DNA of 64,000 nt from Macrostomum lignano. Its lineage: Eukaryota. Of the stretch, positions 1 through 64,000 are shown piece by piece (position 1 is the stretch's first letter; each line of letters begins with the position of its first letter). The notes beneath the pieces were generated by a model. The model did no database searches and had not been told where the DNA came from. It saw only the letters and a list, made by a program, of their open reading frames with translations. Where the stretch lies: assembly GCA_002269645.1 (NCBI GenBank), contig NIVC01003474.1, positions 32,138 through 96,137 on the forward strand, given 5' to 3'. The translations under genes were made by a program, and so were the position numbers.

Positions 1-624
1 AGAGGGAATAGAGGAGAGAGAAGAGGAAAGATAAGATGAAAGATGAGATGGTAGAGAAGATAAGAAGAGAGAAAAAGGGAAGAAAGAGTGGAGATTAGAA
101 AAAAGAAAATAGAGGGAAGAGACGAGAGAGAAGTTTCGAAGGACCTAAGGAATGGAGAGAGAGGCCAGAGGCCAGAGTCCAGAGCTTGTAACGCAGGTTT
201 AGACAGATGTGGCCTGTCATCGACATCATTCCGCGCGGCACCCCAGCCGAAGAGATCCAATGCTTGCCTCAAATTTTGCATCTGTGGCAGTCAGTTAAAA
301 AGCTGCAATTGGGAATCAGCATTAGGGCCGCAGTTTATGGGGATAAAACGGCTTATATCAATTTTGAGTCCCAAGAATGAAACAAGCATGACTTTACATT
401 TGAGCGAATCTCTAGGAGATGATTCTAAGCCCGATCAGACAGGAATGTGTTTTAAGAATGTATGCAAAAACAGTCCCTGGATTGGAATTCAACGGGTTCA
501 AAATCAAGCTTGTCTATATATATATAGATATGAATACTCTGTCTGTGTGTCTGTGTACAAAGTTGATCACTATGGACTCCCAAACCGCAAATATTGTGTG
601 TAATAAAATTGTTGAATTCAGACA

Positions 625-2095
625 ATCACTGCCTAGTGCTGCCTGGAGGGCCATTAACCAGCTGACTGGCAGGAAGCCCAGGCTCAACATAATATTCGGT
701 GCTGATTCCACCGAGCACCGCAAGGCCTTGCTGACCACCCACTACCGCGAGGTGCTCAACGCGCGTCTTCTGCCAATCCCAGACTTCGCTCCAGCCCAGC
801 CAGGTGCCTTCAACACCGGCCCCTTCACTTCAGGCGAGGTTGGCCGAGCGCTGACGACCATGCGAGCTGATGCCGCTTCTGGGGTTGACACCATCCGTCC
901 CAGGGTCCTGAAGCTGCCTGAGCTCCACTCCAAGCATCACCAGCTTGCTGAACAAGCACTGCAGCCTTGGAGGCTACGAGGCTGCCCCAGCTCCTCAGCA
1001 ATGGCGCACCTCCAAGATTGTCTCCACCAGCCTCCACCAGCCTGGACAACCAGCGGGGCATCGCTCTGGAATGCACAACGCCGAAGCTGCTGACCGCAAT
1101 TCTGCACATCCGCCTCCTGCCCGGCCTCAACCCGCTGCTGCTGAGCCAACAAAGCGGCTTCCGTCCGGGCAGGTCCACCACCGAGCAGGTTGCCACCATC
1201 CGCTCTGTCATCGAGGCCTGCAATACTTGCCAGCGTTCCGTGTCAATCATCTTTGTCGACTTTTGCAAGGCATTTACACGATAGGTGTCCAGGCCTGCAA
1301 TCGGGTGGCTTCTATCTCACTATGAAGAAACTGCTGCGCTGGTGAGCGCGGTGATGGACCTCTACCGCGACTCCAGGGCCTTTGTCGATCATTTCGAGCG
1401 ATGGCATCACAGAACAGTTCGGCACCAGCTCAGGCGTCCTTCAGGGCGACACGCTGGCTCCCCTGCTTTCCTTCGTGGTTGTGGACTACATTTACGTGCT
1501 TCGTCGGTCCCTTCGCGAGGATGACAGCTACTTGCTGGTCTCACGCCGAAGCTCCAGACGCCCTGCTGTTTTGCTTCCCGCTCTCCGTATGCTGCCCAGT
1601 GGGCTCTCACAAGGCTCTGCGACGTGGGTGCCCGTGTTGGGCTGCTGGTGAATTCTCGCAAGACAAAGGTGCTGCACGTGGGCACGAATACCGCCCCAAA
1701 CTCTCACGCTGCGGTATGCGAGGACTTCCGGTACCTCGGCGCACTGGTGATGAACCTCGATGCGATTTTCTCTGACAGAAAGAACCAGGCCTGGCGCGCC
1801 GCGCACCTCCTCAGGAACATCTTCGATTCAGCTGCCAGAGACGACCTGAAGGTCTGACCTGTTCTGTTCGGCCGTAGAGCCGATCCTCTTGCAGGGCATG
1901 GAGGCGGTGCGGCTGACCGTCACGCGAAGGCGAGCCCTGGACGCGCTCTACCGATCGCTGCTGCGCTACGCGCTGGGCGTGCACCACGCGGAGCGCCAGC
2001 CGACATGCGCTGGAGCACCACCCTGAGCGCTATCCTGCGCCGGCGTCGTCAGATGCTCCTGGGCCACTGCCTACGGACCCTGGACCGCGGTGTGC
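625..2095 (+). mobile_element. Degenerate non-LTR retrotransposon RT fragment (RTE-like), copy A
   Basis: Frameshifted RT motifs: FTSGEVGRALTTMRADAASGVD, GIALECTTPKLL...QQSGFRPGRSTTEQV...IFVDFCKAF, GVLQGDTLAP, LLVNSRKTKVL, CEDFRYLG. The YADD region appears truncated after TATGCTG (~1587). Clade assignment is inference. Confidence 0.88.
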
Positions 2096-2454
2096 AACAG
2101 ACAACAGAAAACAGGAAACAGACAGCACAGGTAGCTCCGCACAGGCCAGCAGATCGAGTGCAAGTGCGGCAGAAGGAGAGCAAACCCAGAATAGAAGCCC
2201 TCGATCACAGAAAAGATCAATCCCGTCGGCTCAAGGTTGGTGTTATTTTTCAGCTCTCTTTTTTCTATTCTCTTCTCTCTCCCCACTCTCCTCAATCCCC
2301 TCTTCTCTTATCTTATCTTCTATCTTTTCTGTCATCTCTCGCCTCTCTTCTCTTCTGTCATCTCTTATCTTCTATTCCCTACCCTATCCACTCTCATCAG
2401 ATCTGCAGCCATGAGCTGGATTCTTTATCTGGCCCATGACGTAAAAAGCTTGCC

Positions 2455-2545
2455 TATCCTTGCTCCACTGGAGCTTGCGGGAACGCCATCGCCGCACAAC
2501 CTCCAGTTAAAAGTGGGTGCACCAATTATACTACTTACTGCGCAA
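2455..2545 (+). pseudogene. Helitron-type PIF1 helicase fragment, copy A
   Basis: PILAPLELAGTPSPHNLQLKVGAPIILL resembles the Helitron helicase motif GxPxHxLxLKVGxPIxLLRN. Only about 30 codons are recognisable. Confidence 0.55.
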
Positions 2546-3721
2546 TGTAAATGCCAAGCAACTCTTTTCGAATTGGATTGAGGCAAAAATCGTGACAGAA
2601 TCTGGCAAAGGGAAATCTTTGTCTCTGACTTAGCTGAGCTGGTGGGTTGAAATGATCTGACGGAGTCGATGACTTGCAATAATTGCGCCTATTCGGACTA
2701 ATGAAGCTTCTGTTGAATGTAACTATGCTGTTCCATCCTTGGAGTCACAAAGTAATCATTTTGGATCCTTTCTATAACGCCATCGGTGCCACATTGAGAG
2801 TGTTTGAGTTGATAGAGCGGATCACAAATAGCAATCACAAATGTTTAAGAATCCTCTCGAATCCTTGATCAGGAGATGAAAAAGCTATTTTTTCTGGAAA
2901 GGTTTTAACGGGAAAATACATAATTGCTTAACAAATTGGGGCACATAGTGAAGCCTGGTTCTTGCAAATAAAAAATCCAAGGCACGAAAAGTACCCCCAG
3001 TTTTCCCTAGTCTTTTGGCTTATCTAGCTATTTTTATTGAAAACGAAACGCAAGCAGGTGTTTTACAAGCAAATCGACTGTTTGCTAAAGCTTATACAGT
3101 TACAGCACGCTGGAACATGAGCGCTAAATTTTTTTGGTGCGCAAACAAGAAGCTGTCACACCAGCCTTTATCATCGCTTTTATACTATGCATGAATGGCG
3201 TGAAGGTGTAAAAAAGCCGGATGGTAAGCTCACACGTGGCCTTGAATTTGTACAGGCAAAGCTTAAACTGTGTGATGCCGCGTGCGTGACTATAACAGCT
3301 TAGCTGTTCAATCATTCTCTGGATCGCATAACACATGTGTAGGAGACACAGTTTGTCGAAAAGCGAAAACGCAACACCAGGCTTCCGGCAAACACACGCG
3401 CGACACGCAATATTGTAAGGCAGCTGATACAAGGGACACAACTGAGAATACAGAGACACGTGAATTGCATTAATAATTCAAGACCAGCCACTCGAAATTC
3501 TAAGCATCCAGCAGTGTCTTTCACAGGACAAAGGACAAAACACCCAATAAAATGAAGATGAGTTTGCAGCCCACTGATCTGGCTTAATATTTCTATTGCC
3601 GGCAGAGGCGTTACGAGCTACGTTGCATGGTTTCATGTCAGGTTCGTGTGTCTCAAGCAGGCTCGTAGGTTTGTAAACAAAAAATGGTAAAACGTTATCT
3701 ACGTGTAAGGGAGCTCTCTCC

Positions 3722-3944
3722 AGGGGTTGCTTTCACAAACGTGAAATTTCACAACCGCTAAATCACCTACTTTCATTAACGCGAAATTTCATAACCGCGA
3801 AACTTCACAACCGCTAAATGTCATCTACTTTCACAACCGCGAAACTTCATAACCGCGAAACTTCACAACCGCTAAAAAGACTGCCGTATATGAAAGTAAG
3901 TGCTTTTAGCGGTTGTGAAATTTCACGCTTGTGAAACCCACCCC
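3722..3944. mobile_element. MITE-like inverted-repeat element with internal ~16-bp subrepeats; contains the empty AAA^TTT site (3744-3749)
   Basis: Left tttcacaaacgtgaaatttcacaaccgctaaa pairs with right tttagcggttgtgaaatttcacgcttgtgaaa. Internal aaccgcgaaacttcac repeats. No clear TSD. Confidence 0.65.
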
Positions 3945-5379
3945 TCTCTAGGACTTGACTTGAGCCGGTGCTGCTGTGGTACGTACGAGCGACCACGAGA
4001 CTCGAATAATGAATAAAAAACTGAAAACCTGGTTCTCTACATGGATCGATCCGCCCTTAGTCTTGTTGGATTTTAAATTGACTTCTTCCCTTGTTGGATC
4101 CGGACTTCCACCAATAGGCCCTGAAACGTGGCGACTGTCCATCATGAACTGCTGTGGGCTTCATATCGGAGTTGCCTGGATGCTTGGGTCTTAGGGAGCT
4201 CAGGGAGCGTAATCTCGGATCCAGGCTCACTCACCATGTCTCTGTCCTCAACGATATTGTACTTTCACCGCGCCATCTGATTACTTTTCACCTCTGAAGT
4301 CAACCTCCGAACCGTAGATACGATTGGTGCACGGAAAAAGACCTTTAGTATGACCTTTCCTTCCCTTCTGCTATGGAAGTGTTGCTGACGATACTGAGAC
4401 TACATACTTCTCATGATTCCTTTCCAGTACCAAACAGACATAGAGCCCGTTCTATAAAGCCATCGTAAGATAAGATCGTTCTTAGCTCCCATCTCCGCAG
4501 TGTAAAAGTTCCAACTTACGCTACGACAGCTTTATAGTACATGTACGACCCCAAAATGCTGACTCCAGACATCGAGTCTTGGGTGTTGGAATATTCGCTA
4601 GGCAATATTTATTTCTCTGAAAGCGTTCTCCAACGATACGATCAAGGGTGTGGTCATGCTAGCTAGGCCCTCTCGGTGAGTAGCCTAGGTGATTCACTCC
4701 ACTCATTCATGCAGCAGCGAAAGAAGATCAATAGCAGATCAAACGCAATATAGCAAAGAAGCAAGTGGGGTTCATTCGAGTGTAATGTATTTCGGCTAAA
4801 GTAAAAGGAACTATTGACAGAAGCATCATTGCTCCTCAGTTGCTCTACTGATCGATTAAGCATCTCATCGATCAATACTTTCCCAAATTTTCATCCAACA
4901 AGCAAGGATAGTTTTCAAGGAGATTGATTGATTTTCAAATCTATGGAAATTTTTCCCAACGAAATGTCCCGTTGTTAAAACAATCCGATATTGGTGAACT
5001 GAAGCAAATCAATTGAAGGCTCAATTAGACAGAAAACTGTAACAATGGCGTGTGAAAGATCAAATGAATGGCACATTTCCGTTCTATACTAAAAACTGTG
5101 GGTGTAAAAACTCAAAGGATTAAACAGATTCCAATCGGCCTTGCAATTGTGAACAGAAAACTCGATGCATCGTTAAAAAATCTAGAAAAAGTTCGCGAAA
5201 ACCAATGGGAACACCTCACAGCTGCAAAATAGGCTAGGCTATTCAGCACGCACCTAACCTTGAGATTTTTGGGTATAAATATCAGCTCAAACCAATCATG
5301 CACTCGAATGCTGAAGAATCGAATTCATGCTTCATTCTTGCTGAAGCAACACTAAGATTGCTTTGTTCAAACCGAGCAG

Positions 5380-6422
5380 ATGAACGAAACTAACTCTAGC
5401 AATCCTCAGGAGCCCTGGTTCCACGACCCCACCTGGAACTGGTTCATCTGGAACGTCTTCGTCTGGCTCTTTCCGCTGCTCTGTCTGGTCGGAGCGGTCG
5501 CGAACGCCGTTTCCTTCTACGTGATCGTGTCCAACAGGAAGTCGTTTCCCTACGTCACCAGGCAGTACCTCACCATCATCACTGCCAGTGACTTTCTCAT
5601 TCTCACGTGCAAGGTGAGCACTCACTACTTTGGCTACATGGCATTCTACGTGAAGACGAACAAGTGGACCTGGTTTACTAATCCGAGAGGCTGGGGAATC
5701 GCTTGGTGCATCGTGTACGACTTCTTTACTATGGGCTGGTGGGATCCCAATTCTTCCAACTGGGTCTCACGGTGGATCGGCTGATTGCGGTAGCGGCTCC
5801 GATGAAGGCCAAGGTGATTCTGACGCATCGGAGAAGCTGGGTAATGCTGAGCCTCATCACTGCAATGGCGCTGCTACTGCCTATCATGTTCGTCGCGAAT
5901 CGGACGTGGAACGACGCCACTAACAACTGTGGATTACGAAGTGTCAACTATCTAGTGAACGTGTACCAGCCGGCCGAGTTCTACTTCGGCAGGGTGTTCC
6001 TCGTTCTGGCGCTGACGTCGGGCACGGTGGTCATCTGCGTGCTGCTGGCCTGGAACAACAGGACCGCTCGGCGAATGCACTCCGACACGGCCGGCTCTGA
6101 GCAGCAGCAGCGGAGCAACCGAGAGCGACAGAGGTCGCTTGTTCGGATCAGCCTCATGCTGGTCTTCATCAACGTCTTCTTTCTGATCACGTCTCTGCCG
6201 TGGAGTGTAAGCGCCCTGCTAGAGCGCGAGATCATCGAGCGCATGGGAGAGAAGTTCAACTCTATAATATTATTTCACTTCAACTCGCTGCTGTACGTGA
6301 ACAATGCTCTGTCCTGGGTGACGTACTTGATGGGACGAAACTTCCGAGAGGCGTTTCGCCGAGTGTGGCTGTCCCTGTGCTGCTGCTGCTGCGCCTCCTG
6401 CCGTCGTCGAGTGTACACTTAG
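5380..6422 (+). pseudogene. Intronless class A GPCR paralogue 1, frameshifted
   Basis: ORFs 5380-5784 and 5703-6422 together match the intact paralogue at 25903. There is a 4-nt deletion at ~5728 (ttctttactatggg versus ttctttacatactatggg). 7TM pattern with LTVDRLIAV. An assembly error cannot be excluded. Confidence 0.85.
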
Positions 6423-6922
6423 GGCAGCAGCTCGACGGCCAGCACTGGGCAGAGCGTTCGTTGGAGCCCAAAACCTGACTTGGAGGCTGATACCTAACAC
6501 CTATTTAGCTCGTTTGATGGACTAACTGGATCGCTTTAGAGCAGCTTGACTTGCACCGATTTTTCATCGCAATCAGTGCATGCGAACAAAAGTGGCTGCA
6601 GTCTGCGGTTGATGGCACTGGTATTGAGATAATTCAAAAGCAAACAGCAGCTAGGTGTATGCGTTGTAGTTTAATGAAAAATGATTGATTGAAGCCTCTA
6701 TTTTGTCGAGTGCAAATAAGTATAGCTAAGTACAAGCTACGATAGGAATTCAAATTGCGAAGCCCAGAGACGAGAGAGAATGCTAGTACGGCATCAAAGA
6801 AAATTACGTTGAAGAAATCGAAAAACGAATTTGCTCTGCGCGCATTGCAAATAACTATTGCTGTGTGTCCATGGCAACTATTACCAAGTTCCTTTTAGTC
6901 TCTGTCTGCACTAGTAAATATA

Positions 6923-7663
6923 GCTTTTTGCAGCCCATTTGAGCCTACGCGCACTAAATTTAATCCAAGATACGTTTGCCAATGTAATGGAGCTTTTGTC
7001 TATGGTAGCAAGGCTGCCACAGCGGCATTTGATTTGGTCCAACAAGCATCAATTTGGTCCAAACCTCGTGAGCCATTCGGGAAATTCTTGCCTTCTCGCA
7101 ACCGTCTGCAGGTTGTTCCGTACCGCTGGAATATCAGCGTCTCTACCAACAATTTTCAGTCGCTTTTTCATAGCCCTGCCAATAGTCGAAATCCGATAAC
7201 CAACTGTAGCTGTTCCTTCAACTTCTGCTGCATTTTTGCTCCGTTAACAAAGGGTTCGTCTCAACTGCATCGAGTAGCAGTTGGACCTGAGGCTCTCGCA
7301 ACTTGCCTTGGCGATTTCCACCCTTTCGCAGGCGACGTCTGCCGCCAGTGGTTTCAACGCGCTGATGGATGCTGTAAACCATCTTTTCTGCAGCCTCGCA
7401 ATGTTTTTTTGGTGTTCACCTCTGTCGAGTGCTTCGATCACAAGCCAATGGTTCGACAGCCTAGCACATGGTCCACAATTCTGGGGCTGATCTTGCTCCT
7501 CCGCAGCAGTTGCAAATGAAGCTATGGACCGAATTGATGCTTGTTGGATCAAATGAAATGCTGCTGTGCCAGCCTTGCTACCATAGACAAAAGCTCCGTT
7601 ACATTGGCAAACCTATCTTGGATTCACTCCAATGCGCGTAAGCCCAAATGGGCTGCAAAAAGC
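6923..7663 (-). mobile_element. Internally deleted Tc1/IS630-family DNA transposon
   Basis: ~135-bp imperfect TIRs (gctttttgcagccc...gggctgcaaaaagc) flanked by TA at 6921-6922 and 7664-7665. The minus-strand interior gives frameshifted GGNRQGKLREPQVQLLLDAVETNPLLT...ISTIGRAMKKRLK...PAVRNNLQTVARRQEFPEWL, like a Tc1/IS630 N-terminal DNA-binding region. No DDE domain. Confidence 0.75.
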
Positions 7664-8652
7664 TATTTTTGTGTGACTCGTAAACCTAAGCTGCAGCTTT
7701 TAGAGAAAAACCAACACTAATTAGCACCTAATACACTTTTCCCTGTAAATTAATTGATGCTATATTCTAATGATATTCATCGACTCTATCAACTGATTTA
7801 TGCAACATTTATCCAGGACTTACAGCCATTACTATACAAAAAGTCAGTATCCATGCCCTTTTGCGAGCGCGTAAAAACCCTTTAACAATGAGAGTTTTAT
7901 TCAGTCCAAATGCATAAATTTTGCTCCAAGTGAGCGGGTTAAAAGAAAAAATCTGCGATTACTTTTTTGGAAAAGACTTTCAGAAACTTTTCCTGATGAA
8001 GACAAAAATCTGGTTCCGTCAGAATTGAACGGCAAACAGTCCGCTTGTCAGCATTGTCCGCCCAACTCCGGATAAACCGGTTGAATCGTTCTTAGCAAAG
8101 AGTTTTTTCTTTCCGGCTTGTATCGATTTATACGTTTGTTTTACTAGGCCATGCTTCCTGTGGAGTTCAACTTTTGAGCAACTTAAGTTTCTGTTGACGC
8201 ACGATTAATTGACTCTCGCTGACGCGTCAATTAAAACTTATTTGCACCAATGAGGAAGTAATTTCTAAAGACAAATAGTAACCTTTAAAAATGACGATTT
8301 GTCGAATGCTGAGATAATTTCCGTAGCATTGTCGCAGCCTGACTTACGACTGATTCCCGTCGCCAAGCTAAACAGCTTTTTGTGTGCCGCACTGCCACCT
8401 ACCTAAGCTTGTCTTCCAAGCGACCCCTATCATCTTCGTCCGTCTTGTTGATTGAAGTTCAAGACTTGCACAGCAGCCGTGGCAACTTGTACCTACCTGT
8501 GAGATCAAGGTGGGTCGATGATTTTTGCAGCCATCTAAGGCCATGCATAGTTTGGAACGCGTTTTTGCGCGAGGCTCTGTCTGCAGTTTATTTCGTTCTT
8601 TCTGATTGTTTCTGTCTGATTTCTGTTTAGTTCCTTCGTGGCCTTTGAGCCT

Positions 8653-9023
8653 TTTTTTTTTTTTTTTTTAGAGGCAGGGGGGTTGTGTGCACCCTGGCGC
8701 ACTTTAATTGCGACATAGGCACACAACCGGCGAGAGGCATTACTGCCCATTCCGCCGACTCCCCTGAGCAGGCATACAAGCGCGCGGATACGTACGCAGG
8801 CACACACTCACACAGGAGTGTACAGCGGCCCTAACTTTATATTATCGTTAGGCATGTACACTTCACTGTGCCTCGGGGGGTTGGCTCTCAAGGCCGTTAA
8901 TTGCACGAGCAGAGCCAAGCCGAGATTCCAATTCAGCCCCAAATTAATGTGACTGCACTTGGAATCGAGCCTGGGTCGCTGGCACACCAGAGCAGCTGCG
9001 CTACCGCTGGGCTACGGCCCCCC
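8653..9023 (-). mobile_element. tRNA-derived SINE, full length with poly(A) tail and 14-bp TSD
   Basis: Minus-strand head GGGGCCGTAGCCCAGCGGTAG...GGCTCGATTCC (A-box and B-box-like). Poly-T on plus at 8652-8669. TSD tggcctttgagcct at 8639-8652 and 9024-9037. A second copy lies at 55592. Confidence 0.88.
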
Positions 9024-9504
9024 TGGCCTTTGAGCCTGCTTTTGTTTGGTTGTGCGTTTGAAAGACTTAATGACGAGTATCCGGCCCCGCTGATCGAATT
9101 CTTGTGCTAGTTTGATGCTTTTCGTTTTCTCATTGCGAAGGAGATGCAATTGCGAATGAAGTCTCATTGCGAAGGGACTTCCACATGGACATACCAGTAT
9201 CCATGTACTATAACAAACTACTATAAAATTTATCGTTACACCAGGACGTAAGTTTTCTGTTACTTAGCACTAAATTGGAAACCTCTTAGCATTGTGGCTT
9301 CGAGAAGTGCAAAATGTGCATTTAAAATCTTACATGCTAGAGAATGAAGAGTTCCACAACTAAAAAAACAATTAAAAACCGAAATTGCTACTTTAAGTAA
9401 AATATTAAAATATCTGAGCATTATATTTTTTAGACAATAAAAGTGGAATCAGTAAAGTCTCACCTTTTCCAACTTATTAAATGCGCTCATATTCAGCAAA
9501 GCAA

Positions 9505-10382
9505 GCGATTCTCATTCTCACGTGCAAGGTGAGCACTCATTACTTTGGCTACATGGCATTCTAGTTAAGACGAACAAGTGGACCTGGTTCACCAATCCGA
9601 GAGGTTGGATACTCGCTTGGTGCAATGTGTACGACTTCTTTACCTACTATGCTGTCATGGGTGTTCAGTTCTTCCAACTGGGTCTCACGGTACATCGGCT
9701 GATTGCGGTAGCGGCTCCGATGAAGGCCAAGGTGATCCTGACTCACCGCAGCAGCTGTCTGATGCTGAGCCTCATCACTGCAATGTCACTGCTACTGCCG
9801 ATCATGTTCGTCGCGAATCGGACTTGGAACGACGCCAAACACTCATGCGTTCTACGCAGTAAAGACTATCTAGTGAACGTGTACCAGCCGGCCGAGTTCT
9901 ACTTCGGCAGGGTGTTCGTCGTTCTGGCGCTGACGTCGGGCACGGTGGCCATCTGCGTGCTGCTGGCCTGGAACAACAGGACCGCTCGGCGAATGCACTC
10001 CGACACGACCGGCTCTGAGTAGCAGCAGCGAAGCAACCGAGAGCGACAGAGGTCGCTTGTTCGGATCAGCCTCATGCTGGTCTTCATCAACGTCTTCTTT
10101 CTGATCACGTCTTTGCCGTGGAGCATCGGCGCTCTGCTCGAAGTCCAAATTCTAAATAAGCTCGGACTGAACTTCTTCATATTGATGATGCGGCACTTCA
10201 ACTCGCTGCTGTACGCGAACAACGCCCTGTCCTGGGTGACGTACTTGATGGGACGGAACTTCCGAGAGGCGTTTCGCCGAGTGTGGCTGTCCCTGTGCTG
10301 CTGCTGCTGCGCCTCCTGCCGTCGTCGACTGAATGCTTCAAGCAGCAGCTCGACGGCGAGCACTCGACAGAGCGTACGTTAG
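9505..10382 (+). pseudogene. Class A GPCR paralogue 2, 5'-truncated pseudogene
   Basis: Homology to the 25903 gene begins only at TM2 (LILTCKVSTHY). There is an indel near 9547 and an in-frame TAG at 10020-10022 where the paralogues have CAG. Confidence 0.88.
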
Positions 10383-13300
10383 GACTCAGACCGAGCATGA
10401 TTGCAGGGTCTTTGAGCTGCTTGACTCGTGAACTGACAGAATTTTTAATACGTTTTCGAGAATCAAGGCAATCTTTATTTCTTTTTTGGCTTCAGCTTTA
10501 ATGAGAAAGTTTCTGTAAATCTCTGGTTATTAGTCTTTACTGGCTACTTTCTGTCCTTTTTTCTTCTGGCTGTGCTCAGTTCGTTCGCTTTTGCCGCCCG
10601 AAATGGAAAGTTGAGCATGTTAATTAGCTGTCAGTTGCTTAGTTTGTCTGCTTTGTGAAAGCGGCTTTGAGGAGCGACAAATCAAGCTGAGATGCAATTA
10701 ACCTGGCTGTTTTTTTATAGCAATTGAGGTTCAGCTGTAAGATCCGAGTTTCTTAACTCTGTGCTCAACGTCCGAATGTAAAGCATGTGACAACTGGTCA
10801 CATATCGTTAGATCGCCTGGCCTAAAACTTACGTTGCACTGCTGACTTACAGTGTGCATAACAGGTTAGAAGTCAACAACTTCAAATTGATAAAATAGAT
10901 TGGAGTAAATTCATGGATAAAATCGACAGAGAGAAAAGATCAACAATGGAATTATACCTATCTCTAAGACAAGTGCGTCTCTATAGAAGTTTCCCTTATC
11001 GAGTTCAGCGCCTTTTGTCGATATCGAGCAACCTTTTTGTCGAGAGTTCGCTGGAGTAACTAAAGCATTTGGCATTTGGCTTTGGTCTTTGCAGTCAGCT
11101 CTGGGCAAGAGCTCTTTCCCTGGCACTCATCAGCTATCACCAGCAAGTTATGTAGCTATCAACTTTCATGTGAATTTATGCTAAAAATTACAGAGCCAAC
11201 CTAATTAGTAAAACGTAGCCTTAGTTTATTTTCGATAATTTTTCATATGTGAATACGAAAAAATAGGGCTATATTGTACGACTTTACATCCCCGATTATT
11301 TTTTTAGTTGTTTTTTAGTTAGTTTTTCAACCAAAAATTCTCTTATTTCCTGATCGGCCTTGCACAATCCTTTTTTCCGAACACCGCGAGGAAGGGATTC
11401 CACTCTGCCATCGAATCGAAAGTTGGCAGCGATTCGGAATGCGGTTGTTTTTCTGATTTGCAAGATTCTTGCAGCTTCTGCGATGGATGACCATTGTTTA
11501 ATCGAGTGAGGGACAGAGAACTATAAAATCTCAGTCCGATTCCCGTACTTTTCCCGTATTGAATGTCCAAAGTTATTGTCTATGGCTAAGCCTCGCTCAG
11601 TAGACATTGCTAAACTGCTAAAGTCCATGACTAGGGTGTGATCTGAGGCCTGGCTTGAATGTCTTTGGCATCCCATCTTGATATTGTCCAAATTCCCATT
11701 TAGATCGTCAGAAGCGAGACTATGGATTGCTCATCGGAAATAATCTATGGTCAATTTGGCTTCTCGAAACTTGGAATTTACCTCCTTAGGTATCTATTGG
11801 CTGATGAAAGTTGAAAATAATCCCCCGTAGGGTTTGACTCGCTTTTGAGTCGTCAGGATGGGGAAATCCAAAGATCGGGGTGTGAGCTTGACTTTCGATT
11901 TCATAGAATATTGTTGCAGTACACAGATAAGCAGCCAAGCTGAAGTTGCTCCCTCAAGCTCAACAACTCAGAGACATGCACGCTGATGGGATCGCTCGAG
12001 TAACATGTTTACTCGAGGTGACGTTGGCCTGCTGCACCTACATAGAATACATGTACATGTACACGTATACTTTCAAAATCTGTGACACACATGAGGCACT
12101 AATACAACCTTGTAGGCTCGTGCATACATTTAAATCATCGCACCAAACGAACCGTGACCACACCCATGCAGGTCCCCGAGGCACATCCTGTGACGCTGTT
12201 TTTTCGTCTCTTTTTAAGACCTTTTGTACTCGTACATGTAGCAGTGTGTGTGTGTTTTGCGGCTGCTACTTGTACGTCTCAAGTTATTAAACTAGTATAG
12301 GTTCATTTATCGCTATTCTATTCATACTACAGCTAGATTGTCTAACTACTGAAGCCAGTCATCCACAAAAAAAATGGCCGTTAAAAATAAAAAAATCGGG
12401 ATTAAAATGATTTTCTGAAGCAAATGTGCTAAACAATTCAGTTTTATTACGTCTGCACATCAGGGAGTGAAAACCTGATGCCATTAATCGTGCACTGACT
12501 GCCCCCAGTTCGGCTTTGGAAACAAAGTGTCTCAAAGAAAATTTCAGTAGGAGGTCGTCGTGATCTTCACCCCGTCATGTACCAGGAATGGCCTCACAAC
12601 AGTGCGGACCAGATCATGATTCCATTGCCTTTTTATGGTATGCACGTGCATGGTTATAGGAGTCTAACCGGATGGCGCCCAGCTCTGGCCCAGCCATCAG
12701 TCTTGAAGTCCCTCTTCCATTTCAGACGCCTCTCACGATAACTTTTGGTCTGCAACGGCCTTGGCAAAGATCGTGAAATGCTGTGCGATACTGCCCCTTC
12801 GGCCCCGATCCGGCTCAAACAGGGTCTCACTGCACAGAACACAGGCAACCTCTTGCTTGATCTGACACCGAGACACTAGCTTGAAATTTTTGGAGACAAC
12901 GTTGCCCACCCTGCTAGCGTCAGCGAACTTGATTGTTGGATGGTTACGACTAATATTGGCTAGAAAATGCGATCTTTTATTAATATGCTGAAAAATTATC
13001 AAAATTAGCGGAATTAGCGGATGAGCAGTACCTTCGATAGTTTGGACTTAATTTCGAGGTCTGCGTCTGCTTATAATGCGGTCCAATACAAAATTTAAAA
13101 ATAGACAGCGGACAATCAGCTACAAAAGTCAGCGTTCCTCAACTTGGGGCCATGGGGCTCGGTCAATCTGAGCTTTTTTGGACAGTGCCATGGTTTTTAG
13201 CTTGCCCATTATGGCTCCTGGATGTTGTCAGAGTCGTGATTGCGATAACACTCGTAAATTCCTATCATATTAAACTGCGCAAAAGCTTAAGTTTGAGCAA

Positions 13301-15794
13301 GTTTCGGAAATAAGGTGCGTGAATGTATAGAAATCAATGTATGCAATATGAACACTACATGTACATGCTAATTGAGACCATGTGAAGAGATTACATGCAA
13401 CTTCAAGTCTAGCATTCTTCTCACATGACTTGGCTATCGCTTGGTCATAGACCCTTAATTCCTTAATTGTACCATGACCTCTTTACCCTTTGGGCATATA
13501 ATGTCGCCCATCGATTCCAAGCTCTCGTTACCACCCAAAAAAGTGACAGGAGTAAAGCAAAAAATGGGACAAAGACATGTTTATGGCCGAAACCTCATTA
13601 TCTTGCAAGTACAGCAACGCCTAGACCACGAGTGCGCGTCGCACATCTACCCACATCTCCCAATAGTACTCGTATATTAACGCCTAACGGCGCCCTCTGA
13701 TTTCCCATTTACGCCCCTAAAGCATGGGTATTACTATACTGCATTAATACCCATGCTTTACGCTCGTAAAGGCGTTAATGGAACGCCGCAGGCGGGCAGG
13801 TCAGGGCCAAGATCAGATACACGCAAGATCTGGGCCACGCATTAACCACTTAATGTGGCGATTGAAGCTAATGTGAAAAAGATTTTGCAACTTGCGACTG
13901 CTGAACTGTAGAGACTACTTTCGTCAGTAGTCTCTAAAATTCCCCTTATTACCGCAATACAAAGTGGCCCATCTAGAGAATATAAGATCCATGGGCAGGG
14001 GAACGGTAGCAAAGATTCAGAACAATCAGAGTTCACATTTAGCAAGTACACAAACGTAACTGAGAATATCACTGGGCTCATCACGTTACTTTTTGATTGT
14101 ATTTTTATATAACAGAATGTTTACTCCGACGAATATTGAATGAAGTCAAGTGAAAACTAAACTCGCAATAGGCTGGATGAAACTATAAACTTCTGGCAGT
14201 GCAAAAGCAGCGCGATGTAAGAGTGAGAGCGCGATTTTAATACAGGAAATAAAACTGTCGTATACATTCAGAAACAATTACAATTCGTTTTCTATAAGAA
14301 TGAGGGCAAAAGTCGGAAGTGAAAGGCTAACCGACCAAACAAAATTATTTACAACTGACAAAACTTTCAAAGGTAGCCAGGGTAAATCGATCGCTCTCAT
14401 TTAAACAAAAGTTAATTACAAATGGCGAAAGCTGTTTAACCGATTGCTTCAACACCACAGCAATACGAAGAAAGCTAATTAAACAATAAATCAATGATTG
14501 AATACTTGCAGAGAAATCAGATTCAAGTAACATGTAAATCAGATTTTACATGTGCGTTCATATTCCGAGAAGCCATAAGTCATTGCAGCACAGTTTTATC
14601 GTGCGTCTGCATCAGCTATCAAGAATTCATCTAGATCCACAACAGAACTGAAACTCGTCAAGCCAGTGGGTGCAATCACAATTCGCTATCAATAAGACTG
14701 GCAATGTGTCAGGGTTTGTAAAAGCGAACAATTTATGAAAAAGCGATACAATCCTACTAAATTAGTCACTCGACTTTGTAAGCTTTACTTAAAAGCACTT
14801 TAAAATTAAACTGCCTACAAAGAAAAGCGTATTAAGGTTGTGCTGCAGTGGAGCTGGTGATACACAAATACCTCTCGATCAGGACTGCAAATTGGACAGA
14901 AAGACCGACATGAACGAAGCCAGTCAGCAAACGGCCGGGGCGCAACGTGATGAAACAACCATGAGAGCCATCATGATGCACCAAAAACTGACTTTCGAAG
15001 CACTCGAGGATCTGCTAAAGGATCTGCGCTGCAATAACCAGCTATATAATGGGTTGGTATCACCCAGCAACTCTCTAGAGACTTTAGACATGGGATCGGC
15101 AAACCTTTTTACCTGGAGGGCAAGATAGAGAATCCAAGATCATGACTGTTTGCCAGATGAGAGAGGAAAGGAGAGGGAATAGAGGAGAGAGAAAAGGAAA
15201 GATAAGATGAAATATGAGATGGTAGAGAAGATAAGAAGAGAGAAAAAGGGAAGAGACATTGGAGATTAGAAAAAAGAAAATAGAGGGAAGAGACGAGAGA
15301 GAAGTTTCGAAGGACCTAAGGAATGGAGAGAGAGGCCAGAGGCCAGAGTCCAGAGCTTGTAACGCATGTTTAGACAGATGTTGCCTGTCATCGACATCAT
15401 TCCGCGCGGCACCCCAGCCGAAGAGATCCAATGCTTGCCTCAAATTTTGCATCTGTGGCAATCAGTTAAAAAGCTGCAATTGGGAACCAGCATTAGGGCC
15501 GCAGTTTATGGGGATAAAACGGCTTATATCAATTTTGAGTCCCAAGAATGAAACAAGCATAACTTTACATTTGAGCGAATCTCTAGGAGATGATTCTAAG
15601 CCCGATCAGACAGGAATATGTTTTAAGAATGTATGCAAAAACAGTCCCGGGATTGGAATTCAACGGGTTCAAAATCAAGCTTGTCTATAGAAATGAATAC
15701 TCTGTCTGTCTGTGTGTCTGTGTACAAAGTTGATCACTATGGACTCCCAAACCGCAAATATTGTAGTATAATAAAATTTTTGAATTCAGAAAAT

Positions 15795-17265
15795 CACTGC
15801 CTAGTGCTGCCTGGAGGGCCATTAACCAGCTGACTGGCAGGAAGCCCAGGCTCAACATAATATTCGGTGCTGATTCCACCGAGCACCGCAAGGCCCTGCT
15901 GGCCACCCACTATCGCGAGGTGCTCAATGCGCGTCTTCTGCCAATCCCAAACTTCGCTCCAGCCCAGGCAGGTGCCTTCAACACCGGCCCCTTCACTTCA
16001 GGCGAGGTTGGCCGAGCGCTGACGACCATGCGAGCTGATGCCGCTTCTGGGGTTGACACCATCCGTCCCAGGGTCCTGAAGCTGCCTGAGCTCCACTCCA
16101 AGCATCACCAGCTTGCTGAACAAGCACTGCAGCCTTGGAGGCAACGAGGCTGCCCCAGCTCCTCAGCAATGGCGCACCTCCAAGATTGTCTCCACCAGCC
16201 TCCACCAGCCTGGACAACCAGCGGGGCATCGCTCTGGAATGTACAACGCCGAAGCTGCTGACCGCAATTCTTCACATCCGCCTCCTGCCCGGCCTCAACC
16301 CGCTGCTGCTGAGCCAACAAAGCGGCTTCCGTCCAGGCAGGTCCACCACCGAGCAGGTTGCCACCATCCGCTCTGTCATCGAGGCCTGCAAGACTTGCCA
16401 GCTTTGTCGACTTTTGCAAGGCATTTACACGATGGGTGTCCAGGCCTGCAATCGGGTGGCTTCTATCTCACTATGAAGAAAATGCTGCGCTGGTGAGCGC
16501 GGTAATGGACCTCTACCGCGACTCCAGGGCCTTTGTCGATCATTTCGAGCGATGGCATCACAGAAGAGTTCGGCACCAGCTCAGGCGTCCTTCAGGGCGA
16601 CACGCTGGCTCCCCTGCTTTCCTTCGTGGCTGTGGACTACATTTACGTGCTTCGTCGGTCCCTTCGCGAGGATGACAGCTACTTGCTGGTCTCACGCCGA
16701 AGCTCCAGACGCCCTGCTGTTTTGCTTCCCGCTCTCCGTATGCTGCCCAGTGGGCTCTCACAAGGCTTTGCGGTGTGGGTGCCCGTGTTGGGCTGCTGGT
16801 GAATTCTCGCAAGACAAAGGTGCTGCACGTGGGCACGAATACAGCCCCAAATCTCACGCTGCCCAATGGAGACCGCATCTCGGTGTGCGAGGACTTTCGG
16901 TACCTCGGCGTACTGGTGATGAACCCAGTTGCAATTGTCTGACAGAAGAAACCAGGGCCTAGCGCGCTGCGCACCTCCTTAGGAACGTCTTTAATTCAGC
17001 TGCCAGAGACAACTTGAAGGTGCGCCTGTTCTGCGCAGCCGCAGAGCCGATCCTCCTGCACGGCATGGAGGCGGTGCCGCTGACCGTCACGCGAAGACGA
17101 GCCCTGGACGCGCTCTACCGATCGCTGCTGCGCTACGCGCTGGGCGTGCACCACGCGGAGCGCCTGCCGACCCGCGCTTGAGCACCACCCTGAGCGCTAC
17201 CCCGAGCAACCGCCGTCAGATGCTGCTGGCCACTGCATGCCTACGGACCCTGGACCGCGGTGTGC
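15795..17265 (+). mobile_element. Degenerate non-LTR RT fragment (RTE-like), copy B
   Basis: Same motifs as 625-2095 (QQSGFRPGRST, GVLQGDTLAP, EDFRYLG) with independent indels. Confidence 0.88.
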
Positions 17266-17759
17266 AACAAACAACAGAAAACAGGAAACAGACAACAAAG
17301 GTAGCTCTTCACAGACCAGCAGATCGAGTGCAAGTGCGGCAGAAGGAGAGCAAATAGAAGCCTTCGACCACAGAAAAGATCATTGACATCAGCAGCCGGC
17401 GCCAACAGTTTCCCATTGAGTTCTTCCACTCCCAAGAGCAGGGTCGGCAAACTCCGGCCCCGCGGGCCACATGCGGAATGCGAAGTCTCTATCCGGCTCT
17501 TGGTTCCTTGAAACCTAACAATCCCGTCTGCTCAAGGTTGGTATTTCCTTTCAGCACTCTTTTTTCTATGCTCTCCTCTCTCCCTTTTTCTCCCCCCTCG
17601 ATCCCCTCTTCTTTATCTTATCTATTTTTTCTGTCTGTCTTTTCTGCGTCTCTTCTCTTCTGTCATCTCTTATCTTCTATTCCCTATACCCTATCCACTC
17701 TCATCAGATCTGCGGCCATGAGCTGGATTCTTTATCTGGCCCATGACGTAAAAAGCTTG

Positions 17760-17850
17760 CCTATCCTTGCTCCACTGGAGCTTGCGGGAACGCCATCGCC
17801 GCACAACCTCCAGTTAAAAGTGAGTGCACCAATTATACTACTTACTACGC
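17760..17850 (+). pseudogene. Helitron-type helicase fragment, copy B
   Basis: PILAPLELAGTPSPHNLQLKVSAPIILL. Confidence 0.5.
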
Positions 17851-18960
17851 AATGTAAATGCCAAGCAACTCTTTTCGAATTGGATTGAGGCAAAAATCGT
17901 GACAGAATCTGGCAAAGGGAAATTTTTGTCTCTGACTTAGCTGAGCTGGTGGCTTGAAATGATCTGACGGAGTCGATGACTTGCAATAATTGCGCCTATT
18001 CTGACTAATGAAGCTTCTGTTGAATGTAACTATGCTGTTCCATCCCTGGAGTCACAAGGTAATCATTTTGGATCTTTTCTATAACGCCACCGGTCTAACA
18101 TTGAGGGTGTTTGAGTTGATAGAGCGGATCACAAATAGCAATCACAAATGTTTAAGAATCCTCTCGAATCCTTGATCAGGAGATTAAAAAGCTATTTTTT
18201 CTGGAAAGGTTTTAACGGGAAAATACATAAAGTACCTCCAGTTTTCCCTAGTCTTTTGGCTTATCTAGCTATTTTTATTGAAAACGAAACGCAAGCAGGT
18301 GTTTTACAAGCAAATCGACTGTTTGCTAAAGCTTATACAGTTACAGCACGCTGAAACATGAGCGCTAATTTTTTTTTTGGTGCACAAACAAGAAGCTGTC
18401 ACACCAGCCTTTATCATCGCTTTTATACTATGCATGAATGGCGTGAAGGTGTAAAAAAGCCAGATGGTAAGCTCACACGTGGCATTGGATTTGTACAGGC
18501 AAAGCTTAAACTGTGTGATGCCGAGTGCGTGACTATAACAGCTTAGTTGTTCAATCATTCTCTGGATCGCATAACACGTGTGTAGGAGACACAGTTTGTC
18601 GAAAAGCGAAAACGCAACACCGGGCTTCCGGCAAACACACGCGCGACACGCAATATTGTAAGGCAGCTGATACAATGGACACAACTGAGAATACAGAGAC
18701 ACGTGAATCGCATTAATAATTCAAGACCAGCCACTCGAAATTCTAAGCATCCAGCAGTGTCTTTCACAGGACAAGGACAAAACACCCGGTAAAATGAAGA
18801 AGATAAGTTTGCAGTCCACTGATCTGCCTTAATATTGCTCTTGCCGGCAGAGGCGTTACGTTGCATGGTTTCATGCCAGGCTCGTAGGTTTGTAAATAAA
18901 AAATGGTAAAACGATATCTACGTGTAAGGGGTCTCTCTGGTTGCTTTCACAAAGGCGAAA

Positions 18961-19230
18961 GAGGATGTGAACTTAAGCGCGATTTGGAAGCCGTGAGTCC
19001 AGCAACCAAACCGCTGCGAAATTCTCCCTATTCAGACCCAAAAAAGACAAGAAAAGCGTAATTGATCTTTCTTCCACCCCGGCCGCTTCTGCATGGGATA
19101 AATGGGGAAAAATGGGGATTTCATGTGAACTTAAGGCTCTGGAATGGAAGCGCTGGCCGATTGAGCCGGTTTCTCTATCGGATCTCTCTACTGGACCGAA
19201 AATGAGACAAGAATCGTTAAAAACCGCATC
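18961..19230 (+). repeat. Left TIR (270 bp)
   Basis: Reverse complement of 24050-24319 with a few mismatches in the inner part. Confidence 0.95.
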
Positions 19231-19826
19231 CCTTTTGTGTTGATGATTTTTACGGGCCATACTTGGGATTCTACATTAGTAGGCAAGATAGGCTGACAGA
19301 GATGCCGAGGGTGCTGTGCCTTTGTAATCATATGCCTAAATCTTATGGACCTAATATTGAAATCGTCATTAATCGAGGCAGCCTCATTATATCCCGCACC
19401 CATATGTGCACGTAATTCTTGGCTAGCCAATATCATTTTATAATGAGTGTTCTTCACTTTTTATTGTCCTGACACCTTGAACTTTTTTTTGCTGGGCAAC
19501 GAGCATTTAAGTATTGATTACGCAATCTGAATCCCGCACCCATATGTGCACTGCATGTACATTTGCATGGCCGACGCTAAGTGTGTTAATAATACTGCGA
19601 TTATCATTATAAAAGTGTTGAAGTATTTGGGCAGAAAGTTATTTTATATGTCAAAAAAGCTTGTCAGTAGCCTTCAAGACAGCATGCTGGACTCTAAAGT
19701 GCGTGACCATTAGCCATTTATATTTCGAAATCTATGCGTGCAATAATTTGGTGATGCACATTTTCTGATCGACTCTTGCGGCTCATTGTTACCTTCACTT
19801 TTCAATCTATGTAACTTAGCTTTGTC

Positions 19827-21582
19827 ATGTACTGGGCATGCCATCGATGTGGTAAACAGTTCAGCAATGAATTCAACCTCAAGAAACATCAGCAGACAAC
19901 CAGGTGTTCGGTTTTAAAGGAAGCGACTTTCTTTGGCTCCTGCAAGTCATTCGCAGATGTGAGAGGTGTGCTGCAGCGTTCTCCAACCAAGGTTAAAAAT
20001 TTTTTAAACCCGAATCTTTTTCCTGAACTTTTGGCTGACAAGCGCTTTAAGAAAGTCGTTGGAATGTCTCGAGAGAACTTTGACAGCTTCAAAAGCCTCA
20101 TCTCTGGCTCAGTACGCACTAGATTTCTAAGTCAAGAGAACAGAGTATTTCTTTACCTGAAAAAACTCCGCCCATGGCGTCAGCTTTGAAGCCATAGGAA
20201 ACGATTTCAACATTTCTGCGCGCCGCGCTTGTGAAGTCTTTTGGGAGGTGGCCAAGGATCACTACATCAACGACCCTTTTCAACCAAGGCTACTGTCATG
20301 TGCTCCGATTGAGCCAAGGAACTGGCAAAAGAAATTCAGCAACTGGCAACCGTCGTGGATATTTATGGCCGTTTTGTTTTCGAGGCACACATCTCGAACA
20401 TATCGAGTCCTTCTTCGCCTCAGCGATTTACCGAATGGAAACCCTTTTGGATTCCACGATGCCGGTCTAAGGAGGCTACATGCCTACTACTCCTCGTCCA
20501 AAGTGGGTAGCCGAACAGCTGGCTGTGACTGCCATGTAATGACAGTTCTTTTGGTCCTAGGTCATTATGCCTACGACCCAGATTCCTTTCGCCAACGATA
20601 TCCTGAGCGCCGCTTCGTTGATACACAGCTTCCTAAAAGCCTCAACGCTAATCTTTACACCTCTCTACCTGCTGAGGAAAATTTTAGAACAGAGCCTCGT
20701 CAAGAGCATCGTTTAGGAGCAAAGGATGCCAAACAAACATCATCAAGAAGTTCAGAGCCGCAGCCTCTCTGTGGACTAAGAAATAGCGGAGCAGACTGCT
20801 ATGCCTATTCTGCTATTCAGCTTCTTTACTGGATGGAGCAGAAGGGCCCATTAATGAGACGGGACATAGCTAGCGACTTGCAAAGATCTTTACAGCTACT
20901 TTTTCATCAAATGCTAGCTCTAAAAAATACTTCTGCCGCAGAAGTACAAGGAATTATCAGGCGCATCTGGCCCGGCAGATTTGCTGCTGGTGAGCAGCAC
21001 TGCTTTCTGGAGTTCTTGGAAGCCCTGCTTTCGACTCTCTCGGTTGCTAATGGCGCCCTTGCAGATGTTACTGCGCTCCGTAATTGTCGACGTTGTGGCT
21101 ACAGCGCAGCCTCGATTCAAACAGGAACAATCAGAGAACAAATTCTTTGCGTTCCTCTCTCAGAGTACAGCAGGGCTCCGATTAGCCTTTACGATCTTTT
21201 GGAAGAGCGACTGCGACCACGCATTTCGCAGTGCGGCCAATTAGGATGCGAAGGCTTGATTGAAGAGCAGATTATTCTGTCAGCGGCCAAGTTTGCAATT
21301 ACGAGTATTTACTTCAGCAGAACTCCAGAAAACTATAACACCGAAAAAATCAACACCCAAATACGGTACTCACCAAGATCTGAGAGTAATTCCGACTTCG
21401 GCAGTCCTGTGATAGTGATATGCCACTATGGCAGATCTCTCCATCGCGGGCACTACACTACCAGTGTTTGGCATGACAATGTATGGTGGTTGATTGGCGA
21501 TTCCAGAATTGTGCCCAACTGCAATCCGTTTCTCCGGGATGCACAAAATATCGTTGCTGTAGTTGTGCAAAAGAAAGACTGA
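19827..21582 (+). CDS. Transposon-encoded C2H2-ZnF / transposase-type HTH / SWIM-like / USP (peptidase C19)-like protein; about 584 aa if the +1 frameshift at ~20172 is removed
   Basis: CHRCGKQFSNEFNLKKH (zinc finger). FKKVVGMSRENF...VFLYLKKLR|HGVSFEAIGNDFNISARRACEVFWEV (HTH, continuous after skipping one C at 20172). FSRHTSRTY...GSRTAGCDCHVMTVLLVLGHY (SWIM-like, first Cys pair lost). Cys box GLRNSGADCYAYSAIQLL, QHCFLEFLEALL, CRRC...CGQLGC, His box VICHYGRSLHRGHY...WWLIGDSRI. Confidence 0.8.
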
Positions 21583-21982
21583 TCGTCCTTTCACCAGATC
21601 GTAGACCCGAGCTAGACAAGTTTTAGTTTTTCCTTGCGATGCACTCCAAATTTCAAAAGATTTATACCTACCTATGAACTTTTGCTTGCCACTACTTGCT
21701 CTGTTACATGTACATGCTTGTTAATATTTGCTCATGTACTTCTGCTTGAAAATATTTGCTCATGCACTTTTGGTTCCCCTTATTTGCAAATGCACTGTAT
21801 CATACATTACTAAAATCGTGCGTTTTAATATTTCATTAAACCTGTTCAGAAAAGTCTAATACAGATACTTAAAAAGATATTTTAAGTACAAAGATCGTTA
21901 AATACAATTACAGAAATTTTTAAAACATTCTTCAACATAAAGACTCAAGGCAGCTTTACCGGCCTGTTTCATCGGTCAGATT

Positions 21983-24187
21983 CTGATTGTCGGTCCAGTA
22001 GAGAGATCCGATAGAGAAACCGGCTCAATCGGCCACGCTTCCATTTCAGAGCCTTAAGTTCACATGAAATCCCCATTTTTCCCCATTTATCCGATTCAGG
22101 GAGACCAAATGATACAGAGATGCGGTTTTCGACGATTCCTGTCTCATTGTTGGTCCAGTAGAGAGATCCGATAGAGAAACCGGCTCAATCGGCCACTGCT
22201 TCCATTCCAGAGCCTTAAGTTCACATGAAATCCCCATTTTTCCCCATTTATCCCATTCAGGGAGACCAAATGATAGAGAGATGCGGTTTTCGACGATTCC
22301 TGTCTCATTGTTGGTCCAGTAGAGAGATCCGATAGAGAAACCGGCTCAATCGGCCACTGCTTCCATTCCAGAGCCTTAAGTTCACATGAAATCCCCATTT
22401 TTCCCCATTTATCCCATTCAGGGAGACCAAATGATAGAGAGATGCGGTTTTCGACGATTCTTGTCTCATTGTCGGTCCAGTAGAGAGATCCGATAGAGAA
22501 ACCGGCTCAATCGGCCACCGCTTCCATTTCAGAGCCTTAAGTTCACATGAAATCCCCATTTTTCCCCATTTATCCCATTCAGGGAGACCAAATGATAGAG
22601 AGATGCGGTTTTCGACGATTCTTGTCTCATTGTCGGTCCAGTAGAGAGATCCGATAGAGAAACCGGCTCAACCGGCCACTGCTTCCATTCAAGAGCCTTA
22701 AGTTCACATGAAATCCCCATTTTTCCCCATTTATCCGATTCAGGGAGACCAAATGATAGAGAGATGCGGTTTTCGACGATTCTTGTCTCATTGTCGGTCC
22801 AGTAGAGAGATCCGATAGAGAAACCGGCTCAATCGGCCACTGCTTCCATTCCAGAGCCTTAAGTTCACATGAAATCCCCATTTTTCCCCATTTATCCCAT
22901 TCAGGGAGACCAAATGATAGAGAGATGCGGTTTTCGACGATTCTTGTCTCATTGTCGGTCCAGTAGAGAGATCCGATAGAGAAACCGGCTCAATCGGCCA
23001 CGCTTCCATTTCAGAGCCTTAAGTTCACATGAAATCCCCATTTTTCCCCATTTATCCGATTCAGGGAGACCAAATGATAGAGAGATGCGGTTTTCGACGA
23101 TTCCTGTCTCATTGTTGGTCCAGTAGAGAGATCCGATAGAGAAACCGGCTCAATCGGCCACTGCTTCCATTCCAGAGCCTTAAGTTCACATGAAATCCCC
23201 ATTTTTCCCCATTTATCCCATTCAGGGAGACCAAATGATAGAGAGATGCGGTTTTTGACGATTCTTGTCTCATTGTCGGTCCAGTAGAGAGATCCGATAG
23301 AGAAACCGGCTCAATCGGCCACTGCTTCCATTCCAGAGCCTTAAGTTCACATGAAATCCCCATTTTTCCCCATTTATCCCATTCAGGGAGACCAAATGAT
23401 AGAGAGATGCGGTTTTCGACGATTCTTGTCTCATTGTCGGTCCAGTAGAGAGATCCGATAGAGAAACCGGCTCAATCGGCCACTGCTTCCATTCCAGAGC
23501 CTTAAGTTCACATGAAATCCCCATTTTTCCCCATTTATCCCATTCAGGGAGACCAAATAATAGAGAGATGCGGTTTTCGACGATTCTTGTCTCATTGTCG
23601 GTCCAGTAGAGAGATCCGATAGAGAAACCGGCTCAATCGGCCACCGCTTCCATTTCAGAGCCTTAAGTTCACATGAAATCCCCATTTTTCCCCATTTATC
23701 CCATTCAGGGAGACCAAATGATAGAGAGATGCGGTTTTCGACGATTCTTGTCTCATTGTCGGTCCAGTAGAGAGATCCGATAGAGAAACCGGCTCAATCG
23801 GCCACCGCTTCCATTTCAGAGCCTTAAGTTCACATGAAATCCCCATTTTTCCCCATTTATCCCATTCAGGGAGACCAAATGATAGAGAGATGCGGTTTTC
23901 GACGATTCTTGTCTCATTGTCGGTCCAGTAGAGAGATCCGATAGAGAAACCGGCTCAACCGGCCACTGCTTCCATTCAAGAGCCTTAAGTTCACATGAAA
24001 TCCCCATTTTTCCCCATTTATCCGATTCAGGGAGACCAAATGATAGAGAGATGCGGTTTTCGACGATTCTTGTCTCATTGTCGGTCCAGTAGAGAGATCC
24101 GATAGAGAAACCGGCTCAATCGGCCACTGCTTCCATTCCAGAGCCTTAAGTTCACATGAAATCCCCATTTTTCCCCATTTATCCCAT
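21983..24187 (-). repeat. Tandem array of about 14 x 161-bp units inside the right end of the transposon
   Basis: ggtccagtagagag recurs at 21992, 22152, 22313, 22474, 22635, 22796, 22957, 23117, 23278, 23439, 23600, 23761, 23922 and 24083. One partial inverted copy lies in the left TIR (~19095-19230). Confidence 0.97.
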
Positions 24188-24319
24188 GCAGAAGCGGCCG
24201 GGGTGGAAGAAAGATCAATTACGCTTTTCTTGTCTTTTTTGGGTCTGAATAGGGAGAATTTCGCAGCGGTTTGGTTGCTGGACTCACGGCTTCCAAATCG
24301 CGCTTAAGTTCACATCCTC
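24050..24319 (-). repeat. Right TIR (270 bp)
   Basis: Ends ...gcgcttaagttcacatcctc; reverse complement of 18961-19230. Confidence 0.95.
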
Positions 24320-25902
24320 TTTCACAACCGCTAATCACCTTCTTTCATAAACGCGAAATTTCATAACCGCGAAACTTCACAACCGCTAAATCACCTACTT
24401 TCATAAGCACTAAACTTCACAAACGCGAAACTTCACAACCGCTAAAAAGACTGCCGTATATGAAAGTAAGTGCAAAAATTTTAGCGGTTGTGAAATTTCA
24501 CGCTTGTGAAACCCACCCCTCTCTAGGACTTGACTTGAGACGGTGCTTCTGGTACGTGCGAGCGTAATCATATTGGCTTCTAGTTTTTAAAGCAACCACG
24601 AGATTCGAATAATGAATAAAAAAACTGAAACCCTGGTTCTCTCCATGGATCGATCCGCCCTTAGTCTTATTGGATTTTAAATTGACTTCTTCCCTTGTTG
24701 GATCCGGACTTCCACAAATAGGCGCTGAAGCGTGGCGACTGTCCATCATGAACTGCTGTGGGCTTCGTATCGGAGTTGCCTGGATGCTTGGATCTTGCGA
24801 CTAAATTATCTTAGGGAGCTCAGGGAGCGTAATCTGGGATCCAGGCTCACTCACCATGTCTCTGTCCTCAACGATATTGTATATGTACTTTCACCGCGCC
24901 ATCTGATGACTTTTTTCACCTCTGAAGTCAACCTCCGAACGTAGATACGATTGGTGCACGGAAAAGACCTTAAGTATGACCTTGCCCTCCCGTCTGCTGT
25001 GGAAGTCTTGCTGACGATACTGAGACTACTCTCATGATTCCTTTCCAGTACCAAACAGACATAATGCTGACTCCAGACATCGTCGAGTCTTGGGTGTTGG
25101 AATATTCTCTAGGCAATATTTATTTCTCTGAAAGCGTTCTCCAACGATACGATCAAGGGTGTGGTCATGCTAGCTAGGCCCTCTCGGTGAGTAGCCTAGG
25201 TGATTCACTCCAATCATTCATGCAGCAGCGAAAGAATGTCAATAGCAGATCAAAAGCAATATAGCAAAGAAGCAAGTGGGTTTATTCGAGATGCCTGGAT
25301 ATTGATATGTGTAATATATTTCGGCTAAAGTAAAAGGAACTATTGACAGAAGCATCATTGCTCCTCAGTTGCTTTACTGATTGATTAAGCATCTCATCGA
25401 TCAATACTTTCCCAAAGTTTCATCCAACAAGCAAGGAAAGTTTTCAGGGGGATTGATTGATTTTCAAATCTATGGAAATTTTTCCCAACGAAATGTCCAG
25501 TTGCTAAAACAATCCGATATTGGTGAACTGAAGCAAATCAATTGAAGGCTCAATTAGACATAAAACTGTAACAATGGCGTGTGAAAGATCAAATGAATGG
25601 CACATATCAGTTCTATCATAAAATCTTTCGGTGAAAATACTCAAAAGATTAAACGGATTCTAATCGGCCTTGCAAGCGTGAAGAGAGAACTGGATGCATC
25701 GTTAAAAAACCAAGAAAAAAGTTCGCGAAACCAATGGGAACACCTCACAGCTGCGGAATAGGCTATTCAGCACACACCTAACCTTGAGATTTTTGGGTAT
25801 AAATAGAAGCTCAAACCAATCATGCACTCGACTGCTGTATATCGAATTCATGCTTCATTCTTGCTGAAGCAACACTAAGATTGCTTTGTTCAAACCGAGC
25901 AG

Positions 25903-26979
25903 ATGAACGAAACAAACTCTAGCAATCCTCAGGAGCCCTGGTTCCACGACCCCAACTGGAACTGGTTCATCTGGAACGTCTTCGTCTGGCTTTTTCCGCT
26001 GCTCTGTCTGGTCGGAGCGGTCGCGAACGCCGTCTCCTTCTACGTGATCGTGTCCAACAGGAAGTCGTTTCCCTACGTCACCAGGCAGTACCTCACCATC
26101 ATCACTGCCAGTGACTTTCTCATTCTCACCTGCAAGGTGAGCACTCACTACTTTGGCTACATGGCATTCTACGTGAAGACGAACAAGTGGACCTGGTTCA
26201 CTAATCCGAGAGGTTGGGGAATCGCTTGGTGCATTGTGTACGACTTCTTTACATACTATGGGCTGGTAGGATCTCAGTTTTTTCAACTGGGTCTCACGGT
26301 AGATCGGCTGATTGCGGTAGCGGCTCCGATGAAGGCCAAGGTGATTCTGACACATCGGAGAAGCTGGGTAATGCTGAGCCTCATCACTGCAATGGCACTG
26401 CTACTGCCGATCATGTTCGTCGCGAATAGAACGTGGAACGACGCCACTAACAACTGTGGATTACGAAGTGTCAACTATCTAGTGAACGTGTACCAGCCGG
26501 CCGAGTTCTACTTTGGCAGGGTGTTCCTCGTTCTGGCGCTGACGTCGGGCACGGTGGTCATCTGCGTGCTGCTGGCCTGGAACAACAGGACCGCTCGGCG
26601 AATGCACTCCGACACGGCCGGCTCTGAGCAGCAGCAGCGGAGCAACCGAGAGCGACAGAGGTCGCTTGTTCGGATCAGCCTCATGCTGGTCTTCATCAAC
26701 GTCTTCTTTCTGATCACGTCTCTGCCGTGGAGCATCGGCGCTCTACTAGAAGACCAGCTGGTTACTGAACTTGGAGTCAACCCTTTCATATTGATGATGC
26801 GGCACTTCAACTCGCTGCTGTACGCGAACAACGCTCTGTCCTGGGTGACGTACTTGATGGGACGGAACTTCCGAGAGGCGTTTCGCCGAGTGTGGCTGTC
26901 CCTGTGCTGCTGCTGCTGCGCCTCCTGCCGTCGTCGACTGGACGCTTCGGGCAGCAGCTCGACGGCGAGCACTCGATAG
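25903..26979 (+). CDS. Intronless class A (rhodopsin-like) GPCR, 358 aa, paralogue 3 (intact)
   Basis: Seven hydrophobic segments, GAVAN in TM1, ASDF in TM2, LTVDRLIAV in TM3, SLPW in TM6, NNALSWVTY in TM7, C-terminal poly-Cys. Peptide-receptor/Srw-like appearance is inference. Confidence 0.92.
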   Translation: MNETNSSNPQEPWFHDPNWNWFIWNVFVWLFPLLCLVGAVANAVSFYVIVSNRKSFPYVTRQYLTIITASDFLILTCKVSTHYFGYMAFYVKTNKWTWFTNPRGWGIAWCIVYDFFTYYGLVGSQFFQLGLTVDRLIAVAAPMKAKVILTHRRSWVMLSLITAMALLLPIMFVANRTWNDATNNCGLRSVNYLVNVYQPAEFYFGRVFLVLALTSGTVVICVLLAWNNRTARRMHSDTAGSEQQQRSNRERQRSLVRISLMLVFINVFFLITSLPWSIGALLEDQLVTELGVNPFILMMRHFNSLLYANNALSWVTYLMGRNFREAFRRVWLSLCCCCCASCRRRLDASGSSSTASTR

Positions 26980-29762
26980 AGCGTGCTCTAGGACTGATCG
27001 ACTGGGCTGAGCTGATGGATTGAAAGATCTTATAGACTCAATGATTTGCGATGCGCATCTATTTTATTCTGACTAATGTGACTGCAGTCATCTAGAGGAA
27101 AATTCGAACTTTAAAAAACTATAGAATAATTCGTTCAAATTCTTATTGAAATAAAGCAATGAGGCTGAAAGTTTTGATTATTGTGGCTTAGTTAATTAAC
27201 TTAATATTTATCATAATGCAAAAAACTAAGTCTGGACAAATATGTCTTATATAGAAATGTTGAGAATAAAAACATTCGAACGGGAAAAGTATAAAATGGA
27301 AATAGACTCGTTTGTTTCGATGCAAATTAACGAGGATGCAATGCGAGCTCTACTTATCCTGCGGCTTCGTTTTATTTACACTTTCCTTTGCTGGGTTTCC
27401 ACTGGGCTTACTCGACTCCAGGAGTGCATGCTTACAGTTTTACTTTCGGTCAAGCATATACCCGAACTGTTTTCCTATGAAAGCCAAAAGTCTGATTGAT
27501 CAGGAACAATCAGATTACTGTCTTGTAGTCGTTGGAAGTAGAAAGCGACACAAAATCAAGACTGAACAAGCTTCAGGATCACAAACACCTTCTATCAATA
27601 ATCGAAGCGACATCTTCATTCATCTTACGCTCGTAAAACACGCAATATTACGATATTTTGTTTAAAATGTTTTACACGCTGTTATCTGACAAGGTATGGT
27701 ATAACTATAGGTACATTCAGTCCTGCTGGTCGTTGCTTGAAAGCTTAAGCCGAAGACTAAAATAAACTGAACTGTAGCCCCCATGCGACGTCAGCCGATC
27801 TTGCATTATTAAAAATTAATTTCTAACATCAGCAAGATTAATTCGCTGCTTCAAAATAAGCGATAGCCACTACGAGCTTAGGAAGAAAATTTGTTTGAGC
27901 CAATCTTGTTTACTCAGCCTGTATGTATAGCTTTCGCGGAAGCAATTTTTGGCAGAGAATAATCACCCGTCAGTCCTGTGCGGTGTTCGAAGTTATTTTT
28001 TACAAGCTGCAGCCCTATATTCAGATGTAGTCAATCCGAAGTCAGAGTCGGCCTTTTTATTTGTTATTGCAGAATACTCGCTGCAATTCTTGTTACTCGT
28101 ATACTTTTAAGGAAATGAGAAGCAGATTTGAGTGTCATTCCACATTGCAGATACGATACTGATTACATTTCTCAGCAGAGCAAATGAAAGCAACAGATGA
28201 AGAAGAAAAGCAGCAGTGCTTAAGGAGTCTGCAAGTGTCCTCGACCGTTTTTTTATTATGCCAGCCTCCTTGCAGCTGTTGCAACTTTTAGCGCGAATGC
28301 ATATTGCGTTATTGGTTGGCAGTCATGATTCTTCTTTGCCTTCTTCTAGGTTTTGAAGTGACGAAAAATTTGACGCACTCTTAGAGAACGGTGTGGCATA
28401 CTATACTCTCGTATATTAGTTTTTGGGTCGTCGTCTGACATGGGCTGGAGGGTAGAGGACAAAATGGTGCACCTTTTGCATCAACGAAATATATGCAAAA
28501 TTTACTTTAAAGCTTCTATCGTCCTACTGATAGTAGAGTAATTGGCGAGCTTACTGTTGGACTGGTCCTTATGCAACAACAAGTGCCATGGAAGTCCTCA
28601 ACAAGTATTATCTGCGAAGTAGCATGCACAGGTCCGATTACATTTTAGCATAAAAAAAAGATGCATGCTGAGCTGGCTCGGGGTTTATTTAAAGGCAAAT
28701 AAAATGAAAATAGAAAAAATAATGATTTACTTATAAAAATCAACATCATCATCACTCTTTTTGTAAAGATTTTTGCATTCCATCTGCAATCGCAGGAACT
28801 CCCTAATTACGGATATAATTACACGTTGCCTATAGTAGTATATAGTGTATAAGCTTGTCCAATTGATTTGCAATCTTATATTAATAGTTAATATTTGGCT
28901 AGTGCGCAAGAACCGGTAGACAACAAGGACTCCTTGGAAGGCGCGCGTGACTTCCTGTTGTCAGATGAGGCTCAAGACAATCCGGCACACGTTGGACTGA
29001 GGTTTTAGCTCAGCCTGCGAGGACACGTACACGCTGCACGCAGACAAGACAAAAAGTACAAAGAAAGCAGAGACCAAGCAGGAGGCGACACAGGCCGGTA
29101 GAATTCCGCGTTAGCGAATGAGAAGCGCTCTTGCTGCTTTTTAAAGACTGCTTGCTTGTAGCCTTGAAAAACGCTTCTGAACGTCATTTAGACGTTGAGC
29201 CGCGCGTTCAGTATTCGTTGTCCATCCGTTCTGGTTGAATTCAGTTCCTTGTTGGCTTCTAATATCAGGTAAGTCCGCTATTCTACGTATATTTCTTACA
29301 TTGGAGTTGACTACTACACAAACTAGGGCGGCAATTCTCTCTTTTAACGCCACAGCTCTAATTTAATTCACCAAAATATTTTTAGTTCTTTAGTACGAGG
29401 GTACCAATGAACTTCATAACCGTTATTGGTCGTTTTATTTCTTATTTTCATGCACTTTCGACGTACAAGCACATCTTCCTGACAACTGGACTGTATTTTT
29501 GGCAGACCACATTTTTAGAAAACAAATACAATAATGGCAGTAATATAACCATAAAGTTTGTCTATTCATTATATATAGGATGGTACACGTAATACTGCAT
29601 TCGCGATGAATTTATTCACATTTACTGCGTATATTGCCTTGCAGAAGAAACTTCAGTGGAAAGAGTCTCAAATAAATAAAATTTAGCTTGTAGCTACTTT
29701 ATACGTGTGGCTGAAGGCTACCGAATAAGAAGCACAAGCACCTAGAGTTTTCAGCCGGAAGA

Positions 29763-30878
29763 ATGAATAACACAACAGCTGCTGGCCTAGAGAGCGAAAG
29801 AAATACAACCAGCGACTTTGGCGATCCTATATGGAACCAGTTTGCCTGGGCCGTCTTCATATGGCTGTTTCCGCCGCTCTGTCTGGTTGGAACAATCGCC
29901 AACGCCGTCTCCTTCTACGTGATCGTGTCCAACAGGAAGTCGTTTCCCTATGTCACCCGGCAGTACCTCAGCATCATCACTGCCAGCGACTTTCTCATAC
30001 TCACGTGCAAAGCGAGTACACATTATCTGATCTATATCAAAAGCGTATCGGACTCCAACACTATCTTTCTGTCACCGAGAGCCTGGGGACTCACCTGGTG
30101 CATTGTTTACGACTTCTTTACCTACTATGCGCTGGTGGGATCCCAGTTCTTCCAGCTGGGCCTCACGGTGGATCGCCTAATAGCCGTAGCCGCTCCGATG
30201 AAGGCCAAGGTGATTCTGACGCATCGAAGAAGCTGGGTGCTGTTAGGCCTCATCACTACGATGTCGCTGCTACTGCCAGTCATGTTCGTCGCGAACCGAA
30301 CGTGGCATAACGGCAATTGTGTGTTCCGCAGCCAACAGTACTTCGAAATTGTGTACAAGTCGGTAGAGTTCTACTTTGGCAGGGTGTTCCTGGTCTCCGC
30401 TTTAACCTCTGGCACAGTGGCCATCTGCCTGCTGCTGGCCTGGAACAACAGGACCGCTAGGAGGTTGGACATCGAGGTGAATGCCACTGAATCGCAACAG
30501 CTGCGTCACAAATATCTGGTCCGCATCAGCCTGATGCTGGTCTTTATAAATTTAATCTTTCTGGCAACAGCCCTGCCATGGACCATTTCAATTCTAACGG
30601 AGGACCAGTTGACAATAGTAATGGGCCAGGATTTTTACTATCGAATGCTCCGCCATTTCAACTCGATCCTGTACGTAAACAACGCAGTAAGTTGGATTGC
30701 CTATTTCATGGGCCGCAATTTTCGCGAGGCCTTCTGCCGCTCTTTGCGAACAGAGCAGCTGCGCCGCCGCTGGCAACAAAGGAGCGGTCAAAGGCCGTCC
30801 GGCCTGGCGCCGCAAGCAAGGGCCGCCGAGATCGAGGACTTGCAGGTGGAAACGACGCGGTTTTTAGCGGAACCATAG
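29763..30878 (+). CDS. Intronless class A GPCR, 371 aa, paralogue 4 (intact, more divergent)
   Basis: Same 7TM motifs (LTVDRLIAVAAPMKAK, NNAVSWIAY). N-terminal N-glycosylation sequons NNT and NTT. Confidence 0.92.
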   Translation: MNNTTAAGLESERNTTSDFGDPIWNQFAWAVFIWLFPPLCLVGTIANAVSFYVIVSNRKSFPYVTRQYLSIITASDFLILTCKASTHYLIYIKSVSDSNTIFLSPRAWGLTWCIVYDFFTYYALVGSQFFQLGLTVDRLIAVAAPMKAKVILTHRRSWVLLGLITTMSLLLPVMFVANRTWHNGNCVFRSQQYFEIVYKSVEFYFGRVFLVSALTSGTVAICLLLAWNNRTARRLDIEVNATESQQLRHKYLVRISLMLVFINLIFLATALPWTISILTEDQLTIVMGQDFYYRMLRHFNSILYVNNAVSWIAYFMGRNFREAFCRSLRTEQLRRRWQQRSGQRPSGLAPQARAAEIEDLQVETTRFLAEP

Positions 30879-31399
30879 ATCGCTGTTTTATCCAGCCTTC
30901 TGTGCTGTCAAGTGGAGAGGACAATCCAAGCCTGGCAAGATGGATACAAGGGAAAGGGAGTCCACAGGCAGAGGAGACTCACTGATTCTTCAAGTCAAAG
31001 ACAGGAGATACCTCCCGAAAGAAAGCGGAAATATAGCAAGAGCATAGCACGAGCCAGTTAGGGGTTCACTTAATCTTCACTGGCCCGATAAGTTGAGCTG
31101 AGAAAGCAACTCAAAATGACACATGTTTCATATATGGACCCAGTGTATTATGACGACAGAATGTGACTTTAGTATCAGACTATCACATTACCTCTCCTTC
31201 CTTAGGTTTTGCTCCAAGCCATTTCGTTACTGGTGGAAAGCAGACGATTATCATTTTCTTTTTACCGTTGAAACAACATAAAATTCGTGAATATTTTTCG
31301 ACCTTTATTTCATTGATTCGAGTGATTATCGCTGTCGTGGCGCTGTTAAATATGAAGCAGATTTTTGCCACTATGCTAAAATTTTGAGTTGTTGACCTA

Positions 31400-31540
31400 C
31401 CTAGGCATCTAGGTAGACAGGAATTTGGTTTAATTTCCTAAAAACGGCTCAAACCATTTCATGAAATTAACTTGCACCGTACGATCAAATTTTTTCTGGT
31501 GACGGTACACGTGTTGTGGCTAAAAAATTGTCAATACTAG
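31400..31540 (-). repeat. Dispersed repeat, inverted homologue of 34510-34650 (possible non-autonomous Helitron-like end)
   Basis: The reverse complement ttagccacaacacgtgtaccgtcaccagaaaaatttgatcgtacggtgcaagtt matches ttagccaagatgcatgtaccgtcccaggaaaatttctgatcgaatggtgcaagtt at ~34528. Both adjoin acct microsatellite-like runs. Family is inference. Confidence 0.45.
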
Positions 31541-32409
31541 TGACAAAATATAAAAAACATGTTTTTTTGCAAAGGTCAAGCGATGTCAAGACTCCTGAGG
31601 GGATTGCTGAAATGCTGTGATTGCCTAAATTTATTTGGGAAATTGCTGAGATTATCAAAGACTCACGAGGAGAGTTGCTGAGATGTCAAGGCTTATGGGG
31701 GGATTTGCTGAAATGCGGTGGCTCATGGGGTTGTTAAGAAGCCAAGGGTTTACTGGGAGTTGTTGGTAGATCAAGCATCAAAGGGAGAGTTAGGGTTAGG
31801 CCATGGCTTAAAGGGAAGCTTTGATGCCAAAAGCTCACAGGGGATGCTGGTATCTTAGGTATCTTATAGATGGCTTTCAGGGCGTTGAGCATTAGACATC
31901 ATTTTCCTTAAGAGACTAACAATAGTGACTGCTGAAGGTCAAAAGCTACATGCACCTGATGGTTAATTCTAAAATTTTTGTTTATTTCTTTGTTGCCCCA
32001 GCCCCAGACCGAAGACATTTCAATTATAATAAACGTGAGTCATCCTTTTTGCTTCAGTTTTTTTCGTTTTCATTGCGTTTCAATTATTATTATTATTAGT
32101 AGACTGCACAAGCCGATAGTTTGCCTATCGGTTATTTGAGCCGCATGCCGGAAGAAGAAAAAGATAAATTACGAGGAGTAAGACTTGTAGGAGAGCATTG
32201 ACTGTAAGAAAGAAAACATGGTTAGCTTAACTAGATAATTCTATTCAAAATAGAAGACCTACGAGTTATAAGCTACCTAAGGGCTATAAAGCATTCTTAC
32301 CTCGGACATTTGGAGGAACAAAAAACCAACATCTTTTTCAAAAGTACAGACACACTCAATGACTTCAGATTGACAACTAGCAATCTTCGCCCCCCGATGG
32401 GGGACATCT

Positions 32410-34060
32410 GGATAGAATCTCTGTTCTCTACACCGATCAAAAACACTGCCAAATAAAGCCTTCACAAAGACAATAGACAAACTGCTCAAATGAAGAGCAC
32501 TGCGAAAAGAAATCATCCCAAGACAGCAAGCATCCCCCAGATAGCAAGCATCCCCCAAATAGCAAGCATCCCAAGACAGCAAGCATCCCCCAGATAGCAA
32601 GCATCCCCCAAATAGCAAGCATCCCCAGATAGCAAGCATCCCCCAGATAGGAAGCATCCCCCCTCCCAGATAGCAAGCATCCCCCAGATAGCAAGCATCC
32701 CCAAATAGTAAGCATCCACCAGACAATAAGTAGCTAGTGCAACAATTTCCTTAGCTTTATAGTGGCTCCTTTAAAATTGGCATGACGCTTCTTTTTACGT
32801 TTGAAATGGTGTCTCTTATGTTTGCCATGGTGGCTCTTTTATGCTTGACATGGTGGCTCTTTAATGTTTGCCATGGTGGCTCTTAAATGTTTGCCATGAT
32901 GGGTCTTTTATGTTAGGCATGGAGTCACATATATGTTTCTCAATAGAATCTCTGTTCTCTACAAGTAACAAAAAGACAGCCAAATAGAGCTTTCACAAAG
33001 ACAACAGAAAAACTGCTCAAATGAAGTGCAACGCAAAAAGAAAACATCCCAAGACAGCAAGCATTGCCCCCCCAGGGGATAGCATGACAAGCACCCCCCC
33101 AGATAGCAAGCACCCCCAGATAGCAAGCACCCCCAGAAAGCCAGAACCCCCAAGATAGCAAGCATCCCCCAGATAGCAAGCACCCCAGATAGCAAGCACC
33201 CCAGAAAGCCAGAACCCCCAAGATAGCAAGCATCCCCCAGATAGCAAGCACCCCCCCCCAGATAGCAAGCATCCAATTGATAGCAAGTATCTATCCTTAA
33301 ATAGCAAGCATCCACCAGACAATAAGTATCTAGTGAAACAATTTTCTTAGCTTTATGGTGGCTTCTTTATGATTGGCATGACGCTTCTTTTTACGTTTGT
33401 AATTGTCTCTTTTATGTTTGACATGGTGGCTCTTTTATGATTGACATGGTGGCTCCTAAATGTTTGACATGGTGGCTCTTTAATGTTTGACATGGTGGCT
33501 CTATAATGTTCGACATGGTGGCTCTTTAATGTTAGACATGGTGGCTGTTTAATTTTTGACATGGTGCTCTTTAATGTTCGACATGGTGGTCCTTTTATGC
33601 TTGACATGGTGGCTCTTCAATGTTTGACATGTTGGTCCTTTTATGTTTGACATGGTGGCTCTTTAATGTTTGACATGGTGGCTCTATATGTTCGACATGG
33701 TGGCTCTTTAATGTTAGACATGGTGGCTGTTTAATTTTTGACATGGTGCTCTTTAATGTTTGACATGGTGGTCCTTTTATGTTTGACATGGTGGCTCTTT
33801 AGTGTTTGACATGGTGGCTCTTTAATGTTCGACATGGTGGCCCTTTAATGTTTGACATGGTGGCTCTTTACTGTTTGACATGAAGTCACATATATGTTTG
33901 ACATGGTGGCTCTTTAATGTTTGACATGGAGTCACATACATGTTGGACATGGTGGCTCTTTAATGTTCGACATGGTGGCTCTTTAATGTTAGACATGGTG
34001 GCTCTTTAATGTTAGACATGATGGCTCTTTAATGTTCGATATGGTGGCTCTTTTAAGTTT
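32410..34060. repeat. Duplicated composite module with 18-bp (tagcaagcatcccccaga) and 23-bp (gacatggtggctctttaatgttt) minisatellites
   Basis: Module atagaatctctgttctctaca...18-bp array...gacaataagta...23-bp array occurs at ~32410-32935 and again at ~32940-34060, with the 23-bp array much expanded in the second copy. Confidence 0.9.
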
Positions 34061-34130
34061 GACTTTGTGCTTTTTTGTGTTTAGCATTTCGTGTTTTTAA
34101 GGTGTTTTAATAAAAAAATCTTTTTGCACT

Positions 34131-34188
34131 ACTAAGATTCGAACCCAGGTCGCTGCATTAGCAGTCCAGTCTGTTCGCATCTATGCTA
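34131..34188 (-). other. Degenerate tRNA-like (Ser-GCT-like) Pol III head, probably SINE-derived
   Basis: Minus strand tagcatagatg...gactgctaatgcagcgacctgggttcgaatct: A-box-like, GCT loop, strong B-box. No complete acceptor stem seen. Confidence 0.45.
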
Positions 34189-36473
34189 TCTCTCGTCAAT
34201 TGGAGAACATGAATTGTGGCCCTTATAATTCAATTCTTACAGCAAGTCAATTAGAGTAAAAAGTTATGACATAATCAATTTCTCAGTCAGCCAGTATCAG
34301 TGTCAATTTAAGTTAGCAATATTGTTACGCAATTTAAATCAAGTTTTGTGTGCATTTCTTCGGCACTGTTTTCAACTGGTTGTGATGCAATCTTTATCAC
34401 AATTGGAATTCAGTCAGTCAGTTTTGTCTCTAGCATTCTTACAATGCATTTCAGGTCGAAAGAGCTGCTTGACCTTTGCAAAAAGCATGTTTTTCGAATA
34501 TTTAATCCCTTTAATATTGAGCAATTTCTTAGCCAAGATGCATGTACCGTCCCAGGAAAATTTCTGATCGAATGGTGCAAGTTTTAAAAAAATCGGTCGA
34601 GCCATTTTTTCTGAAATCTATCGCATACCTACCTACCTACCTACCCACAGACAACTCATTTTTAGTATATAGGATTTATAAATACGAAGAATATTGATCG
34701 ACCATTATATAGGGCCCCGATACAAACACGAATAAACATATTTTTCCACTTCAAATTTAAAATGCTTTACGAGAACGTGAGATTAGTGCATTGACATTGA
34801 ACCCCCCCTCCCCCCCCGAGTCCAACGAGTAGACTCTTGTGCGGCCTAAAAGCAAGGACATTTTTTGGTTTTGTTGTAGAAAAAGAAATTTCAAAAGAAG
34901 CAAACAGGAGGGGAGAGGGGCGGCGGCGGCGTTTCAAAGCAGCCGGAAAGAAGGATTAGACGACATGGCCGCATTTACTACCAAGCCAGAAAAAGCAGCA
35001 AGCTATAATTCCGGCAATAACCCGTTTGCGAACAACCGGCTTTAAGAATTGTAGAGTGTTCTACCTCCCACAAAAAGAAGTAAAATTGTTTATCATAGAA
35101 TGCTACTGTAAGTAAGCTAGCGCACACATGCGTACCTAAACCTTAACGATGAATCATGTTACTATTTATAGCAGCAGAATGAATCACTTTCTAATAATAG
35201 CCGCAATGAGTCATGTTACCATTTTTGGCCTGCGAAATCGTCTATAAATACAAGCGGTCCAAAGCGGTACCGGAGTCAGTCTCCCCACGGAAGAGGAGCG
35301 CTCCGAAAAGGAAGCTTTAGAAAGTCTTCCTAGTCACCAAGTCAATCGAGACTCGGTCGAGTTGTTGCGGTAAGCCTTGCTCATTTGCGCCAGTTGTTGA
35401 GTCGACTCACTATTGTTATAGTGCTAGAGTCTGTTGAGACTCTTGAGTCCATTTGAGACTCCATTGGTTGTAGTCACCCGAAGGACTACCCTAATAGATC
35501 TTAGAGGATCTATTAGAGATTACCGGAGCAATACCTAGAGTGCATTGAGGCACTGCTAGAAGGAGAAGGCTTAAGCGAAACCGCATTAGGGCGCAGGGAT
35601 CCCATTGTTGATACGAGGCCTCTGATTGGTCCTGACTGCAGATACCGGCCGGAAACCCCTTCATCGGAAGTACAAGAAGAAGCAGGACCCGAACAACAGA
35701 TTTAAATAAATTCTTCCGGAAGAATAACTGGGCTGCCTAGCAAAGAAGCTAGAAGTGATTGTTCCTTGATTACTAAGTAGGTCTTGGTAGTAAGGAACAC
35801 ATCAGAATGGTACCTCGTCGAAAGACCATTTCGGAAAAAAGCGCGACCCATTTAAAGTGACTTACGATGAGGCTTGAATTTCTGATTCTGGTTGAACAGT
35901 ACAAAACTTGTATCATTTTATTAACGTTGTTCTGGAATACAAAAACAAATCCGTGAGAAGTTTTACATATCTGCCAACAGTACATACAAAGAGTCGCCGT
36001 GTTTATAAAAAAGCATTTGTGTACAAGCAGAAATCCTTGTAGAGTTTGGATCAGCTTCATAGGTTTAATGTAACTGGCTGATGCATGCATTTGCATAATA
36101 AATGCCCCAGCTAGATACTTCCACAAGCGTATTATAAAGGCAAAACTATACGCGAACTGGTGCTCGGTTTGACAGGTTGACAGAATTGTATCGGACACTA
36201 AGCAATAACATGGGTTAACACCTTGTTGAGTTGGTAATGACCGCAGACATCTAGTTGGTTTTGATTAATGACCTGCTATTCTACCGTAGGAATTAATATC
36301 TCGATGTTAGTCAAAATATGCTTTAAATTTCGAAGATTAGGAGTAGGAAAAACGAGACGGACAGACAGACGCTGCCACAGTTTAAACAATCGAACTTCTG
36401 CTAAAATAACACAACAAAGGTTGGCATTCACGCCCTGCTGGTAAGTGACGCACAGTTGCCACAGAAGAGATTA

Positions 36474-38233
36474 TCACAGATGCAAAACTTCGGAAGAACT
36501 GCGGGAAGTCTCGCCGGTGTTTGCTGCAGCAGCATGGCCTGGTAACAAAAAGTGCCTCGACTGCTGCTGCTGCCGCTGCGGCGGAGGCGGGGGCGGCATG
36601 TGGGCAAACGTAGGCGGAAAAGTCGGCAGCGGAACGCTGACGCTGGCTGAAGGAGCCGCCGGTGCCCCAAAGGAAGTGGAGGACGGTGGCAAATTGGCCA
36701 CAGCAGCAGCGGAGGAGGCGGCGGCGGCGCAGTTGGACAGGAAGGCGGCTGGCGGCTGCGACTGCAGCAGCTGAACGGCCAGGGCGCAGTCGGCACGGCA
36801 GCGATCGGCCTCTTGGCGGGCAGCGGCTGCGGCAGCGTCGGCTTCGTCGAGGCGCTGCCGGCTGTCGGCCTGGCGACTCTCGGACTCGCTGAGCCGCTCG
36901 GCCATGCCAAGCAGGCGCTCCTCCAAGCTGCTGTTAAGTCGGCCGAGCTTCTTGTGCGACTCAAGCAAACGGTCGTAGCGGTCCCGGAGCCGGCACAGCT
37001 CCTCCTGGCGGGTGCGGTGAGTGGCCAGGTTGAGAGACTGCTTAAAAGTGTGAAAAGTTCAAACCCAGTGATTGACAGACAGTAAACCCGATGAAGACGG
37101 TACCCAGGCCAAGAAGCATCCCAGAGTCACTTGCGTCGACTCAGAGTCGATGCAGATGGCACAGGTAAAATAGGAAAGAACTGACTCTAGACGACTCTCT
37201 AACGACGAGATGTCACGTTACAAGTTGCCTAAGAGTCACTTTAAACCGTTTTATTGACTGCGACTTTGAAACCACTCTGAAGTTGTAAAGCCGTATTTGA
37301 GGCGTACCGGTAACTGAGTTGCGTTTGAAGCGCAGCCACACCTCTAAGTGCAAAAGTTAAGCGCCAACACAATGATTCTTTCGCGACGCTCTTACGATTC
37401 TACAAGTCACGTGACGCGCTTGTGACGCAACTGTCGCCTCTCCGTTGCATGATAATCACAAGAGTCGCTAGAGTCAGACACGGGTGAAACTGAAGTCAAG
37501 AATGACAGAATCAGGTAGGATACAGAGTGACACCTGCACCACTCACCTGCAGCCGATGCTGATCTTTTGAACGCGCCTCAGTCTCCGCCTGCAGCTGGGC
37601 CTCCAGCCGGGAGATGCTGGCCTGCTGGTTGCGCGCCAAGTTGCGCAGCTTCTCGATCTCCTCCTGCTGAAAGGCGAAGCTGCAGGAGAGGCGAAATTTC
37701 GATACAGCAATGGTTGCTGGGGGCGAACAGGTGCTTAAAAACAAATACTTGCTTGATAAAATACATAACAATAACTGTTGTTTGATGTGTTCACCGGGAA
37801 GATTGAGGCTAAGTGTCAGACACCTGGAAGATTGGGGCTGTCTGAAGTGTCAGACACCTGGAAGATTGAGGCTGTCTGAAGTGTCAGACACCTGGAAGAT
37901 TGGGGCTGTCTGAAGTGTCAGACACCTGGAAGATTGGGGCTGTCTGAAGTGTCAGACACCTGGAAGATTGACGCTGTCTGAAGTGTCAGACACCTGGAAT
38001 ATTGGGGCTGTCTGAAGTGTCAGACACCTGGAAGATTGGGGCTGTCTGAAGTGTCAGACACCTGGAAGATTGGGGCTGTCTGAAGTGTCAGACACCTGGA
38101 AGATTGGGGCTACCTAATTTATAACGTCTCACATTAGAAGTGCTCGCACTTACCCGCCAGAACTGGAGCAGTTCTGACACGGGCAGCCGCACTCAGAGCA
38201 GTGAGTGACACCTTTTGAGTAGTTGCTGGTCAT
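36474..38233 (-). CDS. TJAP1/BEGAIN-family coiled-coil protein, 3 exons, ~259 aa
   Basis: Exons 38233-38154, 37679-37547 and 37040-36474 with GT-AG boundaries and consistent frame. MTSNYSKGVTHCSECGCPCQNC...QEEIEKL...YDRLLESHKKLGRLNSSLEERLL...CRADCALAVQLLQ matches the family DCxLAxQLL motif. Confidence 0.72.
37795..38110. repeat. 34-bp minisatellite x9 with internal palindrome, in intron 1 of the TJAP1-like gene
   Basis: cacctgg recurs every 34 bp from 37821 to 38093. The unit contains tgtctga-agtg-tcagaca. Confidence 0.95.
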
Positions 38234-39022
38234 TGAGAATGTCAGCAATTTTCTGATCTGTCTGTCTTCTGCTTGCTGGTTTGTTATCCTTCAAATAAGC
38301 AAGTTCAGACAACGCTACAATAAGTTGTATTGAGGCATTTCTGAAAAGGGTGTTTAGGCGTGACAGATTAAGAAATAATCAATATGATATTAACACTAGT
38401 CTGAGATGGTGTACATGTACCCAAAACTAGATGACATCAAGGCTATGCAATTTGTTTCATAGTTTACTCTCTCTACTCTATTCACTCCTCACTATTCACT
38501 CTATTCACTCATTACAGCTTACTAATTTCAGACCTCAAGCATCGCACATTTTGTTCACTAATCATATATCACTCTGTCACTTTTTACGAACTTAAAAATC
38601 ACATAGCCACACAATCACATACGATTAAGAACAAATAAATGCAAACAGAGTCCAAATCAAGAACAAACAAAGTGGACGCGCAATTGCTTTGAAATTGCAC
38701 GCTATTTTATTGGTTTATTTGCTGTAACCATTACCAACCGGCTACAAAAATGCGACACACAACGCCGTTTTCTTTCCTAATAAAAAGATGTTTTCGCGTC
38801 AGCTGGCAAAATTTTGAACAACAAAACAGGCATATCAGCTAAACACCCACAGAAGGTGGAAACCGGTACAACAAGCTATTTTTATACTAACGGCGACTAT
38901 TGACAGACAGTATAAGTGACAATGCAAAGAGATGACGAGAAGTTCGAAAAATATTAATATATAGCAAAACGGTCCTGGCATAAAAGTTTGATTGACGCCA
39001 GACGCCAGGGTAAACTACATGA

Positions 39023-39877
39023 TTAGGCGTCGCAGAATTTCTTCGCCTCGGCCAGGAAGCGCAGGTAGAGCCGGTGCTCCTCGGCGGTGCAGAACTGCAC
39101 CAGGCTGTGCTCGAATTCCCGGGTGACGCCGCGGTGCACCAGCATCTCGGCCAGCTGCTTGTACAGATCGTCGTTGAGCATGTCGGCCTCGAGCTCGTAC
39201 TCGCCCAGGCTGTCGCCGCCGCTGACGCCTTCAACTGCCACGGTGTCGATGGACAGAGTGGGATAGTCGGGCTCCTCAGCCGCCATCTGCCTGCTGATGT
39301 TGATGGGTGGGAAGCTGCATCGGACAGTCAGGCAGGCTGGGGTGGCCGGCTTGCGGACACGGAAGGTCAAATCCGGCCGGGCCAAGATCTCTTCGCCATC
39401 CTCGGACGAGTTGCCGTCCTGGTTGGCGTCGGGTCCAGGGGCGTCTTCGTGGTCGTCAACGGCGGACTCGGCATCGGGGGAGGCGGTGGAGCCGTTAAGG
39501 TCGAAGCTGACCTCCAGCAGGGAGCCGTCCTCCGGGCACTGGCGGGTCAGGGTCATCTGGGTGCCGCTGCGAGCGGTCACGGTGAAGCCGGGGGGCGGCT
39601 GCGGGGCCCGCTGGCTTGGCTGCTGGCGCGGCTGCTGCTGCTGGTCGGAAGCGCGCTCGTACTGCAGCTCGCTGTCCAACAGAGAGCTCAGTTTGGCGTC
39701 GTGGCTGCTGCTGGTTGCTAGGCAACGACTAATCGGAGATGAAGCGATCGCGGAGACTGGCAACAGAGGAGGAGCCGCAGGCCGAGACAGCTGCTGTAGC
39801 GTTGGGCAGCGGCGGTGGGCGCCAATGGTTGAGAGGCGCGGCAGGAGGGCGCGCGAAATGCGAGTGAGATGCTGCAT
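39023..39877 (-). CDS. C1QBP: Mitochondrial acidic glycoprotein p32 / MAM33 family, intronless
   Basis: Arg/Ser-rich presequence after MQHLTRISR, LSSLLDSELQYER, acidic loop, C-terminal LNDDLYKQLAEMLVHRGVTREFEHSLVQFCTAEEHRLYLRFL. The start codon at 39877 is inferred; the ORF track extends upstream. Confidence 0.9.
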   Translation of the reverse strand: MQHLTRISRALLPRLSTIGAHRRCPTLQQLSRPAAPPLLPVSAIASSPISRCLATSSSHDAKLSSLLDSELQYERASDQQQQPRQQPSQRAPQPPPGFTVTARSGTQMTLTRQCPEDGSLLEVSFDLNGSTASPDAESAVDDHEDAPGPDANQDGNSSEDGEEILARPDLTFRVRKPATPACLTVRCSFPPINISRQMAAEEPDYPTLSIDTVAVEGVSGGDSLGEYELEADMLNDDLYKQLAEMLVHRGVTREFEHSLVQFCTAEEHRLYLRFLAEAKKFCDA

Positions 39878-40009
39878 GACTGAGGTGATGAGGCTTCGCA
39901 CATGCAAAAAGAGGGGCATAGCAGAGATGCTTGAGCATAGGTTATTGATAGACTTGAAAATCAAGTCACCTACTGTACACTGCAGACTAATTTAGGGGCT
40001 CTATCAGTA

Positions 40010-40530
40010 GAGGAGAATTAGGGAAGATTCTGGAGGAGAATCAGGGAAGATTCCGGAGGAGAATAAGGGACGAATCTGGAGAAGAATTAGGGAAGATTCT
40101 GGAGGAGAATTAGGGAAGATTCTGGAGGAGAATTAGGGAAGATTCTGGAGGAGAATTAGGGAAGATTCTGGAGGAGAATCAGGGAAGATTCTGGAGAATT
40201 AGGGACAACTCTGGAGGAGAATTCGGGATGATTATTAGGAAGAATCGGGGACGATTCTGGGGAGAATTAGGGACAACTCAGAACGAGAATTCGGGATGAT
40301 TATTCGGGAGAATCAGGGACGATTCTAGGGAGAATTAGGGACAACTCTGGGGGAGAATTCAAGATGATTATTCGGGAGAATCAGGGACGATTCTAGGGAG
40401 AATTTGGGACAACTCTGGGGGAGAATTCGGGGTGAATATTCGGGCGAATCAGAGACGATTCTAGGGAGAATTAGGGACAACTCTGGGGGAGAATTCGGGG
40501 TGATTATTCGGGAGAATCAGGGACGATTCT
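40010..40530. repeat. 23-bp minisatellite evolving into a 68-bp three-unit higher-order repeat (EMC3-C1QBP spacer)
   Basis: aattaggg at 40085, 40108 and 40131; gacaact at 40204, 40272, 40340, 40408 and 40476. Confidence 0.92.
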
Positions 40531-41529
40531 AAAGAAAAAACAGGGGACTATGAATAATAGTTTATATAGAAATCTTAGCTATTGTACACAACAGACTCTA
40601 AAAACTGTAAAAAGTGATAATAAATCAATAATAAACGGTGAAAAATGAAATCGTCACAAAGACAGTAGATAAACAATATATTTCAAGACAACAGCAATAT
40701 AGAGGTGCCTATTATAACTATGACAAGTTTTCCAGAATGACAACACAAAGTTGGGATAATAAATTTAAACAACATTCATTTTAATTCAATGGCAATTGAC
40801 ATTAAATCAAGTTTTTTAGCAGCCAAAAATGAAGTTCTAAACTAGCTGATAATAGTCTTGACTCTCCAGCCAGCCATATTCAACCCAAACTTCGACGAAT
40901 TTCTATGGCCAAAACTGACTTTGGTGGACTCTCCAGTTTCATTTCCACAGCGGGCATGACTTGTCTGAATTTAACTGCTCTATCTGTGTCTGTGCCATAG
41001 ACCACAGAGTGTTTTGACCATAGACTAAAAAGAAACATTAGTTGACTATGATTGGTAGTATCTTATGACCGCTCTACCGACCCCCTTTGGGCCATAGACA
41101 ATTAAAGACAGTCCTCAATAGGTTAACTCTCCCACTGAGGAATAAACCTTCTGATGCCGTTCACGTAGAGTGCAAAGATTAAACGCGTACTCATTCTGAC
41201 AAGGAGTTGACAGAAACTACAGTTTCCTTAATAGAGTTCATAGATAGAATTAAACACAGATAGAAAACAACGTCACTTGATGGCGATAAAACTTCTTGAC
41301 CAGTCCAGTCCTTGGACTGAACAGCCATAGCTGCGGCTGAGCTGTCGATTGCACATCTGGCCCAATTAAGGCAGGTGCAATCAATTATTTTATTACTCTA
41401 GTAGTAGTCATAGCAGCAGTGTCTTATCGCCATCAGATAATGTTATTCGCAGTGAGAATTAAATCGCGAGAGAGAAACACACAAGCAAATCTCAATCAAT
41501 CAGCATCACCACCCAATCTCCTAGCCTCG

Positions 41530-43842
41530 CTATTTTCCGCGCTTCCGCCCGCTGCCAGGAGAGACAGCGGCGCCGCCCCTGGGGCCGCCGCGGCCGATTA
41601 GCGCGGCCGGAGCATCTTCGGCGGCCCCGGTGATCAGCAGGTCGTCGCTGAGACCGCCGCTGCCGCTACTGCCAATCAGCGACTCGACAACATTCTCTAG
41701 GGCCCAATTGTGCTCCACAATCTCCAGGGTCTCCCATTCGGCTTTGAAAGCTTTGTTAGCGTCAAAGCCTTGGCCGCCGGCGGCCCCGCCCGGGTTCATC
41801 ATCATGTTGTCCTGCATCAGGCGGGCCTGCGGGCAGGGAATTCAATTAAATAACTTACCATATATATAAAACTACTGTACTGAATGAGGCTACTGAAAGT
41901 AGGCTGGAAATATTAGCCAATACGCAAAACTTAAGGCACCCGCCTGTAAAGCTAAGCATTAGGTTGCTGTAAATCTAGGGCCCCTGTTGCTGTAAATCTA
42001 GGATCCTGTTGCTGTAAATCTAGGATCCTGTTGCTGTAAATCTAGGGCCCCTGTTGCTGTAAATCTAGGATCCTGTTGCTGTAAATCTAGCATCCTGTTG
42101 CTGTAAATCTAGGAACCTGTTGCTGTAAATCTAGGATCCTGTTGCTGTAAATCTAGGAACCTGTTGCTGTAAATCTAGGATCCTGTTGCTGTAAATCTAG
42201 GAACCTGTTGCTGTAAATCTAGGATCCTGTTGCTGTAAATCTAGGAACCTGTTGCTGTAAATCTAGGAACCTGTTGCTGTAAATCTAGGAACCTGTTGCT
42301 GGGTTGCTGGGACCTGGGTCCTAGTGATGCAAATATACGGCGCGATGCTGTAAATCTTTAGCACGATGCTGTAAACCTACGGAGACATGCTGTAACCTAC
42401 GGAGATATGCTGTAAACCTACGGAGATATGCTGTAAACCTACGGAGATATGCTGTAAATCTACGGCGTCATGCTGTAAATCTACGGCGTCATGCTGTACA
42501 TCTACGGCGTCATGCTGGAAATCTACGGCGCCATGCTGTAAATCTACGGAAATCTACGGCGCCATGCTGTAAATTTACGGAAATCTACGGCGCCATGCTG
42601 CAAATCTACGGCGCCATGCTGTAAATCTACGGAAATCTACGGCGCCATGCTGTAAATCTACGGGAATCTACGGCGCCATGCTGTAAATCTACGGAAATCT
42701 ACGGCGCCATGCTGTAAATCTACGGAAATCTACGGCGCCATGCTGTAAATCTACGGAAATCTACGACGCCATGCTGTAAATCTACGGAAATCTACGGCGC
42801 CATGCTGTAAATCTACGGAAATCTACGGCGCCATGCTGTAAATCTACGGAAATCTACGGCGTCATGCTGTAAACCTACGGCGCCATGCTGTAAATCTACA
42901 GCGTGTAAACCTACGGAGCCATGCTGTCGCCAAAGGTCTAAAGGCAAAGTCTCACCTGATCGGCGCTATTATCGGCGCCCAGTACAAGCGTGTAGACGCT
43001 GCGCAGGCCGAAGATGTTGAGAAAATACCAGCTAGCAGAGCTGACCCAGCTGGCGTCCAGGCTGACCAAAGACTCGCAGCCGCGCTGCAGCATGGGCTTG
43101 AAACGGTAGGTCAGCGGGAACGGCACCTTGGTGGTGAGGAAGCCGGAGAAGGCCCAGTTAATCCAGCCGCCAATCACCAGCATGGGGATCATGTTCAATA
43201 CGTTGCCTTTGACCATCTCCGTCATCATTGACGGGTCCGTCATTGGATTCTTCATCATGGCGTTTTCGCGTTTCACTGTCTTGAAGAAGCCGTGCTCGGG
43301 ATCGTTGAAGTAGTACTTGCGGCTGGCGAATGCCTGCCTGGGGATGTAGTTGGCGTTCTCTCGGAGCAGCCGGCTGCGCATCAGCACCTGCGCAGCGAGG
43401 GAGGGCGGCTCCAGGTAAGGGATGCGATTCTCGCGGCTGGATGGGGCGGATCTCAGAGGCGATTGGGGGGGGGGGCGGTTAGGCGGTGGGGCGGATCTCA
43501 GGTGCGGTTGGGGGGGGGGCGTATCTCAGGGTCGGTTGGGGCGGATCTTAGGGTGCAGTGGTTAGAAACGGATTTCAGGGGCCGTTAAAGCTGTTCTTGA
43601 GGCAATAAATTTGAGAAGCTAAACAAGTCTAGACTACTATGGAGCAGAGGCAGACAACTAAAAAAAATAAAATCACAAGCGGAACCCACCTGCTGATCGG
43701 AGACCTGCTCGGGCTCCGCCTTTTTCTCTGCGCTAATCAAAATAGTGACGTAGTGGCGAATCACTCCGAATAGAAAGGTGATGATGACCAGGGGCAGGAA
43801 CACCCACATGCGGATGGCCGAGTCCAGAAGCAGCTCAGCCAT
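41530..43842 (-). CDS. EMC3: ER membrane protein complex subunit 3, 3 exons, ~293 aa
   Basis: Exons 43842-43690, 43387-42956 and 41826-41530. [57 protein letters not shown]. Confidence 0.96.
41960..42925. repeat. Two adjacent minisatellites (22-bp, and 21/31-bp) sharing the core gctgtaaatcta, EMC3 intron 2
   Basis: cctgttgctgtaaatctagga array at ~41960-42300; catgctgtaaatctacggaaatctacggcgc array at ~42335-42925. Confidence 0.93.
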
Positions 43843-43924
43843 GGTGCCAGCTGGAATGTAAAAAAAATTTTTTTAGATCTGACCCTAAGCTGATCATTTC
43901 GGGCTGCCATCCGCAATTAGCGAT

Positions 43925-44360
43925 TCTCAACTATCACCTGGGATTAACGATCTTCGATTATCACCTGGGATTACCGATACTCGATTATCACCTGGGATTA
44001 ACGATACTCAATTATCACCTGGGATTACCGATACTTGATTATCACCTGGGATTAACGATCCTCAATTACCACCTGGGATTAACGATCCTCAATTACCACC
44101 TGGGATTAACGATCCTCAATTACCACCTGGGATTAACGATACTCAATTATTCCCCAGGATTAACGATCCTTAATTATCACCTAGGATTAACTATCCTTAT
44201 TTATCACCTGGGATTAACGATCTACAATTGTTCCCCAGGATTAACGACCCTTTAGCATCACCTGGTATTAAAGTTCCTGAATTATCACCAGGGATTAACA
44301 ATCCCTAATTGTCACCTGGAATTAACGATACTCGATAATTACATAGGACTAACGATTCTC
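43925..44360. repeat. 27-bp minisatellite (OTC-EMC3 spacer)
   Basis: cacctggg at 43935, 43962, 43989 and onward, degenerating to the right. Confidence 0.9.
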
Positions 44361-44872
44361 AATTATCAATCAGGATTATCATCGAGTCTCACCCGAAATT
44401 ACCAAAATCCAAACTATATTTTGCATTAACTCCCTGATAGTCAAAAGCTTTAATATTTAAGTAAACAATAAAAAACACAGAGTTATTATCATTCCATCCA
44501 CCATGTACCTTAAAGAATCATTTTATTTTAAAAAATCTACTGCCAAGCTTACCATAAAAGCGAAGAAAGTAAAAAGCACAGAACAAATATTTGGAAGACT
44601 ATTGACTAGTAGTCACAGTGAAATGACTCACAATAAAAGTTGTGATAAAAATTCCGGTCACCAATTAATAAAAAGCTAACCAAAAAATTCTCGAAATCAT
44701 TGACAACCAACCAACAAGATTTAATGAAGCACCTGAGAAAACCAGTTGACTAGTTAAGGAAAAAGGTGGACTAATACAGGGCCTTGAGATTCAATATGTC
44801 ACAATTAGTGCTAAAGAAATTCTGCCGAGGATAATGTCAATAAAAAGGCCAACTATAAAAATGACTGAGTGC

Positions 44873-47800
44873 TCAGAAGCTCGGCATGGGGCAAGCCGGT
44901 CGGTACTGATCGTTGAGCACATTGAGCAGGACAGACATGACTGTCCACTTGCGATTGTGAGACTCCGGCCACACGAGGCTTCGCTTTGAGTCGTAGAAAA
45001 TATCGTCGGTGACTTCCTCCTGCTTGCGGGGCAGGCAGTGCATGAACACCCAGCGCGGCTTGGCGTGCGCCACCAGGTTGGAGTTCACCTGAGCGGGTTG
45101 GACAGGTGTTAATTGTTTATCTAGTTAGATGAGATCATAAAATAAGGTAGGCTTAATAATTACTGCACTCCAGACTGATCTGTGCCGCTAGATAAGGTGA
45201 GATAATTACTGCACTCCTGACTGATCTGTGTGCCGCTAGATAAGGTGAGATAATTACTGCACTCCTGACTGATCTGTGCCGCTAGATAAGGTGAGATCAT
45301 TACTGTACATTTAATGATCCCTACCGATAGCTAGGTGAGCTAATTATCGCCAATGAGGCAAGATAATTAAACATGATTAATTAGTGTTAACCTGTAATTC
45401 ATAGTTAATAATACTTGTTAAGTTGAGCTGAGCCAGCACCTGAGATGCCTCACCTGGAACCCTTTGAAATCTTTCAGGCGGCGCTCCTTCTCCGCCTCGC
45501 GGCCCATACTGACGAATGTGTCCGTGACGATGACGTCAGCGCCGCGAACCGCCTCGGCGGGATCTCTGGTGAGCACCAGCTGGGTGCCGTACTGGCGGCT
45601 GAGCTCGCGGGCGTCCTGCACCACGGCCGGATTCGGGTCATAGCCCGCGGGCGAAGCGATGCGGATCTGCGGCGACGAAGAGGTTGTTTTGTGGGCTACC
45701 GTTGAAGGACCAGCGGGACAGGTATTGAAGGCACAGGGGAAAAGGTATTGAAGGCACAGCGGGACAGGTATTGAAGGCACAGGGGAACAGGTATTGAAGG
45801 CACAGGGGAAAAGGTATTGAAGGCACAGCGGGACAGGTATTGAAGGCACAGGGGAAAAGGTATTGAAGGCACAGCGGGACAGGTATTGAAGGCACAGGGG
45901 AAAAGGTATTGAAGGCACAGGGGAACAGGTATTGAAGGCACAGGGGAACAGGTATTGAAGTCACAGGGGAACAGGTATTGTAGACACGGGGAAACATTGG
46001 AACAGGTATTGAAGGACCAGCGGGACAGGTATTGAAGGCACAGGGGAACAGGTATTGAAGGCACAGGAAAACAGGCATTGAAGGCACAGGGGAACAGGTA
46101 TTGAAGGCACAGGGGAACAGGTATTGTAGACACGGGGAAACATTGGAACAGGTATTGAAGGACCAGCGGGACAGGTTTTGAAGGCACAGGGGAACAGGTA
46201 TTGAAGGCACAGGAAAACAGGCATTGAAGGCACAGGGGAACAGGTATTGAAGGCACAGGGGAACAGGTATTGTAGACACGGGGAAACATTGGAACAGGTA
46301 TTGAAGGACCAGCGGGACAGGTTTTGAAGGCACAGGGGAAAAGGTATTGAAGGCACAGGGGAACAGGTATTGAAGGCACAGGGGAACAGGTATTGAAGGC
46401 ACAGGGAACAGGTATTGAAGGCACAGGGGAACAGGTATTGTAGACACGGGGAAACATTGGAACAGGTATTGAAGGACCAGCGGGACAGGTTTTGAAGGCA
46501 CAGGGGAACAGGTATTGAAGGCACAGGGGAACAGGTATTGAAGGCACAGGGAAACAGGCATTGGAGGCACAGGGAACAGGTATTGAAGGCACAGGGGAAC
46601 AGGTATTGTAGACACGGGGAAACATTGGAACAGGTATTGAAGGACTAGGGTCCAGGGAACAGGTACTGAAAAACCGGATAGACAACCAATTAAAGGACAA
46701 GAGACACAGCAATGAAAGAGCCAGGGGGAACAAGCATTGCCTGACAGGGGGCAATACTGATGAGGAATTACTGAAATAGGATTTCAGCCCGACCCTAACC
46801 CCGGTATACTCACAGACATGCCCAGCTTGGGGCAGCCCATCATCAAGGAGTGCGTCATGTTGTTGTCTCCGTCGCCTACAAAAGCCCACACGAGGCCGTT
46901 GAGGTGGCCAAAGTTTTCGTACGCGGTGAGAAAATCGGCCAGCACCTGCAGCGGATGGTACTGGTCAGACAGGCCGTTCACTATGGGCACGCTGGAGTGC
47001 TCGGACAGGGTCATCTGGACGGGAATGGAGAGGTAGGGAGCATTACATTCGTTATACTTAGTCACTAAACCCAACCTGAATCTCAGTAAGCCCAACCTGA
47101 ATTTCACTCATCCCAGCCTGAATCTCACTAAACCCAACCTGAATCCCACTTACACCCAACCTGAATATCACTAAACCCAACCTGAACCTCACTAATCCCA
47201 AACTGAACCTCACTAATCCCAAACTGAACCTCACTAATCCCAAACTGAATCTCACTAAGCCCTACCTGAAGCTCACTAAGCCCAGCCTGAATTTCACTCA
47301 GTACAACTGGAATCTCACTTATCCTAACTTGAATCTCACTAAAACCAACCTGAATCTCACTCAGTCCAACCTGAATCTCACTGTCTAACTGGAATATCAC
47401 TCATCTGAACCTGAATCTCACTCATCTCAACCTGAATCTCACTCATCTCAACCTGAATCTCACTCATCCCAACCTGAATCTCACTCATTTCAACCTGAAT
47501 CTCACTAAGCCCAACCTGAATCTCACTCATCTCAACCCGAATCTCACTAAGCCCAACCTGAATCTCACTCATCTCAACCCGAATCTCACTAACCCCACCC
47601 CGCTCAATAAATAAGCAAGCCGAAACGCAGCTGCCAATCTCACCAGCGAGTCGTGCGCATACACCCTGGCCAGCACGGCATCGCAGAAGCCGGACAGCAC
47701 CTTAGCCGTGTCCGGCAGAGACTCATTCGTGCCCAGGTGTACATCCTGCGGACTGAGGAACACCGGCTGACCGCCGAGCAGGAAGAAGCCGGTCTCAGTG

Positions 47801-48096
47801 CTCACCCGAGTGCGGGTGCTGCGCTTCTCAAAGATCATGCCAAGAGAGTGGCCCTCTAGCGGTCGGTAGCTCAGAAGCCTGTCTTGTGCGTGTCGCGCCT
47901 TCAGATCCTTGGCCGTCCACAGCAGCTGGGCGATTTCGGACTCTGAGTAGTCGCGCAGAGTGAGAAAATGCCGGCCTTTGAGATTGCTCCACTTGTCGGT
48001 TGAGGCGGCCGCTGATGAAGCGGCGCGGGATGCGATGCGAGGAGACTGGACAACGGCCAGGCGACCGACTTTGATGAGCAACTGCAGTGGCGACAT
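44873..48096 (-). CDS. OTC: Ornithine carbamoyltransferase, mitochondrial, 4 exons, ~360 aa
   Basis: Exons 48096-47644, 47014-46814, 45666-45454 and 45088-44873. Motifs [38 protein letters not shown]. Basic N-terminal presequence. Confidence 0.96.
45120..45320. repeat. 46-48-bp tandem repeat, about 4 copies, OTC intron 3
   Basis: ctagataaggtgag at 45188, 45236 and 45282. Confidence 0.85.
45710..46660. repeat. 23-bp minisatellite with higher-order variants, OTC intron 2
   Basis: ggtattgaaggcacaggggaaca period 23 (45721, 45744, 45767 and onward). Confidence 0.95.
47065..47595. repeat. 21-bp minisatellite, OTC intron 1
   Basis: cctgaatctcactcatctcaa at 47410, 47431 and 47452. Confidence 0.93.
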
Positions 48097-48134
48097 CGCT
48101 GGTTTGAAGAGCTGCGGAAAGTAAGTAAATATTC

Positions 48135-48625
48135 TAAATCACGTGTTTAGTCTATGGGGATTCTTAAATTACCTGTTTAGTCTATGGGGGATTCTTAAAT
48201 CACCTGTTTAGTCTATGGGCAATTCTTAAATCACCTGTTTAGTCTATGGGCAATTCTTAAATCACCTGTTTAGTCTATGGGCAATTCTTAAATCACCTGT
48301 TTAGTCTATGGGCAATTCTTAAATCACATGCTTAGTTCAAGGGCGATTCTTAAAACACCTGTTTAGTCTATGGGAATTCTCAAACTACCTGTTTAGCCTA
48401 TGGGGATTCTCAAACTACCTGTTTAGTCTATGGGGATTCTCAAACTACCTGTTTAGTCTATGGGGATTCTCAAACTACCTGTTTAGTCTATGGGGATTCT
48501 CAAACTACCTGTTTAGTCTATGGGGATTCTCAAACTACCTGTTTAGCCTATGGGGATTCTCAAACTACCTGTTTAGTCTATGGGGATTCTCAAACTACCT
48601 GTTTAGTCTATGGGGATTCTTAAAG
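48135..48625. repeat. 30-bp minisatellite immediately upstream of the OTC start
   Basis: gtttagtctatggggattctcaaactacct period 30. Confidence 0.95.
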
Positions 48626-49254
48626 CAACTGATTAATTCATTACCAAAAGAAGTTATTGCGCACCTGTGTATTCTAAATATAATAGGCATAAATAATGTT
48701 GTATATACTTAGCGAACAAAATGAATTTCAAACAGGTGAATCTCTGGATAGATAAAAAATCACATAACACATAGTCTAGAGTTTGTACACGGCGAAGCAG
48801 TGCTTGGAATTTCAAATTGCTTGAAGTACACGCAATCAAAATAATGAGTATTAATTAATACAATTTCTGGTAAAAATCATATATGAAGCTAGATCGATCG
48901 CGAAAATATGCTATTTAAATATGACTGCAAAAAACTACAACACACTACAGATCAGAACAAGTGTTGGAAGGCGGCTGTGGCTACCCATGGCTAAAAATTT
49001 TTGGCACTGTCAACATATTTGAATGTGCATTATAAATATTAAATAAGCGGGCTAAGCGCATCACAACAGGAATTATTTTTACTAGAAGTACATTTATGCG
49101 AATTCACCCTTACAGTCTAGCCATAGTAAGCACAAAAGTAATTTGTGTTTTACTTGCGTGTCTATGTACTGGTATTTCCTTTTTAGACTGAAAAAATCAT
49201 AAAATTTAACTGACTGAGTACACTATGGCTGATTATGATCTATTTCCGATATTC

Positions 49255-49720
49255 ACCCCTACTGTCCCCTGTGACCCCTACTGTCCTCTGTGACCCCTAC
49301 TGTCCTCTGTGACCCCTACTGTCGTCTGTGACCCCTATTGTACTCTGTGTCCTTTACTGTCCCCTGCGACCCCTACTGTGACCCCTACTGTCGTCTGTGA
49401 CCCCTATTGTACCCTGTGACCACTACTGTCCCCTGTGACCCCTTACTGTCCTCTGTGACCCCTACTGTCCCCTGCGACCCCTACTGTCCCATGCGACCCC
49501 TACTGTCCTCTGTGACCCGTACTGTCCTCTGTGACCACTACTGTCCCCTGTGACCCCTTACTGTCCTCTGTGACCCCTACTGTCCCCTGCGACCCCTACT
49601 GTCTCCTTGTGACCCCCACTGTCCCCTTGTGACCCCTACTGTCTCCTTGTGACCCCACTGTCCCCTTGTGACCCCTACTGTCTCCTTGTGACCCCTTGTG
49701 ACCCCTACTGTCCCCTGTGA
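49255..49720. repeat. 19-bp minisatellite (VPS39-OTC spacer)
   Basis: gacccctactgtcctctgt at 49273, 49292 and 49311. Confidence 0.92.
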
Positions 49721-50244
49721 CACTACTGTTGCTTATGTAACCCTCTACTGTCCCTTCCCTGACCCTTACTGTCACTGCACCTTATTTACGACTTATAGTG
49801 CCATTTCAGGAGCTCTGGGTCAAGTAACCATGGCTGCAAGTCCAATGCCCTCTACAGATGGAAGGTACTCTTTAAAAATGTAATCTAGGAATACATACAC
49901 GCGTACTGTATGGAAAATTATTGGTTTAACAAAAAAATCAGGACACATTTGCTCATACGAGCTAGATTGAGGATAAAGGATACTGAACCAATTTAATTTG
50001 CGAAAGCTTTTGATAAACTACATCACAGCGCATGTTTCCGAGCAAGATTGTATATACAGCTAGCGATTCAGACCGGTACTGCAGTAAATACGGAGAGCAC
50101 AACACAGAATTGAATAAATCGAATGGCACAGAGTCAGTTCAAATATCTGCTTCTGCGAACAGAAAAAGGCGGTGGCAGATTTGAAATTAAGACAATCATT
50201 TCGAAAGGCCAGTCATTAAATATCAATGCACTTACTATTTAGGG

Positions 50245-50620
50245 GTGGGGATTTCAATGAGGATTCTGACACTCTGGGGGGCTGGCACAGCAACTGAAGA
50301 TTTTGGAGGCTGGCCCAGCAACTGAGGATCTGGGAGGCTGGCCCAGTAACTGAGGATCTGGGAGGCTGGCCCAGCAACTGAGGATCTGGGAGGCTGGCCC
50401 AGCAACTGAGGATCTGGGAGGCTGGCACAGCAACTGAGGATCTGGGAGGCTGGCCCAGTAACTGAGGATCTGGGAGGCTGGCCCAGCAACTGAGGATCTG
50501 GGAGGCTGGCCCAGCAACTGAGGATCTGGGAGGCTGGCACAGCAACTGAGGATCTGGGAGGCTGGCCCAGCAACTGACACTCTGGGAGGCTGGCTCAGCA
50601 ACTGGGGATCTGGAAGGCTG
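50245..50620. repeat. 28-bp minisatellite just downstream of the VPS39 stop
   Basis: tgaggatctgggaggctggcccagcaac period 28. Confidence 0.94.
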
Positions 50621-50683
50621 GCAGGACAACCTCACAAGCCAGTATACTAGGCAACAGCAATAGCTATAAACACACACAGACAC

Positions 50684-53600
50684 TCACTCCGCCCCAGACT
50701 GTCTGCCACTCAGGCGAGCCCGCATCACCGCCATGCAGCCGTAGTGGGTGACCTGGCGCGACGGGAACCTGGCAAAGGCGCTGGCCCCGATCCGGTTCTG
50801 GCAGACGCTGCACCGGGTGCCCTCCTCGATGGCCACCCGGCCGGAGCGGACCCGGGCGAAGGCGGCCGCAGTCTGCAGCCGCTCGGCGTGGTACAGACCG
50901 CGGCGGGACTGCAGCAGGCGCTTCTCGGCCTCGAGCCGTTGCAGCGATGTCAGCAGATAGTCGGACAGGTCGGCCAGCGGGGTGGCCGGCGGCAGCAGCG
51001 GCAGGACTCGGACAGGCGGTATCTGGCCCGGCCGGCGTTTCAATAATTGTAGCGCGCGCTGCGTCATTGGCGCCGGAGCGCGCGGCGCCTACAAAAGTAG
51101 TGCTTTATTTATAACAAACCAAGGCAGACTGTTTTAGGATTTCACTTTGAAAGATGAGCAATACGGGGGCTGATTTCATAAAAAAAGCTACAAGTGACGA
51201 GTGAAAAGTCGACAAATGACAAGTGTCAAGCGTCAACGATTTTGGTTTCATAAACATGGGTCCTTACTCGTGTTAAAAAAAACTCAATTTTATGTCTATG
51301 GTTGAGACACCATATGAAATCAATCCAGAGTTGAGCCCACAGACCACAATTTAAGGATCTGTGTTTTATACAGACTTGCTTTAAAGACGGCCTCTGCGTT
51401 CTTCTTGGACTTCAATCACAGCTTTAAACCACTTTAAAGCTCACTTTCAGGGAGGTTATTGACATAGATTTTATTTTGCGGGATTTAATCGATCACTTTC
51501 CCGGACACATTGCAAGGATTATTGTATGTATCTAAATAAGCGAGCTTCTCTCTTCTCTTCCTTCGTGACTCGTGACTCTCTTCCACACCCCTAGCAGGGG
51601 CTTCGCCCCCACACCCCTAGCAGGGGCTTCGCCCCCACACCCCTAGCAGGGGCTTCGCCCCCACACCCCTAGCAGGGGCTTCGCCCCCACACCCCTAGCA
51701 GGGGCTTTGCCCCCACACCCCCCACACCCCCATCCCCAACTTCAACCATAGACATACAAGTATGGCTCCGGGATTTATCGGAATACATCCCGCAAAATTA
51801 AAGTACGAGCTAGTTTAAATAAGATATTCTATGAGTTTTTCGGTCGGTATTTCACTTAAATCCCATACCGACCTTAAACCCATAGAAAATATTATACTTA
51901 ATAAAGCTAAAAGTGTCACAGCGACTGTCAAAAACACAAGACAAGAGGAAGTATTTTCACACAGAAGCATCCAGCTTAGTGCATGTCTATGGACGAAACC
52001 CCCGAAGAAGCGATTGTAATTTGTCAAATTTCGCTTGTCACTTGTCACTTGTAATTTGTCCGACAAGTGCTTTATGAATAGCCCTACTCACATGCAATTT
52101 ATAGGCCTCGGCGGGCAGGGGCGCCAGCAGCGCTTTGATCAGCTGACCGTAGACCTCGCCCTGAAGGATGGCTAGCGAAGAATCGGCCGCATCGCCAGTT
52201 TCGGCAGTTGGCTGGCTGAGAATCTCTTCAGCCAGAGACTCAGCCTTCTCCGGCGACTCCAGATACTGGGCCAGAATAGTGAATGCCAGCTCGTACTGGC
52301 CCAGCCTGCTCAGCAGCAGGGCTCGCTCCTCCAGCATGTCGTTGTTAGGATAGCGGGCCAGCAGCTCCTGGGCGTTGTAGTGCCGGGAGCGGCGCAGGAA
52401 GGCCAGCAGGCGGGACCGGGCGCCGGCCACGGCTAAAGGCCCGGTCTGCTGCTCAAGCCTGAGCCGGTACTGGTTAGCCAGTCGGGTGTGCAGCGATTCG
52501 CTGGTGTCAGGCGGCTTACAGTGCAGTACGCAGTGCTCAAGATAGTCTGTGAGCAGTTGAGGAGCGCTAGACTCCAGGAAATTGGCCACCTCTATGCGTG
52601 GCAGCGCATTGTCACCGTCTGCTTGGCTCTCTGTGAAGATTCGCAAGCCCTCCTTGGGGTCGCGCTCGATTATCCACCGACTGTAGCGGAATATGAGATC
52701 CTGGTAGGGCACGCCCAGTTCCTGCACGATGCAACAGTTTTGTGGGATGCAGGGTTAGGGGGTGCGGTGTCAGGGTAGGGGGCTGCAGTGTCAGGATAGG
52801 GGCTGCAGTGTCAGGATAGGCGGCTGCAGTGTCAGGATAGGGGGCTGCAGTGTCAGGGTAGGGGGCTGCAGTGTCAGGATAGGTGGCTGCAGTGTCAGGA
52901 TAGGCGGCTGCAGTGACAGGATAGGGGGCTGCAGTGTCAGGGTAGGGGGCTGCAGTGTCAGGATAGGGGCTGCAGTGTCAGGATAGGCGGCTGCAGTGTC
53001 AGGATAGGGGGCTGCAGTGACAGGATAGGGGGCTGCAGTGACAGGATAGGGGGCTGCAGTGTCAGGATAGGGGCTGCAGTGTCAGGATAGGGGGCTGCAG
53101 TGACAGGATAGGGGGCTGCAGTGACAGGATAGGGGGCTGCAGTGTCAGGATAGGGGGCTGCAGTGACAGGATAGGGGGCTGCAGTGTCAGGATAGGGGCT
53201 GCAGTGTCAGGATAGGGGGCTGCAGCGACAGGATAGGGGGCTGCAGTGTCAGGATGGGGGCTGCAGTGTCAGGATAGGGAGCTGCAGTGACAGGATAGGG
53301 GGCTGCAGTGTCAGGATAGGGGGCTGCAGTGTCAGGATAGGGAGCTGCAGTGACAGGATAGGGCGGCTGCAGTGTCAGGATAGGGGCTGCAGTGTCAGGA
53401 TAGGGAGCTGCAGTAACAGGATAGGGCGGCTGCAGTGTCAGGATAGGGGGCTGCAGTGACAGGAAGTGGCTGCAGTGACAGGATAGGGGGCTGCAGTGTC
53501 AGGATAGGGAGCTGCAGCGACAGGATAGGGGGCTGCAGTTTCAGGATGGGGGCTGCAGTGTCAGGATAGGGAGCTGCAGTGACAGGATAGGGGGCTGCAG

Positions 53601-56600
53601 TGTCAGGATAGGGGGCTGCAGTGTCAGGATAGGGAGCTGCAGTGTCAGGATAGGGGGCTGCAGTGTCAGGATAGGGGGCTGCAGTGTCAGGATAGGGAGC
53701 TGCAGTAACAGGATAGGGGGCTGCAGTGTCAGGATAGGGGGCTGCAGTGTCAGGATAGGGAGCTGCAGTAACAGGATAGGGCGGCTGCAGTGTCAGGATA
53801 GGGCGGCTGCAGTGTCAGGATAGGGGGCTGCAGTGTCAGGATAGGGGGCTGCAGTGTCAGGATAGGGGGCTGCAGTGACAGGATAGGGGGCTGCAGTGTC
53901 AGGATAGGGCGGCTGCAGTGTCAGGATAGGGGGCTGCAGTGTCAGGATAGGGGGCTGCAGTGACAGGATAGGGGGCTGCAGTGACAGGATAGGGGGCTGC
54001 AGTGACAGGATAGGGGCTGCAGTGTCAGGATAGGGGGCTGCAGTGACAGGATAGGGGGCTGCAGTGACAGGATAGGGGGCTGCAGTGACAGGATAGGGGG
54101 CTGCAGTGACAGGATAGGGGGCTGCAGTAACAGGATAGGGGGCTGCAGTGACAGGATAGGGGGCTGCAGTGACAGGATAGGGGGCTGCAGTGTCAGGATA
54201 GGGAGCTGCAGTGTCAGGATAGGGGGCTGCAGTGACAGGATAGGGGGCTGCAGTGACAGGATAGGGGGCTGCAGTGACAGGATAGGTTAATGCGGTAATG
54301 TTAGACTAAGGTTTCAAGATAGAGTTCTACAACAGTCAAACAGAAAAGCAAATCCGATTTACCTGCAGGTACTGCACGCTGTCCTCAATATTGGAGATCT
54401 GAGAGCCGGGTTGCTGATAGTGCTCCATGAGCAGTTTCAGACTGGACTCGTGATCATTATTGTTTTTATAGAGCAGCAGCAGGCTTGGCCACATCCGCTT
54501 CTGTTTCAGACAGGCTTCCGCCTCGCGCAGGTGACAATAGTTGGTGGTGCGAAGCAGGGAAGGCACCAGAGCGGGATTGCTCTCCAGGTAGCATTTCAGC
54601 AGTGAAGTGTCAACTAGCTGACGGAGCTTCTCTAAGTCAGCGGTGATTGGCTGTGGTGGAAGGCATCAGGTTGAAGCCGTTTGCACTTTCCAGTTCGCTT
54701 CGAAGCCAGACTCCAGATTGCCTACTCTCCTTTTAGCCACTGCTATCTACTCTCCCCCAGCCACTGCTATCTACTATTGACCAGCCACTGCTATCTACTA
54801 TTGACCAGCCACTGCTATCTAATCTCCCCCCAGCCGCTGCTATCTACTCTCGACCAGCCACTGCTATCTAATCTCCCCCCAGCCGCTGCTATCTACTCTT
54901 GACCAGCCGCTGCTATCTACTCTCGACCAGCCACTGCTGTCTAATCTCCCCCAGCCGCTGCTATCTAATCTCCCCCCAGCCGCTGCTATCTAATCTCCCC
55001 CTTAGCCACTGCTATCTACTCCCCCTTAGCCACTGCTATCTACTCCCCCTTAGCCACTGCTATCTACTCCCCCTTAGCCACTGCTATCTACTCCCCCTTA
55101 GCCACTGCTATCTACTCCCCCTTAGCCACTGCTATTTACTCCCCCTTAGCCACTGCTATCTACTCCCCCTTAGCCACTGCTATCTACTCCCCCTTAGCCA
55201 CTGCTATCTACTCCCCCTTAGCCACTGCTATCTACTCCCCCTTAGCCACTGCTATTTACTCCCCCTTAGCCACTGCTGTCTACTCTCCCCCCTTAGCCAC
55301 TGCTGTCTACCCTCCCCCCTTAGCCACTGCTGTCTACTCTCCCCCTTAGCCACTGCTATCTTCTCCCCCTTAGCCACTGCTGTCTACTCTCCCCCCTTAG
55401 CCACTGCTGTCTACCCTCCCCCCTTAGCCACTGCTGTCTACTCTTCTCTCTTAGCCTTTGTAGCCCCTGAGAATCTCACACCTTAGAATCTTACTCATTA
55501 GAAAATCCGGCCCCTGAGAATCTCACCCCTGATTATTTCACTCGTGAGAATCTCAGCCCTGAGACTCTCTTCTCCCTAAGAATCTCTCGAAGGGGGTAGC
55601 CTAGTGGTCTCTGATGTGCCAGCGGCCCAGGCTCGATTCCAAGTGCATTCACGTTAATTTGGGGCTAAATTGGAATCTCAGCTTGGCTCTGCTCGTGCAA
55701 TTGCCGCCCTTCAGGGCCAACCCTTAAGGCACAGTAAAGTGTACATGCCTAATGATAAAGTCAGGGCCGCTGTGCACTCCTGTGTGAGAGTGTGCCTGTG
55801 AGAATGACTGCGTACGTATCCGTGCGCTTGTGTGCCTGCTCAGGGGAGTCGGCGGAACGGGCAGCAATGCCTCTCGCCGGTTGTGTGACAATGTCGCCGC
55901 CCACGCCCCCGGGACCCTCCCCAGGCGACCAGCAGCTCACCTGGTATTTGTCAACAGTGTAGAACTGAATAGGAGGCGGCGGCGGCACCTTCTGAGCGAT
56001 CTGAGCTAGCAGCTTCTTGCGCACCGAAGACAAATACTTGGCCAAAGCGAAGTAGCTCTCCAACAGGTCCTGGCCGCTGAACTCAGGCACCCGGCCGGGA
56101 AAGCTGACCCGATCCCGGAACTCCCTCGGCGCGATAGGGTACATGGCAACCACATTGGCCGGATCAATGCTCAGCAGCTCTAACAGGTCCAGCGACTCAG
56201 CGAACTGGCGCTGGCAGAACAGGTTGAAGGCGTAGTGGCACTTCACCAGCGAGACGTCAATGTCCCGCAGCTCGTCCGCCCTGTCCGGATCCGACTGGCC
56301 GATCTCGTGCAGCCGTAGGGCCAGCTCAAAATCGCGACGCTGTATGAGAACTTTTATCTGGGCTGACAGCGGCCGCGGGTGCAGGCAGTAGACTGACTTG
56401 GCAGAGGCAGCGAACAACACGCCGCGGTGCTGGCTGACGCTGCGCAGGCTCTGCACGGGGGTGTGACTCATTAAGGCTAGGGATGTGACTCATTAAGGCT
56501 AGGGATGTGACTCATTAAGGCTAGGGATGTGACTCATTAGAGCTGGGGATGTGACTCATTAGAGCTGGGGATGTGACTCATTAGAGCTAAAGGTGTGACT

Positions 56601-59600
56601 CATTAGAGCTAGGGTGTGACTTATTTGGGATTATTCATCAGGGATTAGAGCTAAGGGTGACTCATTGGAGCTAAGGGTGACTCATTGGAGCTAAGGGTGA
56701 CTCATTGGAGCTAGAGGTGACTTATTGAAGCTAAGGGTGACTCATTGGAGCTAAGGGTGACTCATTGGAGCTAAGGGTGACTCATTGGAGCTAAGGGTGA
56801 CTCATTGGAGCTAAGGGTGACTCATTGGAGCTAGAGGTGACTCATTGGAGCTAAGGGTGACCTGTTGAAGCTAAGGGTGACTCATTGGAGCTAAGGGTGA
56901 CTCATTGGAGCTAAGGGTGACTCATTGGAGCTAAGGGTGACTCATTGGAGCTAGAGGTGACTTATTGGAGCTAAGAGTGACTTATTGAAGCTAAGGGTGA
57001 CTCATTGGAGCTAAGGGTGACTCATTAGAGCTAAGGGTGACTCATTGGAGCTAGAGGTGACCTGTTGAAGCTAAGGGTGACTCATTGGAGCTAAGGGTGA
57101 CTCATTGGAGCTAAGGGTGACTCATTGGAGCTAAGGGTGACTCATTGGAGCTAAGGGTGACTCATTGGAGCTAAGGGTGACTCATTGGAGCTAAGGGTGA
57201 CTCATTAGAGCTAGAGGTGACTCATTGGAGCTAAGGGTGACCTGTTGAAGCTAAGGGTGACTCATTGGAGCTAAGGGTGACTCATTGGAGCTAAGGGTGA
57301 CTCATTGGAGCTAAGGGTGACTCATTGGAGCTAGAGGTGACTCATTGGAGCTAAGGGTGACCTGTTGAAGCTAAGGGTGACTCATTGGAGCTAAGGGTGA
57401 CTCATTGGAGCTAAGGGTGACTCATTGGAGCTAAGGGTGACTCATTGGAGCTAGAGGTGACTCATTGGAGCTAAGGGTGACCTGTTGAAGCTAAGGGTGA
57501 CTCATTGGAGCTAAGGGTGACTCATTGGAGCTAAGGGTGACTTATTGAAGCTAAGGGTGACTCATTGGAGCTAAGGTTGACTCATTGGAGCTAAAGGTGA
57601 CTCATTGGAGCTAAGGGTGACTCATTGGAGCTAGAGGTGACTCATTGGAGCTAAGGGTGACCTGTTGAAGCTAAGGGTGACTCATTGGAGCTAAGGGTGA
57701 CTCATTGGAGCTAAGGGTGACTTATTGGAGCTATGGGTGACTCATTGGAGCTAAGGGTGACTCATTGGAGCTAGAGGTGAGTTATTGGATCTAGGCATGA
57801 CTGGAACTCAAGGCGAGAGTGGTGGAAGAGGCGATTATCAAGGAGCTGACCTTGCAAGAAAGTGCCTGACGCGTACACAGGCACTTTCTCTGCGATGTCA
57901 GGCACGCACATACCGACTCTTTGGGGGCTAACTCATTAAGTAATCTCAAACTCACCGGAATGTCCAAATTCTGTATCAGCGAAGTCCGCTGATCAACAGT
58001 TCGAACTTCAACAAAATCGGCACAGATGCCAATCAGAAACGGGGCCAAATACTGCAGCAGCAGAGGCTCCTTGGACCACTTGACCATCAACGGCCCGTCG
58101 TTGCTTTTCTGACCGCGTCGCCAGCGGCCCTTCTCGTTGACAAACATAGTCTTGGAGTCCTTGGAGCAGAGCGCCAGAGTGTTGCGCTCAACTGGCGCCA
58201 TGACCGGGCCCGTGGCCGGTGAGAAAGGAAACAGCTCGAGGATTTCTCCGTCATCAACGCGAATTCGAAAGTAGTCGGTTTTTAATGCGACGCAAAGCGC
58301 TGTTGGGCCAATCCAGCTGACGGCTCTGGCCGCGGCGGGCAGGGCGAGTTCCTGGCGGAGCTCGGCGAACTGCCAGGCGCCAGGAGGCCAGTGGTAGAGC
58401 AGCAGCCGCTGCTTGACGTGAACGCACAGGCGCAAGTTGGATTGTCTGCCGCTTCCGCCTCCGGGATCTGCCGGGGTCTGGTGACAGCAGGCGAACAGGG
58501 AAGCGCCTCGGGTTCTGTCCAGCACGCTGAGAGCCTTCAACGTGTCCAGATTGTGCACCGAGACTGTGCCATCTGACAGGCTAATTAGCAAGCTGAGCGG
58601 TACCACAGCTTCCAGCTGCTGGATTGGCCGCTTGGAGAATGATTTGTGCGACTTCAGCAGCTGGATGGAGGGGCATTTGTCCAGGCCCGAGATGGAGTAG
58701 CTCAGCAGGTGGCCCTGTTCATGGCAGTGGGAGGAGCTGAATTATTAATGAGTCTGAGGCTCATGGGGAATTTCTCAGACTGTGAAGACCATACTCATAG
58801 GGAATTTCTCAGATTGCAAAGACAGAAAGGCTCATAGGGAATTGCCCAGGTTGTAAAGACACAAAGGCTTATGGGGAATCGTTCTGATTGTAAAGACACA
58901 AAGGCTTATGGGGAATTGTCCAGGTTGTAAAGACACAAAGGCTCATGGGGAATTGCCCAGGTTGTAAAGACACAAAGGCTTATGGGGAATTGTCCAGGTT
59001 GCAAAGACACAAAGGCTCATGGGGAATTGCCCAGGTTGTAAAGACACAAAGGCTTATGGGGAATTGCCCAGGTTGTAAAGACACAAAGGCTCATGGGGAA
59101 TTGCCCAGGTTGTAAAGACACAAAGGCTCATGGGGAATTGCCCAGGTTGTAAAGACACAAAGGCTTATGGGGAATTGTTCTGATTGTAAAGACACAAAGG
59201 CTTATGGGGAATTGCCCAGGTTGTAAAGACACAAAGGCTCATGGGGAATTGCCCAGGTTGTAAAGACACAAAGGCTTATGGGGAATTGTTCTGATTGTAA
59301 AGACACAAAGGCTTATGGGGAATTGCCCAGGTTGTAAAGACACAAAGGCTTATGGGGAATTGCCCAGGTTGTAAAGACACAAAGGCTCATGGGGAATTGC
59401 CCAGGTTGTAAAGACACAAAGGCTTATGGGGAATTGCCCAGGTTGTAAAGACACAAAGGCTCATGGGGAATTGCCCAGGTTGTAAAGACACAAAGGCTCA
59501 TGGGAATTGCCCAGGTTGTAAAGACACAAAGGCTCATGGGGAATTGCCCAGGTTGTAAAGACACAAAGGCTTATGGGGAATTGTCCAGGTTGTAAAGACA

Positions 59601-60633
59601 CAAAGGCTCATGGGGAATTGTCCAGGTTGTAAAGACACAAAGGCTCATGGGGAATTGCCCAGGTTGTAAAGACACAAAGGCTTATGGGGAATTGTTCTGA
59701 TTGTAAAGACACAAAGGCTTATGGGGAATTGCCCAGGTTGTAAAGACACAAAGGCTCATGGGGAATTGCCCAGGTTGTAAAGACACAAAGGCTCATGGGG
59801 AATTGCCCAGGTTGTAAAGACACAAAGGCTCATGGGGAATTGCCCAGGTTGTAAAGACACAAAGGCTTATGGGGAATTGTCCAGGTTGTAAAGACACAAA
59901 GGCTCATGGGGAATTGTCCAGGTTGTAAAGACACAAAGGCTCATGGGGAATTGCCCAGGTTGTAAAGACACAAAGGCTTATGGGGAATTGTTCTGATTGT
60001 AAAGACACAAAGGCTTATGGGGAATTGTCCAGGTTGTAAAGACACAAAGGCTCATGGGGAATTGCCCAGGTTGTAAAGACACAAAGGCTTATGGGGAATT
60101 GTTCTGATTGTAAAGACACAAAGGCTTATGGGGAATTGCCCAGGTTGTAAAGACACAAAGGCTCATGGGGAATTGCCCAGGTTGTAAAGACACAAAGGCT
60201 CATGGGGAATTGCCCAGGTTGTAAAGACACAAAGGCTTATGGGGAATTGTTCTGATTGTAAAGACACAAAGGCTTATGGGGAATTGCCCAGGTTGTAAAG
60301 ACACAAAGGCTCATGGGGAATTGCCCAGGTTGTAAAGACACAAAGGCTCATGGGGAATTGCCCAGGTTGTAAAGACACAAAGGCTCATGGGGAATTGCCC
60401 AGGTTGTAAAGACACAAAGGCTCATGGGAATTGTCCAGGTTTTAAAAAAAGATACCGAGAACAGTGAGGATCAATCAATGTTATTACAACAATGATCTCC
60501 ATGGTCTCCAAGCGGAACTAACCTGATTGGTGCCAACCAGCAGAGTGGGTCCACAGTAGGTCAGACATTCAATCTGCAGCGGCAGGTTATGCAAGATGGT
60601 GACCGCCTCGAATGGCTCGTAGTTTTCCAACAT
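50684..60633 (-). CDS. VPS39: Vps39/Vam6 HOPS subunit, 6 exons, ~900 aa
   Basis: Exons 60633-60523, 58714-57956, 56450-55941, 54650-54363, 52721-52092 and 51088-50684, all GT-AG and in frame. N-terminal LPLQIECL...LLVGTNQGHLL (CNH region), VDTSLLKCYL, C-terminal CSVCQNRIGASAFARFP...HYGC. Confidence 0.95.
51165..52084. mobile_element. 920-bp non-autonomous TIR element (Harbinger-like) filling VPS39 intron 5
   Basis: Imperfect TIRs gggggctgatttcataaa...tttatgaatagccc with subterminal acaagtg repeats. 3-bp TAC on both flanks (51162-51164 and 52085-52087). Internal 26-bp repeat x5 at ~51583-51720. Confidence 0.55.
52750..54290. repeat. 20-21-bp minisatellite, VPS39 intron 4
   Basis: caggatagggggctgcagtgt repeated through almost the whole intron. 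Confidence 0.97.
54730..55460. repeat. 24-bp minisatellite, VPS39 intron 3
   Basis: ttagccactgctatctactccccc period 24. Confidence 0.95.
55592..55897 (+). mobile_element. Second, 3'-truncated copy of the tRNA-derived SINE, VPS39 intron 3
   Basis: gtagcctagtggt...ggctcgattccaagtgca...ggagtcggcggaacgggcagcaatgcctctcgccggttgtgtg matches the reverse complement of 8653-9023, with a 10-nt deletion in the head. Confidence 0.88.
56461..57790. repeat. 20-bp minisatellite (22-bp variant at the left end), VPS39 intron 2
   Basis: ctcattggagctaagggtga period 20. Confidence 0.97.
58740..60440. repeat. 37-bp minisatellite, VPS39 intron 1
   Basis: gacacaaaggct(c/t)atggggaattgcccaggttgtaaa period 37. Confidence 0.97.
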
Positions 60634-61429
60634 CACATGGCTCTCTGATGAGGCGAGCCGCCAGCATGAACATTTGCGAACAAAATGAAATGTTTTCGTT
60701 TTTTTACAAATGTTAATTTGACGCGGAATTTTAATGATAGACGACAAAGGAAGAATCAAAATAGTAATGTTCATGATAACTTTTCTGAATAAATTTATTA
60801 ATATTAAAACATTTATGAAGCAAGTAAAACAAGATTTAAGCACTTTACGAGAATTTGGTATAGATTAACTATTAGCAATCACATTTATGCGTAAATTAAA
60901 GCAAAACTATACGCACGAAGTCTACGTACGGCATCAAGTGTGAAAGACCGCAATGCAATGCAAAAAAACAAAAATAGATAATGAATAACAATGTACGCTG
61001 CATTTAACAAGCAGATAAAGGAAACCCATCACCCATGTGCACTGATTAAGCATTTGCAAACCAATTAACCGACAATGTATCTAGAAATATTGATACGAGT
61101 GTCGTATATTATGAATTATGGCTACTTGTGTTTACAATGACTGTTAAACTGTTGAAAAGATGAAATATTGCAATAATTAGACAGCTCATCATTAGTATTC
61201 TTCTGATGGATCATCTGCGCCTGTTAAAACACTAGTCACCGAAATACTTGTACGAGCTAAGGCTAATTTAAAGATTGAAAACATTAACACACAGAACTTC
61301 TTAATCAACACACGTAACTCAAAGACACGAACTTTTAGCAACTAAAGTACACGGTTACAAATCACTTAACTAAAGATTCTACACTATAGAATCTCAACCC
61401 TAGTAGCTAAACTACACGGCTGGAAGCGA

Positions 61430-62705
61430 ACCTTAGCAACAAAAGTGCACTATTGAAAAAATCCTAGCAATAAAAGTACACCATTGGAAGCACACCCTAG
61501 CAACTAAAGTACACTATTGGAAACCCACCCTAGCAACTAAATTACACCATTGGAAACCCAACCTAGCAACTAAAGTACAGCATTGGAAACTCACTCTTGC
61601 AACTAAAGTACACCATTGGAAGCCCACTCTAGCAACTAAAGTACACTATAGGAAACTCACCCTTACAACTAAAGTACACCATTAGAAACACACCCTAGCA
61701 ACTAAAGTACACTATTGGAAACCCACCCTAGCAACTAAAGCACACTATTGGAAACCCACCATAGCAACTAAAGTACACCATTGGAAACCCACCCTAGCAA
61801 CTAAAGTACACCCTTGGAAACACACCCTAGCAACTAAAGTACACCATTGGAAACACACCATAGCAACTAAAGTACACTATTGGAAACCCACCCTAGCAAC
61901 TAAAGTACACCATTGGAAACCCACCCTAGCAACTAAAGTACACCATTGGAAACCCACTCTAGCAACTAAAGTACACCATTGGAAACACACCATAGCAACT
62001 AAAGTACACCATTGGAAACACCTTAGCAACTAAAGTACACTATTGGAAACCCACCCTAGCAACTAAAGCACACTATTGGAAACCCACCATATCAACTAAA
62101 GTACACTGTTGGAAACACACCCTAGCAACTAAATTACACTATTGGAAACCCACCCTAGCAACTAACGTACAGCATTGGAAACCCACTCTAGCAACTAAAG
62201 TACACTATTGGAAACTCACTCTTGCAACTAAAGTACACCATTGGAAGCCCACTCTAGCAACTAAAGTACACTATAGGAAACTCACCCTTACAACTAAAGT
62301 ACACCATTGGAAACACACCCTAGCAACTAAAGTACACTATTGGAAACCCACCCTAGCAACTAAAGTACACTATTGGAAACCCACCCTAGCAACTAAAGTA
62401 CACTATAGGAAACACACCCTAGCAACTAAAGTACACTATTGGAAACTCACCCTTGCAACTAAATTACACTATAGGAAACTCACCCTTACAACTAAAGTAC
62501 ACCATTGGAAACACACCCTAGCAACTAAAGTACACTATTGGAAACCCACCCTAGCAACTAAAGTACACTATTGGAAACCCACCCTAGCAACTAAAGTACA
62601 CTATAGGAAACACACCCTAGCAACTAAAGTACACTATTGGAAACTCACCCTTGCAACTAAATTACACCATTGGAAACTCACTCTTGCAACTAAAGTACAC
62701 TATTA
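61430..62705. repeat. 33-bp minisatellite (TBC1D20-VPS39 spacer)
   Basis: agcaactaaagtacaccattggaaacccaccct period 33. Confidence 0.97.
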
Positions 62706-62765
62706 GCAAAGTGGACGCCTACATCATAAAACATCAAGCAAGCTCCATGTATTAAAGTGCGCAAG

Positions 62766-63388
62766 TCAACTCAGCAGTTGGGCCCACAGCACAGCCAGCA
62801 GAGCCACCAGCACAGCCAGCAGAATCAGCAGAGCCCCTCTCGATCGAAGCAGATGCGGCAGGCTGACCTGCGCTTTCACCATCAGCAGCCCCAATCTCGA
62901 CCGAGGCTTCCGCTGTCCGCCCGGCTGCTCAAACAGTTTGAGCTCGTCAAACCAGGACGGGGACTGGACAGTGTCCGGCGGTGCAGAGATAAACAGGCGA
63001 CAGGCCTCGGATATGACCGTCTCCAATTGGATGGCGCCGCTATTGGGAATGTTGGCCAGGCAAGAGTGCAGCACAGCAAAATCAATGTCTTCCGGAGGCA
63101 GAGACAGCAGACGATCCTGAAATTTAAACCGATTTGTACTACTTAGCAGTAGCAACATCAAAGATATCTTTTACCTGCAATTCGATTCACCTGCTTGTGC
63201 AGAACCAAAGCAGCACTAAAGTACAGCGGCATCAGCGGATGACTGGCCAAAAAGAAATCGTACAGCCGCAGGATTGCGTCAAGGTCGTCCAGCACGTGAC
63301 CAAACCAAGTGATCACCCAGGCAACTGAGAATGCCGGCGGAACTTCGTGCTTTTCAATGAGATCGGCTATTCGTTTGCCGCGCGGGTC
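62766..63388 (-). CDS. TBC1D20: TBC1 domain family member 20 (Rab GAP), last two exons; 5' part beyond the window
   Basis: Exon 63388-63191 reads AWVITWFGHVLDDLDAILRLYDFFLASHPLMPLYFSAALVL. A 74-bp intron follows, then exon 63116-62766 ending in a C-terminal transmembrane anchor. Confidence 0.92.
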
Positions 63389-63479
63389 CTGAGGGGGGGG
63401 GGCGTTTGGAGTGCGGTGGGTTGCAGCAATGCTATGGCCAATGAGGTACCAACATAACGAGCTGCACTCTAAGACCCTC

Positions 63480-64000
63480 GTGACTGCCCCATGAGATCCT
63501 CAATACTCGGACTGTCTCTCACTGGTCTCCCTGAGACTGCCCCCTTGAGACCTCTTTGAGACTGCCCCTTGAGACCTCTTTGAGACTGCCCCTTGAGACC
63601 TCTTTGAGACTGCCCCCTTGAGACCTCTTTGAGACTGCCCCCTTGAGACCTCTTTGAGACTGCCCCCTTGAGACCTCTTTGAGACTGCCCCCTTGAGATC
63701 TTTGAGACTGCCCCTTGAGACCTCTTTAAGACTGCCCCCTGAGATCTCTTTAAGACTGCCCCCTGAGACCTCTTTAAGACTGCCCCTGAGACCTCTTTAA
63801 GACTGCCCCCTGAGACCTCTTTAAGACTGCCCCCTGAGATCTCTTTAAGACTGCCCCTGAGACCTCTTTAAGACTGCCCCTGAGACCTCTTTAAGACTGC
63901 CCCCTGAGACCTCTTTAAGACTGCCCCCTGAGACCTCTTTAAACTGCCCCTGAGACCTCCCTAATACTGCCCCTGAGAACTCCTTGAGACTGACTGCCCC
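63480..64000. repeat. 24-25-bp minisatellite, TBC1D20 intron
   Basis: gagactgcccccttgagacctcttt repeated to the window end. Confidence 0.95.

Follow-up and report, generated by a model that had tools for sequence, protein, structure and literature searches.

The window analysed here, a 64,000-nt stretch of the Macrostomum lignano contig NIVC01003474.1, very probably carries a Spy-like cut-and-paste transposon (PHIS superfamily) that is defective through an internal deletion, and in whose family the autonomous transposase ends in a USP cysteine deubiquitinase. By its gene content the window is metazoan. The copy would be young and non-autonomous. Its autonomous form is envisaged as one large transposase, in which a C2HC finger, an HTH, a DDE core, a SWIM-related domain, a linker and the USP follow one another. 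Loss of about 1.1 kb from the interior would have removed the DDE core and brought the DNA-binding N-terminal part into one frame with the C-terminal domain and the USP, and a 1-nt insertion, later than the deletion, would have broken the frame after codon 115. Such a copy could not catalyse its own transposition, and with its intact TIRs may still be movable by a full-length relative. As a presumably dead derivative, it is of value mainly as a pointer to the USP-bearing family.

The element is a TIR transposon at positions 18961-24319 of the window, with a single long reading frame (19827-21582). The inverted repeat arms, including host AAA/TTT, lie at 18957-19233 and 24047-24323 (277 nt, 98% complementary); once the host bases are removed the TIRs measure 273 nt, in agreement with the element bounds, 18961-24319, that had been proposed from the letters of the sequence. 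The left TIR (18961-19233, plus strand) starts at its 5' end with GAGGATGTGAAC, and the two ends have the same outermost 80 nt; the right TIR (24047-24319, minus strand) was placed by its inverted-repeat match to the left arm. A tandem array of a 161-bp subterminal unit, comprising 13.7 copies with 97% matches (21982-24191, plus strand), extends into the right TIR, and the inner 145 nt of the left TIR (19089-19233) are one inverted copy of the same unit. The host AAA and TTT halves of the target site occupy 18958-18960 and 24320-24322 (plus strand), and no bases are duplicated on the joining flanks. Joining the flanks gives a reconstructed empty site, TTTCACAAAGGCGAAA followed by TTTCACAACCGCTAAT, which equals two units of a 16-nt host repeat whose array goes on through 24320-24447. 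On this one insertion, with the empty site rebuilt from the host repeat, the element occupies the exact boundary of AAA and TTT, with no target site duplicated. The terminus of the metagenomic relative L001, GAGGATGTCAAC, is common to the window element, and AAA precedes the left end of L001 too. These data support the placement of the element among TIR DNA transposons of the PHIS/Spy type, and the 98% identity of its TIRs indicates a young copy. The ends of full-length elements of the P0007 family (see below) were not found, their contigs stopping within the element or its subterminal repeats, and for a USP-bearing element on L004 only a 5-nt GAGGT/ACCTC match with flanks TTTAA/TTAAA was obtained, too short to be trusted.

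The only long ORFs in the element are 19827-20189 (frame 0) and 20161/20248-21582 (frame +1). The first part of the reading frame (19827-20171, plus strand), 60% identical to residues 7-118 of the relative P0001, contains the start codon, the C2HC finger and the first half of the HTH, while the second (20173-21582, plus strand) ends at the stop codon. Between them an additional C in a CCC run (20169-20171, plus strand) causes a +1 frameshift, so that the frame switches between KKLR and HGVSFEAIG, where P0001 reads through. Removal of the extra C yields KKLR-HGVSFEAIG, which aligns without gaps to KKLRQAASFEAIG of P0001, and restores the 584-aa protein predicted by the sequence-only reading; as assembled, the frame breaks after codon 115 and translation terminates at codon 120. 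An extra C in a short homopolymer could be an assembly error; if so, the product of this copy would be an unbroken protein with DNA-binding and USP parts. The window element has one ORF, and in the relatives one ORF spans the region from finger to USP. The C2HC finger (CHRC...H...C, 19839-19907, plus strand) scores 20 bits with zf-C2H2 against a cut-off of 25.2, and a transposase-type, HTH_Tnp_4-like HTH (residues 101-139; 20127-20241, plus strand) extends across the frameshift. Of the three domains expected in the corrected protein, UCH scored above its cut-off, the HTH fell below its own (21.8 bits against 27; similarly weak in P0001, 21.3, and P0009, 18.7), and SWIM had no Pfam match in the window.

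The C-terminal USP/peptidase C19 domain (20770-21579, plus strand) was delimited by the Pfam UCH match, the catalytic residues and the predicted fold. It follows a low-complexity linker (20665-20769, plus strand) that is unconserved in alignments. UCH (PF00443) scores 43.7 bits for the domain alone and 37.6 bits in the whole protein, against a cut-off of 23.9. The catalytic codons were found exactly where they had been predicted, namely Cys (TGC in GLRNSGADCY, a Cys box that also holds the oxyanion Asn) at 20797-20799, His (CAC in GHY) at 21451-21453 and Asp (GAT in WWLIGD, IGDS) at 21499-21501, all on the plus strand. The predicted finger-subdomain Cys pairs are likewise present, with all four Cys, as the zinc-ribbon motifs CRRC (21085-21096) and CGQLGC (21232-21249), and a QxxC-EFL box lies at 20992-21015 (all plus strand). 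In an alignment of 16 transposon-linked USPs, the Cys, the His and the Gly before the His are invariant or nearly so, and the catalytic and zinc-ribbon residues of the window USP are conserved among transposon-linked USPs. The family USP profile matches USP15/46/2/36/21 in the PDB with E about 1e-30. The AlphaFold2 model of the segment (pLDDT 86.2, pTM 0.87) retrieved only USP catalytic domains among its top 50 Foldseek matches in the PDB (probability 1.0, TM 0.65-0.74), the best being USP18, 35, 46, 21 and 2. The window protein is accordingly modelled with the thumb-palm-fingers USP fold, and profile and structure comparison both bear out the earlier assignment to USP/C19.

The first 160 residues of the corrected protein are 61% identical to residues 7-164 of P0001, the N-terminus of a DDE transposase, and the next 150 (154-310) are 53-55% identical to sequence 3' of the DDE core on the same contig, L001, which encodes P0001. 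In tblastn, window residues 5-162 correspond to L001 918-1391 and residues 154-310 to L001 2529-3018, and 1137 nt of DDE core lie between these two parts. The approximate deletion junction is placed at 20308-20313 (plus strand), with about 1.14 kb lost, equivalent to L001 1392-2528. Comparison with P0001 revealed no DDE remnant in any frame of the window. Because the N-terminal part resembles the N-terminus of P0001 and the next part resembles sequence after the L001 DDE core, the window copy appears to be a transposase with its catalytic core deleted, which is also frameshifted; the deletion is inferred against a metagenomic relative only 55-61% identical. The sequence-only reading had envisaged a dedicated DNA-binding protein with a separate transposase partner. 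The P0001/L001 alignment points instead to a transposase minus its DDE core of about 1.1 kb.

The domain order in the metagenomic relatives is C2HC, HTH, DDE, SWIM-like domain and USP. DDE_Tnp_4 (IS5-like DDE) matches P0006 at 32.4 bits (cut-off 24.8) and P0001 weakly at 15.8 bits; membership of the PHIS superfamily is thus indicated by the relatives, the domain having apparently been lost from the window copy. In P0008 the tail of the DDE core and the next domain share one ORF. The TGA stop of L001 is TGG (W) in P0008 and in L002, a 94%-identical copy that continues into a USP 43% identical to that of the window. The full architecture of the closest family was pieced together from the overlapping contigs L001 and L002, each slightly damaged. 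Single ORFs with HTH, DDE, C-terminal domain and UCH are provided by P0007 (1048 aa) and P0036 (955 aa). The P0007 cluster has 20 members at at least 90% identity from several ENA/Tara samples, and in the P0007 family an in-frame TAG separates two ORFs. On the evidence of P0007, P0036 and L001 plus L002, the native context of the USP would be the C-terminus of a full-length transposase. All useful relatives came from an exhaustive HMMER scan. A word-indexed protein search with the window protein, P0001 and a profile of the mid-domain plus USP returned only P0001, P0053 and P0094, the family being too sparse and divergent for that method, and JGI metagenome scans with the window protein and with P0007 gave no matches.

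A rather improbable alternative is that the DDE-less protein is functional, either as a deubiquitinase or regulator that binds the TIRs through its finger and HTH and there strips ubiquitin marks or stabilises a transposase partner, or as a KP-like repressor occupying transposase binding sites. The deletion is in frame, but one junction in three would be so by chance; 474 stop-free codons follow the frameshift, but in an element this young, with TIRs 98% identical, a stop-free frame is expected without selection. Only one nucleotide, in the CCC run, interrupts the frame, and it may be an assembly error, yet translation of the sequence as assembled halts at codon 120. Neither the DNA-binding N-terminus nor the catalytic triad is damaged, and the many subterminal-repeat copies in the TIRs are putative binding sites. 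However, protein searches and the JGI metagenome scan yielded no second copy or orthologue with the window junction, and a DDE core is present, now or formerly, in every relative that could be read through.

The segment after the junction (20311-20664, plus strand), defined by alignment to relatives, is a conserved C-terminal transposase domain related to SWIM. Its metal-binding motif is degenerate in the window (CDCH at 20524-20535), with YSSSKVGSRTAGCDCH where relatives have CCSCKIGSRLAGCCSH, and its YSSS...CDCH pattern departs from the CxCxnCxH motif of SWIM (PF04434). P0010 and P0018 have CSC-x9-CSH, and most other relatives C-x4-C-x8-CC-x-H. Among Pfam families SWIM matches most often, though weakly, in 3 of 24 relatives (best E 0.0014). 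A fold search of the PDB with the AlphaFold2 model of the domain (pLDDT 82) produced no significant structural match. The SWIM-like segment described earlier is borne out as a conserved domain, although in this copy the Cys/His motif has degenerated and Pfam SWIM does not recognise the window sequence. Residues 185-260 were also considered as an N-terminal DDE remnant, an assignment rejected because they align to the domain after the DDE core in all relatives.

The USP-free relatives P0004, P0005, P0006, P0009 and P0010 stop just past this C-terminal domain, which makes the USP an add-on at one fixed position. Relatives from different samples, namely L002/P0002, P0003, P0007, P0036 and P0054, repeat the order C-terminal domain, linker and USP. 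With no more than 19-22% identity to the window USP, those of P0007 and P0036 could represent independent acquisitions rather than one ancestral fusion. Against its nearest relative, the window USP has pN 0.369 and pS 0.758, with differences of 0.43/0.31/0.64 per codon position over 275 codons; synonymous sites are saturated, and pN and pS are therefore given without a dN/dS ratio. Since pN is half of the saturated pS, these values support protein-level constraint on the USP rather than neutral evolution. The nearest USP relatives among 1.84 billion representative proteins include transposon-linked ones, not ordinary cellular USPs, and the nearer ones include P0038, in which a PIF1 helicase is combined with UCH. 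A Q-x-C-x-x-EFL box is common to the PHIS-linked USPs, and the P0038-like group (helicase-linked and unassigned) has the canonical QQD-x-EFL.

A USP confined to this copy and decaying neutrally had been named as an outcome that would count against a transposon module; instead it recurs in divergent lineages, with the pN and pS given above. Transposons do pick up host fragments, and the window USP is a compact domain that diverges from canonical USPs (a single-sequence search of the PDB gave a best E of 0.001). That this particular copy took the segment from a host USP gene (transduplication) and that it is now decaying is nevertheless highly improbable given the same position and order in relatives from different samples, a pN half of the saturated pS, the retained catalytic and zinc-ribbon residues, and nearest USPs that include transposon-linked proteins, among them a PIF1-helicase fusion, and not ordinary cellular USPs. 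Scarcely credible is a domesticated, transposase-derived host gene: PIF/Harbinger transposases have repeatedly become host genes (for example PMC9710019 and PMC4890758), but the element has intact 273-nt TIRs of 98% identity, a precise insertion between AAA and TTT in a host microsatellite, a frameshifted ORF and no introns, and its relatives L001 and L002 are multi-copy and degenerate.

In the full-length protein the USP would be an active isopeptidase acting in cis with the transposase. Its most likely role would be to deubiquitinate the transposase or its cofactors and so let them escape proteasomal turnover, a role already proposed for Helitron-encoded deubiquitinases (PMC9741609); deubiquitination of chromatin (H2A/H2B), whether at the element or its excision break, appears less likely, and an anti-silencing or chromatin-deubiquitination role is speculation. 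In the window copy itself, the USP is most probably a remnant. A broader proposal, advanced only tentatively, is that the Spy-like lineage keeps an active USP under selection as an integral module needed for efficient transposition, shielding the transposase from ubiquitin-dependent destruction or erasing chromatin ubiquitin at the element or excision break, and that DDE-less in-frame derivatives are expressed as TIR-targeted deubiquitinases modulating the activity of the family. Transposons have repeatedly acquired ubiquitin/SUMO proteases, including Ulp1, OTU, VTD and, in Helentrons, UCH. A USP fused to a simple cut-and-paste transposase would offer a tractable test case for the effect of deubiquitination on transposase stability, excision, integration and silencing, as Spy transposases are already active in human cells in two-plasmid assays (PMC11304231).

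The Spy group of the PHIS superfamily was described by Han et al. 2014 (PMC4122938), with cgSpy and relatives in PMC11304231; known hosts include cnidarians and bivalves (PMC4122938, PMC11304231). The window element resembles Spy in being a TIR element whose single transposase ORF has a putative N-terminal HTH, in having inserted at an AAA/TTT boundary with no target site duplication, and in its terminus 5'-GAG/GGR, as in cvSpy (AAA before GAGCC) and crSpy and ldSpy (AAA before GGAC). The family differs in protein length, about 985-1075 aa (~1630 aa with the upstream ORF of the P0007 family) versus about 700 aa in Spy, in its N-terminal C2HC finger, its SWIM-related C-terminal domain and, in a subset, its USP. 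The putative catalytic spacing in eight members, with residues assigned by motif, is D(92-94)D(74-102)E, versus D(79-80)D(44-62)E in Spy (PMC4122938). The PHIS/Spy group would thereby gain far larger multi-domain transposases, whose conserved C-terminal domain lacks a structural match in the PDB.

PMC4122938 and PMC11304231 make no mention of a protease or ubiquitin-related domain for Spy. The sequence-only reading knew of no USP in a Spy/PHIS-type element, and no description of one in PHIS or other cut-and-paste transposases was found in the literature either; among transposons at large it is not wholly new, as UCH is already known from Helentron-type Helitron-like elements (subgroups c and d of HLE2, PMC11417382). 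Helentron/HLE2 elements carry OTU, VTD or UCH domains (PMC11417382, PMC9741609), and a role for transposon deubiquitinases has been proposed (PMC9741609). They share with the present family a papain-fold deubiquitinase encoded beside, or fused with, the transposition enzyme, but that enzyme is a rolling-circle RepHel without TIRs or DDE, whereas the present USP is joined to a cut-and-paste transposase of the DDE type.

Ulp1/C48 and OTU proteases are also found in Mutator-like and Zisupton elements, and Zisupton combines a SWIM finger with a protease. Ginger2/TDD cut-and-paste elements carry Ulp1/C48 or OTU-type proteases (PMC2836005). All three place a cysteine isopeptidase of the ubiquitin/SUMO system on a DDE transposon, as here; theirs is of the CE/C48 or OTU type, whereas the present one is a CA/C19 USP, and the transposase superfamily is another. 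The P-element derivative KP, internally deleted and non-autonomous, has similarly lost the catalytic part, while its DNA-binding N-terminus and the ends of the element remain; unlike KP, the window derivative also retains a predicted enzymatic C-terminal domain.

An ORF search of the element gave a sole long coding region (19827-21582, forward strand), which a +1 frameshift interrupts: the CCC run at 20169-20171 has one C too many. Removal of this base gives KKLR-HGVSFEAIG, aligning without gaps to KKLRQAASFEAIG of the nearest relative, and the corrected product has the 584 aa claimed by the sequence-only reading. In this protein the domain alone scores 43.7 bits against Pfam UCH (PF00443; curated cut-off 23.9), the ubiquitin-removing peptidase C19 (USP) domain. 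The predicted catalytic Cys (TGC, 20797-20799, within GLRNSGADCY, with the oxyanion Asn five residues before it), His (CAC, 21451-21453, within GHY) and Asp (GAT, 21499-21501, within WWLIGDS) occupy exactly the positions previously assigned to them, and the reported finger-subdomain Cys pairs are present as CRRC (21085-21096) and CGQLGC (21232-21249). A profile from 16 related USP segments matched the solved USP15, USP46/12, USP2, USP36 and USP21 with E about 1e-30. The AlphaFold2 model of residues 308-585 had a mean pLDDT of 86.2 and a pTM of 0.87, and the best 50 Foldseek matches in PDB were all USP catalytic domains (probability 1.0, TM 0.65-0.74), in agreement with the USP/C19 fold proposed earlier.

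An exhaustive HMMER search over 1.84 billion representative proteins returned only 59 matches at E <= 0.001. Among the metagenomic protein relatives, P0001, a 560-aa protein from a JGI metagenome, shares 61% identity with window residues 5-162 and beyond them is a DDE transposase. On its contig, L001, the DDE catalytic core covers 1137 nt (1392-2528) that have no counterpart in the window, and the sequence directly after it is 53-55% identical to window residues 154-310. The window protein thus combines the beginning and the end of a transposase, fused in frame near nt 20310. As judged from these alignments it is a transposase that has lost its catalytic core and not, as its earlier description implies, a dedicated DNA-binding protein. 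The stop codon ending P0001 is peculiar to the L001 copy, being TGA there, TGG in L002 (a second contig copy, 94% identical) and W in protein P0008. L002 shares the end of L001 (94-95% nucleotide identity), except for a 137-nt deletion, and beyond the overlap enters a USP domain (P0002) with 43% identity to that of the window over 341 residues. Because the stop is copy-specific and L002 continues into the USP, the closest family would encode one protein of ~985 aa, comprising a C2HC finger, HTH, DDE, C-terminal domain, linker and USP. This family exists in multiple, partly degenerate copies in its own host; the copy in the window is dead, a derivative formed by deletion. The damage in L001 consists of the TGG-to-TGA stop and a frameshift (L001:2580-2582 and 2741-2746); that in L002 is the 137-nt deletion, within the SWIM-related domain (L002:166-167), and its USP ORF is still open.

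The remaining modules, first described as a C2H2 finger, an HTH and a SWIM-like segment, were recovered in part. In the corrected protein zf-C2H2 scores 20 bits (cut-off 25.2) and HTH_Tnp_4 21.8 bits (cut-off 27), both below threshold. The finger is present and kept in relatives; its pattern there and in the window, C-x2-C-x12-H-x5-C, makes it C2HC, not C2H2. Window residues 163-280 form part of a domain of ~125 residues, conserved in roughly 30 of the 59 matches, for which Pfam SWIM is the commonest family match yet a weak one (3 of 24 members, best E 0.0014). Most members have C-x4-C-x8-C-C-x-H, and two, P0010 and P0018, the classical C-x-C-x9-C-x-H. In the window and L001 the first Cys pair is gone and the second motif is changed (window YSSSKVGSRTAGCDCH versus P0010 CCSCKIGSRLAGCCSH), so that metal binding appears doubtful in this lineage. 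The AlphaFold2 model of the SWIM-like domain is confident (pLDDT 82, pTM 0.68); it comprises three strands followed by a long helix starting at CDCH, and found no significant structural match in PDB (best E about 1).

Two proteins carry HTH, DDE, C-terminal domain and a Pfam-significant UCH in one continuous ORF: P0007 (1048 aa), standing for 20 sequences at 90% identity or above, drawn from a number of ENA assemblies (two Tara samples among them), and P0036 (955 aa), from a Logan assembly. Six others (P0004, P0005, P0006, P0009, P0010 and P0035) share the N-terminal finger(s), HTH, DDE and C-terminal domain and lack a USP; they terminate soon after the last of these, in most cases in an acidic tail. 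The USP is thus an add-on carried by some family members at one fixed position, the very C-terminus. The P0007 and P0036 USPs are only 19-22% identical to that of the window, and either a single gain plus losses or several gains may account for the distribution. A derived Q-x-C-x-x-E-F-L box is common to the USPs linked to PHIS (PIF/Harbinger, ISL2EU, Spy) elements, in place of which canonical USPs and a group of six proteins (P0019, P0025, P0038, P0052, P0055, P0059) have Q-Q-D-x-x-E-F.

In the P0007 family, an ORF of 580-592 aa with two C2H2 fingers and an acidic GDPN-repeat region lies upstream of the 1048-aa ORF in the same frame. A single TAG, found in all four contigs covering the site, parts the two ORFs (L003:1942-2010; also L005, L006, L008), with 63 nt to the next ATG. 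It could be read through, mark a short intron, or be a nonsense mutation shared through common descent; read as one, the ORFs would give a protein of about 1630 aa. A group of seven USP proteins (P0054, P0012, P0027, P0034, P0053, P0050, P0046) ends in NFTIDILFFK and has the Q-x-C-x-x-EFL box, as in the window. P0054 (768 aa) bears a classical SWIM-type CSC...CAH motif upstream of its USP, and phmmer with the P0001 DDE core detected no DDE domain in it; this group could represent a further derivative of the window element's family or a branch of it that was domesticated.

DDE_Tnp_4 is significant in P0006 (32.4 bits versus 24.8) and weak in P0001, the family HTH matches HTH_Tnp_4 weakly (below cut-off in the window), and the motifs D-H/A-T-Y, D-K/R-G-Y and V-E-x-x-F-x-x-x-K/R-Q are conserved. 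On these grounds the family can be assigned to the IS5-like PHIS superfamily. The element termini are 5'-GAGGATGTGAAC...GTTCACATCCTC-3', with AAA and TTT on either side. The flanks when rejoined read TTTCACAAAGGCGAAA|TTTCACAACCGCTAAT, a head-to-tail pair of units from a host repeat of 16 nt that carries on rightward past the element; AAA and TTT thus belong to the host, and no bases were duplicated. Insertion between AAA and TTT without duplication is the Spy signature (PMC4122938). The L001 left terminus, GAGGATGTCAAC, also has AAA before it, and published Spy termini begin similarly (AAA|GAGCC, AAA|GGAC, AAA|GGGCC). However, the spacing inferred in eight family members, D(92-94)D(74-102)E, differs from the published Spy D(79-80)D(44-62)E, and the proteins are far larger than Spy transposases (roughly 700 aa). 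By comparison with published descriptions of Spy, the element may be called Spy-like.

Ulp1 is known in Mutator-like elements and Zisupton. Ginger2/TDD carry Ulp1 and OTU (PMC2836005), Helentrons carry OTU and VTD (PMC9741609), and transposon-borne proteases of the ubiquitin/SUMO system are thus of an already known kind. Pfam UCH, found in the window element's family, is also among the domains enriched in Helentron-type Helitron-like (HLE2) elements, subgroups c and d (PMC11417382). This is consistent with P0038, a fusion of PIF1-like helicase and UCH among the nearer relatives of the window USP, and the only member of the Q-Q-D group with a tool-based Helitron link. There are hints in the sequences of a relationship between USPs carried by different classes of transposon: as judged only by eye, an endonuclease-like GDFN motif lies upstream of the USP in P0025 and P0059, and a helicase-like one at the C-terminus of P0055. 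No report of a USP in PHIS or any other DDE cut-and-paste transposase was found in the literature, Spy/PHIS papers included, Repbase and Dfam lying outside the search. The underlying biology, a family of Spy-like transposases in which a USP at the C-terminus is conserved, is experimentally tractable; the earlier observation and coordinates stand, and its interpretation was only partly right.

Having no catalytic core and a broken frame, the window copy is incapable of transposing by itself. Its intact TIRs, 98% identical to each other, show that it is young and that mobilisation in trans could still occur. As part of the full-length protein, the putative USP activity would act in cis with the transposase. 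Helentron VTD/OTU are proposed to shield transposition-required proteins from proteasomal degradation (PMC9741609), and no other mechanistic proposal for transposon deubiquitinases was found in the literature searched. Such protection of transposition proteins may be the most likely role of the full-length USP, with about an even chance of being correct. As the main alternative, close to the anti-silencing idea first put forward, the putative USP would strip ubiquitin from chromatin, either H2A/H2B silencing marks or double-strand-break signalling at the excision site. That the DDE-less window protein is a purpose-built, TIR-targeted deubiquitinase, as originally suggested, is improbable and would require the frameshift to be an error of assembly.

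In codon alignments of the window with L001 and L002, pS is 0.71-0.94 (saturated) and non-synonymous differences are 0.22-0.37 in every module. The USP, compared over 275 codons at 42% amino-acid identity, has a pN of 0.369 and a pS of 0.758, with differences of 0.43/0.31/0.64 at codon positions 1/2/3. As pN would near pS under neutrality, the USP has been under protein-level constraint for most of the time since the lineages separated, as has the remaining transposase. Such constraint, the kept catalytic and zinc-ribbon residues and the recurrence of the USP in P0007 and P0036 rule out a copy-specific, decaying host-gene capture, which had been named as a possible refutation.

By gene content the window is a metazoan genomic region, with a MAM33-family gene, an ornithine carbamoyltransferase (OTC) exon and a CNH/clathrin-repeat (Vps39-like) gene. 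Two GPCR genes flank the element; they belong to a tandem cluster of intronless rhodopsin-family (7tm_1) genes (5703-6422, 9522-10022, 25903-26979, 29763-30878), two full-length (358 and 371 aa) and two partial, near-identical to the gene at 25.9 kb. No second element copy occurs elsewhere within the window. The inverted repeat arms (18957-19233 and 24047-24323) are 277 nt long and 98% complementary, and the inner 145 nt of each is a single 161-bp repeat unit. To the right this unit has grown into a tandem array of 13.7 copies with 97% matches (21982-24191), versus one inverted copy in the left TIR (19089-19233); a transposon subterminal repeat is here expanding into a satellite-like array. 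It is paralleled by a ~100-bp tandem array downstream of the ORF in P0007-family contigs (L003:5900-6400; L006, L007, L008), which varies in copy number, with more in L008. The many minus-strand ORFs of 63-84 aa in the 161-bp array are repeat artefacts. The insertion site (24320-24511, 18945-18960) is the host 16-nt repeat TTTCAYAAnCGCGAAA, in which AAATTT arises at some unit junctions; the unit also occurs inverted at 24479-24511. The right half of the window (33400-64000) has an unusual density of 19-48-bp minisatellites, such as 21 bp x 73 (52756-54286), 37 bp x 46 (58757-60446), 20 bp x 63 (56529-57793) and 33 bp x 40 (61397-62704). Many of these fall between exons of the OTC gene or the Vps39-like gene, and several create ORFs that are long yet spurious (at 45.4-46.9 kb, 50.2-50.7 kb and 54.9-55.5 kb).
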